Of a stretch of 55,002 bases of DNA, positions 1-55,002 are shown piece after piece; positions within the stretch are counted from its first letter, which is position 1; each line of letters starts with the position of its first letter. The stretch spans positions 1-55,002 of the forward strand of contig CAJHIS010000003.1 of NCBI GenBank assembly GCA_905067555.1. Direction: 5' to 3'. The DNA is from Candidatus Argoarchaeum ethanivorans (GTDB taxonomy: Archaea; Halobacteriota; Methanosarcinia; Methanosarcinales; EX4572-44). The position numbers were made by a program, and so were the translations under genes. The notes beneath the pieces were generated by a model, which saw nothing but the letters and a program-made list of their open reading frames with translations, ran no database searches and had not been told where the DNA came from.

Positions 1-25
1 TGATGACACAACAAGTAATTAAGAG

Positions 26-658
26 ATGAGGCACACTCATTCGCTAATGAATACAAAGATGATAAAAATTCTTGGTATCTCAGCAAGCCCTCGCAAGGCT
101 GCAACAGATTATGTCGTAAGAAAGGCTCTAAAATATGCAGGTGAACTTGGAGCGGTTGAGACCAGGTATTTCTCTGTTCATAGAAAAGAGCTTAATTTCT
201 GCATCCACTGTGATCACTGCATCAGGAAAGATGGGTGCATATATAATGATAGAATGACCGAGCTCTATTCACTTCTTCTCTGGGCTGATGCAATTATCAT
301 TGGGACACCTGTTTATCAGGGAACAGTGAGTGGACAGGCAAAGGTTTTGATGGATCGATGTCGTGCTCTCGTTGCAAGGGACGTTCATGCACTCAGTGGC
401 AAGGTTGGAGCGGCTGTTGCTATTGGAGGAGATCGAAGCGGTGGCCAGGAGATTGCAATTCGAACGATCATTGACTTTTTCATCATTAACGAGATGATAC
501 CTGTTGGAGGTGGATCGTTTGGAGCAAATCTTGGAGCATCGATATGGTCAAAGGATAAGAAGGCAGAGGGAGCAGCGGCAGACAGCGTGGGTTTGGAGAG
601 CCTCTATAAGACAGTAAAGAGGCTTGTTGAGGCTTGCAGAATTTATAGAGGCCACTAA
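26..658 (+). CDS. Iron-sulfur flavoprotein / NADPH-dependent FMN reductase family (Isf-like)
   Basis: 210-aa ORF. Flavodoxin-like N-terminus KILGISASPRK, compact Cys cluster CIHCDHCIRKDGC, GTPVYQG motif. The true start may be the Met at 47 or 59. Confidence 0.8.
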   Translation: MRHTHSLMNTKMIKILGISASPRKAATDYVVRKALKYAGELGAVETRYFSVHRKELNFCIHCDHCIRKDGCIYNDRMTELYSLLLWADAIIIGTPVYQGTVSGQAKVLMDRCRALVARDVHALSGKVGAAVAIGGDRSGGQEIAIRTIIDFFIINEMIPVGGGSFGANLGASIWSKDKKAEGAAADSVGLESLYKTVKRLVEACRIYRGH

Positions 659-682
659 GAATATCTATAAAAACCGTATCTA

Positions 683-690
683 TTTTTTTT
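683..690 (+). terminator. Oligo-T tract (T8) between convergent genes
   Basis: T8 run about 25 nt after the Isf-like stop. Archaeal terminators are typically oligo-T. Weak, position-based call. Confidence 0.3.
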
Positions 691-708
691 GATATACAGC
701 AAAGATGA

Positions 709-1368
709 TTAAGACTTTTTCTCTATTCTAACAAGGGCAAAATACGTACTTTCAAGTTTCCTTACCGTCGTTGTAACTGAAGCATCTTCTATTCCTATTC
801 CTGCTTTTTTCATTGCATCTGGTATCAGTTTTTGTTTAACTTTTTCCCCTACATCTTCGCTGCCGGGTGCAAGTGTTAACACCAGTACACCATAAGGTAA
901 GAGTAAACTGAATGCATTTTTTATTACATCAGCGCTCAGATCCATCATATCCTCGTTGTAAATGTTCCATAGATGTGGGTTTGGTATGAACACACCAAAG
1001 GCTGCATGGACAATTACAATTTTATTGAATATATGTTTACAAAAGGGAAGTAATGGTGCTGCAGATCGCAAGAGTGAAACGTTGTGTTTATATGCAAGGT
1101 TTCTACTGGCTCGTTTCAACATGGTTTCACTTATATCGATGCCAACAGATGTATCAACCATCTCATTTATATATTCAAGAAACAAACCAGTTCCACAACC
1201 AATGTCCAAGAGCTTGTCACTTTGTTTAAGAGCAAGGTTTTCAAGTACCCATTCGTATTCACCAGCAGTCTTGCGTCTTTTTGCCTGCCAGTGTTCGTCA
1301 TCCGGGCTTCTGATACCCCAGCTATCTCTAACTTCTTCAAGTATAGCGTGAAGAGGATCCTTCTTCAA
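709..1368 (-). CDS. Class I SAM-dependent methyltransferase
   Basis: 219-aa ORF with SAM-binding motif I LLDIGCGTGLF. Lies 14 nt downstream of the helical-repeat gene on the same strand. Confidence 0.8.
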   Translation of the reverse strand: MKKDPLHAILEEVRDSWGIRSPDDEHWQAKRRKTAGEYEWVLENLALKQSDKLLDIGCGTGLFLEYINEMVDTSVGIDISETMLKRASRNLAYKHNVSLLRSAAPLLPFCKHIFNKIVIVHAAFGVFIPNPHLWNIYNEDMMDLSADVIKNAFSLLLPYGVLVLTLAPGSEDVGEKVKQKLIPDAMKKAGIGIEDASVTTTVRKLESTYFALVRIEKKS

Positions 1369-1381
1369 TTATTCCACAACC

Positions 1382-2656
1382 TTATTTTTGTTCTATAATT
1401 ACTCGTACTTCATTTATTTTTTCTTCTACACCTTCAACAGTTTCTCTTCGCATATTATCCCACCTTTCCCGCGGCGTCTCTGTTATAGTTGCATATTTCA
1501 ATGCTATCTCATAGTAGTTCAATGCAGTCTCATAATCCTTAAGCAAACGCATGTTATCGGCAGCATCAGAATAGTGTTCACAGACCACAAACATATTTCC
1601 CATAACGTATTCTATTTTTGCAGCAATTATATCGTATTCGGCAATCCTTCTAATTTCTTCAGAACTATCTTCAGGTTTTAAGTCCATAAAATAAAACATG
1701 TATTCGAGGCACTCAACAGCACGCATGTAGCATTTCTTTGACTCATCAAAATTGCCCAGCAATAAATGCATTTCAGCCAGTATTACGTTTAATCTCTCAG
1801 CTTCCAGGAATTTAAGATATTTCAAACTCTGTCGTGCATCACGTGCATCCTCTGTAATCATACTTAGCATAGAAAAAGGATCGGTGGATTTTTTCTCGAA
1901 CATATATTCAAGCAACAGGGGATGAACTTTAATTTTAACAGGCAATTTTATCTCTTCAATAGCTTTTGCCTTCTCTCTATCCTCATGCATAAAGTAATTC
2001 ATTTCCTTAATCTCGGTTGAACCGTAAATCTTATTATAGTACGAGTCTGCTTTATTGAACAACTCAATGCTTTTTAATGGATGCGTGATGTATACGTTAT
2101 TGCCTGCCACAGAATACTCATCAGCTATCCGCTTTTCATCAATATTCTTCTTTTCAGCCAGAAACCCGATAGCCTTTTCAATATTTACTAAATAGCCGCT
2201 ATAATCAAGCGTTGTTTTATGGTAATTTGCAGCCAGCCCATAGACTCTGTTTGCATACTCAAGAGAAGCGTCGGATTTGTTTTCTTTCGTGAGCCGATCA
2301 GAAGCATGTTCAATGCCGCGTTTTAAGGTTTTCTCGATCTCGATAACAAGCTCATCCGTTTTGCCAAGCTTCTTTGCAATCCACCAAGCATCAAGGTACC
2401 AGAAGATGTCGTCACTGTCCAGATCATAGGAAAGCTTGCCTATTTCAATATAAAGTTCAAAAGCCTTATCGAACTTGCCTGCCTCTACTGCCTCAGAAGC
2501 AGCCGAGGAAAGCACTTCACATGCATAGATGTCCCCTGCATTATAATATTGTATAGAAGCCAGCCGATATAGATCAATCCTTTCATTGAGCCGAGTTGCC
2601 TCTCTTGCTTCCTGTTCAAACTTTCTTGCATAATTTCTAAAACGTTCTTTGCTCAT
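1382..2656 (-). CDS. Hypothetical all-helical repeat (TPR-like) protein
   Basis: 424-aa ORF, uninterrupted. Repetitive helical Y/A/L-rich pattern (e.g. YNAGDIYA, ALNYYEIALKYA). No catalytic motif recognised. Confidence 0.6.
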   Translation of the reverse strand: MSKERFRNYARKFEQEAREATRLNERIDLYRLASIQYYNAGDIYACEVLSSAASEAVEAGKFDKAFELYIEIGKLSYDLDSDDIFWYLDAWWIAKKLGKTDELVIEIEKTLKRGIEHASDRLTKENKSDASLEYANRVYGLAANYHKTTLDYSGYLVNIEKAIGFLAEKKNIDEKRIADEYSVAGNNVYITHPLKSIELFNKADSYYNKIYGSTEIKEMNYFMHEDREKAKAIEEIKLPVKIKVHPLLLEYMFEKKSTDPFSMLSMITEDARDARQSLKYLKFLEAERLNVILAEMHLLLGNFDESKKCYMRAVECLEYMFYFMDLKPEDSSEEIRRIAEYDIIAAKIEYVMGNMFVVCEHYSDAADNMRLLKDYETALNYYEIALKYATITETPRERWDNMRRETVEGVEEKINEVRVIIEQK

Positions 2657-2738
2657 AGCTTAACTCACCGTATTAAATTATTAGTAGTAACTCTTACTGA
2701 TAACATCTACCCTTAATCTATCTTTCGCAACCACACAC

Positions 2739-2868
2739 CTGCAAAGCTCCGCTTTGCAGAAATGCCGATAACCTTTAATTCTCGATTGCGAAGCAATCGA
2801 GTGCGGAACAACAACGAAACCAAATTTCACAATTTCACAAACTATTATTGGCTACACACTTCGTGTGC
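2739..2868. repeat. Composite array of hairpin modules (C-B-D)
   Basis: ctgcaaagc-tcc-gctttgcag (2739-2759), ctcgattgc-gaa-gcaatcgag (2781-2801), cacac-ttc-gtgtg (about 2856-2868). The tail gtgcggaacaac is repeated after two of the modules. Intergenic. Confidence 0.85.
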
Positions 2869-3143
2869 GGAACAACGAGCCGTCAAGTAAGCTTTTTGGT
2901 TTAAAAGCCCATTTCTTTTTTGGGTATGATTGAATCAGACTAACATGATTACAAAAAGCCAGATAAAAATTCCAAGTCTGCTTAGGCAACACAGCTTCCC
3001 ATGACAAAACTAAAGAAGCATCAATAGAACAAAAAAGACCTGTCAAATTAGAAACCAGAACTTCTAAACCTAATCTGGTAGCTTCCTTTTCAGACAAAAC
3101 GTTTAACGAATTCTTTAAATAGTATTAACAAGTAGGACAAAAT

Positions 3144-3755
3144 GTGATTTCCAAGGATACAGAGTTTATGCTTAAAAAGGCTATTAGCTTCCATGGACAC
3201 CAGTGTCCAGGACTTGCAATGGGAATACGTGTGTCACAGGTTGCACTGCGAGAACTTGGAAAACCTTCCAAGGATGAAGAGATGGTTGCAATTGTTGAGA
3301 ACAACTCATGTGGCGTGGATGCGATTCAGGCACTCGTTGGCTGTACATTTGGCAAGGGAAACCTGATTTTCAATGATTTTGGTAAATATGTTTATACGTT
3401 TATGAACCGTGAAAATAACAGATCACTGAGAATTTCCATAAAAAAAGAGGCTGTTATAACAGATAAAAGACATTTGGAACTCTTTACTAAGGTCAAGGAG
3501 AAAACAGCAAGCCAGGATGAAATAGGTGAGTTTAAACAACTGCATATTAAAAAAAGTAACGAAATACTGAACTTACCTGAAGAGGATTTACTGATTATAA
3601 AAGAAGTTACTCCAGAACCGCTGCCCATGGCACTGATACATGAATCAGTGGAATGCGTCAGGTGTGGGGAGTCTGCGATGGAGACAAGGATCCGCTTGTT
3701 AAACGGTGAGCCGCACTGCATTCCATGCTTTAATGAATTAACAGAGACAGTGTAA
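3144..3755 (+). CDS. FmdE/FwdE-family protein with C-terminal zinc ribbon
   Basis: 203-aa ORF. FHGHQCPGLAMGIRV and SCGVDAIQ motifs typical of the formylmethanofuran dehydrogenase subunit E domain. C-terminal CVRCGES...CIPCF. Start is GTG 3144 or ATG 3168. Confidence 0.85.
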   Translation: MISKDTEFMLKKAISFHGHQCPGLAMGIRVSQVALRELGKPSKDEEMVAIVENNSCGVDAIQALVGCTFGKGNLIFNDFGKYVYTFMNRENNRSLRISIKKEAVITDKRHLELFTKVKEKTASQDEIGEFKQLHIKKSNEILNLPEEDLLIIKEVTPEPLPMALIHESVECVRCGESAMETRIRLLNGEPHCIPCFNELTETV

Positions 3756-3789
3756 TGAATATAAACAATTAATAAAAGAGGTAGAATAA

Positions 3790-5496
3790 ATGACTAATGT
3801 GAAACAAATACTGATTGCAGCTTCAATCATTTGCCTGTGTATATCTACATCGGTAATAAGTGCTGCATCTGAAAAAGAAATTAGAATTGCAGACAAAGCT
3901 GGCGATTGGGGGTATCCATCCCCGTATCTTTCTTATGCAAGAGGTCCTGGATACGTGAGGATGCAGTTTATCTTTGATACGCTGGTATGGAAGAATGAAA
4001 CCAATGGTCCAATTCCACACTTAGCAGAAAACTGGGAATACCTGAAAAATGAAGATGCCTATGTCTTTAATCTGGTAGAAAATGCAAAATGGCACGATGG
4101 GACGCCAGTAACTGCCAGTGATGTTGCTTTTACCATACACTACATGAAAGAACACCCTTATGGCTGGGTCGTACTCGATCGAGTGGATCGGGCAGAGGCG
4201 GTCGATAAATACACGGTAAAGATCTATATGAGCGGCTCGTATGCGCCATTCATGGAGGATATTGGCGGCACAATGCCAATCCTCCCAGAGCACATCTGGA
4301 AGGATGTTGAAAATCCGATGGACTACGTGGAACCTGGTGCGTTTGTAGGGTCTGGTCCATTCAAGTATGCTGATTTCAGCAAGGAGCATGGAACATACAA
4401 GTATGAGGCATTCGATGAATACTATCTCGGTAAGCCAATTATTGATCAATTGATCTATGTGAAAACTGGCGATCCGCAGATGGCATTGCAGCGCGGCGAA
4501 GTTGACTTTGCATCGATAAAATCCGAGATGGTGGACACCATGACAGAGAAAGGTTTTATCGTTATAGCAGGTCCGCATTACTGGAACAAGAAACTGATGA
4601 TTAACCACAACAAGCAGCCTCTTGATAATATCATATTCAGACAGGCACTGGCTTATGCGATTAACCAGAGCGAGTTTGTGGATAAATCACTTAGAGGATA
4701 CGGAAAGCCTGCGAGTTATGGGTTAATTTCAAGTGAGAGTGTGTGGGCAAGTCCGAATGTTCCGGATTATCCCTACAATCCCGAAAAAGCAAAAGAACTG
4801 ATTGAATCACTTGGTTATGAATGGGACAATGGTGTCTTCATAAAGGATAAAAAGCCCCTCAAACTTCAGGTACTGGTCTCGATGATTGGGGTTGGCGGGC
4901 AGCCTGCACCTGATCGGGATGGAGAAATCCTGAAAGATCAGCTTGAAAAAGTCGGGATAGAAGTTGAGTTGACATCCCTTGATACGAAGATGGTCGATAA
5001 GAAGGTGATAAACTGGAATTTTGATCTTGCAATATCCGGACACGGTGGCATTGGTGCCGATCCAAAGATTCTCTATGAAAAGACAATCCAGGTTCCAGGT
5101 TCCAAGCCAAGTCCGAATACTGCCAGATACAACAAGAGCGAGGAGTTAAATGAATGCTTCGATTCTCTGATGCATGAGATGGATGCTTCAAAAAGACTTG
5201 AAGCAGTTCATGAGGCACAGAACGTTTATGCCAGAGAACTTCCTGCAATTTCCCTGTATTACCCGACATGGTATTATGCCTACAATCCGGATGCTGGTGT
5301 TGAGTGGTTCTACACCATCGGAGGAATTGCCAAAGGAATCCCAATCCCGCAGAACAAACTTGCACTGATTGTGGCTGGAGCAGAAGAAGGCACAACAGCA
5401 ACTACTCAGAAGGAGCAGCAGGAAAGCCCAATCATATCCTTTTCGATGATGATTGCAATACTGATTCTTGTTGCATTTTATCTCAAGCGACACTGA
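3790..5496 (+). CDS. ABC transporter substrate-binding protein, family 5 (peptide/nickel type), membrane anchored
   Basis: 568-aa ORF. N-terminal signal sequence and C-terminal hydrophobic anchor IISFSMMIAILILVAFYLKRH. SBP-5-like core (AENWEY..., GSGPFKY). Confidence 0.85.
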   Translation: MTNVKQILIAASIICLCISTSVISAASEKEIRIADKAGDWGYPSPYLSYARGPGYVRMQFIFDTLVWKNETNGPIPHLAENWEYLKNEDAYVFNLVENAKWHDGTPVTASDVAFTIHYMKEHPYGWVVLDRVDRAEAVDKYTVKIYMSGSYAPFMEDIGGTMPILPEHIWKDVENPMDYVEPGAFVGSGPFKYADFSKEHGTYKYEAFDEYYLGKPIIDQLIYVKTGDPQMALQRGEVDFASIKSEMVDTMTEKGFIVIAGPHYWNKKLMINHNKQPLDNIIFRQALAYAINQSEFVDKSLRGYGKPASYGLISSESVWASPNVPDYPYNPEKAKELIESLGYEWDNGVFIKDKKPLKLQVLVSMIGVGGQPAPDRDGEILKDQLEKVGIEVELTSLDTKMVDKKVINWNFDLAISGHGGIGADPKILYEKTIQVPGSKPSPNTARYNKSEELNECFDSLMHEMDASKRLEAVHEAQNVYARELPAISLYYPTWYYAYNPDAGVEWFYTIGGIAKGIPIPQNKLALIVAGAEEGTTATTQKEQQESPIISFSMMIAILILVAFYLKRH

Positions 5497-5515
5497 AGGA
5501 AGAAGCAGATAGAAA

Positions 5516-6490
5516 ATGAGGAACAGAACGACAAAGATCGTAACGATTTATCTGCTGACCATATTTTTCCTTCTTTTCCTCAATTTTTTACTGCCACGCC
5601 TTCTTCCTGGCGATGTAATCCTTGCCATGTATAGTGGCTACGAGGTTACAATCACTGATGAGTTATACAACGAACTTGTCCAGATGCATGGGCTTGATAA
5701 ACCACTTCATGTACAGTTTTTTATATATTTGGTGCAGCTTGCACATGGAAATCTTGGATATTCATACATCTGCCATGCACCAACAACCACACTCATCATG
5801 AATGCACTGCCATGGACAGTGCTTCTTGTCTGCACCTCGTTTGTTCTCTCAGCAATTATTGGAATGATACTTGGTGTAGAAAGTTCCTGGGTGCGGGGTA
5901 GAAGAGCTGATCAGTCATTACTGGTTTCAATGCTGGTTGTTGATGGCGTCCCTTCCTTGGCTATAGGAATCCTTTTTCTTACCATCTTTAGTTTGTATGG
6001 TGGATGGTTTCCAACATCCGGGGCAATGACGCCATACTCGAATCTTGCAGGAATCGCACACATCAAAGATATCCTCTGGCATCTGATACTGCCACTTACA
6101 ACGCTCACTCTTTCCCAGATTCCAGGCGATTATCTTCTGATCAGAAACAGCATGATACTGACGATTCGTGAGCCTTATGTACTCACTGCCCGTGCAAAAG
6201 GCATTAAAGAGAGAAAAATAAAGTATTTTCATGCTGCAAGAAATGCGATGCTACCGTTTTTTACACGCATCGGTATCAGGCTTGCTTATGTGATTACCGG
6301 TGTACTTTTCATTGAAACGATCTTTGCATATCCAGGGCTTGGGCTTCTAACGTACAATGCAATATCAAATCGTGACCTTCCACTGCTGCAAGGAATTCTC
6401 ACCGTATCGGTCTTGCTGGTACTTTTAATCAACATTGTTGTGGATTTGCTCTATAAAAAGATAGATCCGAGGGTTGAATATGCATATTAG
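5516..6490 (+). CDS. ABC transporter permease (DppB/NikB-like)
   Basis: 324-aa multi-TM ORF with the EAA-loop-like region REPYVLTARAKGIKERKI. Overlaps the next permease gene. Confidence 0.85.
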   Translation: MRNRTTKIVTIYLLTIFFLLFLNFLLPRLLPGDVILAMYSGYEVTITDELYNELVQMHGLDKPLHVQFFIYLVQLAHGNLGYSYICHAPTTTLIMNALPWTVLLVCTSFVLSAIIGMILGVESSWVRGRRADQSLLVSMLVVDGVPSLAIGILFLTIFSLYGGWFPTSGAMTPYSNLAGIAHIKDILWHLILPLTTLTLSQIPGDYLLIRNSMILTIREPYVLTARAKGIKERKIKYFHAARNAMLPFFTRIGIRLAYVITGVLFIETIFAYPGLGLLTYNAISNRDLPLLQGILTVSVLLVLLINIVVDLLYKKIDPRVEYAY

Positions 6491-7334
6491 ACCGTTTCGA
6501 GAATTTAAAAGAAATAGAATCGGTGTTACCGGGCTTGTAATGTTTTTGCTGCTCTCAACAACAGCCATCCTTGCCCCGGCAATCGCACCACACGATCCAT
6601 GGGATTACTCGGATAGATCATTCCAGCCATCATCAATGAACCACTTGCTTGGAACCAATGACATTGGCTATGACATATTCAGTGAACTCTTGTGGGCACT
6701 CAGAACATCGGTATTCTTTGGGGTCTCGGTTGCAGCGATCGCATGCACGATCGGGCTCATACTCGGTGTTTCAGCAGCACTGGTTGGTGGACTATACGAT
6801 CTCGTGGTTATGAGAATTGTTGATGCACTGCTTGCGATACCTTCGATTTTAGTACTGATATTGATTGCGGCCTACTTCAGACCGTCCACAATGATTTTAG
6901 TAATCACGCTTTCACTTATTATCTGGCAGACCATAGCAAGAGGAGTTCGCGCTCAAACACTCTCACTCAAGACAAAACTCCATATAAAAGCAGCAAGGAA
7001 CATGGGAGCATCGACCGTTTATATTATGCGCAAACATATCTTACCAGAGCTGTTTCCACTCTATGCGATGGGTTTTGTCACAAAAGCACGGATTGCAGTA
7101 TTCATGGAAGCAGGTCTTTCGTTTCTTGGAATATTTGATCCTACAACAAAAAGTCTTGGAATTATGATGAGTTATGCGATGCGATACCTGTATCTCGATG
7201 TATGGTTCAACTGGCTTCTGCCGGCAGTTCTCTCACTTTCAATGCTTATCGTTTCTCTTGCTCTTATTTCTTATGCAATAGAGGAAATATTCGATCCAAG
7301 ACTTAAAGGAGGGAATAATGCCGCTACAGTTTAA
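6474..7334 (+). CDS. ABC transporter permease (DppC/NikC-like)
   Basis: 286-aa multi-TM ORF with the motif KAARNMGAS. Overlaps both neighbouring genes. Confidence 0.85.
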   Translation: MNMHIRPFREFKRNRIGVTGLVMFLLLSTTAILAPAIAPHDPWDYSDRSFQPSSMNHLLGTNDIGYDIFSELLWALRTSVFFGVSVAAIACTIGLILGVSAALVGGLYDLVVMRIVDALLAIPSILVLILIAAYFRPSTMILVITLSLIIWQTIARGVRAQTLSLKTKLHIKAARNMGASTVYIMRKHILPELFPLYAMGFVTKARIAVFMEAGLSFLGIFDPTTKSLGIMMSYAMRYLYLDVWFNWLLPAVLSLSMLIVSLALISYAIEEIFDPRLKGGNNAATV

Positions 7335-9024
7335 GAATCTGAATGTAAAATATAGATTATCTGGCGCAGAGGATAATACGATAACTGCCCTGAATAATAT
7401 ATCTCTTAAAATAAATGAAGGGGAGTGTGTTTCTATAGTTGGGGAGTCCGGCTCCGGGAAGACCACACTTGCGCTTGCATCCATGAAACTCCTGTCTCAA
7501 AATGCCATAATGACAGGATCGGTTGTGATCAATGGTGTCGATACAAGTAGGTTATCCAATGAAGAGATGAGAAAAATCAGATGGAATGAAATTTCTATCG
7601 TGTTTCAGAATTATGGGGACGTGCTAAACCCGGTTCACAAAATTATCAACCAGGTTGCTGAACCGTTGATCAAGAATGGAGAATCTCGAAATACCGCTCT
7701 CGATAAATCCGGCAGGATGCTTGATTACATGAAGATCAAGACAGGACGCAGCATGCTGTATCCGCATCAGCTCAGTGCCGGGGAACGGCAGCGAGTTCTC
7801 ATGGCGATGGCACTAATTACTGACCCAAAGATGCTTGTCCTGGATGAACCTGTTGCATCCGTTGATGCAATAACAAAATTATATCTTGCAGAAGTGATAA
7901 GAAAACAGGTGAACCTTGGGAAAGCAGTTCTTCTGATAACCCACGATCTTTCTTTTGCAGCACTGTGTTCTGATTACACCGTAGTTTTGTACTCTGGCAA
8001 TATATTAGAATCTCTGCCATCGGGAGAGCTTCTGGATGCACCGCGTCATCCATACACACGAGCACTTGTCCGCTCGTTTCCTGTAATGGAACGTGCTAAA
8101 GACCTTGCTGGTATAAGAGGTGCTCCGCCATCACAGACCAGTACACCAAAGGGATGCATCTTCCAGCCAAGATGTACACAATCAATCGATGTCTGTTTAG
8201 AGAGGCGTCCACAAGCAGTCTCAACAATCGGAGGCGGTGTTGTCGTTTGCCATCGTGGCGGCATTGCGACAATGATCTCTGTTGAAAACATCTCAAAATC
8301 CTATAAAGATATTGAGGTACTAAAGGATGTTTCACTCAAACTCGATGAAGGTGAGATACTTGCACTTGTTGGAGAGACCGGCTCTGGGAAAACCACACTT
8401 GCATATCTTATTGCAGGTACAATCAAACCGGATGGCGGAAAAATTATCTTTCGAGAGAAGGGGCTTGATAAGATTGATCGAAAAGAATTTGCAAAGATGG
8501 TAGGAATTGTTTACCAATCTCCAAGAGACTCGATCAGCCACCGATTCAACGTATTTGAAGCAATCGCAGAACCTCTTGTCATACACAAGGTATTCGATGA
8601 TAAATCCGATGGTAAGATCAAGAATGCTCTAAAAGAGGTGCAGCTGCCGGTTGATGATTATTTTATACGAAAATATCCGCATGAATTAAGCGGGGGTGAG
8701 CTTCAAAGGGTTGCTATAGCACGAGCACTGATACTTGAGCCGGATTTACTCATCGCCGATGAGTCCACATCTTTTCTTGATCCAAGTGTCCAGGCAAAGA
8801 TTCTAAGACTTCTTCTGAATCTTCAGAACGAGCGTGGGATCTCTATGATCTTTGTGACACACGATATTGGAGTTGCACGCAAGGTAAGCGATCGCATTGC
8901 AGTGCTCCATGACGGCAGGATTGTGGAGAATTCCCCAACACACCATGTTATCGAAAATCCGCAGCATGAGTACACGAAAAGATTGATTGATGCAGTAAAA
9001 AGCAGTAAAATTTCAGATCTATAA
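7318..9024 (+). CDS. Fused double ATP-binding cassette protein (DppD/DppF-like)
   Basis: 568 aa. Two Walker A motifs (GESGSGKTT, GETGSGKTT), two signature motifs (LSAGERQR, LSGGELQR), two Walker B motifs. Confidence 0.9.
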   Translation: MPLQFKNLNVKYRLSGAEDNTITALNNISLKINEGECVSIVGESGSGKTTLALASMKLLSQNAIMTGSVVINGVDTSRLSNEEMRKIRWNEISIVFQNYGDVLNPVHKIINQVAEPLIKNGESRNTALDKSGRMLDYMKIKTGRSMLYPHQLSAGERQRVLMAMALITDPKMLVLDEPVASVDAITKLYLAEVIRKQVNLGKAVLLITHDLSFAALCSDYTVVLYSGNILESLPSGELLDAPRHPYTRALVRSFPVMERAKDLAGIRGAPPSQTSTPKGCIFQPRCTQSIDVCLERRPQAVSTIGGGVVVCHRGGIATMISVENISKSYKDIEVLKDVSLKLDEGEILALVGETGSGKTTLAYLIAGTIKPDGGKIIFREKGLDKIDRKEFAKMVGIVYQSPRDSISHRFNVFEAIAEPLVIHKVFDDKSDGKIKNALKEVQLPVDDYFIRKYPHELSGGELQRVAIARALILEPDLLIADESTSFLDPSVQAKILRLLLNLQNERGISMIFVTHDIGVARKVSDRIAVLHDGRIVENSPTHHVIENPQHEYTKRLIDAVKSSKISDL

Positions 9025-9311
9025 AAAAATATGGGGGGGAGTCGTTAGGTTTGTCACGCTGTCTGGTGTTGACACTGTTTTGAAGCTATTGTTGATTCAA
9101 GTCTTGTGGACGCTGCTCCCTGGTTTAAATATGAAAGATATCCCAAATTTCAATCGCAACACCACGTAATGTGACCGCCCATGCGGCTACAAATATTTAT
9201 ATAGACGTCAACGAGTGTTGATAACAGACAGCGTCTGAAAGTTGTGCTTACAATGCAGCAAAATAAATTAATGGAATTGACACCTGTAAAAATCTTGTAG
9301 AGGGAGTTTAG

Positions 9312-9575
9312 ATGGATAAAGAAGAAATTATAAAGATAATCAGAGATGAAGTTTCAAAGGAATTTGGAGCAGAAAGGATCAAGGATGTTGAATATTTTGG
9401 ACCTTATGAAAAGGAGGACCTTGATGTAATCGTCTATGTTGAAGGGATCAATGAGCGTAACGATACCATGGGCGTGAGAATGCGCCTCTTTGATATGTTC
9501 CTTGAGATGGATATTGATGTTCTGCTTCGCATAGAGAGAACGAAGGACGACATGTGCAAGGAGGTGGCAGCATGA
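9312..9575 (+). CDS. Small hypothetical protein, possibly a degenerate minimal nucleotidyltransferase fold
   Basis: 87-aa ORF preceded by gagggag. FGPYEKEDLDVIVYVEG resembles the G-S...D-x-D NTase motif but is degenerate. Confidence 0.4.
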   Translation: MDKEEIIKIIRDEVSKEFGAERIKDVEYFGPYEKEDLDVIVYVEGINERNDTMGVRMRLFDMFLEMDIDVLLRIERTKDDMCKEVAA

Positions 9576-9582
9576 CCCATCC

Positions 9583-9840
9583 GTGTCAGCGATCGCGGTG
9601 CTGGTGGCTGCGGCTCTTGTGGTGGTGCTTGCAGCGGGTGTGGGGGCGGCTGATGAGGGGCTGGTTGCGGAGTGGCACTTCGATGAAGGGGCTGGGGGCG
9701 TTCTGGTGGATAGTTCTGGAAATGGGAATGATGGCACGATTTATGGGGCGACGTGGACGGAGAGAGTTTCTCGGTTGCAGTTGGAGCTGTTCCAGCGGTA
9801 TCTTTACATCCAGCGGCAGTGCTGTGATAAACGGAGCTAG
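9583..9840 (+). pseudogene. Relic of a secreted LamG/concanavalin-like domain protein (N-terminal fragment only)
   Basis: Signal-like AIAVLVAAALVVVLAAG followed by EWHFDEGAGGVLVDSSGNGNDGTIYGATW, a typical LamG-domain start. The reading frame then decays and stops. Sits in a local GC-rich patch. Confidence 0.4.
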
Positions 9841-9919
9841 GAACACAACATTTGACTTCCAGATCCCAGCAGACTCGTTTAATATAGCCCAACTTTGACA
9901 GTTGTGGTTTATTATGAGT

Positions 9920-9966
9920 GTCCTCAGTTGAGTTTGGTTTATGTTTAGTCAAACGAGACTGAGGAC
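9920..9966. repeat. Inverted repeat / long hairpin
   Basis: gtcctcagt (9920-9928) and actgaggac (9958-9966), a 9-bp perfect inverted repeat with a 29-nt spacer that has further internal complementarity (gtttg/caaac). Confidence 0.6.
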
Positions 9967-10169
9967 GTTTGGTATTACTCCGAATGATAATATTTGTTTT
10001 CCTGTTGGGACGATCTTTGCTGTTTAGGGGCAGTATGAAAAACTTGGTTTTCCTGCTGTCTTTGGCAAGTATAAGAAGGGGGTAGGGATTTAAATTCGTT
10101 GATAATGGCTCTTGTGAGCTATAAGCTTACTGAGAATTTTAGTATTAGTGGAGCTGGGTGAGTGGATTA

Positions 10170-10189
10170 ATCAAGGAGAAGTCCTTGAT
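10170..10189. repeat. Hairpin module
   Basis: atcaagga-gaag-tccttgat, 17 nt upstream of copy A of the 94-bp repeat. Confidence 0.7.
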
Positions 10190-10206
10190 ATTTTTGGTCT
10201 TGATGG

Positions 10207-10300
10207 ATTGGATTTTCCAGACAAAACACCGAAACTTTCAAGCCAAGAGAAGGGACGCCATCTTTCAAAAGAGTAGAATCTGTCAAACTTAGGTTAAAAG
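10207..10300. repeat. 94-bp direct repeat, copy A
   Basis: attggattttccagacaaaacaccgaaac...gtagaatctgtcaaacttaggtta. About 93 percent identical by eye to 10921-11014, with one 1-nt indel. Confidence 0.9.
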
Positions 10301-10410
10301 ACACTCCGTTTTATCAAATGTTATGCAGGTGACTATAATTTGATTCCGAAACTTTTTTGTGATATGAAGATTAGATTGATAGGTTATACAATTAAAAGGG
10401 TGTTGTTGTT

Positions 10411-10827
10411 TTGGACGATAAAGAGATAATACGCTTGTTGAATCAGGATTTTGTATTGGAGATTGAAGCATCTATGGTCTATGTGAGAAACGCTTTCCTC
10501 ATGAAGGATTGTGTGCCAAGCAGGTTGACCGAAGCCATTGCCATCGATGAAATGCGTCATATGAACTGGCTTGGAGATCTCATCGTTAAAAAAGGCGGCG
10601 TTCCAGTAATGGAGCATAAGGAGCTTGATTTTGGAAGTGAGGATCTTAAAGGGTATTTGCAGAAGCAGTATGATTTGGAAAACGATGCTGTTAAGCGGTA
10701 TCAAGAACAGGTAGACTTAATTGGTGAAAGTGATGCTGAAACTGTTGGAACGTTGAAGCACATTCTGGATGAAGAAAAAAGACACCGTAAAGAGTTTCGA
10801 TTACAGTTAGGGAAACTAAAACAATAG
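10411..10827 (+). CDS. Ferritin-like / bacterioferritin-family diiron protein
   Basis: 138 aa. EIIRLLNQDFVLEIEASMVY, AIDEMRHMNWL and LDEEKRH resemble bacterioferritin helices and E..H ligand motifs. N-terminal homology requires the TTG start at 10411. Confidence 0.75.
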   Translation: MDDKEIIRLLNQDFVLEIEASMVYVRNAFLMKDCVPSRLTEAIAIDEMRHMNWLGDLIVKKGGVPVMEHKELDFGSEDLKGYLQKQYDLENDAVKRYQEQVDLIGESDAETVGTLKHILDEEKRHRKEFRLQLGKLKQ

Positions 10828-10869
10828 ATAAGTTTGATCAACTGCCTTTTCATTCTTATTTTTGTAAAT

Positions 10870-10913
10870 CTTGCTTACTCTGTAAGCAAGTCCTGATTAC
10901 CAAAGTAATCAGG
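10870..10913. repeat. Two tandem hairpin modules downstream of the ferritin-like gene
   Basis: cttgcttac-tct-gtaagcaag (10870-10890) and cctgattac-caaa-gtaatcagg (10892-10913), following a T-rich tract. Possible terminator role. Confidence 0.8.
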
Positions 10914-10920
10914 ATTGTCA

Positions 10921-11014
10921 ATTGGATTTTCCTGACAAAACACCGAAACTTCCAAGCTAAAAGAAGGGACGCCATCTTTCAGAAAGAGTAGAATCTGTCA
11001 AACTTAGGTTAGAA
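10921..11014. repeat. 94-bp direct repeat, copy B
   Basis: Same orientation as copy A. Lies between the ferritin-like gene and tRNA-Ile. Confidence 0.9.
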
Positions 11015-11150
11015 GAATACGACAATATTCCACACATTTTGCAGAAACGGACACGAAAAAGATCATTTCTCATACAATACCCAACAAGTTGACAGTCCCT
11101 GCAGAAAGGAAAACTTAAATATAATACTGCCTGTTTCATTTCTCTACAAC

Positions 11151-11224
11151 GGGCCTGTAGCTTAGCCAGGTGGAGCGCACGGCTGATAACCGTGAGGTCC
11201 TGCGTTCGAATCGCAGCAGGCCCA
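11151..11224 (+). tRNA. tRNA-Ile (anticodon GAU), no intron, CCA not encoded
   Basis: Hand-folded cloverleaf: acceptor gggcctg/caggccc, D arm gctt/gagc, anticodon stem cacgg/ccgtg with loop ctGATaa, T arm ctgcg-ttcgaat-cgcag, discriminator A. 74 nt. Confidence 0.93.
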
Positions 11225-11261
11225 TTTTACCTCACGCTCAAAAAAAACTCTGCATTATGTA

Positions 11262-12680
11262 TTGTCTGGTGTTGTTGATTTGAAGGTTTTGTTGGTTTCC
11301 CCTGGCGAATCTTTTGACATGAAAACAAGCTACCTTCCTATCGGTCTTGCATACATTGGAAGCTATCTGCAAAAGCATGGTGTCCAGGTTGAAGGTCTGG
11401 ACCTTCGGTTTCTTAATAGCTGGGATGAAGCCACACACAGTATTGCAGCAAGTGGCGCTGATGTTGTAAGTATCGGTGCCATGACGATAGAGATGCCACG
11501 TGCCCTGCGGATTGCAGGCATTGCAAAAAAACATCTTGATGCTGTTGTCGTGCTCGGAGGGCCTCATCCAACCGTCTGTCCGGATGAAGTTATAAGAGAG
11601 AAGAATGTGGACATTGTAGTGGTTGGCGAGGGCGAACACACGGTATGGGAAATCATAGAAGCGCTCGAAGGTGTGAGGGGGTTGCACAGTGTTAAAGGGA
11701 TTATATACCACAAGGATGGAAAAGTAGTTCATAATCAAGGACGTGAGCCGATTGCTGATCTTGATTCTCTGCCTTTTCCGGCAAGAGACATTTTTCCACT
11801 TAATAAAGTGCTTTCAAACCCTGTGACCAACTTTCCACTGCCTTCACCTGCTCTTCATGTATTTGCAAGCAGGGGATGCCCATTTACATGCAAATTCTGC
11901 CAGCCCTGCCTGAACAAGATTTTTGGCAACAGGGCACGGTATCGAAGTATTAAAAACGTGTTTGATGAAATCGAATACCTCATCTCTCGCTACAATCTTC
12001 GTGGACTCATGCTCGAAGATGATACTTTTACAGTGAACAAACGATGGACGTATAAGTTCTGCGAGGAGATGAAGAAGCGTGGACTGAGTGAAAAAATAGC
12101 CTGGTACTGCCATACCCGTGCTGATACCATCAATAGAGACATGGCACATATATTAAGAGATGCCGGGTGCATCAGCGTGTGCATCGGGATTGAGTCAGGC
12201 TCGCAGCCTGTGCTTGATATTCTTGGCAAGGGTACAACAGAGAAGCAGTCTTATGATGTACTGAAAATATGCAAGGAAGAAGGGCTGATCGTTGTTAGCA
12301 ATATTATGATTGGCACTCCTGGCGAGACTTACGAAGACCTTGACAAGACTATAAAATTGATAGAATCTATGCAGCCTGAGATGGTATATGTTGGGATTAC
12401 CACTCCCACGCCAGGGACTTACCTGTTTGATGAGGCAGAAAGGGCTGGAATTATCCAGGCTGAATCATGGACAGATTTTGACCGTGGCAAAACATCCGGA
12501 AAAATGAAGATAGATATTGATGACGCCACCCTACACAATGTGCGCAAGAAGCTTTCAATATATGGATTTTCACGCCAGTTTCTAAACGAGTCGTATTATC
12601 GCGATGCATGCCTTAAACGCTGGAAATCATTCATTGACATTGGAAAGCCGGAACAGATACTAAAAGAGATTAATGGTTAA
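11262..12680 (+). CDS. B12-binding domain radical SAM protein (class B)
   Basis: 472 aa. N-terminal cobalamin-binding-type domain (KVLLVSP..., VVLGGPHPT) and the radical SAM motif CPFTCKFC. The start could be TTG 11262 or TTG 11280 (giving MKVLLVSP). Confidence 0.85.
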   Translation: MSGVVDLKVLLVSPGESFDMKTSYLPIGLAYIGSYLQKHGVQVEGLDLRFLNSWDEATHSIAASGADVVSIGAMTIEMPRALRIAGIAKKHLDAVVVLGGPHPTVCPDEVIREKNVDIVVVGEGEHTVWEIIEALEGVRGLHSVKGIIYHKDGKVVHNQGREPIADLDSLPFPARDIFPLNKVLSNPVTNFPLPSPALHVFASRGCPFTCKFCQPCLNKIFGNRARYRSIKNVFDEIEYLISRYNLRGLMLEDDTFTVNKRWTYKFCEEMKKRGLSEKIAWYCHTRADTINRDMAHILRDAGCISVCIGIESGSQPVLDILGKGTTEKQSYDVLKICKEEGLIVVSNIMIGTPGETYEDLDKTIKLIESMQPEMVYVGITTPTPGTYLFDEAERAGIIQAESWTDFDRGKTSGKMKIDIDDATLHNVRKKLSIYGFSRQFLNESYYRDACLKRWKSFIDIGKPEQILKEING

Positions 12681-12704
12681 CAGGATTGTTATGTTTTTGA
12701 GTGA

Positions 12705-13532
12705 TTACCTGATTGTCACATCAAAAACTGAGTGAAGAACCCCTGGGGAGTACTTTTTCACTCGTCTGCATTCGATTGATTTGATTTCGCATCCTGACTT
12801 AAGTACTGCTCTTTTAATTCGTTTGATCGGACGTTGTGGATAGAGTACCTCCGGAACTGCTTCATGGTAATGAAGAGTTCCGCCACTTGTTAGTGCGGTG
12901 ATGCCAAACCGAAGGTACTCTTCTGATGATAGATAGCCCATAATCACCCTGTCTGCCACATTAGTTGGTGTAAGTTTACTGCAATCACCATGCAGTGCCA
13001 CAACTCGTGGTTCGATCCGGTTCAGTTTGATATTCTGTTTAAGATACTGGTACGATTGTGTGTTTAGTTCGATTGCAAGTATCTTTTTTGGTTTTGAGTG
13101 CACCGCTATAGGAACAGTAAAATACCCAATTCCAGCAAACATATCAATAACCACTTCATCATCACAGATTCCATTTAGCCGCTGTCTCTCGTGCAGATTG
13201 CCTGCTGAAAACATAATGCGCATTGGATCAAGCTTGAAAAGACAACCATTTTCCCGGTGAATTGTCTCGAAAGATGTGATGGCACAACGGGATGCGATCA
13301 ACTTCCTTTTTGGTTCTCGAAAGTTTCCATAAATGCCATAATCCAGGAGTACGTATCTGGCACGCGGGTATATTATTAACAGTGCTTCCCCAATCAAGTT
13401 CCATACGGTTACCCCACTTTTCCACCGAACAATGATTGCATCGCCTATGATGTACCAGCTCCGGGGAAGCAGTGCAAGCTCGTCTCTATCAATATGTTTC
13501 TCTAACTGTTGTGCAAGGAGTTTTTTTTTCAT
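12705..13532 (-). CDS. Trm5/Taw2-family (Met-10+ like) tRNA methyltransferase / wybutosine-pathway aminocarboxypropyltransferase
   Basis: VIDMFAGIGYFTVPIA SAM motif, ILAIELN, ALHGDC. I place the start at ATG 13532 (MKKKLLAQQ...). The 72 extra N-terminal residues of the 347-aa track ORF have no family counterpart. Confidence 0.8.
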   Translation of the reverse strand: MKKKLLAQQLEKHIDRDELALLPRSWYIIGDAIIVRWKSGVTVWNLIGEALLIIYPRARYVLLDYGIYGNFREPKRKLIASRCAITSFETIHRENGCLFKLDPMRIMFSAGNLHERQRLNGICDDEVVIDMFAGIGYFTVPIAVHSKPKKILAIELNTQSYQYLKQNIKLNRIEPRVVALHGDCSKLTPTNVADRVIMGYLSSEEYLRFGITALTSGGTLHYHEAVPEVLYPQRPIKRIKRAVLKSGCEIKSIECRRVKKYSPGVLHSVFDVTIR

Positions 13533-13957
13533 AAAAACATGACTTTTAGATATGCCCATCGCCAGCAAGTATCTCAAGTATATCTGAAATAGTGCACATA
13601 AAAGTTTCTCGATCCTCTCTTGCACGTTATTTGCATTACGTATAAATTTTGTTGCTATCGGGGCTTGTAAAGTTATTGGGTGTTGGCATTGTTTTGACCT
13701 GGTTGTGTATTCAGGTATAATGTCTGCGGTTCTTAGGTTTGAACGCATGAAAGAAATTAGAGTTCTGGCATAACACCCGGAGAGTTTACAACCCCATCCG
13801 AGCGTGATTGCTCAATATCTGGTGGTATAAATTCCAAAAATTCTAAGCATAAACTCTAAATAAGCCACAACAGATCTTGCTGGAAGTTCAGTTTCATACA
13901 CATAACTAATATTTCGAATATATTTGAATCAATACACAGCTTATGGTTTTCGAGAAA

Positions 13958-14007
13958 CTGCACAACTTCGTTGTGCAGAAATAACTCTCGATTGCGAAGC
14001 AATCGAG
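13958..14007. repeat. Composite hairpin array (A-B)
   Basis: ctgcacaac-ttc-gttgtgcag (13958-13978), linker aaataact, ctcgattgc-gaa-gcaatcgag (13987-14007). Intergenic. Confidence 0.9.
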
Positions 14008-14161
14008 TTTTGAACCAACATAAAGTTCACGGTTTTGGAAAATTTGTGGAATTTCGGTAGAACTCAGCGAAGTTTTTAAATATGTTCCTGATTCTTCATT
14101 GGATGTGCATAAAAAAAAGGCTTTTTGTATAGCCCTTACGCCAACTGGCAGGCAGGTTAAA

Positions 14162-15154
14162 ATGATAGCAGATTCGCCAGTTGAGTTCATACCATTTTTA
14201 ACTGGTACCGGTCTTGCCTGGATAGACTTTTCAGTTGAAGACATGAAGGAAGCACAGAAGCTGTCAGTCTCTGTCGGTTTTATTTCATCACTCGTGCCAA
14301 CACTTCTTGGTGACTATTATTCTGTCTATGAGGATCTTGATACAGAACTTGGGATGAGGCTGCCGGCTGTTGTCGGGAAAAAATTTGATGTTAAGGTTAC
14401 GCCACTATTGATTCTAATCAAAAAAAATTTGATTATTACGATTCACTACACCGATGCAGTACGTTTTACAAGATTTTCCAGATATGCACCTACATTCCTG
14501 AAAAAGGTAGATCCAAAACTCTCAACTCCGGATAAGATAACAACTCTACTTACCAGATTGATTGATGAGAATAATAATGGAAACTTTGACCATTTGAGAG
14601 AAATAGAAGCTCAAGGAGATGAGATCAGCCACTCGCTCTTAGATTTAGAATCCTCAAGAGCCATGCTTGCACCAGAGATATACAACATGAAGCATGCACT
14701 GATAGCATACCTTGATGCGTTGTGGGCAACCCTTGATGTGATATCCTCCCTTCGTTACGGTGATGCTGAACTCATAAGCGATGATGAACATCTTCTGGCG
14801 ATGTTTACAATCCTTGCAAACGATGTGAATCGCCAGATTTCTCTTGGAGAACACATGTCAGAGGTATTGGTGTCAGGGCTTGAAGTGCTCCAGAGTATCT
14901 ACAACAACCAGCTCCAGGTATTAAACAATAAGGTTTCACTACTCATGGCATGGCTAACAGTAATAGGAACTGCGGTACTGGTTCCAAATACCATTGCAAC
15001 CATATACGGCACTTCTTTTTTTGGCGATAAAGGGCCAGAGGACCTCTGGTGGTACCTGTCACTCCTTTTTGTATCGATGATCTTATCTGGCTGGATGACT
15101 TACTGGTGGATGAAGAAGAAGGACATTATGCCAACAATGCCAGATAAATTATAG
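14162..15154 (+). CDS. CorA-like divalent cation transporter family protein with a non-canonical pore motif
   Basis: Cytoplasmic domain plus two C-terminal TM helices. LTVIGTAVLVPNTIATIYGTSFF aligns to the CorA ...P.T.I.G.YGMNF region, but GMN is replaced by GTS. ATG 14162 is preferred over TTG 14099. Confidence 0.7.
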   Translation: MIADSPVEFIPFLTGTGLAWIDFSVEDMKEAQKLSVSVGFISSLVPTLLGDYYSVYEDLDTELGMRLPAVVGKKFDVKVTPLLILIKKNLIITIHYTDAVRFTRFSRYAPTFLKKVDPKLSTPDKITTLLTRLIDENNNGNFDHLREIEAQGDEISHSLLDLESSRAMLAPEIYNMKHALIAYLDALWATLDVISSLRYGDAELISDDEHLLAMFTILANDVNRQISLGEHMSEVLVSGLEVLQSIYNNQLQVLNNKVSLLMAWLTVIGTAVLVPNTIATIYGTSFFGDKGPEDLWWYLSLLFVSMILSGWMTYWWMKKKDIMPTMPDKL

Positions 15155-15209
15155 AAAACTATATTTTATGTGGCTTACTTAAGTACTCAGTTTTTTAGGG
15201 TAGATAATA

Positions 15210-16475
15210 ATGGATTTAACAACCAAACTAACCGAATTGGTATTAACTGCTGAACTGTATAACAAAAATGAAACTTTCAGTGCGGACGACCTGCCATATC
15301 ATATTCGAACGCATTATTGGAATATAAAAGATAAAACAGTTTCTCGACCGATTTACGTAGCAGAAATTGATGTTGAAAAAATATATGATGTCAACGGCAT
15401 AAGAGAATCCTTGAAAAAACTTCCTTTTATTGAGTTTGAGGAATTTGGCTCACAGATCAAGCTCACGGTGTTTGATATTGCAAGCAAATGGTTTGCAAAA
15501 CAACCGGATGCAAAAGAGCTTATACAAAAAAACCCGGTGCTATCCCACCACTTTGAAAAAAAAGAAATGCTTGATGTTAGTTATGAAAAATCCAAAAAAG
15601 CCAATAAGCCAAAAGAAGCGAGCAGACAGTGGATAGATTCCCTGCTTAATGATATTGCTGCTGAAAAGGATAGCGAGGACATGCTAAAACTTGTATATAT
15701 ACTTGCACCTGAAGAGATCGAACAAACACTCGACAGTCTGGTGTTAACAGAAGAGCAGCAGAATGGTGTTAAGAGGATTTCCAGTGCTATTCAACACAGG
15801 GAATACTTAAAAAAAATAGGGCTCCTTGAGGTAGGAAAACTATTGTTTGTAGGTGCTACCGGCACCGGCAAGACAAGTACAGCAAGTGGACTAGCAAAAC
15901 TACTGCATCTGCCATTTATAGAAGTACGTCTCTCGATGATAACAGACCAGTATCTTGGGGAGACTGCAAAAAACATCGATCGTGTGTTTCATCTATCAAA
16001 GAAGCTGTCGCCCTGCATTCTATTTATCGACGAATTTGATTTTGTAGCTAAAAATCGTTCGTCTGATGAGAATGCAGCCCTCAAGCGGGCAGTGAACACA
16101 CTACTGAAAGCCATTGACGAAATAAGTCTTGTTAGAGATGGGGTTCTTCTCGTTGCAGCCACGAACCATCCACATCTGCTTGATCGTGCGGTATGGCGCA
16201 GATTTGACGAAATAGTGGACTTCCCACTCCCAGACAAACAAATACGAAAGGATATCTTTGATTGTATCACAAAAAACATCGACAGCGAAATAAACACAGA
16301 GGAGCTATCAGAACTCACAGATGGCTATTCCGGTTCAGATCTGCGAGTGGTGGTAAAAGATGCAGTATTAAGCGCTCTACTCACAGACAGAACAAAGCTC
16401 AGCCAGCAGGATCTCTTAAAAGCCATACAATCTTTTGATCGACGAATAATTTTAAAAACAGAAATTAGTTCATGA
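15210..16475 (+). CDS. AAA-family ATPase with an uncharacterised ~190-aa N-terminal domain
   Basis: Walker A GATGTGKT, Walker B ILFIDEFD, second region of homology ATNHPHLLDRAVWRRF. Confidence 0.85.
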   Translation: MDLTTKLTELVLTAELYNKNETFSADDLPYHIRTHYWNIKDKTVSRPIYVAEIDVEKIYDVNGIRESLKKLPFIEFEEFGSQIKLTVFDIASKWFAKQPDAKELIQKNPVLSHHFEKKEMLDVSYEKSKKANKPKEASRQWIDSLLNDIAAEKDSEDMLKLVYILAPEEIEQTLDSLVLTEEQQNGVKRISSAIQHREYLKKIGLLEVGKLLFVGATGTGKTSTASGLAKLLHLPFIEVRLSMITDQYLGETAKNIDRVFHLSKKLSPCILFIDEFDFVAKNRSSDENAALKRAVNTLLKAIDEISLVRDGVLLVAATNHPHLLDRAVWRRFDEIVDFPLPDKQIRKDIFDCITKNIDSEINTEELSELTDGYSGSDLRVVVKDAVLSALLTDRTKLSQQDLLKAIQSFDRRIILKTEISS

Positions 16476-17212
16476 AGATTACGCTCCTCGGCACCGGAGA
16501 TGCAGCAGGCACACCAAAGATAGACTGCAACTGCAAGACGTGCCAGGATGCGTTACAGGGAGGGCGCAGCAGCAGACTCAGATCTGCCACACTTATTGAA
16601 ACAACAAAAGGCAAGGTTCTTATCGATACCGGTCCGGACCTTCGCAAACAATTGCTTCGTGAAAATATCTCCCACATAGATGCATGTATATGGACTCATG
16701 GGCATTACGATCATTATGCTGGCTATCCGGAATTTTATAGAGTGCAAAAACACGTTCCTGTGTATGGCATAACAACCACCCTAAACTACATCTTAGGTTA
16801 TTTGCATTTCTTACATCCGGAACGAAACGATGTTAAACTTTATGAACCATTCGAGCTTGTTGGTGCAATCTTCACGCTATTTAAAGTCATCCATCCCCCG
16901 CAGAAGGATTGTGCAGGTGTGCTGATAGAGCAAAATCACAAAAAAATCGTTATTACCGGAGACACTGGCCCAGCCATTCCACAACAGAGCATCGAACTGA
17001 TGATGGAGGCAGACCTTCTCATTGCTGATGCTATAACGCCCCCCCACATCAAACTCGTAAAACACATGAATGCGGAAGAAGCATTCGAACTGTATAGAAA
17101 GACAGGAGCAAGAAAAGTGATTTTCACACACATAAGTCACCTCTATAAGCCACATGATGAAGCCAGCAAAAAGTGGCCACTCGGTTATGATGGGATGAAA
17201 ATAATAATATAA
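16472..17212 (+). CDS. MBL-fold metallo-hydrolase (PhnP-like subgroup)
   Basis: HGHYDHYAG metal motif, N-terminal CNCKTC Cys pair. ATGA overlap with the AAA gene. Confidence 0.85.
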   Translation: MKITLLGTGDAAGTPKIDCNCKTCQDALQGGRSSRLRSATLIETTKGKVLIDTGPDLRKQLLRENISHIDACIWTHGHYDHYAGYPEFYRVQKHVPVYGITTTLNYILGYLHFLHPERNDVKLYEPFELVGAIFTLFKVIHPPQKDCAGVLIEQNHKKIVITGDTGPAIPQQSIELMMEADLLIADAITPPHIKLVKHMNAEEAFELYRKTGARKVIFTHISHLYKPHDEASKKWPLGYDGMKIII

Positions 17213-17340
17213 TTTTTATTTAGTTTATATATAGGAAAGTATAAACATTTGAGACTGCACAAACAGCCTATCTAACAGAAAGGTATATGTAGTATATATG
17301 AAATCTGTTAACTAATTATCAGGATTTTGGAGAATAATAT

Positions 17341-17514
17341 ATGGGAAAAACAGGCTCGATTGAATGGGTACGTATCAAAGGTAGGAAAGGGCATGTTAGA
17401 ATGATGCCAAGAAGTGAGGTAAAATACAAACGACCAGGCCCAGCACAGCGGTATGCAGCAGACGGTACCAAAAGAAAACGAATTGCTCGCTCACCAAAAG
17501 CACTGGCAAAATAA
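17341..17514 (+). CDS. Small, very basic 57-aa protein (below the ORF-track length cutoff)
   Basis: Hand translation: MGKTGSIEWVRIKGRKGHVRMMPRSEVKYKRPGPAQRYAADGTKRKRIARSPKALAK*. A ggag lies 8-11 nt upstream of the ATG. It sits antisense to the 82-aa track ORF, which has no recognisable features. Confidence 0.6.
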   Translation: MGKTGSIEWVRIKGRKGHVRMMPRSEVKYKRPGPAQRYAADGTKRKRIARSPKALAK

Positions 17515-17570
17515 ACATCTGGGGCACTATCTAAAAAACCAGTGATTTTGACAATTATCATAGACAAATG

Positions 17571-17632
17571 TTATTGTCTCTGTAAAGCGTAGCTTTGCAG
17601 GTTATTGTCTCTGTAAAACGCAAGCTTTGCAG
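17571..17632. repeat. Tandem duplication of a ~31-nt unit containing a C-type hairpin
   Basis: ttattgtctctgtaaagcgtagctttgcag (17571-17600) and ttattgtctctgtaaaacgcaagctttgcag (17602-17632). Confidence 0.85.
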
Positions 17633-17677
17633 ATTAGCCTGGTAAGGAAAACACATTAATAACACGGTGATAATTAT

Positions 17678-18070
17678 ATGGCTATGTCAGAGAGTCTGCT
17701 TGATAATCTAAAGCTTGAAAATGGGCTTGTAGTTGCCATTGCACAGGATTACAGAACAGGAGAGGTGTTAATGTGTGCATACATGAACCCTGAAGCAGTG
17801 GAAGAAACGGTTAAGACCGGGATTGCCCATTACTGGAGTCGCAGTCGCAAGAAACTATGGAAAAAAGGTGAAAGCTCGGGACACACCCAAAAAATTCATG
17901 AAATTCTTGTAGACTGTGATGCGGATGCACTTCTGCTTAAAGTTGAGCAGGTTGGTGGAGCATGCCACATGGGTTACCGCTCCTGCTTTTATCGCAGAGC
18001 AGATGGGAAGATCGTAGGGGAAAAATTATTTGATCCTGATAAAGTCTATAAAGCGCCAGATAGACCGTAA
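17678..18070 (+). CDS. hisI: Phosphoribosyl-AMP cyclohydrolase
   Basis: 130 aa. [59 protein letters not shown] family match across the full length. Confidence 0.92.
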
Positions 18071-18106
18071 TCTTAGAATCAGCAAATGCTTCTGCATTCA
18101 AAAAAT

Positions 18107-18544
18107 TTAAGTAGCTACGTTTTGTTGTTGTTGTATTTGTGTTAACACTTGCTTAGTTTTTTTAAGTTCTGTTGTGATTTGTGAAAGGTTTGTTTTTAAC
18201 TGTTCTATTACGCCTACAATTTCTTGTTTTCTTTTGATCAGTTCTTCTTTTGCTTCTTCAGTAGTTTTCGCTATGCACACGCCACTACCAACCCCAATAA
18301 TTACTGTGTCAGGTTTTGCCAGTACACCGTGTACAAATGACTCTGCACCTATCGGTATAAGAATCTCATCACCCTTTTCTACGTTATTCATTCTATCTGT
18401 AACCTCAATAGCCCTTTCTATCTCACCAAGAGACATCTCTGTGATATTTAGTCTCTGGGAGATTGCTTCCACCTCCTGCTGATACATTTGGTACTGGTAG
18501 AGTATTCCATCAACTTTTTCTTGAGTTAGCTCTTCCTGATTCAT
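18107..18544 (-). CDS. pfdA: Prefoldin subunit alpha
   Basis: 145 aa. Coiled-coil ends flank a beta-hairpin core (ILIPIGAESFVHG...VIIGVGSGVCIAK). ATGA overlap with rplX, a conserved archaeal pairing. Confidence 0.9.
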   Translation of the reverse strand: MNQEELTQEKVDGILYQYQMYQQEVEAISQRLNITEMSLGEIERAIEVTDRMNNVEKGDEILIPIGAESFVHGVLAKPDTVIIGVGSGVCIAKTTEEAKEELIKRKQEIVGVIEQLKTNLSQITTELKKTKQVLTQIQQQQNVAT

Positions 18545-18723
18545 TAGGTAACCTCTTTGACATTGTCAATTTTAATATAGTTGCGTTTTAGTCTGTGTTG
18601 ACTTCCAATAGTGGAATACGTTTTTTCAATGGCGTTTTTTTCATTATTGCTTGTAACATTCTTCGCAAATTTTTGCCATTTTCTCTTTACTCTAAAGCTT
18701 CCTTGTATGACAAAATTCTTCAT
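18544..18723 (-). CDS. rplX: 50S ribosomal protein LX (L18Ae/L20A family)
   Basis: MKNFVIQGSFRVKRKWQKFAKNV...EKTYSTIGSQHRLKRNYIKIDNVKEV matches the LX pattern. Start taken at Met 18723 rather than 18756. Confidence 0.85.
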   Translation of the reverse strand: MKNFVIQGSFRVKRKWQKFAKNVTSNNEKNAIEKTYSTIGSQHRLKRNYIKIDNVKEVT

Positions 18724-18850
18724 AATATCTATATACTCCATGTAATCTGGAAACATGTATTTGAATTTAACTTATATAATTGTTACTGATAATCAAATGT
18801 TGCTGAAAACTTTAAAGAAGGTGCTTCAGTTGTCGAGTGACCTCAATTTG

Positions 18851-18946
18851 AGTGACCTCAACATTTGTAAAGGGCAAAAAATCTCTGTATCTGCACAACG
18901 AAGTTGTGCAGGTCGTCAAGTGACCTCAATATTTATAAAGGGTAAA
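18851..18946 (+). promoter_or_regulatory. Duplicated 28-nt promoter-like element flanking an inverted A-type hairpin
   Basis: agtgacctcaacatttgtaaagggcaaa (18851-18878) and agtgacctcaatatttataaagggtaaa (18919-18946), 25/28 identical. The second copy carries a TATA-like tttataaa about 35-50 nt upstream of the SD and GTG start. A third agtgacctcaa copy is at 18836-18846. Hairpin ctgcacaac-gaa-gttgtgcag at 18891-18911. Confidence 0.45.
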
Positions 18947-18982
18947 TGGAAGTTAGATCTACCCGGAGAGGTGACAACGGTT

Positions 18983-21900
18983 GTGAACCGTATTAACACA
19001 CACAGTTTTACTATTTCAAGGTCAAGATATGATGCGGTTATCTTTGATCTCGATGGGGTTGTTACCAGAACTGCAAGGATGCATGCAGCCGCATGGAAGA
19101 AGCTCTTTGACCAGTATTTAAAAAAGAAGTTTGAAGATTTCAAACCTTTTGACATGGACGACTATCATCGATACGTTGACGGCATGCCTCGCTACGACGG
19201 GGTGAAGAATTTTCTTGAGGCACGCGGTATAGAGATTTCGTATGGCAAACCCGATGATTCACCTGGCACTGAGACCATCTGCGGTTTGGGAAATAAAAAA
19301 AATCAGGCATTCCTCGAATGCCTGAAAGAAGAGGGTGTGGAAGTTTATCAATCTTCTATTGATTTAATTAAGAAGCTAAAGGATAAAGATTTTAAGACTG
19401 CTATTGTATCCTCCAGCAAGAGTTGTGCAGAGGTTCTGGATGCAGCAAATATTTCTGATCTATTTAATGTTAAGGTAGACGGGGTCGATTCTGAAAGTCT
19501 TGACCTTAAAGGAAAGCCTGACCCAGCTATTTTTGTAGAAGCTTCCGATCGGCTGGAAGTTAATCCAAAAAGATGCGTGGTAGTCGAAGATGCAATCTCA
19601 GGTGTCAGGGCTGGGAGCAAGGGGGGGTTTGGTCTGGTTATCGGGGTAAACCGTGGTAAGCAGGAAAAAGCCCTTAAAGATTGTGGGGCTGACCTTGTTG
19701 TAAATGATTTATCAGAGATTGAAATAGTGATAAAAATTGATGACCTTTTAGATGGTTTGGAGCATTTCAAAGAGATCGAACAGCAGGTAAAAGACAAGAA
19801 AGTGGTGGTATTTTTAGACTATGACGGCACCCTTACTCCTATTGTATCTCATCCGGAAGGTGCAGTGCTTTCTTTAGATATGAAAAAAACACTGGTGATG
19901 CTGTCTGACCAATGCACTGTTGCAGTCATCAGTGGAAGAGACCTTAAAGATGTAAAAGAGCGCGTTGGAATCGATGGCATATACTATGCAGGAAGCCATG
20001 GTTTTGAGATCGAGGGACCGGAATATCTAAAGATGGAGTACGAAAAAGCAGGGAGTTTTCTTCCGTTGCTTGATGAAGCTGAAGAAAACCTAAAGCAGCA
20101 ACTGGCTCACGTTGGCGGCTGCCAGGTGGAACGTAAGAAATTTTCTATTGCAGTTCATTACCGCAATGTAGAGGATAGGGATGTTAAGTTTATAGAAGAG
20201 GTTGTAAATCGGGCAGCCCTGCATTATGCAAAACTTCGAGAGTCCTGTGGCAAAAAAGTCTATGAACTCCAGCCAAACGTTAATTGGGATAAAGGTAAGG
20301 CTCTTTCGTGGCTTCTTGATGCAACGGAACTTGACAGGCCAGATACGATTCCTTTTTACATCGGTGACGATCTTACCGATGAAGATGCGTTTGCAGTACT
20401 GCAAATGCAGGGCATTGGTGTGGTGGTGGGAGATGGGTCACGCCATACTTCAGCTAAATACAGATTAAAAAACCCAGCACAGGTTGAGGTTTTTCTCCAT
20501 GCCTTAACCACCCTAATAGAAGAAGGCAGCAGCTGGTCGCTAATCTATAAAGACTTTAATTCAGAAGAGGAGGGCTTGCGTGAGGCGTTATGCACACTTG
20601 GAAATGGCTACTTTGCTACCCGCGGGGCAGCTCCGGAATCCGGTGCTGATGAGATCCACTATCCAGGAACCTACCTCGCAGGAGGATATAACAGACTCAA
20701 AACAAAAATCGATAAATCCACTATAGAAAACGAGGATCTGGTCAACCTGCCAAACTGGCTCTGCCTTAATTTTCGCATATTAGGTGAAGACTGGTTTAAT
20801 TTAACGAATGTAGATATTCTATCGTATCGCCAGGAACTGGACCTTAAAAAAGGAATACTCTCCCGCACAGTTCATTTCAAAGATAAAAATAACCGGCAAA
20901 CGAGACTGCTCAACCGTAGTCTTGTGCACATGGGCGATATGCATATAGCAGCAATAGAAACAGTGCTTATCCCGGTGAACTGGTCTGGAAAAATAGAAAT
21001 ATGCTCTGCACTGGATGGACAGGTAGCCAATTCCGGGGTGAAAAGATATAAAAACCTGAATAACAAGCATCTTGAAGAGGTAGAGTCTAAGCAAGTTGAT
21101 GATAATACGATCCTTCTTCAAGTGCGCACCAACCAGTCAAAGTTGGATATATCCGAAGCTTCAAGAACCCAGGTGTTTAAAGATGAATCGCCAGTAATCG
21201 TGGAACGGCTGCTGGTGGAAAAACCAGCATATATTGCTCAGCACTTCACAGTGGAACTTACTGAGGGGGAGAAGCTCAGTATGGAAAAAGTGGTCTCTCT
21301 TTTTACCTCGCGGGATGCTGCCATCTCAGAGTGCACTCTTGAATCAGAAAAAGCGGTGTTGGATGCACCGAGATTTAATGGTTTGCTCCGGACCCACACC
21401 ACTGCCTGGAAACATTTGTGGCACACCTTTGAGATTAACTTGGGATTGAATAGCTCCAACAATGGCAATCCTATCCAGAGAATCCTTCGTCTGTATACTT
21501 TCCACCTCTTAGAGAGCGCTTCCATGCACTCACTGGATATTGATGTTGGGATGCCTTCCCGTGGCTGGCACGGCGAAGCTTATCGTGGGCACATCTTCTG
21601 GGATGAGCTGATTATTTTCCCATTTCTTATCTACCGGGTTCCCCAGATTGCAAGAACTCTGCTTATGTATCGGTATCGTCGTCTCAAAGAAGCCAGGAAA
21701 GCCGCATACAAGCTTGGCTATAAAGGAGCCATGTATCCATGGCAGAGCGGGAGTAATGGGAGAGAAGAAAGTCAAAAGGTTCATCTCAATCCTGTATCAG
21801 GGCACTGGGTACGTGATAACACCCATCTTCAGCGCCACATAAATGCAGCTATTGTCTACAATATATGGCAGTATTACCAGGTCACCTGCGACCTCGAATT

Positions 21901-22954
21901 TTTATCTTTTTATGGAGCCGAGATCATCCTCGAGATCGCACGTTTCTGGGCAAGTATAGCAACCTATAATAAAAAGCTTGACAGATACGAGATTCTTGGA
22001 GCGGTTGGTCCCGACGAGTACCATGACAGCTATCCTGGTGCAAAGAGTTCTGGTGTGAACAATAATGCTTATACCAATGTTATGGCTGTTTTTGTGTTGA
22101 ATCGAGCCATTAAATTGTTTGAGCTCCTACCTGAACAGCAATGGAAGGAGCTTTGTGAAAAGCTTGATATAAACGAAGCGGAAAAAGTAAGATGGAAAGA
22201 AATAAGTCACAAGATGCTGATTGTATTTCATGATGATGGAGTAATTAGCCAGTTCGAAGGGTATGAGCACCTGGATGAGCTTAATTGGGAAAGATACCAA
22301 AAAAAATATGGGAATATAGAGCGGCTGGATCGCATTCTTGAAGCAGAAGGCGACACCACCAACCGGTACAAAGTATCCAAACAGGCAGATGTTTTAATGC
22401 TTTTTTATCTCTTTTCATCTGAGGAATTAAGCCAACTATTTGGTCAACTTGGCTATTCGTTTGAATATGAAACCATACCCAAAAATATTGATTATTATCT
22501 GAAACGTACCTCCAATGGTTCATCACTGAGCTGGATTATTCATTCATGGGTAGCAGCCCGGAGAGATAGAAAACGTTCCTGGGAGCTTTTTAACCAAGCT
22601 CTCAAGACTGATGTCGCAGATATCCAGGGAGGAACTACTTCCGAAGGTATACACTTGGGAGCTATGTCAGGATGTGTGGACATAGTCCAACGATGTTACA
22701 CAGGACTTGAGTCCAGGGGTAATATTCTGCGTTTTAATCCTGTGCTCCCTGAGGAATTAAAAAGAATAAGATTGCACCTGCGTTACCGGGGACATTTGTT
22801 TGAGCTAGATATTACTGCTGACAAACTAAAAATAGAAGCTCTCCCGGGTGGGGCAAAACCAGTACTGGTTGAGGTTAAAGGAAATGTCTTTGAACTTGGA
22901 GCAGGCGAGACAAAAGAAGTGGTTTTCAATGGCTCCACTTCATCGTATTTTTGA
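18983..22954 (+). CDS. Tri-domain protein: beta-phosphoglucomutase-like HAD + trehalose-phosphatase (OtsB-like) + glycoside hydrolase family 65 phosphorylase (OtsB1/Rv2006-like architecture)
   Basis: HAD motif DAVIFDLDGVVT, second HAD/TPP motif VVFLDYDGTLTPIV...YIGDDLTDEDAF, GH65 motifs LGNGYFATRGA and GHIFWDELIIFPF. Proposed start is in-frame GTG 18983, 8 nt after the SD-like aggtga (GTG 18971 is an alternative). The track start 18755 lies in the divergent rplX promoter region. Confidence 0.85.
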   Translation: MNRINTHSFTISRSRYDAVIFDLDGVVTRTARMHAAAWKKLFDQYLKKKFEDFKPFDMDDYHRYVDGMPRYDGVKNFLEARGIEISYGKPDDSPGTETICGLGNKKNQAFLECLKEEGVEVYQSSIDLIKKLKDKDFKTAIVSSSKSCAEVLDAANISDLFNVKVDGVDSESLDLKGKPDPAIFVEASDRLEVNPKRCVVVEDAISGVRAGSKGGFGLVIGVNRGKQEKALKDCGADLVVNDLSEIEIVIKIDDLLDGLEHFKEIEQQVKDKKVVVFLDYDGTLTPIVSHPEGAVLSLDMKKTLVMLSDQCTVAVISGRDLKDVKERVGIDGIYYAGSHGFEIEGPEYLKMEYEKAGSFLPLLDEAEENLKQQLAHVGGCQVERKKFSIAVHYRNVEDRDVKFIEEVVNRAALHYAKLRESCGKKVYELQPNVNWDKGKALSWLLDATELDRPDTIPFYIGDDLTDEDAFAVLQMQGIGVVVGDGSRHTSAKYRLKNPAQVEVFLHALTTLIEEGSSWSLIYKDFNSEEEGLREALCTLGNGYFATRGAAPESGADEIHYPGTYLAGGYNRLKTKIDKSTIENEDLVNLPNWLCLNFRILGEDWFNLTNVDILSYRQELDLKKGILSRTVHFKDKNNRQTRLLNRSLVHMGDMHIAAIETVLIPVNWSGKIEICSALDGQVANSGVKRYKNLNNKHLEEVESKQVDDNTILLQVRTNQSKLDISEASRTQVFKDESPVIVERLLVEKPAYIAQHFTVELTEGEKLSMEKVVSLFTSRDAAISECTLESEKAVLDAPRFNGLLRTHTTAWKHLWHTFEINLGLNSSNNGNPIQRILRLYTFHLLESASMHSLDIDVGMPSRGWHGEAYRGHIFWDELIIFPFLIYRVPQIARTLLMYRYRRLKEARKAAYKLGYKGAMYPWQSGSNGREESQKVHLNPVSGHWVRDNTHLQRHINAAIVYNIWQYYQVTCDLEFLSFYGAEIILEIARFWASIATYNKKLDRYEILGAVGPDEYHDSYPGAKSSGVNNNAYTNVMAVFVLNRAIKLFELLPEQQWKELCEKLDINEAEKVRWKEISHKMLIVFHDDGVISQFEGYEHLDELNWERYQKKYGNIERLDRILEAEGDTTNRYKVSKQADVLMLFYLFSSEELSQLFGQLGYSFEYETIPKNIDYYLKRTSNGSSLSWIIHSWVAARRDRKRSWELFNQALKTDVADIQGGTTSEGIHLGAMSGCVDIVQRCYTGLESRGNILRFNPVLPEELKRIRLHLRYRGHLFELDITADKLKIEALPGGAKPVLVEVKGNVFELGAGETKEVVFNGSTSSYF

Positions 22955-23293
22955 GTGAGAGTTGGGTTTGTTTACTGCTGTTGCAGCAACTCAATTTCCA
23001 GACAAAAATCAGAAAGTCCGGATAATTCAACCACAGAGGACTTTTAATTAATCCTGCGTGTTATTCTCCATCTTTACGGGGCGTCATATTTAAATTAATT
23101 AGCAGTCCAGGGCGTTTTCCGCTTTGAATTTGAGGTATGAAAGTAGTTGTCATAAACTACAGGAAACTCAACCCGTGGCAGGACTTTAAGGCATCGTTTT
23201 TGAGAGTTCCTAATGTAAAAACTCACCTCATAAGCGTTTTTCCGGTAATCCCTGCCACAATAATCTTTTCAGATATTTTATTCGAGTTCAATC

Positions 23294-23320
23294 TTCTCTG
23301 TGTTCTCTGTGTTCTCTGTG
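23294..23320. repeat. Perfect 9-nt tandem repeat (ttctctgtg) x3
   Basis: Direct reading. The same motif occurs about 1.8 times at 29328-29343. Confidence 0.9.
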
Positions 23321-23427
23321 GTTTTATATCTTATGACTTGTTCAACGAGAAGATAGGTGGCATCCAAGTGTGATTGTATCGAGCATGTAATGTGGTTTTA
23401 TATCTTATGGCTTGTTCAACGAAAAGA
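23317..23427. repeat. Two 37-nt direct repeats separated by a 37-nt spacer
   Basis: tgtggttttatatcttatgacttgttcaacgagaaga (23317-23353) and tgtggttttatatcttatggcttgttcaacgaaaaga (23391-23427), 35/37 identical. Confidence 0.85.
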
Positions 23428-23516
23428 GGCTTAACACTCGCACGATCCTGAATTACGTCTAAAAATTAAATTGGTATGACAATAGTGAAATATGGAATGA
23501 AAAGGTATTTTTGCGT

Positions 23517-24194
23517 TTATTCTACATGCTGTAGAAGTTTTACTATTTCCTCGTATTCTGCTTTACCATCGATACTTATTATTACTTTTTTAGTGCCTGC
23601 TTTAAAGACAAAGTCCTCATCTGGGTACACTACGATTACAACAAGTGTTGAACCTGATACACTCCATGTAGCAATCATCCCTTTAAGCGGAACGTTGTTA
23701 CCATCAAGAGTAATATAGCCGCTGTATACCTTTGCTTCAGCTGTTTTTCCATTTTTCAGTGGTACCTGTGTTGTATTGATTTTATGAAAATCTTTAATAT
23801 CCATCTTGGCAGCCATGTCTTTTACCTGTGTCGAAGCCATCTCTAAAACTATCTGTGATGGCAGTGGAATACCAGCAGGAAGCACAACTCGCGTGGCAAC
23901 TATTCTGGATGTAGATACGTTCTCTACACTACTGTATGCACCAACCTGGCGCATCAAATATTCCTCAAGGGACTTGTCTGCATAATTGATCGTTGCAGTG
24001 TTGATTTTTATCTCTTTGCCACCCATGTCAAAGGTTTTAGGCATGCTTGTAGAATCGCCAAGCTGCACCCAACCACATTCTTCAAGTATGTTTTCATCGA
24101 TGTGTGGTGGATCTGCAACTGGTGTTTCAAGACACCCTGAAAAGATAATAACTAACAACAGCAATGGAAAAACAAATAGTTTTACTGACTTCAT
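23517..24194 (-). CDS. Secreted/lipobox-containing hypothetical protein
   Basis: 225 aa. Signal peptide MKSVKLFVFPLLLLVIIFSGC with a lipobox-like SGC. No catalytic motif recognised. Confidence 0.6.
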   Translation of the reverse strand: MKSVKLFVFPLLLLVIIFSGCLETPVADPPHIDENILEECGWVQLGDSTSMPKTFDMGGKEIKINTATINYADKSLEEYLMRQVGAYSSVENVSTSRIVATRVVLPAGIPLPSQIVLEMASTQVKDMAAKMDIKDFHKINTTQVPLKNGKTAEAKVYSGYITLDGNNVPLKGMIATWSVSGSTLVVIVVYPDEDFVFKAGTKKVIISIDGKAEYEEIVKLLQHVE

Positions 24195-24301
24195 AATTAC
24201 TCAGTTACACTTTAATGCTAATTAGATATTATTGTATCGGTCAGTATCTGTGGTTTGCATCGAAGAGTTAACTGAATTCCTCGCTTGTAAATTCTACGAA
24301 G

Positions 24302-24429
24302 CTGTGCAAACTTCGTTTGTGCAGGGAAAATAGCAAGGAACTCTCGATTGCACAGGCACTGCACAACTTCGTTGTGCAGAACCGCACACACCATGTGTGA
24401 AAATAACTCTCGATTGCAAAGCAATCGAG
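24302..24429. repeat. Largest composite hairpin array (A'-half B-A-D-B)
   Basis: ctgtgcaaac-ttc-gtttgtgcag (24302-24324), B half-site ctcgattgc (24343-24351), ctgcacaac-ttc-gttgtgcag (24359-24379), cacaca-cca-tgtgtg (24385-24399), linker aaataact, ctcgattgc-aaa-gcaatcgag (24409-24429). Confidence 0.9.
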
Positions 24430-24519
24430 TGCAAAAGAACATGGTTGCGTTTATATTTCCCTATACGTTAAAAAAATAGATACGGTTTAGTATAACAACA
24501 AACTTAAAGACAGCAATAT

Positions 24520-25020
24520 ATGACAAAATTTTACATTGCAGATACCAGCGTTTTTTTAGCTAAAATGAAACCCTCTGATGTATGTATCACCACACCATCG
24601 GTAGTTACAGAGGTCAAAGATTCGTCCTCATCCCTCTTTCTCGAACTTTTTTGTATTGATAACTGCAGTGAAACTATATGTATCGAACAACCAAGAAAAG
24701 AGCTCATAGAACAAATAAAAAAAGTTGCAGCAGAAAGCGGAGACTTTGAACAACTCTCTTCTGCCGATATCGATGTGCTTGCTAAAGCTCTTGAATACAA
24801 ACCCCTGTCTATAATTTTAACAGATGACTATCGAATTCAAAACATTGCAAAAATACTGGACATTGCGATACAACCAATAAACCAGAAGCCTATTAAACAA
24901 ACCTACAAGTGGGTTATGGTCTGTAGTGGTTGCAGGAGGCAAGTAGAGGGGAATGGACCCTGTCCGGTATGTGGGTCTCCGGTTCGCAGACGACGAATAA
25001 GAGAGGATAGGAAAATATAA
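24520..25020 (+). CDS. nob1: Nob1-like endonuclease (PIN domain + C-terminal zinc ribbon)
   Basis: 166 aa. PIN-type N-terminus YIADTSVF, ADIDVLAKALEY, ILTDDYRIQN, and the ribbon CSGCRR...CPVCGSPV. Confidence 0.8.
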   Translation: MTKFYIADTSVFLAKMKPSDVCITTPSVVTEVKDSSSSLFLELFCIDNCSETICIEQPRKELIEQIKKVAAESGDFEQLSSADIDVLAKALEYKPLSIILTDDYRIQNIAKILDIAIQPINQKPIKQTYKWVMVCSGCRRQVEGNGPCPVCGSPVRRRRIREDRKI

Positions 25021-25063
25021 ACATCGTGCCATACTCGAATCAAGGCTATGCAGTGGTGAGAAA

Positions 25064-25089
25064 CACGAGATTCCTGTGTTAATCTCGTG
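25064..25089. terminator. Stem-loop between convergent nob1 and aglB
   Basis: cacgagatt-cctgtgtt-aatctcgtg (9-bp stem). The terminator function is speculative. Confidence 0.3.
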
Positions 25090-25138
25090 GTTGAAACCCA
25101 TAGGATAATAAAAATATAAACACTTTTATTGTAATTCT

Positions 25139-27796
25139 CTACACGACTTCGATGATGTTTGCATTCATCACGTCTTCCTCACTCACAGGCACGCGATGTA
25201 ATGCCTCTCCTATAGTTAGGGTATAAAGGTCAGATGGTGCGGTATCGAAATTAGTCCCATTTACCATTGGCCCATTTGTAGAATACGGCACGATGAACGT
25301 GAACGTACCATTTGAAGCAGTTGTTGTCTGTGCATACTCGAATGTTCGTCCCTGGTTTGTTAGAATTGGCACCTGTAGTGTTACCGTGCTGTTTAATGGA
25401 GCAAATCCTGTAATTCTTGCTCCTTTCACATATTCAAAGATTTTGACATAACCAGTATTTTCTTTAGGAATTTTTTTTGGAAAACCTGGGTATATTTCAT
25501 AAAAATCAGGATGCATCTTGGTATATAAATTGTATATCTGTCTGTAACCAGCATCATATCCCGGCATTGATTCATGCACCAGACGATACTGCTTCAAGCC
25601 AATACCATCAAGCGTGTGCAACCTTGCCTCCATCGAACTATAATAAGTCATGCTCGGAAGATTTTGCATCCCATCTGATGTCTGCACCGACTGCCAGTAC
25701 TTCTGCCAGTATTCCTGCCCTGTAACACCATCCCACGCGGCGATTGCATAGAACTTACCTGTTGCCATTTCAACATCGCTGACCACGTATCTTACGCCAA
25801 GTTCATCTGCAATCTTGTTTGCTTCGTCTTCACTCTCTGCTGTGAGAAACGTGGCTGCACCCGGCAGCTGCTCTTTACCGCCACCGATTCCTGCCTGGAA
25901 TGGGTTGGCATTCGGGATGCGTCTTGCGATGCTTTCGATCCAGAATCCGTAATCCCACCATGACATGACACCATAGGCAGTGTTAGGATATGGATACGGT
26001 TCGCCCGGTGGTGGCCGTTCGTAAGGTCCATAGTATGAGAGTCCCGGGTCTGGTGTATTATATCTCATCCATTCAAGTGAGTTGTACCATGGTGTAGCTG
26101 GTCCACCACTATGCTTTGCCTGTTGTAATGCCGCGGTACAGGGACCAAGTGGATATATAAGGATTGCAAATGTGATGATTACAAACAACACATGCCATAT
26201 CTTAACATCTTTTACTATAAACTGTGGAATATCCTTGAGTTTCTTGACGCTTTCTTTATACACCGTCTGAATATCATCAAAACCTGCAACCCCAAGTATT
26301 TTTGTAGCAAAGTAAGCACTTAACAGCGCGACATTCACTGCATAGTAATAGCCATATCGATTCTGACCATATATCGCAATGAGCATGACCAGAGTCCAGA
26401 CAAGGACAAGAATGTCTTCCGGCTTCCATCTGCGTACCACGTAATAGCCAAGAAGCAGCAGTCCAAGAATTGATACATAGAAACAGTTTCCAAAGTTGCC
26501 GTATACCATACTATCTCTACCGATATCAAGATGTGGGGGTGTGCCCCTCATCAGCATCGAAGATACCTCTGCAATTGTTGCAGCACCACCTGCTTTTATT
26601 GATAGAACTGATGATGGAAGGGCTGTAATCGTAGAAAACAGTGCAGGTGAGGCTATGCTGACCAATCCAAACCCAATGATTGCAACAGCAGCCATGACCG
26701 CAGGATAATAATATGGGTTCAATTCCCTGCGTTTCATCTCCTTTGATATGATATACATCAACATACATGCAACAATCACTATCAATGAGGTCAATACATG
26801 CAGCCATGAATAATTGACTGAAAATCCATATTCAGGATGTATCCATGGCAGTATCAGGAGCAACTCCAGTCCGAATGCAACCACCCCAACTATGGTTATG
26901 TACTCAACCGAATTGCCGCGGACGTGTTCAGTGATATATATAACGATTGCTGCAACCATAAGAATCATGCCAAACATCAGCGCACCAGTCCAGCAGAGTT
27001 GATATGCTGCGTACGCAACACCAGCAAGAATGGCATAGATAAACGGATATTTGATTGCACGCCAGTTCCGGTTCAGATCGCTTAATGAGAGGTTCTGAGC
27101 ACGTGCACTTCTGAGCGCGAGTATGAAAAACAGAATAGTTGCAGTGGAAAATAGAGTCTCTGCAGCATGATGATCAGTGAATCCAAGTAGCGATCTGGAT
27201 AAAAACTGTCCAGGGAGCGTTGCGATGATCAGTGCTGCAAGAAGCCCTGTGCCGCGGTTGTGCAGGTGTTTGCCAATGAAATACACCGGTATAACCACGA
27301 GCGCACCGAGAACTGCTGGGAAATATGCCCCAACGGTATTGACGAGATGCATATCCGGGTTTCCGAACCCGAGAACAATCGATATGGAGGCAATCGCGTG
27401 GTCATACAAGGGACCGTAGTGCTGGGAGTGCCCATATGGAAACTCTGTGAACGCGTCATAGGTGAGAGTATGCGGATAATTATGGAGTATGTACTCCACG
27501 ATACGCATATGGTACCAAGGGTCATTTCCGCCGAATCTCACCGTGCCATCTGCGAGAAATACACTGTCGTGCGGGAGCACTGCCCTGATATAGAAAGCGA
27601 TTGCAAAGATTATGGACAGTATCGCGCCACATGGGGCGCCTGATTTCAGTCGTTCAACTATTGTGTGTTTGATTCCAGTGGGTTGCCCAATCTGTTGAGA
27701 AATTGGGTGTTCTGGCTCTGAAGACCTTTTTTGACTGCTTTTCTCTCCTCTTCTTCCCTTCACAGATTTATTTTCTTTGTTCTTTTTTCCAGCCAA
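25139..27796 (-). CDS. aglB: Dolichyl-(pyro)phosphooligosaccharide-protein glycotransferase, STT3 family
   Basis: 885 aa. Multi-TM N-terminal half, WWDYGFWI (WWDYG motif), large C-terminal soluble domain. Confidence 0.93.
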   Translation of the reverse strand: MAGKKNKENKSVKGRRGEKSSQKRSSEPEHPISQQIGQPTGIKHTIVERLKSGAPCGAILSIIFAIAFYIRAVLPHDSVFLADGTVRFGGNDPWYHMRIVEYILHNYPHTLTYDAFTEFPYGHSQHYGPLYDHAIASISIVLGFGNPDMHLVNTVGAYFPAVLGALVVIPVYFIGKHLHNRGTGLLAALIIATLPGQFLSRSLLGFTDHHAAETLFSTATILFFILALRSARAQNLSLSDLNRNWRAIKYPFIYAILAGVAYAAYQLCWTGALMFGMILMVAAIVIYITEHVRGNSVEYITIVGVVAFGLELLLILPWIHPEYGFSVNYSWLHVLTSLIVIVACMLMYIISKEMKRRELNPYYYPAVMAAVAIIGFGLVSIASPALFSTITALPSSVLSIKAGGAATIAEVSSMLMRGTPPHLDIGRDSMVYGNFGNCFYVSILGLLLLGYYVVRRWKPEDILVLVWTLVMLIAIYGQNRYGYYYAVNVALLSAYFATKILGVAGFDDIQTVYKESVKKLKDIPQFIVKDVKIWHVLFVIITFAILIYPLGPCTAALQQAKHSGGPATPWYNSLEWMRYNTPDPGLSYYGPYERPPPGEPYPYPNTAYGVMSWWDYGFWIESIARRIPNANPFQAGIGGGKEQLPGAATFLTAESEDEANKIADELGVRYVVSDVEMATGKFYAIAAWDGVTGQEYWQKYWQSVQTSDGMQNLPSMTYYSSMEARLHTLDGIGLKQYRLVHESMPGYDAGYRQIYNLYTKMHPDFYEIYPGFPKKIPKENTGYVKIFEYVKGARITGFAPLNSTVTLQVPILTNQGRTFEYAQTTTASNGTFTFIVPYSTNGPMVNGTNFDTAPSDLYTLTIGEALHRVPVSEEDVMNANIIEVV

Positions 27797-27863
27797 TGTT
27801 ATACGCCTCGTGTTTCACGTTTGTCATAAATGAATTAAATACTTCGGTATTCGATCAAGTTCT

Positions 27864-28190
27864 CTATCTTGTTACTCCTGCATCCTTTTTAAAAGTTTCT
27901 TCGTACATACCTGCAATAGTTCTCCAATCGAAGTCCATTGTGATTTTCACGTATCCATCCTCATCGTGCTTTTGACTCAAGAATTTATGAACCATTTCAA
28001 TAAAATCATTTTTGTTGTCATAATAGAACAGATCATCGCCAGGCAAATTCTCTAAAGCAACCATTCTACTTGATAAAACGGGTTTTTCACACATCAAGTA
28101 ATTGAAAATTTTTCCACCAACTGTTATCTCATTTTTCTTAATATGCTTTAGATGATTAGCCCATGTCCTGTCAACCCGGTTACATTTCAC
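27864..28190 (-). pseudogene. C-terminal fragment of a GT4/GT1-type glycosyltransferase
   Basis: GGKIFNYLMCEKPVLSS...DFDWRTIAGMYEETF corresponds only to the last ~100 aa of a GT4 enzyme. More degraded GT-like signal (IPMFGMVVGG) lies in another frame up to about 28300. Confidence 0.55.
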
Positions 28191-28327
28191 ACCGCCACAA
28201 CTCGAGCTTTTTCAAACCTGCGTAACTGTGGTGCACCAGTGTTCGGTTAAGACCCCCCAACCACCATTCCAAACATAGGTATTCTGGTAATGTCCTGCCC
28301 TGCAGGCAGATATAAGATTAAATCAGT

Positions 28328-29197
28328 TCATTGATCATTCTTATGTTCAAAGACAACTTTCTTCCTGTAAGAAAGGTGCATAACCAAGCGTTTTCCGAAA
28401 TTAACTAAATATCTGGCATTCCTATCTCCAACCACATAATTTAAAAATGGATAACAAATAGCCCAGGCATAAGATATGAGCCAGGGTATTGTAATCACCT
28501 TCAATTGATTACTTTGGCGTGCTCTGGCAGTTTCCTTAACCAACTTTACACAGTTGGAAGTAATTCCTCCTATTTGCATTCCTGTAACAATCAACCCATT
28601 AATAAAATAAGCATCTCCCCCTCCCTTAAACGCCCTGATTAGCAGTTCATAATCTCCTGCGATTTTGAAAGATTCATCAAACTTTCCGTAGAGTTCAAAG
28701 AGACTGCGGTGGTGAAACATCCCTTGATGTGTAAAAGTGCATATTCCGTCTCTAATGATACTCCTCCATGTATACTCCCACGAAAAACCATCAACGCAGC
28801 TTATCTCATCATCTTCTGTTACTCTTGCAACCTGTCCATACACCATCCGTATACCTTGAGACTCCGCCTTGATCATGTGTGGCATTATCTCTTCAAATAC
28901 ACTCTTTTTCCAGAGATAGTCGTCAGATCCCAAGAATAATATCCAATCCCCACTTGCATGACCTAGTGCCTTATTCCATGCATTATAGATACCGTTGTCC
29001 GGTTCTGATTTCCAGTAAGCAATTTTATCGTTGTTGGTCATCAGGATATCTATCGTACCATCTGTAGAGCCTCCATCAATAATAATAAGCTCTTTATTTA
29101 GATAAGTTTGATTAGATACACTATCGATACAACGTTGCAAGGTTTTGGCACCGTTATATACGGCTACAATAACAGAGATTAAGGGTTTTGAAGTCAT
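28328..29197 (-). CDS. Glycosyltransferase family 2
   Basis: ISVIVAVYNGAKTLQRCIDSVSNQTY, IIIDGGSTDGT, FLGSDD (DXD-like). Confidence 0.85.
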   Translation of the reverse strand: MTSKPLISVIVAVYNGAKTLQRCIDSVSNQTYLNKELIIIDGGSTDGTIDILMTNNDKIAYWKSEPDNGIYNAWNKALGHASGDWILFLGSDDYLWKKSVFEEIMPHMIKAESQGIRMVYGQVARVTEDDEISCVDGFSWEYTWRSIIRDGICTFTHQGMFHHRSLFELYGKFDESFKIAGDYELLIRAFKGGGDAYFINGLIVTGMQIGGITSNCVKLVKETARARQSNQLKVITIPWLISYAWAICYPFLNYVVGDRNARYLVNFGKRLVMHLSYRKKVVFEHKNDQ

Positions 29198-29290
29198 TTT
29201 ATTTTATCACTGGGATTTTTATATATTAAATTGCTGTTAATTTTTAACATTTATTGTTATACTAAACCGTGTCTGTTTTTGTAACTTTCT

Positions 29291-29345
29291 GCCACAGAGA
29301 TGCCTTTTCCACAGCTTCAAATCCTCCCTCTGTGTTCTCTGTGGC
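29291..29345. repeat. 10-bp perfect inverted repeat with a 35-nt spacer
   Basis: gccacagaga (29291-29300) and tctctgtggc (29336-29345). The right arm is part of the ttctctgtg motif seen at 23294-23320. Confidence 0.8.
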
Positions 29346-29392
29346 TGTCATCTATAGATCTAAATTATACTCGCAGAGTAGTATATATTGGT

Positions 29393-30328
29393 TTACTTTT
29401 TACTCACGTACCACTTATATGCCTGCTTAATTCCATTCCTGAGCGATACCTTTGCTTCCCACCCAAGCTCCCGCAGCCTGCTAACATCCAGCAACTTCTG
29501 TGGCGTCCCATCAGGCTTGGAGGCATCATACACGATTTTCCCACCATATCCTACAATCTCCCCGATCAGCTCAGCCAGCTCCCGAATCGTAACATCCTCC
29601 CCGAGCCCGATATTAACAAATTCCCCGATATCCGAGGCATCATAGTTCTCCATCAAATACACGCATGCATCCGCCATATCATCCACATACAAAAACTCCC
29701 GCCTGGGTGTCCCGGTGCCCCACACAACGACTTGCGGTGAACTATTCGGCTTTGCTTCATGGAACTTGCGTATGAGCGCAGCCATGACATGAGATGTCTC
29801 AGGGTCGTAGTTGTCACCCGGGCCATAGAGGTTGGTTGGCATAACCGAGATGAAGTTCGTCCCGTACTGCTGGTTGTAATGCTTGCACATCCGTATCCCT
29901 GCGATCTTTGCAACCGCATACGCCTCGTTGGTGACCTCAAGTTCACCTGTGAGCAGGTATTCTTCCTTCAGAGGCTGCAGCGCAAGTCTGGGATATATGC
30001 ATGATGAACCAAGGAAGAGTAGTTTTTTCACGCCATAGGTGTATGCAGCATGGATGACGTTGGCTTCTATCATGAGGTTTTCGTAGATGAACTCTGCCGG
30101 ATAAGTGCTGTTTGCCAAAATGCCGCCGACCTTTGCTGCGGCTAAGAAGACGTATTCCGGTCTTTCCGCTTTGAAGAAATGGTTTACAGCCTGCTGGTTG
30201 GTGAGGTCAAGCTCGCTGTGTGTGCGGGTTACGAGGTTATGGTAACCTCTGGCTTCGAGGTTACGGCGGATGGCTGAGCCTGCCATGCCGCGGTGGCCCA
30301 GGATGTAGATTTTGGATTGTGGGTTCAT
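29393..30328 (-). CDS. fcl: GDP-L-fucose synthase (GDP-4-keto-6-deoxy-D-mannose 3,5-epimerase/4-reductase)
   Basis: 311 aa. [53 protein letters not shown]. Full-length family pattern. Confidence 0.88.
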
Positions 30329-30389
30329 GGTTTTATTTCCGTGCAGCTCTTATTACTCTTAAACGATTTTAGGAGCTATGCTTATTTGG

Positions 30390-31532
30390 TCAATGTTTTA
30401 AATCAGATGCATGCTCATAAACTTTAAATGTTTCATAAGCAGTTTTGTCCCAACTGAATTTTTTCTCTTGTTCAAAACCAAGATTAACCAATTTCTCACG
30501 TTTCGATTTATTGCTTTCTAACAATTCAATAACATTCATTAAACTATCTTTTGAATTGGGGTCAAACGATAAAGCCGCTTTATCCACTACCTCTGGGATT
30601 GAACTTGTATTACTAGCAATGACTGGACATCCCAGTCCCATAGCTTCAAGCAATGGGATGCCAAATCCTTCATATAAAGATGGATATATGAAACAAAATG
30701 CATTTTTGTATAATGATGCAAGCAGGTGATCTGAACCGCTCAAATGAATCACTTTCCCAGAACATCTTATATTTTTAATGGTTTTTAATTCATTATGATT
30801 AAAATCTCCTCCACCAAAACAGACCAAATCAAAACGATCTGAAAGCATAGTCGAATATGTTTCAAACAACATTGCAAAATTCTTGTAACTACGTTTTCGA
30901 TCACCGACATATAATAAAAATGGTTTGGTTATTGAGTACATTTTTTTTAAATCAGCACATGTTAGATATTCATCAGATTTTGGTAGCGAGTTACCATGAT
31001 ATATAACTTTTATTTTATCCTCTGGCACGTCATACACGCTGATCAAATCTTTTTTGGTATTTTCTGAAACACATATTATTTGATCAGCTGTATTAATGGA
31101 CTTTTTTTTAGCTTTAATTACAAACCTACTATCTATAAATTGGTCGGGGTACAATTCATGAATCATATCATGCACTGTTAACACGATAGCTGATTTATTA
31201 TATTTGTCCAGACCATTCCTATAATAGGTTGGATGGAATATGTTAGCATCCGACGAACGCATGAAGTTATCAAATAAAATTTTGTTGGGTATTGCAAATA
31301 TAAGCCACATATATATTGCAGCTGGTTTTTTGTACTTCCATTTATAGCCCCAATATGAATCAAAATTTTGCTTGTGCTCTGAGAGAGCATATTTGTTAAT
31401 ATGGAACCCATGAAAAAGGCTTATATCTACACTTTCTTTTGTTGAAAGCCTTGTTATGAGCTCATAAAAATATCTTGATATTCCTCCATATCGCTGGAAT
31501 TGAAACACGGTGTGGTCGTAGAGTATTTTCAC
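30390..31532 (-). CDS. Glycosyltransferase family 4 (GT1-type fold)
   Basis: YPSLYEGFGIPLLEAMGLGCPVIASN (E-x7-E region). Confidence 0.85.
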   Translation of the reverse strand: MKILYDHTVFQFQRYGGISRYFYELITRLSTKESVDISLFHGFHINKYALSEHKQNFDSYWGYKWKYKKPAAIYMWLIFAIPNKILFDNFMRSSDANIFHPTYYRNGLDKYNKSAIVLTVHDMIHELYPDQFIDSRFVIKAKKKSINTADQIICVSENTKKDLISVYDVPEDKIKVIYHGNSLPKSDEYLTCADLKKMYSITKPFLLYVGDRKRSYKNFAMLFETYSTMLSDRFDLVCFGGGDFNHNELKTIKNIRCSGKVIHLSGSDHLLASLYKNAFCFIYPSLYEGFGIPLLEAMGLGCPVIASNTSSIPEVVDKAALSFDPNSKDSLMNVIELLESNKSKREKLVNLGFEQEKKFSWDKTAYETFKVYEHASDLKH

Positions 31533-32308
31533 CCGAACAACCCCTTAACGAATCCCCTTATTTTCATTGCAAACTTTGCAGGAATTGATAATATTTTAAG
31601 ATTATTGCACATCTTCATATCCGATGCCTTGCAAAAGATGTGAAGAAATGTATTATCAAGCGATATCAATTTATATCCGTTCATTTCACCAAGCAACGTC
31701 AGACTTTTTTTTGACCACAAAGTGAAATGCCCTGAATCAGGGTCTAAATACAACCAATCATCAATGGGTTCGGTAACATTGTCGGTCAAATTTGTTGTAA
31801 ATATTATCAATTTTGGGTTATGAAAATCAGTTAAGATTTTACGAATGTCTTCAAATGCATTGGTGAAATGTTCAAAAACTTCTACCATCAATAATACGTC
31901 TGCATCGAAAGGTGTGTCACAGTAGTATGATTTTTCTAAGTATGTATCATTTTGAATAAATGGTTCATAGGCTAAAACATTGAACCCATTATTAATAAGC
32001 AATTTACTTAAATATCCATTGCCTGCACCAAAATCGCAAATTCGCATTTTTTTAAGGGGAATCAATATATTTATATATTTAATATACATGAGCAATATTT
32101 TTGCTCGCCTCTCCCACCCATAATCAACATTTCTAAAATAGTCAGCATTATATATACTGGATAAATCATATTTCATCGATTCTGGCGCAGTTATCAGGCC
32201 GCATGATTCACATTGAACATACTCTACAACACGGTCAAGTGCCTGAGAATGTTTATGATATTCCTTGAATGCTGTACAATTGCAAGCACATTTGTTTTTG
32301 AGTATCAT
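31529..32308 (-). CDS. Class I SAM-dependent methyltransferase with an N-terminal Cys-rich segment
   Basis: ICDFGAGNGYLSKLL motif I, N-terminal CACNC...CESCG. 4-nt overlap with the downstream GT4 gene. Confidence 0.8.
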   Translation of the reverse strand: MILKNKCACNCTAFKEYHKHSQALDRVVEYVQCESCGLITAPESMKYDLSSIYNADYFRNVDYGWERRAKILLMYIKYINILIPLKKMRICDFGAGNGYLSKLLINNGFNVLAYEPFIQNDTYLEKSYYCDTPFDADVLLMVEVFEHFTNAFEDIRKILTDFHNPKLIIFTTNLTDNVTEPIDDWLYLDPDSGHFTLWSKKSLTLLGEMNGYKLISLDNTFLHIFCKASDMKMCNNLKILSIPAKFAMKIRGFVKGLFG

Positions 32309-32363
32309 ATCAACAATTCTAACAAGATGTTATCTAATTTAAATTCATATATGAAATAATCTA

Positions 32364-33284
32364 TTATGTACTTTTCAATTTATTAATAACTCTATTAATA
32401 GCCCGTAATATCAATGAACCGGAAAACATTTTATTTTCAGTGACGTGATCTGCCACCGAGTCACGTAGAATATATGGTGGATGTGAAATAGGAAATACGA
32501 TGGGTTCTATTTCCATCTCAGAAAATGTATTTTTGACATTTGTATGCACGGCTTTCATATCAAATCCAATATTTGAAACCAAGTTTACAGTAGGTATAAC
32601 GGTCAATGCATTTTGCATCCAGCATGCAAAGGTCCACTGGTAATCCCAGGTGTCTATCTTCCCTTGATACGCATTTTCAAATCTGTTTTTCCAATACCAA
32701 ACACTTTTTTTGACCCCAAGCAAGTCATCCAACCACCCACCATCGCGAATCTCAGGCCATATTTTCATCTCTACATCATAGTTGTCCCATGCCCGTCGCC
32801 AGGATGCCCAGCCCCATATATGTGGATAGCGGGAGAAATAGTAGCTATATTCAGTCCGCTTTCTTCCAAACTGGAAATTATCCCCGCTGATCATGGCAAT
32901 CCGTTTATCATCCCGATATTTCTCCAGCATTTCCTCGCAAAACCGGAAGAATGTTGGATGAGGCAGGCAGTCATCCTCAAGAATAATTGCCTCATCAACA
33001 GTATCGAACACCCAGTCCAGACCGCTTGACACACGGCGTTTGCATCCCAGATTCACGTCCGAGTAATTGGCCAGCACCTCGCAGTCCCAATCCACACCAT
33101 TGATGATAGCACGAACAGCAGCGCATTTCTCTGCATCATCCAGATGATCCGCACGCGGTCCGTCAGCGATAACCAGAAGTTTCGGCGGTCTGGCTTTCGC
33201 TATTTCTGCAAACACTCTTTTGGTGGTGTCTGGGCGGTTGAATATGATGAATGCGACCGTGGTTTTTAGTTGGTAATTGGACAT
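32364..33284 (-). CDS. GT-A fold glycosyltransferase (GNT-I / HlpA-like family)
   Basis: TVAFIIFNRPDTTKRVFAEIAKARPPKLLVIADGPR and ILEDDC (DXD-like) resemble this family. Family name is from memory. Confidence 0.6.
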   Translation of the reverse strand: MSNYQLKTTVAFIIFNRPDTTKRVFAEIAKARPPKLLVIADGPRADHLDDAEKCAAVRAIINGVDWDCEVLANYSDVNLGCKRRVSSGLDWVFDTVDEAIILEDDCLPHPTFFRFCEEMLEKYRDDKRIAMISGDNFQFGRKRTEYSYYFSRYPHIWGWASWRRAWDNYDVEMKIWPEIRDGGWLDDLLGVKKSVWYWKNRFENAYQGKIDTWDYQWTFACWMQNALTVIPTVNLVSNIGFDMKAVHTNVKNTFSEMEIEPIVFPISHPPYILRDSVADHVTENKMFSGSLILRAINRVINKLKST

Positions 33285-33292
33285 TTCGGAAC

Positions 33293-34435
33293 CTATTTTT
33301 GTAATAATGATGTGTATAAGCTGGTCATTTGTTTTTCTTGTACTTCTTCGGAAAAAAGTGTTTCTGCTCGCAATTTCCCGGACTTGCCCATTTTATCTCT
33401 GAGTTTATCATCATCCAGTAATTTAATAATTCGTGAAGCAAAACATTCCACATCATTTGGTGGGCATGTAAAACCAGTTTCACCGTTTACAACCGATTCA
33501 GGTAGGCCACCAACATCGGATGTTACGCAAGGTAGCCCGCGTGCCATTGCCTCTACAACTGATATGCCATGACTTTCGAGTAAACTTGGTTGAAAATATA
33601 TTGCACTTTTATTGTATAGAGAAACCACATTTTCGTGATATCCAATAAACTTAACAGCTCCTAATCCTATTTGATTTATCAAATTTTTACATTCTTCAAG
33701 AAGATCACCCTCACCAGCCCAGATAAATTCGAGATTCATGTTTGGTCTTTGTCTAATAACTTTTTGTGAAACTTCGATCCATAATTTGGGGTTTTTATAC
33801 CAATTAACATGTCCCATTGTCAGAACACGATAAATATTTTTATTGCGATTAATCTCTTCAACGAATGATGTTTTCTTCGCAGAATTATAAATAACATGAA
33901 TATAATTGCTTTTTTCCCCAGGTGCCCAAAATGTCAATAGCTGTTTTTTTGAATATTCTGAAACGGTGACCAATATTTTATTAGTGTTCATAGACAAATT
34001 CAAAAACGCCTTTTGTATACTGCTTAGACCAATAATTTTACTCTTTAACGGATATGTATGAAACACATATATAAATTTTACTGGAAATAAAACTAGTCCT
34101 ATAAACATTCCGGGCGTACCGTTTGATACAACTATCATATTTGATTTTTCTTTTAAATATATTGGAAAGATAGTCAAAATATCAAAAAAAAGGTTGAGTG
34201 GAAAATAACGTAAAAATCTTTTTAATCCTGTTCTCCGTTCGCGAATGAAATAGACTCTATAGTTATAATGTTTCAGAAGTGACTTTATTTCATTATCCAG
34301 TTGGTACTTGGAAAGAGCAATTGCAACGTCATAATTTTGGGAGGAATAAAACTTCAATAAATATGTAAAATAACTGCGAGTGCCCCCGAATGCACTAAAT
34401 TCCGGAACCAATAATATTTTCTTCATATTACACAT
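33293..34435 (-). CDS. Glycosyltransferase family 4
   Basis: FQPSLLESHGISVVEAMARGLPCVTSDVGGLPE. Confidence 0.85.
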   Translation of the reverse strand: MCNMKKILLVPEFSAFGGTRSYFTYLLKFYSSQNYDVAIALSKYQLDNEIKSLLKHYNYRVYFIRERRTGLKRFLRYFPLNLFFDILTIFPIYLKEKSNMIVVSNGTPGMFIGLVLFPVKFIYVFHTYPLKSKIIGLSSIQKAFLNLSMNTNKILVTVSEYSKKQLLTFWAPGEKSNYIHVIYNSAKKTSFVEEINRNKNIYRVLTMGHVNWYKNPKLWIEVSQKVIRQRPNMNLEFIWAGEGDLLEECKNLINQIGLGAVKFIGYHENVVSLYNKSAIYFQPSLLESHGISVVEAMARGLPCVTSDVGGLPESVVNGETGFTCPPNDVECFASRIIKLLDDDKLRDKMGKSGKLRAETLFSEEVQEKQMTSLYTSLLQK

Positions 34436-34600
34436 TTTTTAAACTTGGCCATTTTATTAAGCATTTAGCAAATATATTCATATATTGTTTTTTCGATTTC
34501 TATGGGAACCATTCATCATCACGAATTTTGAAATGCAATATATTCTCCGTTTAGTGCTTAAATTCGTGTATTTCTTACTGCTGAATATCCTTTATTATCT

Positions 34601-35680
34601 TCATGTAGGGTTATGGTAGTTTGCCGAATTTCTACATCGGTATTTATGATAATATCTACAAATATACAACTCTACCCCGAGATAAGTCGAAGATAAGAGC
34701 ATCAAACCAAAAACCAATACCGCCAGTAATTTAGGCTTTTTAAAGTGGCTCATTGCAACCCAAAATACCTTCTTAGAAAATGATTCTTTAAGCAACTTTT
34801 TTGCATTTTGCGATTGCCCTCTTAATATATAATTCACTGCACGTTGTATATTGTCATCAGATCGTTGAAATTCATAATTATTCAAGCTGCTGGTTAGGGT
34901 CTTTATATTAGTACGCGTTTCAGCTAATAAATGAAAGTCAATCACCTTAAAAAAATCAGCCTCATCGATGCGTAGATAGTTATATATTGTTCCACCTTGC
35001 ATATTACTGATCCGATACCTCATCAATTTTTCATCTAAAATGGTAATTGGATGCTTTTTTAGGATTCTTAACCACATGTCCAGATCAGAAGATGTACCAA
35101 ACCTTTCGACATCAAATGTGGATAACTGCTTATATATCTTACTCCGGACCATAGCACTTGGACACAGCAGGAAATTTCCGTTTTTTAATATTGAAGTAAG
35201 TATATCTTGAAATGGATATATTTGTTTGCCTTTTAACTCTAAAGGTAATTTATGCTCTCCAATTATTTCACCATGAATATCGATGTGGTCAGCCATAGTA
35301 AAGACCGCACCGACAGACGAATTATCCTGAAAAGCCTGCACTTGCTTTTCTACCATATCAGGATTATACAAATCATCAGCATGAAATATAGCAATATAGT
35401 CACCCGTAGCCAACTCAATGCAACGGCTGAAATTCTGTTCTGCAATTATAGTTTTACTGGTTCTATAAATCTTTATTCGTGGATCATTAAATTTGTCTAA
35501 AAGGCTTAAAGTATTATCTGTGGAAGCATTCTCAGAGATGACGATCTCCAAATTTTTATATGTTTGATCTATTATCGAATTTAAGGTCTCTGCTATGGTT
35601 TTTTCAACATTGTATGTTGGAATGCAAATGCTTACTAATGGTTGCTTATTATTTGAATTAATCATTCTTGAGAATTTCAC
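34601..35680 (-). CDS. Glycosyltransferase family 2 with a C-terminal TM segment
   Basis: VSICIPTYNVEKTIAETLNSIIDQTY, VISENASTDNT, FHADD. Confidence 0.85.
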   Translation of the reverse strand: MKFSRMINSNNKQPLVSICIPTYNVEKTIAETLNSIIDQTYKNLEIVISENASTDNTLSLLDKFNDPRIKIYRTSKTIIAEQNFSRCIELATGDYIAIFHADDLYNPDMVEKQVQAFQDNSSVGAVFTMADHIDIHGEIIGEHKLPLELKGKQIYPFQDILTSILKNGNFLLCPSAMVRSKIYKQLSTFDVERFGTSSDLDMWLRILKKHPITILDEKLMRYRISNMQGGTIYNYLRIDEADFFKVIDFHLLAETRTNIKTLTSSLNNYEFQRSDDNIQRAVNYILRGQSQNAKKLLKESFSKKVFWVAMSHFKKPKLLAVLVFGLMLLSSTYLGVELYICRYYHKYRCRNSANYHNPT

Positions 35681-36644
35681 TGATTATGGTATCTGCAAAA
35701 CATTCTGCACTGAATGGATATATTTCAGGGCTTTCAATAAAATTCTTTATCGCAGCTAAATAACCCAAGTATTCTTCATCAGGCATATTTTTTATATAAT
35801 CATAAAGCTCCTCATAACTATTAAATTTTCTTCGATCTATGAATGTATCTTCAGGTATGAAATCGGTCACATTTGGTGCCCCCCAGTAAATTGGGACACA
35901 GCCCGCGAAGAAACAATTAAAAATCTTTTCTGTAATATAACTAGGAATATCCCTTGCATTTTCATAACAAATCGCGAATTTGTATTTTGGGAGTACTGTC
36001 CTTGAGGGGGCAGGACCTTTAAATGAGGAATATTTAGGTATTAGAAGTTTTGTCATCGATTGAAATCTGTTTAAACTTGTCAAAGCACCTTTAAAACAAT
36101 GTCTGTCCCAACCAATACCATACAAATCAAAATCTTTCGGATGATTTTGCTCAAACCAGCGAATTGCTTTTATCCTTTCTGTATATAATTCTAATGAATG
36201 GGATTCGAATTTATGTGATGCCACCATAGTGCAGAGTTTTTCTTTTTTGCTCATGTCATAATCCAAGTCCGTAGGTATTTTATGAGCATAATTTATCTTT
36301 AAATAGTTTCTACCATCCACCAAATTATTATCCCACGTAAAAATTTTCTTGAAGTATTTATGTTTTTTCGTATTCCAATTGTCGGATTTTATAATCTTAG
36401 ATTCGAGCATTAGCAGATAGCTATCCTTATCAGGCATAATATCTCTAATTTTAGGCATTTCATTGTAAATTATAAATTGAGCTTCTGAAGGTGGATTAAT
36501 ATCCTGTGTACTTAAATCAATTCCCTTTTCCCTAAATTTTTCTTTAAGCACATAAAATCCATATAAGGAATCATTCATACTAACTTTATCAAAAACCCTG
36601 TTGTTTAAATAAAAAGAATCGGTAAAAAGAGTTGCTTTTATCAT
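35658..36644 (-). CDS. GT10-family alpha-1,3/4-fucosyltransferase-like protein
   Basis: [34 protein letters not shown] matches the GT10 signature (CFEN...Y.TEK...IPIYWG of bacterial FucT). Confidence 0.7.
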
Positions 36645-37690
36645 ATATGTTCCCCCATTTCAGTAAGTATTGACTTTATATCGTATTTATATTGCCAATT
36701 TGGATAATGAGACCTAAATTTATTAACATTGCTTATCCACCAAATATGATCACCAATTCTATTCTTTTCTGAATAGGAATAATCCATCTTCTTCCCCGTG
36801 ACCTCTTCACACATTTTAATTGCTTCTATAATTGAACAATTTGAATGCCTACCACCACCAATATTATATACCTCTCCAACTCTTGGATTTTGATAAAAAT
36901 GCCAGAAAGCATTTACCAAATCGTAACTGTGTATATTATCTCTTACCTGTTTTCCTTTGTAACCGTATATTGTATATTGCTTCCCAGTAATAACACATTT
37001 CATAAGATAAGATAAAAAACCATGTAATTCAGTACCAGAATGAAAGGGTCCCGTCAAACATCCGGCTCTAAAACATACAGTCTTCATGCCAAAATATTTA
37101 CCATATTCTTGCACTAAAATATCCGCAGCAACTTTTGAAACTCCGAAAAGACTATGTTTCGTCTGGTCAATACTCATTGATTCATCAATGCCATATTTAA
37201 AATATTTATGAGATTCATCTATTTCCCATCTTGTTTCTAATTCTACAAGAGGCAAGTTGTTTGGAGTATCTCCATATACTTTATTCGTTGATGTAAAAAT
37301 AAAAACTGCTTCATTGCAATATTTTCTTGTCATTTCCAATAAAATCAACGTGCCGTTTGCATTTACTGTAAAATCAGTAAAGGGATCTCTTGCTGCCCAA
37401 TCGTGTGATGGTTGGGCGGCAGTATGTATAACAAGTTTTATGTCTGTCCCATATTCTTTAAAAATATTTTCCATTATTCCTGTATCTCTAATATCCTCGC
37501 TGTAATGAACATAGTTTTTAATCTCTCTTTGAAGATTTTTTCTGCTCCAATCGGTAGAAGCATCTTCTCCAAAGAATTCTTTTCGCATATTATTATCAAT
37601 ACCAACAATCTTGAATCCTCTATTTGCAAAAAAACGAGTCGATTCTGCTCCAATCAGTCCGGCTGAGCCGGTAATTAAAACTACTTTCAT
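36641..37690 (-). CDS. NAD-dependent sugar-nucleotide epimerase, extended SDR (CDP-paratose 2-epimerase-like)
   Basis: [14 protein letters not shown]ossmann motif, [16 protein letters not shown] (YxxxK equivalent region). Its length and layout resemble RfbE-type epimerases. Substrate is inferred from context only. Confidence 0.7.
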
Positions 37691-37720
37691 GATTCTATGC
37701 CTCCTAACTTAATATATTTC

Positions 37721-38080
37721 TTAACCCTTCACAAAGTCATCATTCCATGTGAAAATCTTTTTGAAATGCTTATGCAATTCTATTTTCCAATTAATTGGAT
37801 GTACTATTGTTGACTCTGAGATAACCAAATAACTTTCATGGTCATCATTAAAATACTTTTCAACATTCTTAGGGATATCAAAAAATAATAATCCATACGC
37901 TTTTTTGTTATTTTCATTAAAATAATCATACGTATTTAAAGATACACCCAACTCATTAAATTTTTTCTTTAATAAGTAATAAGGATAATAATAATCATCA
38001 CGGTTCGTGGGGCTATCAATATTAAATATTTTATTTTTATAATAATAATCACTTATACAAACAAGGAATAATTTTTCCAT
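37721..38080 (-). pseudogene. Truncated N-terminal paralog of the GT10-like fucosyltransferase
   Basis: The 119 aa align to residues 1-~120 of the 35658-36644 product (LLKKKFNELGVSL / [30 protein letters not shown] / [17 protein letters not shown]), then stop. The catalytic C-terminal two thirds are absent. Confidence 0.55.
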
Positions 38081-38092
38081 TAAATTTCCACC

Positions 38093-39548
38093 TTAATTTT
38101 TATATAATTTATGTATAATGGCATGAATGTTTGGAAAGTTTAATTTTAATGATGCACCAAATATAACAGTTACAAATTCTTTATTTTGTAGTATATATTT
38201 TGTGATGACCATCGGCATTTTTAAAAAATGATTTTTGAAACCTCTTAAAGTTAAAATTCTATCTATCGCCACCCCATACATAATTTTATTTTCAAATTCA
38301 ATTAACTTTTTAGAGTTATGCTCAACTGTATAATATGGTACTGATTTATCAGATAGCCAAAAATCATCATCAATTTGACCTGCATTTTTCATTTGATCAT
38401 AGACTTCTGTTCCTGGGTACACCCATAGTTTTCCAACCCCTGCGATCCAACTATAATGAATTTTTTGGGTTGTTTGAACCAAATCGATGGTTTCAGATAT
38501 TGTTTTATCATTTTCACCTGGAAAACCGCACATTAAAAAAGTTGTGATTGTAAAATTAAATGGTTTCAAAGTTTTAAATAAATTGATTACATCATTTTTA
38601 TTAATATTTTTATGTATTGATTTTAATAATTTCTGTGAGCCAGTTTCCAGCCCAAACATTATCTTTGTGAAGCCAGCACGTTCCATCCAGTAAAACATCT
38701 CTGATGAAATAGGTTTTACTCTTGCACTGCATTCAAAAGTAAGTTTTAAATTTGCATCAACCACCATTTTACAAAATTGTATTACTCGTGAATTATATAG
38801 CAAAAACGCATCGTCATGTATTTGAATATGTTTTAGACGTGGATATTTTTGTTTCAAAGATTTGATTTCATTTACCACATTGGTAATATCACGTTTTCTG
38901 TATTGTCGTTTAGAGATTGCCTTTAGACAACAAAAACTACAATCATACGGGCAGCCTCTTGATGTAATAATGTGTCCAATTGTGCGATTGGATTCATTAT
39001 CGAAAAAGACTTCATGTTTTGGAAATGGTATGGAATCCAAATCATAAATTAATTCTCTGGGTTTAGTTTGAACAACTTGTCCATTTTTATAAAACGCTAT
39101 GCCATCAACAGTTTCCAATGTAGCTTTGGATTCAAATGCTTTTATTAATTCACTTACAGCATATTCACCCTCTCCTATCACTGCAATGACATGAGGGTAT
39201 TTTTTAATTATCTGTTCATACATTACTGATGTGTGTATCCCCCCCAACAATTATGCGAGTGTGTGGGGAACAAATTTTCAACTTTTCAATGGCATTGAAA
39301 GTGGAAACTCTATTCATGCTAAAAATCTGAAATCCAATAATTTCCGGTTTAAACATCTCAAAACATTCAAATAACTTCTTTTCAGAAAAATCTTCATCAT
39401 AGTTGTTTAAGAAAAGTAATTTAACTTCATGTCCTTCTTTTTCAAGAACTGAGTATATATATGCTAATCCAATTGGATATGCAGTGTTTGGGTTGTGTTC
39501 AAACCGACTGGCTGGCTCAATCGATAATGTTGCAAGTAAAATCTTCAT
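38093..39548 (-). pseudogene. B12-binding radical SAM gene split by a +1 frameshift in a G7 tract
   Basis: N-terminal ORF 39216-39548 (B12-binding-type domain, ...RIIVGGDTHISNV*) and C-terminal ORF 38093-39250 (..GGIHTSVMYEQ..., CPYDCSFC). Removing one G from the run at 39239-39245 gives a continuous ...RIIVGGIHTSVMYEQ.... Confidence 0.75.
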
Positions 39549-40546
39549 GAGGATTCCTCATCAATTCTGGAGAAAAACTTTCTTAATCTCTTGACATAGG
39601 TATGCTCTTCAATTGCTCTCTTATATCCATTAATCATAATCTCTTTTCTTTCCGACTCATTTTCAAGAAAATATTCAATTTGTGAGAGTAAATCCTCAAA
39701 TGAAGTATATATTGACACTTCATTCCCAATCTCAAAGTAATCCTCTAAAGACAGAGCATAATTTGTTAACTGAAATCCGCCAAAAGCTGGGATCTCAAAA
39801 TTCCTTGCTTTTATTTGTTCAACTTTTTTATCAGATTTAATAAATTCATTCAGGTTCTTAATAGATGAAAAGACGCAACGGATATCATAAGAAGCGCTAT
39901 TGGATATATTAAGGTTTATTTTCGATGTATTAAAAATTTGCGTCATCTCTTCAAATGAAACTCTCCCATTTTTCCAGCCGTGTCCAAAACATTCAACCTT
40001 TATTCCCCTTTCCAGCAGCTTCCCAATGATCCACTTCCGGTAACCGCTGATACTGCCTATAAATGAAATGTCATATTTGTATTCTATAGTGTCAAAATCT
40101 ATATTTTCACGATATCCAAAAGATGCCCATTGGCTAAGAATGACATTCTTATAACCTATTTTATTATATTTAATCAATGAAAACTTATCAGTTGTAATTG
40201 AATAAGTAAAATGGGGTGCATAATATTTAGTAAAATTTTCAAATCTCCACGGATCATCACAAAACCAATTGATCGTGATATATTTACTTTTCAAATAATC
40301 TAACGTTTCAAAAGTAAACTCATCCCTCATCAATATAAAAAAAACAATGTCTGGTTTGATCTCATCGATAAATTCGACAATTCGTCTCTGTAATTCATCT
40401 TTTTTTGATAAATACTCGTCAAACCAAAATGGGATTACATCTTTTGTTATTTGCTTTAGAGCTGGATAAAATCCCCTCACATCTAACGATTCTCCACGAG
40501 ATTGTATTCCATAATCATACCTGAGAAATACTGGAACGATTTTCAT
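39545..40546 (-). CDS. CgeB-family glycosyltransferase-like protein
   Basis: 333 aa. KARNFEIPAFGGFQLTNY and the C-terminal YFLENESERKEI resemble CgeB/DUF3880-type proteins. Family assignment is from memory. Confidence 0.5.
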   Translation of the reverse strand: MKIVPVFLRYDYGIQSRGESLDVRGFYPALKQITKDVIPFWFDEYLSKKDELQRRIVEFIDEIKPDIVFFILMRDEFTFETLDYLKSKYITINWFCDDPWRFENFTKYYAPHFTYSITTDKFSLIKYNKIGYKNVILSQWASFGYRENIDFDTIEYKYDISFIGSISGYRKWIIGKLLERGIKVECFGHGWKNGRVSFEEMTQIFNTSKINLNISNSASYDIRCVFSSIKNLNEFIKSDKKVEQIKARNFEIPAFGGFQLTNYALSLEDYFEIGNEVSIYTSFEDLLSQIEYFLENESERKEIMINGYKRAIEEHTYVKRLRKFFSRIDEESS

Positions 40547-40549
40547 TTC

Positions 40550-41890
40550 TTACCACTTTTCATGAAGATTCTCAATATAATTCTCAAATGCTTTTAATAT
40601 ATATTTCATTTTTTCAGAATCAATCCCAGGATAAACTCCAATCCAGAAACTATTTTTCATTATATTATCTGTATTCTCTAAATCTCCAACAACCCTATAT
40701 TTTCCAAAATCGCCTCTTATCTCATCAAAACAGGGATGTTTTATTATATTTCCTGCAAAAAGCATCCTTGTCTGAATACCTTTTGATTCTAAATAGCCTA
40801 CAATATCATTCTTGGAAAAACCGCTTTCTTCTCGTACAGTAATTAAGAATCCGAACCAGCTAGGGTCGCTCCCATAAGTAGCTTCAGGCAATATAAAATG
40901 ATCTTCATATTTCTTTAACCCGTTGAACAATTCTTTGAAATTTTTTCTCCTTTTATCAATAAAACCAGGCAACTTTTCAAGCTGCGCGCATCCAACAGCC
41001 GCTTGCATGTCTGTAACTTTTAGATTATACCCAAAATGAGAATATGTATATTTATGATCATATCCTTTTGGTAGTTGACCAAGCTGCCACGAAAACCGTT
41101 TACTGCAGGAATTATCCTGCCCTGAATCGCACCAGCAATCCCTTCCCCAATCTCTAAATGAATGAATTATGTCTTTCAAAAGAGTGTTATCTGTTGTTAA
41201 AGCCCCCCCCTCCCCCATGGTCATATGGTGTGGAGGATAAAAGCTATATGTTGCTATATCTCCGAATGTGCCAGTGTATTTACCATTATATTCTGAACCA
41301 AGGGAATCACAGTTATCTTCAATAAGCCAGAGCCCATTCTTACTGCAAAAATTCTTTACTGAACCTATGTCAAAAGGATTACCCAGCGTATGTGCAAGGA
41401 AAACTGCTCTGGTTTTTTCACTGATCGCATTTTCAAGTTGAGAGCATTCGATATTATATGTTGGTATATTCACATCAACAAAAACAGGAACCAGATTATT
41501 TTGTATTATAGGTGCTACTGTAGTTGGGAAGCAGGCGGCAGTCGTAACCACTTCATCGCCTGGTTTTAATTGCCTATCTCCAAGTTTGGAAGAAGTTAAT
41601 GCTGTAATGGCAAGCAGGTTCGCAGATGAGCCCGAGTTCGTAAGAATACAATGTTTTACGCCCAGGAACTCTGAGAAGTTTTTTTCGAACTCTTTCGCAT
41701 ATCTGCCTGCCGTAAGCCAGAATTCAAGTGCAGAATCTACAAGATTGATTAATTCCTTCTCATCGTATACTCTACTGGCATAATTTACTTTTGATTTACC
41801 TGGTATGAATTGCTCTTGCTGATGAGCTAATGAATAATAGTCCTTGACCTTGCTGAAAATTTCCTTCTTGAGTTCTTCTTTGGTTTTCAT
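40550..41890 (-). CDS. rfbH: CDP-4-dehydro-6-deoxyglucose 3-dehydrase (E1), PMP- and 2Fe-2S-dependent
   Basis: 446 aa, near-collinear with enterobacterial RfbH/DdhC as I recall it (LTNSGSSANLLAITALTS, GFPTTV-like CFPTTVAP, DHKYTYSHFGYNLKVTDMQAA). His replaces the Schiff-base Lys (PPHHMTMGEGG). The C-X57-C-X1-C-X7-C motif is intact, counted in the translation. Confidence 0.9.
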   Translation of the reverse strand: MKTKEELKKEIFSKVKDYYSLAHQQEQFIPGKSKVNYASRVYDEKELINLVDSALEFWLTAGRYAKEFEKNFSEFLGVKHCILTNSGSSANLLAITALTSSKLGDRQLKPGDEVVTTAACFPTTVAPIIQNNLVPVFVDVNIPTYNIECSQLENAISEKTRAVFLAHTLGNPFDIGSVKNFCSKNGLWLIEDNCDSLGSEYNGKYTGTFGDIATYSFYPPHHMTMGEGGALTTDNTLLKDIIHSFRDWGRDCWCDSGQDNSCSKRFSWQLGQLPKGYDHKYTYSHFGYNLKVTDMQAAVGCAQLEKLPGFIDKRRKNFKELFNGLKKYEDHFILPEATYGSDPSWFGFLITVREESGFSKNDIVGYLESKGIQTRMLFAGNIIKHPCFDEIRGDFGKYRVVGDLENTDNIMKNSFWIGVYPGIDSEKMKYILKAFENYIENLHEKW

Positions 41891-41901
41891 AGTAGTATTA
41901 A

Positions 41902-42852
41902 TTATTTATATAGATGTAAATTATTCTCAAACCATGAAATAGTTTGTCTGATTCCATCATCTATGTGACATTTCGGTCGCCAATTAAAACTTCGATTTAC
42001 TTTTTCAATGTCAGCTTCCCATTTTTCTGTATCATATGCTCTTCCGGAAAATGAGTTCCACTTTATTTCGCTCTGTGAGTCTGTAATTTCAATAATTCTA
42101 TTAACAATATACGTAACTGTTATTTGAGAACCGCTGCCAACATTGAACACCTCTCCTTTTAATCCGGAGGCTATCTCCATGCTTTGTAAATAAACATCCA
42201 ATACATCTTCAATATAAATATAATCTCTTACAGCAGCAGGATCTCCCAGTAGTAATGGTTTATTCTGTAGCGCATTTGTTATCGCGTAAGTTATTAACCT
42301 GCTCTTATCATCAAAGGGCCCAAATGGAGAAAAAAGCCTTAATCCGATTATTGGTTTGTCCTTAGTCTGAGCAATTGATTGCCCATACAATGTTGCTGCA
42401 CATTTTGAGATACCATAAAAATTAATAGGTTCGCATATATCTGTTTCTTTCATAGGTTCTTTTTTTGGTCCATATTCGGAAGAACTTCCGGTATTAACAA
42501 AACATTTATAATCAATATCATTACAGGCATTGATCAAATTAACCGCTCCAAGAAGATTTGTTTCAATAACTTCCCTATCAGGACGCTGAACTCCACCATA
42601 CATACTAGAAGTCGCTAAATGAAAAATCACATCTGGTTCAATTTCGGTCATCAAACCTTTCAATTCTTTCTGGTTGAGTAAATCTATAGTATGGTTATGT
42701 AAATCTAAAAAACAATCCATTAGCCTCCATTTATTAGATGACCTGCGAGTTAGTATATGAATGTCGTGTCCATTGGAGCTAAGTCTTCTAACCAGATTAG
42801 AACCCACAAAACCTGTTGCACCTGTCACTAATATTCTATATGTTTTTGTCAT
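41902..42852 (-). CDS. Extended SDR NAD(P)-dependent sugar-nucleotide reductase/epimerase (YerF- or paratose/abequose-synthase-like by context)
   Basis: ILVTGATGFVGSNL, GSSSEYG, YGISKCAA (YxxxK). Confidence 0.8.
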   Translation of the reverse strand: MTKTYRILVTGATGFVGSNLVRRLSSNGHDIHILTRRSSNKWRLMDCFLDLHNHTIDLLNQKELKGLMTEIEPDVIFHLATSSMYGGVQRPDREVIETNLLGAVNLINACNDIDYKCFVNTGSSSEYGPKKEPMKETDICEPINFYGISKCAATLYGQSIAQTKDKPIIGLRLFSPFGPFDDKSRLITYAITNALQNKPLLLGDPAAVRDYIYIEDVLDVYLQSMEIASGLKGEVFNVGSGSQITVTYIVNRIIEITDSQSEIKWNSFSGRAYDTEKWEADIEKVNRSFNWRPKCHIDDGIRQTISWFENNLHLYK

Positions 42853-42861
42853 AAGGTTATT

Positions 42862-44646
42862 TCAATTATCTGCAATATTCATTCGATCCAAAATTAATCT
42901 CATCGATTTCAATTCTTTTTCACTCAGAAATGGTGATTGCTCTTCTATTGGCCTGTTGAACTCCAGTTTTGGATTCACATTTATTTCCATTGGTATAATC
43001 ACTTCTATAAAACTTGGGGACTGATATTTCAATAATGTTGGAATTATTTTATTCAATCCTTTAACAGTATTTACACTTTCTGCCCTGATACCATAAGCAC
43101 TTACAACTTCAACAAAATCCGGGCAATCGTATCCAATCACGGTAGATAAGAAGTGTTTATTGAAATAGAGTTCTTGGAATTGCCTCACCATCCCCAGACT
43201 TTTATTGTTGATCAGAAAAATGTTTATTGGCAATTTACTCCTGACTATAGTCTGAAGTTCTTGGATATTCATCTGAAATCCCCCATCTCCAACAATTACA
43301 ACAACTTGTTTACCTGGTTCTGCTAAAGATGCACCTATGGCCGCTGGTAATCCAAAACCCATTGAGCCCATACCTCCGGAAATGATCATTCTTTGATCTT
43401 TTTTTATCTCAAAAGATTGAGCAGCCCACATTTGATGCTGTCCAACATCCAGACAAATAATTGCGTCATTATCAACCAATTGTGATAACCGGTTCATAAA
43501 AAAGTTAGGATTGATCGAGCTATCTTCATTTTTAGGGATTGTGTATGAAGGGTATTTATTCTTACATAGATTTATCCACTTATACCAAGCATTTAAAGAT
43601 TTACTTTTATCATGCTTAATACTTTTATTGATTATAGACAAAAATACCTTTACGTCTGATTTGATAGTTAAAAACGATTTGACTTTACAATTTAATTCAG
43701 TTTCATCGATATCAATATGTATGATCTTTGCCGACCTAGCAAAAGTGTCTGGTCTTGTCCCAGTTTGCCTGTTATCAAGCCTTGAACCAAGAATTATCAA
43801 TAGATCACTGTTTGCCACAGCAAGATTACTGTAACGGTTCCCGTAAGCACCAATCATTCCAAAAAAAAGTGGATTATCATGAGGATATGCATCCAATCCC
43901 ATGAGAGATACAACAACAGGTATTTTTGTTTTTTGAACGAACTCAAATAATTCATTGGATGCGCTTGCGCTTCGTATTCCCCCCCCGACCAAAACAATGG
44001 GTCTTTCTGATTGTCCGATCAAGTCAATTATGGTTTGGATTTTAAATTGATCTCCTTCATTCTTGATTTTTTCTTTGAAATTGTGGTATTCTTCACTATG
44101 ATAGAAATCCGGTAATTCCTCCGGATTTATCTGAGCTCTCTGGATATTCATTGGAATATCAAGTAAAACAGGGCCTGGTCGACCTGATTTTGCTATAAAA
44201 ACTGCTTTTTGAAGTTGATATTTTATGGATTCAGGTTCAGTAATCATCATTGCATATTTTGTGATGGGTTTAACGATGCTGACAATATCAGTTTCCTGGA
44301 ATCCTATCTGTCTTATTTGCTTATCAAATTTATATTCATACGTATTTACTTGTCCAGTAATATACAAACATGGAATTGAATCAAAAAACGCACTACCAAT
44401 TCCTGTAATTAGATTAGTCGCCCCTGGGCCACTTGTAGCCATGGAAACTCCTATATTCAAAGTTACACGTGAATAAGATTCCGCTGCAAAAGCCGCTGCT
44501 TGTTCATGGTGGGTAGTAATACAGATGATATCTTTTCGATCATGGGTCGAATCGACTAAATGAGTTATTGCTCCACCAATAACTTCAAAAATATGACGTA
44601 CATCATTTTCAGCAAGAAAATCAATTACATAATCCGATAATTTCAT
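42862..44646 (-). CDS. Thiamine-diphosphate-dependent enzyme, acetolactate-synthase large-subunit-like (YerE-like by context)
   Basis: 594 aa. N-terminal Pyr domain (HEQAAAFAAESYSR, SGPGATNL), central domain, C-terminal TPP motif GSMGFGLPAAIGA...VGDGGFQMNIQEL. Confidence 0.85.
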   Translation of the reverse strand: MKLSDYVIDFLAENDVRHIFEVIGGAITHLVDSTHDRKDIICITTHHEQAAAFAAESYSRVTLNIGVSMATSGPGATNLITGIGSAFFDSIPCLYITGQVNTYEYKFDKQIRQIGFQETDIVSIVKPITKYAMMITEPESIKYQLQKAVFIAKSGRPGPVLLDIPMNIQRAQINPEELPDFYHSEEYHNFKEKIKNEGDQFKIQTIIDLIGQSERPIVLVGGGIRSASASNELFEFVQKTKIPVVVSLMGLDAYPHDNPLFFGMIGAYGNRYSNLAVANSDLLIILGSRLDNRQTGTRPDTFARSAKIIHIDIDETELNCKVKSFLTIKSDVKVFLSIINKSIKHDKSKSLNAWYKWINLCKNKYPSYTIPKNEDSSINPNFFMNRLSQLVDNDAIICLDVGQHQMWAAQSFEIKKDQRMIISGGMGSMGFGLPAAIGASLAEPGKQVVVIVGDGGFQMNIQELQTIVRSKLPINIFLINNKSLGMVRQFQELYFNKHFLSTVIGYDCPDFVEVVSAYGIRAESVNTVKGLNKIIPTLLKYQSPSFIEVIIPMEINVNPKLEFNRPIEEQSPFLSEKELKSMRLILDRMNIADN

Positions 44647-44658
44647 AATCTCACACTT

Positions 44659-45663
44659 TTAAGATTTAAAATTACTTTTGTACCATTCAATCGTTTCAAC
44701 CAACGAAGAATCCAACGTATATTTTGGACTCCAGTCAAGTTGTTCTTTAGCCTTTTTTGCTGATAAATATTGATTTCGTATCTCATTCTTAGCCTGGTTC
44801 AGGATCGTTGGTTCAAGGTCAGCATCCATTATATTAATTATCTTTTTTACAAGTTCTAAGACAGTTACCTGAATCTCAGTACTGAAATTGTATGCCCCCC
44901 CATGAGTACTTGTATCTGAAAGCATTTTTTCTGCAAGGAGCATGTATGCAAGCGCACCGTCCTTTACGTAGAAATAGTCGCGAATGAATGTCCCATCGCT
45001 GCGTATGACAGGACTTTCTCCATTTAGCAAGGAACGGATCGTACCGGGGATAATCCTGTTGAAATTTAGATCTCCTGGCCCGTAAAAATTCCCACACCGT
45101 GTAACGCAAACAGGCAACTTAAAGGTATTGTAGTAGGTGTATGCAATAAGATCGGCACAACTTTTGGAAACATCATACGGATGGGTACCTTGCAATGGCG
45201 TACTCTCGTCATACGGCAAATGCTTTTGACCCCCATATGCTTTATCACTGGAAGCAATCACCATAGCTTTGATAAGTGGGGATCTTCGGCATGCCTCAAG
45301 GAGATAGTATGTTCCACGTATGTTGGATTCGAACGTGGATAAAGGATTGCGGTTCGCTATTCCTACAATCGTTTGCGCTCCCAGATGGAACACCACTTCA
45401 GTTTCATACTCGTTCAATGCCCGTTCTAAAAGTTCATAATCTTCGAGCTTACCATAGACTACCGTTAAAGTATCTTTGATATAATCAAACTCATCGGAGC
45501 TACTCCACAATATAGATTTAGGAACGATATCACGGACCAATATAATAACATTGGCACCTTCATCAACCAATAACTTGGTCAGCCAAGAACCCACCAGTCC
45601 TGTTGCACCGGTAATGAATATATTCTTATCTTTCCAGTTATACTTCATCATCTTCCCATACAA
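44659..45663 (-). CDS. rfbG: CDP-glucose 4,6-dehydratase
   Basis: [34 protein letters not shown]. Immediately downstream of, and overlapping, rfbF. Confidence 0.85.
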
Positions 45664-46423
45664 CCCATGGCCTATTATTTAAATTCCATTGTTCATTGAC
45701 CGCTTCAACCTCTTTATAGGTATCTATGGCTTTCCAAAACCCACGATGCTCGTATACAGCAAGTTCCTTCTCTTTAGCCACCTTGGGCAAAGCATCACGC
45801 TCAAAGTTGGAATTTTCTAGTAGATAACTGAATATCTCACTATTTAATACGTAGAATCCGCCATTTATCAAACCATCAGTGGATGGTTTTTCTGCGAATG
45901 AGGTTGCAATTCCAGATTCTTCGACTTCGAGAACACCGAAACGAAATTGTGGTCTTGTTCCTGTTACAGTGGCAATTTTATTCTTTGAATGGTGGTATGA
46001 CAAAAGATTGGATATATTAACGTCTGCCAGACCATCACCGTATGTTAAGAAGAAAACGTCATCATCAATGTATTTTTCTATTTTTTTAACGCGTCCACCA
46101 GTATCAGTATCTTCACCTGTATCTGCAAAAGTGATATTCCAATTTTCCATGGCATGCGCATGAGTTGTCACTTCGCCTTTCCCTTTACCCATATGCAATG
46201 TAAAGTCGTTGGCAAACCATTCAAAGTTCATAAAATAGTCTTTGATCATGTTTCCTTTATAGCCAAGACACAATACAAAATCATTGAATCCATAATAGCT
46301 ATAGGTCTTCATTATATGCCAGAGTATCGGCATTCCACCAATTTCAACTAATGGTTTTGGCTTGTACTCTGTTTCCTCGCGCATACGTGTACCTTTTCCA
46401 CCACACAGGATCGCAACTTTCAT
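45638..46423 (-). CDS. rfbF: Glucose-1-phosphate cytidylyltransferase
   Basis: [39 protein letters not shown] and [13 protein letters not shown] are the characteristic RfbF pattern. 261 aa. Confidence 0.92.
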
Positions 46424-46570
46424 TTTATCACTTTTGTATTTATAATATAATCTAAAATGGTAACTGTCCGCATTGCAATTTGGTTACGCCATTTTGTTTT
46501 ATTTTTTGACACATCTCATAGAATTTGCTATTATATTTAAGCTATATGGTCAGGCGACCTCAGTATTCGC

Positions 46571-46758
46571 TCACATACCACCCATGCACTCCCCAACCCC
46601 TTCTCCCGACAACAGCTTAGCCTCCACCCCAGCCATCCCCAAAAACATCAAGCAGTTTTTGTGGCATGCCGTCCGGTTTTGATGCATCATACCTCATCCC
46701 CCCGAACCCGACAACATCCATAATCAATTCTGCCAGTGTGCCAACCATTTTGACAATG
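46571..46758 (-). pseudogene. C-terminal relic of a third GDP-fucose-synthase-family gene
   Basis: Minus-strand translation gives [31 protein letters not shown], then a frameshift, then ..VEAKLLSGEGVGE... It parallels [50 protein letters not shown] of the intact fcl. GC-rich, unlike both neighbours. Confidence 0.65.
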
Positions 46759-46764
46759 ATTATC

Positions 46765-47940
46765 TTATCTTTTCCTCAAACAACTACTCAAAGTTTCCAA
46801 GTCAGATTCTGAAAGCTCCGGATAATTTCCGCAGTAAAAACCACAGTTATGAATAAAATCTGTACCAGGTAAATCAAAAGTATTATGAACATATTTTTTG
46901 TAAAAAGGTTGGTTTTGAATATTTCCTGCAATCATTGGACGTATTTCTATTCCCGCCCCTGAAAACTGGAAGATGTATTTATCTCTCAATTTTGGAGTCC
47001 TGCATAAAATAGGGTATGCAAAACTTGAAAGACGTTTTAAATGTGTGTGATCCAATTGAATCAGATCAGGATTATCACGAAGGATTGCCTCTAACATCAT
47101 ATAATTATTTTCGCGTTTTGCGATGTTTTCCTCAATAAATTTAAGCTGATAAAGTCCAATGAAACCAGTTATTTCCGTGGGGCGCAAATTATATCCTAAA
47201 TCATAGAAAGTATACTTAGCATCAAACTCACTTTGAATATTAAAATTCTTACGCCATTTTAATTGCTGTACGGCCGTCAAATTTCTGTCCCACCCGTTTG
47301 CACGAACGATCCTAAGCATTTGTGCAAGCTCTGTATCGTCTGTGCATACCATACCCCCTTCAATTGTGGACATATGATGGGCAACGAAAAATGAAAAACT
47401 TGATGCTATGCTAAAATTACCTGCCTTGCCAGTGTGCAGTGCAGTTCCCAATGACTCACAATTGTCTTCTATCAAAACAATTCCCCTCTCATCACAAATC
47501 TGTTTTATTCGGTCCAAATCACCTGTAAAACCAAGTGCATTTGTGATAAAAAGAGCTTGAAGGTCAGTAGAATTTAGTCTTTCATTTAGAATATGTGACA
47601 TCACATTAAGAGTTTTCGGGTCACAATCCACTGCAACAGGTTCCATACCCAACTGAATGATTGGCATGACATTTGTTGACCATGTGAGTGCGGAAAAACC
47701 AATCTTGTCGCCATTTTTCAATCGCCCTATATTTTTCAATGCCTGCAACATTGCCAAATTTGCGCTGCCCCCGCTATTGAACAAAACTGAATCATTTCTG
47801 CCTTGAAACGCTGCAAATTCTTTCTCGAATACATAACATTTATTATCCATGCTCAATCGAGGCGCTTTCATGATAAACTCAGCGAGTGCTTGTTTTGTCT
47901 CATATTCATTAAGGAAAGCATTTTTCATTAATGGTATCAT
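46765..47940 (-). CDS. colD: GDP-4-keto-6-deoxy-D-mannose 3-dehydratase-like (ColD-like) DegT-family enzyme
   Basis: 391 aa. DegT fold (NSGGSANLAML, LIEDNCESLG) with His at the Schiff-base Lys position (FFVAHHMSTIEGG) and no E1-type Cys cluster. 4-nt overlap with an fcl-family gene. Confidence 0.75.
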   Translation of the reverse strand: MIPLMKNAFLNEYETKQALAEFIMKAPRLSMDNKCYVFEKEFAAFQGRNDSVLFNSGGSANLAMLQALKNIGRLKNGDKIGFSALTWSTNVMPIIQLGMEPVAVDCDPKTLNVMSHILNERLNSTDLQALFITNALGFTGDLDRIKQICDERGIVLIEDNCESLGTALHTGKAGNFSIASSFSFFVAHHMSTIEGGMVCTDDTELAQMLRIVRANGWDRNLTAVQQLKWRKNFNIQSEFDAKYTFYDLGYNLRPTEITGFIGLYQLKFIEENIAKRENNYMMLEAILRDNPDLIQLDHTHLKRLSSFAYPILCRTPKLRDKYIFQFSGAGIEIRPMIAGNIQNQPFYKKYVHNTFDLPGTDFIHNCGFYCGNYPELSESDLETLSSCLRKR

Positions 47941-48893
47941 TGTTTAGCACCTTCAAGTTTCAAATTCCTATATTCTGTTATTACTTGATCTATACCATTC
48001 TCCAAAGTTATTGAAGGATAAAAGCCAAGCGATTGTAATTTAGAAACATCCAAGCACTTTTTTAACATCCCATCCGGCATATTCGTATCCCAAACTATTC
48101 TGCCAGTATACTCAACTTTATTTGCAATTAATTCAGCCAACTCTTTGATAGATATATCAGTTCCACACCCGACATTAATAATCTCTGGTGAATCCCATTC
48201 TTCAACCAAAAACAATACTGCCTGTGAAAGATCGTCGACATGCATAAATTCTCTTCTGGCAATTCCACTTCCCCAAAGTACTTCTTCTTTTTTGTTTTCA
48301 TCAGTTGCATCTACAAATTTTCTAACCAATGCTGAAAGAACGTGAGAATTGTCAGGATCAAAGCTGTCATTTGTTCCATATAGGTTGCATGGCATAGGAT
48401 TTATGCAATTTAGGCCATACTGCTTATGGTAATACTGTGCTAATCTCAAACCTGCAATCTTGGCAAGTGCATACCCCTCATTCGTTGGCTCAAGTGGTCC
48501 AGTCATGAGATATTCTTCTTTGATAGGTTGAGGGCAGTCTTTTGGATAAATACACGAGCTTCCCAGGAATGCCAATTTTTTTACACCGGATTTATTGGAC
48601 TGATAAATGACATTGTTTTGTATCATTAGATTATCATACAAAAAATCCCCGGGATATTGCATGTTCGCTTGTATTCCCCCAACCTTTGCAGCAGCTAAGA
48701 ACACATAATCTGGAGAGTGTTGATTAAAAAAAATCTCCACACTTTTTGCATCACGAAGATCTAGTTCTTGCCTGGTAGCAGTGATTATATTTGAATAACC
48801 TTTATTCTGCAAAGCTCTCATAATCGCTGAGCCAACCATGCCTTTATGGCCAGCTATGAAGATGCTATCTTTTTTATTCATTTCATACGCCAT
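47937..48893 (-). CDS. GDP-L-colitose synthase-like (ColC-like) member of the GDP-fucose synthase family
   Basis: 318 aa. [42 protein letters not shown]. Second full fcl-family copy, translationally coupled to the ColD-like gene. Confidence 0.7.
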   Translation of the reverse strand: MAYEMNKKDSIFIAGHKGMVGSAIMRALQNKGYSNIITATRQELDLRDAKSVEIFFNQHSPDYVFLAAAKVGGIQANMQYPGDFLYDNLMIQNNVIYQSNKSGVKKLAFLGSSCIYPKDCPQPIKEEYLMTGPLEPTNEGYALAKIAGLRLAQYYHKQYGLNCINPMPCNLYGTNDSFDPDNSHVLSALVRKFVDATDENKKEEVLWGSGIARREFMHVDDLSQAVLFLVEEWDSPEIINVGCGTDISIKELAELIANKVEYTGRIVWDTNMPDGMLKKCLDVSKLQSLGFYPSITLENGIDQVITEYRNLKLEGAKQ

Positions 48894-49119
48894 TTTGATT
48901 ATAATTTTCCTCTATTTTCCAATTATCCCATACAAACTTGTATTGATGTGTCAAGTTATGAGTGGTTGCTATTTTTTGTTGGATTTCTATCATTCTCTGT
49001 TCGGCATTTGGCACAAAATCATAAAACGGAACCTGCATGTTATCAATTTGATTTACAAGACCGGTTTCAATTAAATGCTCAAACAAGCTGTACTCATCGC
49101 CTTCAATATTGATTTTCAT
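48883..49119 (-). CDS. Hypothetical 78-aa protein
   Basis: ORF abuts or overlaps the start of the ColC-like gene and shares its AT-rich composition. No motif recognised. Confidence 0.35.
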   Translation of the reverse strand: MKINIEGDEYSLFEHLIETGLVNQIDNMQVPFYDFVPNAEQRMIEIQQKIATTHNLTHQYKFVWDNWKIEENYNQNGV

Positions 49120-49446
49120 TAATCAATAATTTCATTGACATAAAAATGATAATCGCCCATACTCCTTTTGAACCAGAAGTCTGCTGCAATAGAGGCCAGT
49201 TAAGATGTTGATAGGTTAGTTTAACTTTAATCATTCAAAACCTCGATGTTGAGTATCCTGTTCTAATACCGAAGATGCATCATAGTGTCATGTCAAGCGT
49301 AAAGTGTCGCACTGACTATTTTAAATCCGCCAGCGTCATATAAGATAGGGTAGATGGTCGCTATGCGTTTCATGGTCGACGCGACACTATTCATATCACA
49401 TAAGGTTTTTATAGTCATACTGTTCCTTTTATATTGCACAGAATCC

Positions 49447-50922
49447 TTACAACCATTCCTGCCATGTCACATTCATCTGCATCATAATTCCCTTCAACTC
49501 CTCATAAATCTTCCTATCGAACTTCAATATTAGCACCCCATAAACTACCCCACCAAGCACAACAGGAACCAGCGCCAACCAAACATTGGATAACGGCACA
49601 ACCAACAAATACCCACCCACAACCAGCCCCATCGCAATAGAAGCTTTCAAAATATTCAGCAAACTGCTGCGCTCCACCCGAAGTGTGATTGTCCGTGCCA
49701 GAACACGCCGTGCCAGGATAGCATTCAAGGTCATTGTCACAAGGGTTGCAACCGCCGCCCCAGAGATGCCCATCACAGGAATTAACTTTGCATTCAATGT
49801 AATATTAGCAACAACTGCCACAGCTGTAATCTTGAACACCTCCTTTACTTGGTTCATTGCACTTAGATATGTGGTCAAAAAATACTGGAATATATTGACA
49901 ATTTGTACAGTAAACAGTATCATAAGTGTCGTATAATTCACAAAATCTGCGCCATAGAAATAATATAGCAACTTATCACCCAGCAAAGCCCCGCCAATAA
50001 ACAATGGGATTGCCAGTATGAGTGAATAGGTGAATGCGCGGGAGAGCGACTCTTCTATAAGCTCAGTCTCACCAATCTTATCCCACCGGCTGACCCTTGG
50101 CCACAATGTTCCATGAAGTGCACTCGTTGTAAATGCTGCAAGTGCGGTAAACTGGAATATGACCCGGTATACGCCCACATCCGCATTATTCAGGAAATAA
50201 CCGATCATCACAGTATCGGAATACATGAACACCAGACTTCCGCCTGAGACCAGAAACGACCAGAAGGAGAATGAAGATAAGCTTTTCAGGTGCCTCCAAC
50301 CAAAACGCACAAAACACAGATCAAAAAAACGCAGTTGTACGATGGCTCCAACAAGTGCTCCGGCAATAAAGCCTCCAGCCAGTCCTGCAACACCATAACC
50401 TAAAAAAACTGCAACGACTTGGACAGTAATTTGTGAAACACTACCAATAAAACCTGCCGTTGCACTAATCCCAATTTTTCCGCATCCAGTAATACCGTTT
50501 GAAATCGTTCCATGCAAAAGTGACGCACCAAGCGCCACCAGTAACCAGACGAATGTTCCCGCGTTATCAAGGTCTACAAAATAGCTGCGAAATGCGAACA
50601 GTACAACTACAACCGTTGTCACGAACACAGAGCGCAAGATAAAAAATGCACTAAAATATGCATCCTGCTCTTCCCCCTCACTGATGCGCTTGATCGCAGC
50701 ACCGCCAAATCCGCCATCAGTCATAAGACCGATGATGTTATAATATGCTAAGAACAGGAAATACGCACCAAGAACACCTGCGCCCACCGCATGCGCGAAG
50801 TACATCGTACTCAAAAATCCGATGAAAGTGAATGCAATCTGCCAGATGAGTGATACTATGCTCTGCCGCCGTACCGGCTCGATGGACATGATGCGGGAGA
50901 TGATAGTGTTTAATTTGAACAT
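49447..50922 (-). CDS. Wzx-type oligosaccharide flippase (MOP superfamily polysaccharide biosynthesis protein)
   Basis: 491 aa, about 12-14 predicted TM helices. Typical Wzx-like Gly/Ala-rich helices. Located in the glycan cluster. Confidence 0.8.
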   Translation of the reverse strand: MFKLNTIISRIMSIEPVRRQSIVSLIWQIAFTFIGFLSTMYFAHAVGAGVLGAYFLFLAYYNIIGLMTDGGFGGAAIKRISEGEEQDAYFSAFFILRSVFVTTVVVVLFAFRSYFVDLDNAGTFVWLLVALGASLLHGTISNGITGCGKIGISATAGFIGSVSQITVQVVAVFLGYGVAGLAGGFIAGALVGAIVQLRFFDLCFVRFGWRHLKSLSSFSFWSFLVSGGSLVFMYSDTVMIGYFLNNADVGVYRVIFQFTALAAFTTSALHGTLWPRVSRWDKIGETELIEESLSRAFTYSLILAIPLFIGGALLGDKLLYYFYGADFVNYTTLMILFTVQIVNIFQYFLTTYLSAMNQVKEVFKITAVAVVANITLNAKLIPVMGISGAAVATLVTMTLNAILARRVLARTITLRVERSSLLNILKASIAMGLVVGGYLLVVPLSNVWLALVPVVLGGVVYGVLILKFDRKIYEELKGIMMQMNVTWQEWL

Positions 50923-50953
50923 GTTTTTTTCAGTAAACTTGGTTTTTCGATGA

Positions 50954-51175
50954 TTAGTGAGAGGATATTGAGAAGCGTACTTTTCCTGTGGGGTCTCGGC
51001 CGATGATGCCTACAACATCGTCGCGGTTTACTGTGAAGTTGATGTCCTTTTAGGCCCGAAAGGTCTCATTCTGCTTGTTGTAGTTCTTTAGGGTCTTGTA
51101 GGTGGCGTCCACTCCGATTTTGTACTGTTTGGAGATGTGTTTAGCTTTGATAATGGGATCAATTGCTGGCCTCAT
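50954..51175 (-). pseudogene. N-terminal relic of a Wzt/TagH-type polysaccharide-export ABC ATPase
   Basis: Minus-strand translation gives MRPAIDPIIKAKHISKQYKIGVDATYKTLKNYNKQNETFRA*KDINFTVNRDDVVGIIGRDPTGK. Restoring one A in the ggaaaagt run gives GKSTLLNILSLIIEKPS, and the frame then runs into the flippase start at 50922. Confidence 0.6.
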
Positions 51176-51194
51176 CACAAATTGATTCTCTTAC

Positions 51195-51395
51195 TCATTC
51201 AGCAAAAATGTCATCAAAAAACATTGATTTATCTAACATTTGTTGCCATTTTCTGTGGCGTTTTATACTTTCCATCCCTTTTCTCTTAGGTATATTGATG
51301 AATCGGATGGCTTCCACTGGACCCAATTCTTTAATGAGCACCTCAATGGCCTTTTTAATTACAACTTCTTCATTCATATATTTTATATTTTTCAT
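51195..51395 (-). CDS. Small 66-aa protein translationally coupled to the PIN gene (possible antitoxin)
   Basis: MKNIKYMNEEVVIKKAIEVLIKELGPVEAIRF.... Its ATG overlaps the PIN stop as ATGA (51392-51395). Confidence 0.45.
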   Translation of the reverse strand: MKNIKYMNEEVVIKKAIEVLIKELGPVEAIRFINIPKRKGMESIKRHRKWQQMLDKSMFFDDIFAE

Positions 51396-51842
51396 CTTAA
51401 ATTCTCCTTTTCGCAAAAGGCTACCGGATTACCGCACCATATATTTATTTTATGATTTTTGCATATTCTGATAAGCCTATCATCACAGCTTATAAATGGC
51501 ACTTCAGCCGGTTCTGCAAAGGCAACATGTGCTGCATCTGCTATTCCAAAGCCTGAATTAACTAAGTCTTCAGCCCTTGATCGTGTCTCAGCCATATTAA
51601 CATGTATTATGTTCTCCCCATTCACTTAAAACCATTTGTAATTCAACCCGTTCAATAGTATCAGAAATTGCTTTTATTTCTTTGATGTGGACAGGAGAAA
51701 CTATCAGCTTATAATTGCCATCTCTTACTTTTGATAATATCAGATTAACAGCCTCAGTTTCAAGCCGTATCCTCATATATTCCTGATCGTCAAAAGGTCT
51801 GCATAAAGCACAAACATCAATGTAAATATTTTTTTGCTTCAT
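51392..51842 (-). pseudogene. PIN-domain (VapC-like) toxin gene split by a frameshift
   Basis: N-terminal ORF 51597-51842 (IYIDVCALCRPFDD...) and C-terminal ORF 51392-51625 (GIADAAHVAFAE...ISCDDRL). The frames switch around aatggggag at about 51610-51625. Confidence 0.7.
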
Positions 51843-51886
51843 TTACTTCTCCCACAATTATAACACTTTGCCTATCTTATTTACGT

Positions 51887-51902
51887 ATATATATATATAT
51901 AC
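51887..51902. repeat. (TA)8 microsatellite
   Basis: Direct reading. Lies 45-60 nt upstream of the PIN gene start and about 100 nt downstream of the gmd stop. Confidence 0.9.
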
Positions 51903-51998
51903 AGAATTTCTATTAGCTAAATGCATACTTATCACCTTTTACTTTCACCTAACTTTCCCTCCATTTATGCGCCAGACCTTCCCCACATCTTTCTTCAC

Positions 51999-53027
51999 TT
52001 AAGCCGCATCCCCTTTTACCATCATCTTCACCAGTTCCCGGAGTCCAACCTTCGCCTCCCAACCCAGCTTCTCCTTAGCCTTCGTTGGGTCGCCTAACAA
52101 AAGCTCCACCTCGGTTGGCCTGTAATATCTTGGATCAATCTCGATCACAATATCACCAGTCGCCTGGTCAACCCCAACCTCATCCGTACCTTCTCCCTGC
52201 CACCCAATCTCGATCCCAACTTCCCTAAACGCAAGTTCCACAAACTCCCGCACAGAATGCGTCTTGCCAGTCGCAATCACGAAATCATCAGGCTCGTCCT
52301 GCTGGAGCATGAGCCACATCGCTTCAACATAATCTCCTGCAAAACCCCAGTCTCGCTTTGCGTCCATATTACCAAGATATAGTTTATCCAGCATGCCTTT
52401 CTTTATCTTCGCTGCTGCCATTGTGATCTTTCTTGTAACAAATGTCTCGCCGCGAATTGGTGACTCGTGGTTGAACAGGATGCCATTACATGCGAACATA
52501 TCATAAGCTTCGCGGTAATTTACGGTAACCCAGTAGGCGTATACCTTGGCTGCCGCATACGGGCTTCTCGGGTAGAACGGGGTAGTTTCCTTCTGTGGAA
52601 TCTCCCGGACCTTGCCGTAAAGTTCACTGGTTGAAGCCTGGTAGAACTTGGTTTTCTTTTCAAGGCCAAGTATACGTATAGCTTCCAAAAGCCGCAACGT
52701 CCCGACTGCATCTGCATTTGCAGTGTACTCGGGCGTATCGAAGGATACCTGAACATGACTCTGAGCTGCGAGGTTGTAAATTTCATCGGGTTGCGTTTCC
52801 TGGATGATCCGGATCAGGTTTGTCGAATCTGTCAGGTCACCATAGTGCAGGAAGAAATTCACGTTTCTCTCGTGTGGGTCTTTGTACAGATGGTCGATTC
52901 GCGCGGTGTTAAAGGAAGAAGATCTTCGCTTTATGCCGTGTACGATGTATCCTTTATTCAGGAGGAACTCTGCGAGGTATGCGCCGTCCTGTCCTGTGAT
53001 TCCGGTTATCAGGGCTGTTTTTGTCAT
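51999..53027 (-). CDS. gmd: GDP-mannose 4,6-dehydratase
   Basis: 342 aa. [60 protein letters not shown]. Full-length family pattern. Confidence 0.93.
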
Positions 53028-53108
53028 GGTTACTACCTTCTGTGAAATGTGGGTTTATGTTTACTTATTGATATAACTCTATCCTCAAAAATATTACGCC
53101 GGTTTAAT

Positions 53109-53315
53109 TTAATAGCTGCCACGAATCGGTTTTTCAAAATACCTTATAGTTTCCTTAAGCCCCACTTCTAACCCCACCACCGGCGCCCACCCAAGCACTT
53201 CCGCCGCCATAGCGATATCCAGAGCCTTCACACCAAACCCCTCAATCACATCATCACTGAGCAGAGGATCATACCCATACACACCCGCACCAAACTCCTT
53301 ACGCACCCTCACAAT
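53109..53315 (-). pseudogene. C-terminal relic of a UXS-like SDR gene (inside the 100-aa track ORF 53109-53411)
   Basis: ...DVIEGFGVKALDIAMAAEVLGWAPVVGLEVGLKETIRYFEK parallels ...[37 protein letters not shown] of the neighbouring UXS-like gene. Confidence 0.55.
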
Positions 53316-53463
53316 CTCCCTCTTATACAGGGACCGCCTTTTTGGGACGCTTTTAAGTTTTTGAACATCTTCTTCTGATAATAATTCCTGGATCCTTTCC
53401 ATTTGTTTCACCGCCTGTTGTGCGAGGAGATTCGTTCCGGATGAAACAAACCTTCATAAGGAG

Positions 53464-53847
53464 TCATCTACTTATCATCTCCTCGATTTCCAATAAAACA
53501 TCCTTCAGTCCGACTTCTTTTGATCGTCTCGGCACCTCCTCCCCTTTTACATGTTTATGGTGTGGATAAGTAGCGATCTCCAGAGGATGCGGGGCATTAT
53601 CATACCTGAAAACCATTTCGTCATTTACATTCGTCGAATGAAATCTATACTTCAGGTGAATCAGCCTATCTCTCTTTATATTTACCAGTTCCATAAATTG
53701 AAGTGTAGAGCCATCGATCATCCCTAATATCCCATGAACTATTCCAATACTCCTTGATTTTACCTCATATTCAACATCTACGTTTTCAACGAATATTGAA
53801 CTTCTTATGAGGCTTTGAATCTCTGAGAAGTAATCTATCACCTGCAT
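53464..53847 (-). CDS. DUF6516 / TumE-like toxin-antitoxin family protein
   Basis: 127 aa. LKYRFHSTNVNDEMVFRYDNAPHPLEIATYPHHKHV matches my recollection of the DUF6516 signature (RYDNAPHH...PHHKH). Confidence 0.55.
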   Translation of the reverse strand: MQVIDYFSEIQSLIRSSIFVENVDVEYEVKSRSIGIVHGILGMIDGSTLQFMELVNIKRDRLIHLKYRFHSTNVNDEMVFRYDNAPHPLEIATYPHHKHVKGEEVPRRSKEVGLKDVLLEIEEMISR

Positions 53848-54131
53848 GACTCAAGCATCCTCTCTACGACGATGCGCTCTTTCTCAAGAAATCCAAGTGC
53901 TTCATACTCAGCAGCCCATACCATGGCATCCTGGTCGTCCCCGGCAAGTCCTTTCTCGAATTTTTCAAAGAAATCTTTGCTGCCCATTCCTTCTCTCTCT
54001 TCAAAAGCTCTCAGCTTCTTCGTTGTTTCAAAGATACTCCTGTCCAGCAAAAGCTCTTTTCTTTTAAGCAAGTGTCCCAACACACCAATCGCCGTCACAA
54101 CATCAGGAACTTCCAGCTTTATCACGCCCAT
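53838..54131 (-). CDS. Hypothetical 97-aa protein, partner of the TumE-like gene
   Basis: Overlaps the TumE-like start by 10 nt. Helical and acidic. No motif recognised. Confidence 0.5.
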   Translation of the reverse strand: MGVIKLEVPDVVTAIGVLGHLLKRKELLLDRSIFETTKKLRAFEEREGMGSKDFFEKFEKGLAGDDQDAMVWAAEYEALGFLEKERIVVERMLESCR

Positions 54132-54140
54132 GTAATCACC

Positions 54141-54242
54141 TCATATCCTTATTCTATAGTTCATTGCTTCTGATTTCTTTGCAAGTTCTTCTGCGAGATT
54201 TAAACCTATAAACCCCGCGCCGCCTGTTACAAGTATGTTCAT
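54141..54242 (-). pseudogene. N-terminal relic (Rossmann motif only) of an SDR epimerase/decarboxylase gene
   Basis: Minus-strand translation gives MNILVTGGAGFIGLNLAEELAKKSEAMNYRIRI*, starting 22 nt downstream of the UXS-like stop. Confidence 0.6.
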
Positions 54243-54263
54243 TCGAAACTCACCTACTTAGTA

Positions 54264-55002
54264 TTACAAAATTCCTTCAAAGTATTTAATCGTAAACCCC
54301 AAACCCTCATCCAGCCCAACCACCGGCTCCCATCCAAGCACATCCTTTGCCCTACTGATATCCGGTCTTCTAACCTTTGGGTCATCAACAGGCAGATCCT
54401 CGAAAGTAATTCGGGAATCACTACCGGTAATCTCAACAACAATTTCCGCAAACTCAAGCACTGTCATCTCCTCTTGATTTCCGATATTCACAGGATCCGA
54501 AAAGTCTGACATCATCAACCGAAATAGCCCACCAACAAGATCGGACACATAACAGAACGACCGCGTCTGCAACCCATCCCCATACACAGTGAGACCCTCT
54601 CCCTTGAGTGCCTGATTGATGAAATTCGGAACCACCCTACCATCACCTGCGCGCATACGCGGACCATACGTATTGAAAATGCGTGCAATTCGCGTATCCA
54701 TGCCGTGATACCGGTGATACGCCATCGTGATCGCCTCAGCATACCGTTTTGCCTCATCATATACCCCACGCGGTCCTATTGGGTTCACATTGCCCCAGTA
54801 TGTTTCTGGCTGCGGGTTCACAAGAGGGTCTCCATAGACCTCGGATGTGGATGCAAGCAGGAAGCGTGCCCCATGTTCTTTTGCAAGCCCAAGCATATTA
54901 TACGTACCGAGTGCTCCCACTTTTAGTGTCTGGATCGGCAGGTCAAGATAATCGATCGGGGAGGCAGGGCTTGCCAGATGGAACACGTAACCGATTTTAT
55001 CG
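54264..55002 (-). CDS. UDP-glucuronate decarboxylase (UDP-xylose synthase)-like SDR, 5' end outside the window
   Basis: [37 protein letters not shown]. The frame stays open to the window edge. Confidence 0.88.

Follow-up and report, generated by a model that had tools for sequence, protein, structure and literature searches.

What does a compact set of nucleotide-sugar genes with an embedded acetolactate-synthase-like enzyme produce when it lies in an archaeal protein-glycosylation island? The set was found in a stretch of 55,002 nt from Candidatus Argoarchaeum ethanivorans (assembly GCA_905067555.1, contig CAJHIS010000003.1, positions 1-55,002, forward strand), referred to here as the window. 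A first-pass annotation had placed five co-directional genes at 40550-46423, separated by 9-12 nt or overlapping, and this layout was confirmed, with the interval filled exactly by five intact, tightly packed open reading frames on the minus strand. From the first gene onwards, these encode the rfbF/ddhA glucose-1-phosphate cytidylyltransferase (45638-46423), a divergent rfbG-like NDP-hexose 4,6-dehydratase (44659-45663), a predicted YerE-like ThDP-dependent carboligase (the TPP enzyme, 42862-44646), an extended SDR that is a candidate branch-carbonyl reductase (41902-42852) and E1 (RfbH/DdhC), the PMP- and [2Fe-2S]-dependent CDP-4-keto-6-deoxyglucose 3-dehydrase (40550-41890). The first two genes overlap by 26 nt if the TTG start is used; an ATG start at 45651 or 45648 shortens the overlap to 14 or 11 nt. 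The remaining gaps are 12, 9 and 11 nt. The same five-gene set, alone, was found again in Paenibacillus, Anaerospora and one Steroidobacteraceae MAG. Judged from its sequence, the cassette is probably a self-contained route to a CDP-activated C4-branched 3,6-dideoxyhexose of the yersiniose class. Its product is most likely a CDP-4-C-acyl/hydroxyalkyl-3,6-dideoxyhexose, and E1, like SpnQ, would receive its electrons from a general donor of the ferredoxin type.

The first enzyme, RfbF, scored 315 bits against TIGR02623 (cutoff 300) and was 44% identical to Yersinia aleksiciae DdhA. A putative TATA-like, AT-rich box lies about 20 nt 5' of the rfbF ATG. For the rfbG-like protein the best NCBIfam match was TIGR02622, at 216 bits and below the cutoff of 278, and in the PDB dTDP-type and CDP-type 4,6-dehydratases were matched about equally (154 and 152 bits). 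Its identity was 27% to Yersinia DdhB and 87% to a Methanococcoides orthologue. The active site reads S-D-K, the motif found in 1WVG and 1RKX, both of the CDP type, whereas dTDP-type enzymes have T-D-E. We read 44659-45663 as a divergent 4,6-dehydratase with CDP-glucose as its presumed substrate.

The E1 protein matched NF011936 (RfbH) with 741 bits (cutoff 423) and the Y. pseudotuberculosis E1 (PDB 3BCX) with 555 bits. The His in place of the Schiff-base Lys and the C-X57-C-X1-C-X7-C motif, both pointed out previously, were borne out by alignment to 3BCX: PPHHMTMGEGG occupies residues 219-229, the catalytic H220 has its counterpart in H221, and C194-X57-C252-X1-C254-X7-C262 aligns with C193/C251/C253/C261. 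On this alignment it is a bona fide Fe-S/His E1. An E3 had been reported as missing from the window, and indeed none was found there by Pfam scans of all larger open reading frames, by tblastn with Yersinia DdhD or by a motif scan. E3/DdhD was also absent from all sampled archaeal, Firmicute and candidate-phyla relatives; its absence is a property of this whole branch of cassettes and not a peculiarity of the window.

It could be argued that, without a dedicated E3, 3-deoxygenation by E1 would be incomplete and the cassette would yield, for example, a C4-branched 6-deoxyhexose formed straight from the product of the 4,6-dehydratase or, with E1 acting as a transaminase, a 4-amino sugar. An E3 was found neither in the window nor in any sampled non-proteobacterial relative, and SpnQ, an E1 homologue, acts as an aminotransferase when its reductase is not supplied (PMC8987622). 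However, E1 and ColD did not show such transaminase activity, and SpnQ itself runs on general ferredoxin or flavodoxin reductase pairs (PMC8987622). The window E1 also keeps the catalytic His, where a transaminase has Lys, together with all four Fe-S cysteines, and cassettes that lack E3 retain E1 in many phyla. Methanogens, moreover, are rich in low-potential ferredoxins. A product that retains its 3-hydroxyl is in our judgement quite unlikely.

The TPP enzyme contains all three TPP domains and might instead be a paralogous or housekeeping acetolactate/acetohydroxyacid synthase (ALS) that lies among sugar genes by chance. Its top NCBIfam match was the ALS equivalog TIGR00118, at 528 bits and only 10 bits below the cutoff of 538, and close homologues are publicly annotated as 'acetolactate synthase'. 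The best PDB match, however, was 5AHK (439 bits, 43% identity, full length). This identity, equalled by that to the Yersinia homologue, is only a little higher than the 36-41% found with ALS, which speaks against the YerE reading. We take 5AHK to be PpYerE of Pseudomonas protegens; its sequence was 100% and 83% identical to Pseudomonas proteins, with 68% homologues in Yersinia, and its V479 numbering and Pseudomonas origin fit PpYerE as described in review. In the phylogeny that the first-pass annotation had called for, the TPP enzyme grouped with 5AHK and the Y. aleksiciae YerE homologue, which itself sits in a ddhD-ddhA-ddhB-ddhC-yerE-yerF locus, in a clade recovered in 200/200 bootstraps and apart from 73 ALS. 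The residues of its signatures R-L-D-x-R-Q-T-G, Q-F-Q and TGQVNTYEYK are common to 5AHK and the Yersinia homologue and unlike those of the 73 ALS, and the RFDDR and QWQ of ALS have been substituted. The synteny comparison, also proposed at that stage, agreed: rfbF, a 4,6-dehydratase or E1 flanked 13 of the 15 loci in the clade, counting the window and its 14 relatives, and 0/73 ALS loci, whereas ilvN flanked 56 of the 73 ALS loci and no clade locus. Annotated ilvB genes on plasmids were at most 39% identical to the window enzyme, and within its own sub-branch that enzyme shared 57-60% identity with numerous proteins from Firmicutes and other bacteria. Thus the 200/200 phylogeny, the signature residues, the conserved ddh synteny in relatives and the absence of ilvN support placing the enzyme, by sequence, with the YerE-type sugar-branching carboligases and not with ALS, and a housekeeping ALS at this position is very improbable. 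YerE chemistry is documented (PMC12247030, PMC9306805), although some YerE-like homologues (MygE, RhopE, SpirE) failed to use ketones as acceptors in vitro (PMC12247030).

The same chemistry might also proceed with a longer or functionalised 2-keto acid donor (cf. ErwE, MMAR_2332), to give an erwiniose- or caryophyllose-type branch on a sugar possibly C-methylated further by a B12-radical SAM enzyme; such a reading varies the preferred route and is compatible with it. The donor range of YerE-like enzymes varies widely (PMC12247030), and the window clade is equally distant from the pyruvate-using YerE proteins (43% identity) and from the remaining members. In the window, E1 is followed downstream by a gene (38093-39548, minus strand) for a methyltransferase-class, B12-binding radical SAM enzyme, and an intact homologue of 492 aa lies downstream of E1 in the archaeal locus L089. 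The window copy, however, is frameshifted: the Pfam B12-binding and Radical_SAM domains fall on two overlapping open reading frames, split in a C7 run at 39239-39245, and removal of one C gives a 484-aa frame. Aldolase and acetaldehyde-dehydrogenase genes of the erwiniose-donor kind are also absent from the window, and we consider a longer donor rather unlikely.

The SDR that follows the TPP gene is a generic extended SDR by profile. Its GxxGxxG and S/Y146/K150 motifs are conserved, and after beta-2 a conserved T-R-x-[ST]-S with no acidic residue, an NADPH-type cofactor motif, suggests that it is probably NADPH-dependent. No BLAST similarity to YerF was detected and the window holds no YerF homologue; a true YerF is present in one Methanococcoides relative. 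Orthologues of the SDR adjoin the TPP gene in Paenibacillus, Pelotomaculum, Steroidobacteraceae, Anaerospora and Ryanbacteria (40-46% identity) and in two archaeal MAGs (71-72%), and the TPP gene was adjacent in every sampled locus that bears the SDR. Compared with the close relative L093, the TPP enzyme and the SDR were both 88% identical, RfbF 52% and E1 70%, which indicates that the TPP and SDR genes are co-inherited and co-diverging. Both are under purifying selection (dN/dS of 0.09 for the TPP enzyme and 0.15 for the SDR, each against L093). Assigned by elimination and synteny alone, the SDR is a candidate branch-carbonyl reductase, a functional analogue of YerF that is not homologous to it.

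The SDR is also central to the alternative of paratose or tyvelose synthesis raised by the first-pass annotation. Here the product would be an unbranched 3,6-dideoxyhexose like paratose, abequose or tyvelose: the SDR would reduce C4 of what E1 delivers, the TyvE-like protein at 36641-37690 (minus strand) would epimerise C2, and the TPP enzyme would be unrelated or accessory. One part of this proposal stood, since the TyvE-like protein, listed by us as an accessory SDR, was most similar over its full length to CDP-tyvelose 2-epimerases (PDB 9RL0, 120 bits, and 1ORR, 115 bits). The NADPH-type motif of the SDR would suit a 4-ketoreductase too, and the SDR is not homologous to YerF. In contrast, TyvE-like enzymes can act on CDP-glucose itself (PMC13098431), the TyvE-like gene was absent from the related loci compared, and complete bacterial five-gene cassettes occur without one. 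In other respects the proposal loses ground, because the SDR and TPP genes are tied together in evolution, being adjacent and co-diverging in the sampled loci, and we regard an unbranched product as unlikely.

We infer the following route to the branched sugar. CDP-glucose would be made by RfbF and converted by the divergent 4,6-dehydratase to CDP-4-keto-6-deoxyglucose, from which E1, with PMP, its [2Fe-2S] cluster and the catalytic His, would remove the 3-OH; the two electrons would be supplied by ferredoxin or another general donor of the cell and not by a dedicated E3. The YerE-like ThDP enzyme would then decarboxylate a 2-keto acid, most simply pyruvate, and add the acyl anion to the C4 ketone, and the adjacent NADPH-type SDR would reduce the side-chain carbonyl. 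Neighbouring glycosyltransferases of the same transcription unit would put the sugar on a lipid-linked glycan, which would be flipped and then used by AglB.

The archaeal N-glycosylation setting noted earlier was upheld. AglB (25139-27796, minus strand; STT3, AglB_core and AglB_L1) scored 822 bits against TIGR04154 (cutoff 450), and its gene lies 12.7 kb downstream of the cassette, on the same strand, at the end of one unidirectional gene array. The operon runs on downstream of the cassette into glycosyltransferase genes and the B12-radical SAM gene, an extension that had been overlooked. A Glyco_trans_1_2-type glycosyltransferase (PF13524; 39545-40546, minus strand), encoded 3 nt downstream of E1 and with a 70% orthologue beside the cassette in Methanococcoides, is a candidate transferase in E1's transcription unit. 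A GT10-family glycosyltransferase gene (PF00852; 35658-36644, minus strand) recurs with the cassette, its orthologues being 63% identical in Methanococcoides and 44% in the Steroidobacteraceae locus. Frameshifted and truncated genes nearby show the island to be in partial decay. Yersiniose-class sugars have so far been described in bacteria only, and the cassette predicts one in an archaeal protein-glycosylation island; our literature search found no paper describing archaeal 3,6-dideoxy or branched-chain sugars, in agreement with the first-pass annotation.

Several known systems can be compared with the window. A separate, putative ColD/ColC-type 3,6-dideoxy route (Gmd, ColD-like, ColC-like), previously overlooked, lies immediately upstream of the cassette and recalls the GDP-colitose pathway (Gmd, ColD, ColC). 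The protein at 46765-47940 has its closest match in E. coli O55 ColD, at a modest 195 bits; its His-His site is retained and the Fe-S cysteines are missing. Its gene overlaps that of an Fcl/ColC-like SDR by 4 nt, with a Gmd gene nearby; this SDR, a putative ColC, scores below the Fcl cutoff. The window TPP enzyme resembles IlvB/IlvN acetohydroxyacid synthase (AHAS) in its three-domain ThDP/FAD-type fold and its GDG motif, at 36-41% identity, but it belongs to a separate clade, has changed acceptor-site motifs, and lies in a sugar operon without a regulatory small subunit. The longer-branch pathways of ErwE/ErwF (erwiniose), MMAR_2332 (caryophyllose) and JanthE (PDB 8RPH) follow the same logic, first extending CDP-4-keto-3,6-dideoxyglucose by ThDP carboligation and then reducing the product with NAD(P)H (PMC9306805). 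Their clusters carry donor-acid aldolase and dehydrogenase genes, of which the window has none, and JanthE matched the window enzyme with 301 bits, below plant AHAS.

SpnQ, the spinosyn TDP-sugar 3-dehydrase, is like the window E1 a PMP/[2Fe-2S] 3-dehydrase without a dedicated E3 gene, and by analogy could serve as a model for how the window E1 works. It serves secondary metabolism, with a dTDP-2,6-dideoxy substrate, whereas the window E1 is far closer to the CDP-specific Yersinia enzyme. PpYerE, a YerE-like ThDP carboligase that accepts ketones and is assumed as above to be 5AHK, and the window TPP enzyme share the motifs R-[LM]-D-x-R-Q-T-G, Q/G-F-Q, TGQVN-x-x-E-x-K and HHEQ..F, while the window enzyme falls in a separate sub-branch paired with a different reductase.

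The closest parallel suggested at the outset was the yersiniose A pathway of Y. pseudotuberculosis O:6, which consists of DdhD/E3, DdhA, DdhB, DdhC/E1, YerE and YerF. The proposed yersiniose-type gene logic was not upheld in the form given. The CDP-glucose entry enzyme, a 4,6-dehydratase, a true E1 and an embedded ThDP enzyme of the same clade, followed by an SDR, are common to both. The logic did not hold for the SDR, which is unrelated to YerF, or for close identity of the 4,6-dehydratase to DdhB, and E3/DdhD is missing; the departures from the yersiniose scheme are thus a different final reductase and the absence of a dedicated electron-donor gene. The gene order is A-B-yerE-SDR-C in the window and D-A-B-C-yerE-yerF in the canonical arrangement, which was observed in the Y. 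aleksiciae locus and in the Pseudomonas locus with the 5AHK protein. Finally, the yersiniose A genes belong to an O-antigen locus, whereas those of the window belong to an archaeal host and have aglB as a neighbour.

Five minus-strand open reading frames fill positions 40550-46423 of the window exactly, which bears out the co-directional, tightly packed gene set described in the first-pass annotation. They encode a cytidylyltransferase (rfbF, 45638-46423; TIGR02623, 315 bits against a cutoff of 300), an RfbG-like 4,6-dehydratase (44659-45663), a TPP enzyme of 594 aa (42862-44646), an extended SDR of 316 aa (41902-42852) and E1, an RfbH-type 3-dehydrase of the DegT family (446 aa, 40550-41890). 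The rfbF and dehydratase genes overlap by 26 nt when the listed TTG start is used, or by 14 or 11 nt with in-frame ATGs, and the remaining intergenic gaps are 12, 9 and 11 nt. Since this tight spacing runs on beyond E1, with a Glyco_trans_1_2-type transferase gene beginning 3 nt after it, the cassette is predicted to be the head of a longer transcription unit, in which the order continues with a B12-radical SAM gene, a GT10 fragment, a TyvE-like SDR, a GT10 and a GT2. The probable site of transcription initiation is the 341-nt gap ahead of rfbF, where a putative TATA-like box lies about 20 nt before the rfbF ATG.

The assignment of E1 is firm, with a score of 741 bits on NF011936 against an equivalog cutoff of 423. 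It aligns without gaps to E1 of Yersinia pseudotuberculosis (PDB 3BCX, 555 bits), such that H221, within the PPHHMTMGEGG of residues 219-229, falls on the catalytic H220, and C194, C252, C254 and C262 of an intact C-X57-C-X-C-X7-C iron-sulfur motif fall on C193, C251, C253 and C261. The histidine in place of the Schiff-base lysine and the four-cysteine 2Fe-2S motif, both previously noted from the translation, are thus real, and this conservation of the His and Fe-S ligands argues against a stalled or transaminating E1, which we regard as unlikely. The 4,6-dehydratase appears less orthodox than its 'rfbG' label. Its best curated match is TIGR02622, at 216 bits and under the cutoff of 278, its identity to Yersinia DdhB is only 27%, and it is equidistant from dTDP-type and CDP-type structures; its active site reads S-D-K as in CDP-glucose 4,6-dehydratases, whereas dTDP-type enzymes have T-D-E.

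The TPP enzyme matches the Pfam families TPP_enzyme_N, M and C, and keeps the ThDP-binding GDGG motif. It might be read as a housekeeping acetolactate synthase (ALS), and it does reach 528 bits on TIGR00118, the ALS equivalog, whose cutoff is 538.35. Its closest solved structure is 5AHK (439 bits, 43% identity; plant acetohydroxyacid synthase, AHAS, follows at 377 bits), deposited under the name 'acetolactate synthase II', which we take to be PpYerE, a YerE homologue from Pseudomonas protegens that accepts ketones. One database protein matches the 5AHK sequence at 100% identity and a named P. protegens protein does so at 83%, and homologues at 68% occur in five Yersinia species. Residue 499 of its tagged chain is a valine within a G-M-V motif; this matches V479 of PpYerE, variants of which have been described (PMC12247030), and is consistent with 5AHK being PpYerE.

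Neighbour-joining trees of 95 and 101 sequences, from which YpYerE, ErwE and JanthE were left out, were built with 200 bootstraps. The ALS control consisted of 73 of 80 loci among the matches listed (at least 80) in a contig search with TGQVNTYE and ATSGPGA[LT]N. In 200 of 200 bootstraps the window protein fell with 5AHK and the Yersinia homologue in a clade apart from the 73 ALS; this clade, taken to include the sequence of locus L010 as its monophyly requires, also takes in relatives of the window protein, both homologues at 57-88% identity and more distant ones. In AHAS, the arginine loop RFDDR and the tryptophan of QWQ form the 2-keto-acid acceptor site. Both are altered in the YerE-like clade: the loop R-F-D-D-R-[VI]-T-G of ALS reads R-[LM]-D-x-R-Q-T-G, and Q-W-Q reads Q-F-Q, the window enzyme itself having RLDNRQ and QFQ. 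The segment after TGQV, which in ALS ends in Gly, is TGQVNTYEYK in the clade, and RHEQ..H of ALS is replaced by HHEQ..F. When the TPP enzyme was searched by tblastn against a plasmid collection, only annotated ilvB genes were returned, at 37-39% identity. With a score under the TIGR00118 cutoff, changed RFDDR and QWQ sites and no adjacent ilvN (the small-subunit gene), IlvB was rejected as its identity, and a housekeeping ALS is excluded for practical purposes. A role as a sugar-branching carboligase is, on this sequence evidence, quite probable.

The genomic neighbourhoods separate in the same manner. Genes for rfbF, the 4,6-dehydratase and/or E1 flank the TPP gene in the window and at 12 of the 14 loci of its clade relatives, and at none of the 73 ALS loci among the matches listed. 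Conversely, ilvN adjoins 56 of these 73 ALS loci and is missing from the flanks of all 15 clade loci, which are those of the window and of 14 relatives. The 594-aa protein, for which profile, BLAST and phylogenetic comparison had been proposed, thus clearly does not group with amino-acid enzymes, and its relatives are syntenic with ddh genes. All three flanking genes are present at the founding Yersinia and Pseudomonas loci of the clade, where Yersinia aleksiciae and the Pseudomonas with the 5AHK-identical protein share the order E3 (the DdhD-type reductase, here Fer2, FAD_binding_6 and NAD_binding_1), DdhA, DdhB, DdhC, TPP enzyme and YerF, the last an SDR of 310 aa. Paenibacillus (rfbH-rfbF-rfbG-SDR-TPP), a Steroidobacteraceae MAG (rfbF-rfbG-rfbH-SDR-TPP) and Anaerospora carry the five-gene set free of other pathway genes. 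Archaeal carriers of the cassette, or of its TPP-SDR-E1 core, are Methanococcoides, two uncultured archaea, Methanoperedens and a Micrarchaeia MAG.

Compared with a close relative (L093), identity is 88% for both the TPP enzyme and the SDR, 76% for RfbG, 70% for E1 and 52% for RfbF, with dN/dS values of 0.09 for the TPP gene and 0.15 for the SDR gene, so that these two appear to travel as a unit within a mosaic cassette. In this and a further close relative (L088) an MBL-fold (Lactamase_B_2) gene lies between the dehydratase and TPP genes, whereas the window has none. A second, divergent TPP enzyme of the YerE clade, about 39-40% identical to that of the window, is encoded in an uncultured archaeon (L089, 2644-4452) and in Methanoperedens (L092, 8205-10004), and in the latter it lies directly beside a window-type SDR (72%) and E1 (70%).

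The partner reductase had been expected to be a YerF homologue, and this was ruled out by direct BLAST, in which the window SDR and YerF gave no match; the Yersinia and Pseudomonas YerF used as queries likewise matched nothing in the window. SDRs of the window type sit beside the TPP gene in Paenibacillus, Pelotomaculum, Steroidobacteraceae, Anaerospora and a Ryanbacteria MAG (40-46% identity), and in two archaeal MAGs (71-72%). In contrast, Methanococcoides encodes a genuine YerF orthologue (L001, 12016-12957; 39% identity to Yersinia YerF, 243 bits), yet the TPP enzyme that it partners is 75% identical to that of the window. Thus near-identical TPP enzymes occur with either reductase, suggesting that the SDR and YerF types are interchangeable partners and that the window SDR (41902-42852) and the Methanococcoides YerF represent a non-orthologous replacement. 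This argues for a shared function of the two types, perhaps with a different stereochemical outcome; the side-chain reduction centre is precisely where yersiniose A differs from B (PMC4753412). Members of the SDR family share a conserved T-R-x-[ST]-S after beta-2, which lacks an acidic residue, and an intact S/Y/K triad, and for these reasons we infer an NADPH-dependent reductase and not an NAD+-retaining epimerase.

No E3 was detected in the window by Pfam scans of all sizeable ORFs, by tblastn with the Yersinia E3 or by a crude motif scan, in agreement with the first-pass annotation, and E3 was also missing from every sampled locus beyond the Yersinia and Pseudomonas pair. The lack of E3 characterises the branch and is not peculiar to this window. 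SpnQ offers a precedent: this E1-type Fe-S 3-dehydrase has no cognate E3 and functions with general reductase pairs based on ferredoxin or flavodoxin (PMC8987622).

What the analysis shows directly is the identity of the genes, their motifs, the clade, the synteny and the selection; onto these the chemistry is projected from the documented YerE/YerF pathway (PMC12247030, PMC9306805). RfbF would convert glucose-1-phosphate to CDP-glucose, the 4,6-dehydratase would yield CDP-4-keto-6-deoxyglucose, and E1, with electrons from a general low-potential donor, would form CDP-4-keto-3,6-dideoxyglucose. The YerE-like enzyme would then form an acyl adduct at C4, in the simplest case from pyruvate, since aldolase genes that could supply a donor are absent, and the SDR with NADPH would reduce this to a hydroxyalkyl branch, before a neighbouring glycosyltransferase transfers the branched sugar. 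With branch and stereochemistry left unspecified, we lean towards this scheme as a whole; on balance we doubt that the product is yersiniose itself. As a variant of the same explanation, the donor may be a longer acid, or the B12-radical SAM enzyme may add a further C-methylation.

The previously raised alternative, in which the SDR and a nearby epimerase make paratose or tyvelose, gains in one respect: the SDR at 36641-37690 (minus) is TyvE-like, with the CDP-tyvelose 2-epimerases 9RL0 (120 bits) and 1ORR (115 bits) as its best PDB matches, and could catalyse C2 epimerisation of a CDP-sugar. However, this gene is not conserved beside the cassette in relatives, TyvE-like enzymes are able to act on CDP-glucose (PMC13098431), and the candidate C4 reductase, the cassette SDR, is linked to the TPP gene instead. 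We thus consider paratose or tyvelose synthesis improbable, and retain the branched-sugar scheme. Its transferase may be among the genes nearby, as Glyco_trans_1_2 and GT10 genes recur beside the Methanococcoides cassette. A GT10 ('fucosyltransferase') gene adjoins the cassette in the window (35658-36644), in Methanococcoides (L001, 17522-18553; 63%) and in the Steroidobacteraceae MAG (L090, 12605-13636; 44%), and no GDP-fucose pathway genes were found in the 17.7-kb locus of the last. GT10 is a candidate transferase for the CDP-sugar.

The cassette lies in an archaeal aglB island, as first proposed. The minus strand carries every gene from about 54986 down to 25139, and AglB (25139-27796, minus; Pfam STT3, AglB_core and AglB_L1; TIGR04154, 822 bits) terminates this array. 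Immediately upstream of the cassette are a ColD-like dehydratase gene (46765-47940, minus; 195 bits to E. coli O55 ColD), whose product keeps the His-His site and lacks the Fe-S cysteines, and, overlapping it by 4 nt, an Fcl/ColC-like SDR gene (47937-48893, minus) that reaches 418 bits against an Fcl cutoff of 500. Together with Gmd (51999-53027, minus; 629 bits), these look like an independent pathway to a 3,6-dideoxyhexose, the second in the window and of the GDP-colitose type; a true Fcl is encoded at 29393-30328 (506 bits). A Wzx-like flippase gene belongs to the same upstream group. A second DegT and SDR pair of Methanococcoides was rejected as orthologous to the ColD-like and ColC-like genes, at only 28% and 36% identity.

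Several scars were seen in the array. The 341-nt gap before rfbF holds a 35-codon C-terminal fcl relic (46644-46745, minus; 69% to the window Fcl, E = 2e-12), apparently a scar left by recombination at the junction with the CDP cassette. In the B12-binding radical SAM gene, of the methyltransferase class (38093-39548), a frameshift within a C7 run (39239-39245) gives two overlapping ORFs. With one C taken out, the reading frame is restored to 484 aa and corresponds to the intact 492-aa homologue downstream of E1 in L089; a sequencing error, decay to a pseudogene or phase-variable switching could each account for the frameshift. An ORF of 119 aa (37721-38080, minus) resembles by eye the N-terminal part of the GT10 at 35658-36644, for example in HKHFKKIFTWNDDFV, and is probably a truncated GT10 paralogue. 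The array also includes a TumE-family toxin gene (PF20126) with a small unannotated ORF beside it (53464-53847 and 53109-53411, minus), situated between gmd and the truncated SDR that lies at the edge of the window. G+C is 34.9% in the island at about 30-49 kb, compared with 41.6% over the window's first 25 kb and 45-50% for aglB and gmd; the low value over about 30000-49000 fits a horizontally exchanged, variable glycan gene island. Gene scars, mosaic divergence and low G+C together point to a recombining, strain-variable glycan island. Elsewhere the window carries FmdE, prefoldin and TYW2-type genes, and the nearest homologues are from Methanococcoides, Methanolobus and Methanoperedens, which taken together suggest a Methanosarcinales-type methanogen. 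At 18755-22954 (plus) it encodes a 1399-aa fusion of a HAD hydrolase, a trehalose-phosphatase and a complete GH65 (N-terminal, catalytic and C-terminal), which appears to be an unusual multi-domain enzyme of the trehalose/maltose type.

Tentatively, as a possibility somewhat less likely than not, we propose an uncharacterised, E3-independent branched-sugar pathway common to methanogenic and other archaea, many Firmicutes and candidate-phyla bacteria. In it, host ferredoxin would reduce E1, a new class of NADPH-dependent SDR would replace YerF, the product would be a C4-branched 3,6-dideoxyhexose, perhaps of new stereochemistry or carrying an added C-methyl group, and AglB would place this sugar on archaeal surface glycoproteins alongside a colitose-like dideoxy sugar.

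Within a literature coverage that left most subscription journals outside, we found no report in archaea of this pathway or of any 3,6-dideoxy or branched sugar, in keeping with what had been supposed at the outset. A survey of 303 archaeal genomes found most rare monosaccharides to be absent from Archaea, and counted 3,6-dideoxy sugars as rare and mainly of Salmonella and Yersinia; yersiniose lay outside that survey (PMC7725333). If the reading is true, it would establish branched-chain and 3,6-dideoxy sugars in archaeal N-glycans for the first time, and a conserved, selected cassette in the AglB-linked islands of methanogens would widen the archaeal glycan repertoire and point to gene exchange with bacteria. 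Enzymologists would gain a widespread new group of ThDP carboligases that accept ketones, a type of enzyme in demand for the catalytic synthesis of chiral tertiary alcohols, along with a new partner reductase and a natural test of how E1-type dehydrases function without E3.

[quoted passage not shown] The sequences described here are themselves in public data already, where they bear generic names such as 'thiamine pyrophosphate-binding protein', 'acetolactate synthase' and 'GDP-L-fucose synthase'. The claim that the window follows the same gene logic as yersiniose holds for a YerE-type enzyme set among ddh genes, and fails for YerF and E3. The canonical set, ddhDABC-yerE-yerF, has a dedicated E3 that is absent from the window, and a YerF-type reductase adjoining yerE where the window has an unrelated SDR; its DdhB stands at the 27% identity already noted from the window dehydratase, the S-D-K motif of which is CDP-type. 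In comparison with the described systems, the window differs by three things: it does without E3, its reductase is not of the YerF type, and its context is an archaeal AglB island.

Follow-up and report, generated by a model that had tools for sequence, protein, structure and literature searches.

The closest described counterpart of the genes analyzed here is the ColC-ColD pair of enterobacterial colitose clusters. ColD (WbdK; E. coli O55/Y. pseudotuberculosis; PDB 2GMS and 3B8X; 388 aa) has a histidine, His188, at the catalytic lysine position and is free of [2Fe-2S] cysteines, and ColC (WbdJ), the GDP-L-colitose synthase, is an extended SDR of the Fcl family with a Ser/Tyr/Lys triad and a Cys/His epimerization pair. 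The ColC gene lies immediately upstream of the dehydratase gene and overlaps it, in a cluster that also carries gmd and a fucosyltransferase-family glycosyltransferase gene; in E. coli O55 and Y. similis, the GT11 family is present. E1 (RfbH/DdhC/AscC), the CDP-6-deoxy-L-threo-D-glycero-4-hexulose 3-dehydrase, combines the DegT fold and the same histidine-for-lysine replacement with PMP-based C3 deoxygenation, but it has a four-cysteine [2Fe-2S] site and needs E3. In C. jejuni HS:5/HS:11, PLP- and glutamate-dependent ColD-type C3-dehydratases carry out a GDP-linked 3-deoxygenation of GDP-6-deoxy-4-keto-heptose, with epimerization and C4 reduction left to two distinct enzymes (PMC10440746). The O-antigen cluster of the Y. 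pseudotuberculosis O:6 type and of Y. similis, finally, serves both colitose and yersiniose A and unites E1, a YerE-type ThDP enzyme, an SDR, gmd, an Fcl-type reductase, a ColD-type dehydratase, and a fucosyltransferase-family glycosyltransferase.

We analyzed a stretch of 55,002 nucleotides from Candidatus Argoarchaeum ethanivorans (contig CAJHIS010000003.1), referred to as the window, in which the same modules occur in one cluster. All features given below are on the minus strand. A gene for a 318-aa epimerase/4-reductase of the Fcl family (47937-48893) is followed by a gene for a 391-aa ColD-type dehydratase of the DegT family (46765-47940). An ORF check returned exactly the coordinates of the preliminary description, with both ORFs intact, and confirmed the ATGA coupling it had reported: the junction reads ...AAACAATGATACC..., where the TGA stop of the 318-aa gene overlaps the ATG of the 391-aa gene. 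Strong purifying selection acts on both genes, with a dN/dS of 0.047 for the dehydratase gene against the related locus L168 and of 0.091 for the Fcl-family gene. Copies of the pair at 93 to 94% identity are present in other samples. Only one metatranscriptome, with 5% of the words, gave RNA evidence; its single exact 152-nt contig, inside the 318-aa gene, is a hint of transcription too thin for a claim of expression.

The histidine at the catalytic lysine position of the DegT-family protein had been read as the mark of a 3-dehydratase rather than an aminotransferase, and the alignments agree. H188 lies in FFVAHHMSTIEGG (residues 184 to 196) and aligns with ColD His188, the residue altered in PDB 3b8x (H188N) and 2r0t (H188K), as well as with the histidine of E1. 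It is a histidine in 133/133 non-aminotransferase sequences aligned and a lysine in the 3/3 aminotransferases of the outgroup; true aminotransferases encoded in related loci also retain the lysine. The E1 cysteine cluster, reported as missing just as in ColD, is indeed reduced to its first member: three of the four iron-sulfur cysteines are absent, and the one that is kept (C161) is also found in ColD. In contrast, the E1 encoded 5 kb downstream of the pair has the full C-X57-C-X-C-X7-C set (C194/C252/C254/C262). The 391-aa protein scores 224 with the NCBIfam RfbH model, far under the cutoff of 423. Two identities were thereby discarded, that of an aminotransferase, ruled out by the invariant histidine, and that of an E1-type enzyme, ruled out by the motif, the RfbH score, and the separate real E1 in the window.

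An alignment with ColD, which the preliminary description had suggested as a check, showed the active-site set to be conserved except at one position. D159, E162, S183, H188, H189, W217, R219, N251, and R334 are invariant among 31 sequences, nine canonical ColDs included, and correspond in ColD to D159, E162, S183, H188, R219, N248, and R331 where matched. We take Asp159, Glu162, Ser183, Arg219, Asn248, and Arg331 of ColD to be cofactor- or phosphate-binding residues; at the R219 position, E1 has a cluster cysteine. The exception is ColD Ser187, which is Ala187 throughout the 391-aa family. As Gly, Ser, or Ala occurs at this position in the wider superfamily, Ser187 is probably not a class-defining residue.

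The protein is assigned to PF01041 and has the DegT/fold-type-I aminotransferase fold. Its top match in the PDB sequence search was ColD (2gms; 195 bits, E 1.7e-56), against 149 to 153 bits for E1 structures, and in a fold search with its AlphaFold model (pLDDT 83, pTM 0.83) ranks 1 to 12 were all ColD chains, with a Foldseek TM of ~0.80. It is no close relative of the characterized ColDs, with which it shares 31 to 33% identity, and it belongs to a distinct subclade. A place among aminotransferases or other dehydratase classes had been named as what would speak against the proposal; in neighbor-joining trees, the protein never fell among aminotransferases and never inside the E1 clade. The E1 clade without it, the canonical ColD clade, and the clade of the 391-aa family were each supported by 100% bootstrap, while the cluster-free enzymes were monophyletic with respect to E1 at only 58%, in crude trees whose distance is undefined for the most divergent pairs, so that supports of deep nodes are rough. 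Judged from its sequences, the family branches off deeply on its own; it is widespread, distant from the E. coli/Yersinia ColD, and very conserved, at at least 65 to 74% identity over many bacterial phyla and archaea. We predict the 391-aa protein to be a PLP/PMP-dependent, iron-sulfur-free GDP-4-keto-6-deoxy-D-mannose 3-dehydratase (EC 4.2.1.168). We infer its GDP specificity from gene context and the family of its partner; literature searches brought up no biochemical data on any member of the family, and the review PMC8987622 has no list of GDP- versus CDP-binding residues.

The partner had been described as ColC-like, and this holds in part. It belongs to the Fcl family (320 bits with E. 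coli GDP-fucose synthetase), and its S112, C114, Y141, K145, and H184 align with S107, C109, Y136, K140, and H179 of the E. coli enzyme and are kept in 71/71 adjacent partners. These would form the Ser/Tyr/Lys triad and the Cys/His pair for epimerization. It is not, however, an orthologue of ColC: it is 38% identical to ColC of E. coli O55 and Y. similis and 53% identical to the Fcl encoded in the window, and the partners adjoining the 391-aa family form one clade that is sister to true Fcl, with canonical ColC outside. Neither is it a proper Fcl by the GDPFucSynFcl model (NCBIfam NF047922), where it scores 418.2 against a cutoff of 500. The partner thus resembles an Fcl paralogue that was recruited independently, and we predict it to be a GDP-L-colitose synthase, a functional analogue of ColC.

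We examined the gene context of the family in 80 related loci, 47 of which have full flanks and were used for counts within 10 kb. The pairing is conserved over about 80 genomes, with an Fcl-family gene directly upstream of the dehydratase gene in 69 of the 80 loci. Directly downstream, a GT11 gene is found in 32 of 71 loci. Of the full-flank loci, 18 have gmd at a distance of up to 10 kb and 13 have a GT10 gene near the pair. The gmd gene directly precedes the fcl-like gene in four loci (L056, L061, L063, and L079) and comes after the GT11 gene that follows the pair in four others (L064, L065, L071, and L076). The order in L168 (86% identical) is manC-gmd…GT10-MT21-fclLike-ColDlike-GT11. Cultivable carriers include Flavobacterium araucananum and Chryseobacterium balustinum (L063 and L075). 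In another recurring arrangement, the dehydratase gene is followed by Glyco_trans_1_2 and GT10 genes (L047, L044, and the P0007 contig), and the window has both transferases.

The gmd gene, 4 kb upstream of the pair (51999-53027), encodes a GDP-mannose 4,6-dehydratase with a TIGR01472 score of 628.6 (cutoff 415), and its predicted product, GDP-4-keto-6-deoxymannose, would feed both Fcl and the pair. The distinct, GC-rich fcl (29393-30328) is a true GDP-L-fucose synthase gene (506.5; cutoff 500) with a GC content of 51.3%, against 37% for the pair. The gene at 35658-36644 matches Pfam Glyco_transf_10 (alpha-1,3/4-fucosyltransferase-like GT10) with 56.9 bits and is a candidate fucosyl- or colitosyltransferase gene. 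The preliminary description had named these three as gmd, fcl, and a GT10 fucosyltransferase-like gene. A Glyco_trans_1_2 glycosyltransferase gene (39545-40546), whose homologues come right after the dehydratase gene in the recurring arrangement, encodes a candidate replacement for GT11, of which tblastn detected no homologue anywhere in the window. A Wzx-like polysaccharide flippase gene (49447-50922; weak Wzx/HfsF matches) heads the same-strand gene run and is 73% identical to that of L168. The window contains no manC/manB and no E3 gene, and its ORF at 32364-33284 has no Pfam match.

A gene remnant lies on either side of the pair. Upstream is the C-terminal 78 aa of an FkbM/Methyltransf_21 protein (48883-49119), 66% identical to residues 126 to 195 of the protein encoded at 8456-9067 in L168; a gene of this kind precedes the pair in related loci. 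Downstream, in the spacer between the dehydratase gene and rfbF, comparison with Fcl C-termini identified an fcl C-terminus remnant (46620-46748).

Directly downstream of the pair is a CDP-sugar module (40550-46423), comprising rfbF (45638-46423; 315, cutoff 300), an rfbG-like gene (44659-45663), a gene for a YerE-like ThDP enzyme (42862-44646; sharing 43% identity with its homologue in Y. similis), an SDR gene (41902-42852), and a true E1/RfbH gene (40550-41890; 741 with the RfbH model). The island had been proposed to make GDP-fucose, GDP-colitose, and a CDP-dideoxyhexose at once. The true fcl, gmd, the pair, and the CDP route support this, but the YerE-like enzyme makes a branched, yersiniose-type 3,6-dideoxyhexose likelier than a plain one as the CDP-linked product. 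The Yersinia cluster differs from this one in having canonical ColD/ColC, manC/manB, and GT11 and in serving an LPS O-antigen, whereas the cluster in the window is archaeal, has an SDR that is not a YerF homologue, and adjoins aglB. That gene (25139-27796), for an archaeosortase-A-associated STT3 oligosaccharyltransferase, marks the inner edge of a strain-variable island, and the sugar cluster abuts it.

On these grounds, the pair probably represents the branch of the GDP-mannose pathway leading to GDP-L-colitose (3,6-dideoxy-L-xylo-hexose, or 3-deoxy-L-fucose). Gmd would supply GDP-4-keto-6-deoxy-D-mannose. The 391-aa enzyme would take PMP from glutamate and form a ketimine at C4; His188 would then abstract the PMP C4' proton, the C3 hydroxyl would leave, and hydrolysis of the ene-amine would yield GDP-4-keto-3,6-dideoxymannose and ammonia, all without an iron-sulfur cluster or an E3-type reductase. 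The Fcl-type partner would epimerize C5 by Cys114/His184 and reduce C4 with NAD(P)H by Ser112/Tyr141/Lys145 to give GDP-L-colitose. Colitose would be transferred to a lipid-linked glycan, probably by the GT10 or the Glyco_trans_1_2 enzyme encoded downstream, and the glycan would be flipped by Wzx and used by AglB. In this scheme we infer GDP rather than CDP, a hexose rather than a heptose, the L-xylo product, and the identity of the transferase. Weighing against it are the low identity to characterized ColDs, the alanine at the Ser187 position, the weak bootstrap for a cluster-free clade, the missing GT11 and truncated methyltransferase, the CDP-glucose genes just downstream of the pair, and the absence of manC/manB from the window.

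It is extremely improbable that the 391-aa protein is an ordinary sugar aminotransferase, such as a GDP-perosamine synthase-like enzyme with an incidental histidine. Membership of the DegT family, the presence of GDP-perosamine synthase among the next-best PDB matches, and protein names at NCBI, for instance "DegT/DnrJ/EryC1/StrS family aminotransferase", would fit, but Per-type enzymes score ~95 bits against 195 for ColD and the lysine is replaced in all of the more than 130 relatives. We also consider it very improbable that the enzyme is an E3-independent CDP-4-keto-6-deoxyglucose 3-dehydratase feeding the rfbF/rfbG/YerE module. The JGI names (CDP-6-deoxy-D-xylo-4-hexulose-3-dehydrase) imply a CDP substrate, the gene is directly upstream of rfbF-rfbG in a window without an E3 gene, 10 of the 47 full-flank loci have rfbF no more than 10 kb away, and some rfbF loci (L044, L046, and L058) have no E1 within range. 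However, most loci have no rfbF, the same operon in the window encodes a genuine E1 complete with all four cluster cysteines, and the nearest relative is ColD, not E1. The fcl remnant at the rfbF junction indicates that the adjacency is a recombination joint and not an old functional unit. L044, which has rfbF/rfbG/YerE without E1, is uninformative, as its CDP module has a different chemistry (C-methyltransferase, NeuB-like) in which 3-deoxygenation need not be involved. The coupled partner, moreover, is of the Fcl family, which to our knowledge is known only for GDP-sugars.

A GDP-linked substrate other than that proposed, such as GDP-6-deoxy-4-keto-heptose, with a 3,6-dideoxyheptose or another isomer as the product, is quite improbable. 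The C. jejuni heptose C3-dehydratases fall in the canonical ColD clade, at 62 to 67% identity to ColD (PMC10440746), so the sugar is not deducible from sequence, and two related loci (L001/L012 and L004/L015) have genes of the GDP-heptose type (GHMP kinase, SIS, and NTP-transferase-HAD) within 10 kb. Against this stand the equivalog-level gmd, the lack of any match to a heptose-pathway family among the window ORFs scanned, the GHMP kinase count (2 of the 47 full-flank loci, against 18 with gmd), and the bifunctional Fcl type of the partner, a task divided between two enzymes in Campylobacter (PMC10440746). It is unlikely, finally, that the pair is an orphaned cassette fragment whose nucleotide sugar is perhaps made but not incorporated, or that the fcl-like gene does no more than raise the capacity for GDP-fucose. 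The flanking remnants, among them the truncated methyltransferase, and the missing GT11 would agree with this, as would read depth in a cold-seep metagenome, where the 40- to 49-kb segment is 10 to 100 times lower than the wzx-gmd segment and is thus a minority variant. Yet the ATGA-coupled ORFs are intact and under strong purifying selection, the copies at 93 to 94% identity exist in other samples, and the dehydratase/Glyco_trans_1_2/GT10 arrangement recurs.

With GDP-L-colitose as the preferred product, we propose tentatively, at somewhat less than even confidence, that the pair is a second route to GDP-colitose (or to an O-methylated or isomeric 3,6-dideoxy-L-hexose), one that was put together independently and has spread horizontally over many bacterial phyla and methanogen-related archaea, and that together with a yersiniose-type CDP sugar it decorates an AglB-dependent glycan in an Argoarchaeum-like archaeon. 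We know of no archaeal glycan for which 3,6-dideoxyhexoses have been described, so that this would be the first case. The enzymes of the pair come from an uncharacterized branch; as their chemistry is already textbook, they would widen its scope and improve annotation without adding to the mechanism. Database entries for the family, in the thousands, are named as generic DegT aminotransferases or CDP-sugar E1 dehydrases, and if the family is a second one for GDP-colitose synthesis, these annotations would need correction. An uncultured cold-seep lineage of ethane/alkane oxidizers would then display enterobacterial-style 3,6-dideoxy sugars, encoded in a strain-variable island starting at aglB that would be analogous to O-antigen variation.

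The 318-aa Fcl-family partner (47937-48893) and the 391-aa DegT-family dehydratase (46765-47940), both on the minus strand, lie where the preliminary description had placed them, and their coupling is visible in the DNA: the junction reads ...AAACAATGATACC..., where the stop codon of the partner gene and the start codon of the dehydratase gene overlap in ATGA. Residues 184 to 196 of the 391-aa protein are FFVAHHMSTIEGG. In HMMER alignments to the ColD crystal sequences, the first His of this stretch aligns with ColD His188, the position altered in 3b8x (H188N) and 2r0t (H188K), which bears out the His claimed at the catalytic Lys position. The genuine E1/RfbH of the window (40550-41890, minus strand; 741 bits; cutoff, 423) has the iron-sulfur set C194/C252/C254/C262; its GRDCWCDSGQDNSCSKRF aligns with WDRNLTAVQQLKWRKNF of the 391-aa protein, in which the first cysteine alone is kept, as in ColD, so the reported lack of the E1 cluster holds. 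The other genes named earlier were also found, namely, gmd (628.6 bits; cutoff, 415), a distinct GC-rich fcl (29393-30328; 506.5 bits; cutoff, 500; GC content of 51% versus 37% for the pair), and a GT10 gene matching Pfam Glyco_transf_10.

By sequence, the top solved-structure match of the 391-aa protein is ColD (195 bits, E value of 1.7e-56), followed by E1 (149 to 153 bits) and GDP-perosamine synthase (about 95 bits). A PDB fold search with its AlphaFold model (pLDDT 83, pTM 0.83) returned ColD chains at ranks 1 to 12 (TM of about 0.80), with E1 and perosamine synthase after them. The residues that we take to be the cofactor and phosphate set of ColD (Asp159, Glu162, Ser183, His188, Arg219, Asn248, and Arg331) correspond to D159, E162, S183, H188, R219, N251, and R334 and are invariant in a 31-sequence alignment of the 391-aa family and nine canonical ColDs; at the Arg219 position, E1 carries a cluster cysteine. 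The alignment proposed earlier thus found the conserved ColD active-site residues kept with a sole departure, Ala187 in place of Ser187, a position occupied by Gly, Ser, or Ala across the wider superfamily. E. coli O55 ColD, however, shares only 31 to 33% identity with the protein.

Sequence comparison places the 391-aa protein in a very large family whose conservation is striking. Copies at 93 to 94% identity occur in other metagenomes, 65 to 74% identical copies are found in Bacteroidota, Proteobacteria, Planctomycetota, Verrucomicrobiota, Patescibacteria, Spirochaetes, and a Methanoregula, and the best 150 matches among 1.84 billion scanned cluster representatives form a continuum from 67% down to 32% identity. 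All aligned relatives have the His and lack the cysteine motif. In neighbor-joining trees, E1, canonical ColD, and the window dehydratase family with its two nearest representatives each form a clade with 100% bootstrap support, while monophyly of all cluster-free enzymes relative to E1 has moderate support only (58%, crude distance). The protein had been described as a 3-dehydratase rather than an aminotransferase, and the trees never placed it among the aminotransferases or within E1.

The partner, described as ColC-like, does belong to the Fcl family but is not a ColC ortholog. It shares 38% identity with ColC, recovered from the E. coli O55 (L086, 8081-9004) and Yersinia similis (L087, 8082-9008) loci, versus 53% with the window's own Fcl, and its score of 418 bits with the NCBIfam Fcl equivalog falls short of the 500-bit cutoff, which the second fcl passes. 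A tree of 80 Fcl-family genes taken from related loci groups the neighbors of 391-aa-family dehydratases in a single clade that is sister to true Fcl, with canonical ColC branching outside. Residues S112, C114, Y141, K145, and H184 correspond to E. coli S107, C109, Y136, K140, and H179 (offset of +5), the catalytic residues of GDP-fucose synthase; all five are kept in 71 of 71 such partners. Since colitose is 3-deoxy-L-fucose, Fcl-type C5 epimerization and C4 reduction of the ColD product would give exactly GDP-L-colitose. Mixed pairings also occur: a 391-aa-family dehydratase has a canonical-ColC-type reductase as its partner in L060 (1600-2508), a MAG contig of a Candidatus Parabeggiatoa sp., and a true-Fcl-type gene in L068, L080, and L084. 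Given these pairings, the two components are exchangeable.

We surveyed the neighborhoods of 81 nonredundant related loci. The dehydratase gene is directly preceded by an Fcl-family gene in 69 of 80 loci and directly followed by a GT11 (alpha-1,2-fucosyltransferase family) gene in 32 of 71; the canonical colitose clusters of E. coli O55 and Y. similis also carry GT11 genes. Where at least 8 kb was available on both sides (47 loci), gmd was within range in 18, GT10 in 13, rfbF in 10, and a heptose-type GHMP kinase in 2. L168, a close archaeal-type relative at 86% identity, carries a full cassette, manC-gmd-rSAM-wzx…GT10-MT21-fclLike-ColDlike-GT11-GT2-GT4; between it and the window, the dehydratase has a dN/dS of 0.047 and the partner one of 0.091.

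In L168, L002, and L004, the fcl-like gene is directly preceded by an intact FkbM/Methyltransf_21 gene. In the window, a 78-aa ORF (48883-49119, minus strand), the remnant of the C-terminal third of such a methyltransferase (66% identity to L168 residues 126 to 195), marks a recombination breakpoint. A remnant of an Fcl C terminus (about 46620-46748, minus strand) in the 342-bp dehydratase/rfbF spacer is a second scar, and the CDP-sugar module therefore joined secondarily there. This module (40550-46423, minus strand), comprising rfbF, an rfbG-like gene, a YerE-like ThDP enzyme (43% identity to the Y. similis homolog), an SDR, and E1, stands in the place of GT11, for which tblastn found no match in the window. 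It is followed by a Glyco_trans_1_2 glycosyltransferase, a radical-SAM gene, an SDR, and GT10. Because a dehydratase followed by Glyco_trans_1_2 and then GT10 is seen again in the P0007 contig and Chitinophaga L047, and a Glyco_trans_1_2 gene likewise follows the dehydratase in L044 (with GT10 upstream), these two are plausible GT11 substitutes. At 38093-39250 (minus strand), a B12-type radical-SAM gene with a TTG start codon and a 295-bp gap upstream lacks most of the B12-binding domain (profile matches begin near position 100) and may be truncated or frameshifted; several related loci have intact relatives (42 to 46% identity).

Y. similis has the same combination as the window, E1, a YerE-type enzyme, gmd, a reductase, and a ColD-type dehydratase, in canonical versions, and 391-aa-family versions occur in Curvibacter, Thiobacillus, a gammaproteobacterium, and Chitinophaga. 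The O:6 antigen of Yersinia pseudotuberculosis contains colitose and yersiniose A. That rfbF-rfbG-E1 and the YerE-like enzyme (replaced at some loci by a split transketolase) accompany the pair and GT10 again and again, in the window as in unrelated bacteria (L007, L016, L022, L047, and, with the canonical versions, L087), suggests a shared colitose and yersiniose-type epitope. Of the CDP-dideoxyhexose route claimed earlier, the separate CDP route with E1 stands, and the sugar is amended to a probably branched dideoxyhexose, given the YerE-like enzyme. No E3 reductase gene was found in the window.

The pair is thus predicted most likely to make GDP-colitose, with a separate GDP-fucose route alongside, in agreement with the preliminary description. 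Sequence alone does not separate the possible sugars, since the Campylobacter jejuni heptose 3-dehydratases are 62 to 67% identical to ColD (PMC10440746). A GDP-6-deoxy-4-keto-heptose or other GDP-sugar substrate, giving a product other than colitose, is nevertheless very unlikely with a true gmd and no detected heptose genes in the window and a partner of the bifunctional Fcl type. We consider it most improbable that the dehydratase acts on CDP-4-keto-6-deoxyglucose and feeds the adjacent rfbF/rfbG/YerE module, as its position next to rfbF and the JGI names, which imply a CDP substrate, might indicate: the window already has a genuine E1, a scar lies at the dehydratase/rfbF junction, ColD is the nearest relative, and the partner's family is GDP-specific, GDP-sugars being to our knowledge its sole substrates. 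The scars on both sides and the missing GT11 would also fit an orphan fragment of a larger cassette, with the sugar not incorporated, or an fcl-like gene merely adding GDP-fucose capacity; with ORFs that are intact, coupled, and strongly constrained, this is unlikely.

The flanking housekeeping genes are syntenic with and 94 to 99% identical to those of Candidatus Argoarchaeum ethanivorans Eth-Arch1 (L170, RPGO01000025). Comparison of window positions 25139-53027 with L170 and L169 shows that Eth-Arch1 synteny reaches the PIN gene, after which AglB drops to 81% identity; the next 10 kb in Eth-Arch1 hold none of the window's glycan genes and entirely different ones instead. GoM-Arc1-GOS and the window have fcl-GT2-AglB in common (93 to 95% identity). 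In a cold-seep metagenome (run X2), contig depth is 500 to 1800x over wzx-gmd (49 to 53 kb) versus 5 to 60x over 40 to 49 kb, and the pair and CDP-sugar modules are variants carried by a minority of that population. Thus, the cluster is a strain-variable (hypervariable), low-GC glycosylation island anchored at aglB. A 104-bp segment of the wzx/fcl-like spacer (49286-49389) matches, with 12 differences, a second run-X1 contig (2274 nt; depth of 821 versus 154 for the main contig), which suggests that the internal joint of the island holds a repeated element. A TumE/TumA-like toxin-antitoxin pair (53464-54131, minus strand; 59.8 and 41.4 bits, each under its cutoff) sits between a UXS-like SDR gene (54264-54986) and an SDR fragment (53109-53411) duplicating its C terminus (61% over 33 aa). 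At 18755-22954 (plus strand), a 1399-aa HAD phosphatase/trehalose-phosphatase/GH65 phosphorylase fusion is encoded that is 95% conserved in Eth-Arch1.

As judged from the trees and identities, the pair is not orthologous to the characterized ColD/ColC pair and is a member of a large, uncharacterized sister family, which databases mislabel. The system is of a known kind, but the family and the host are new.
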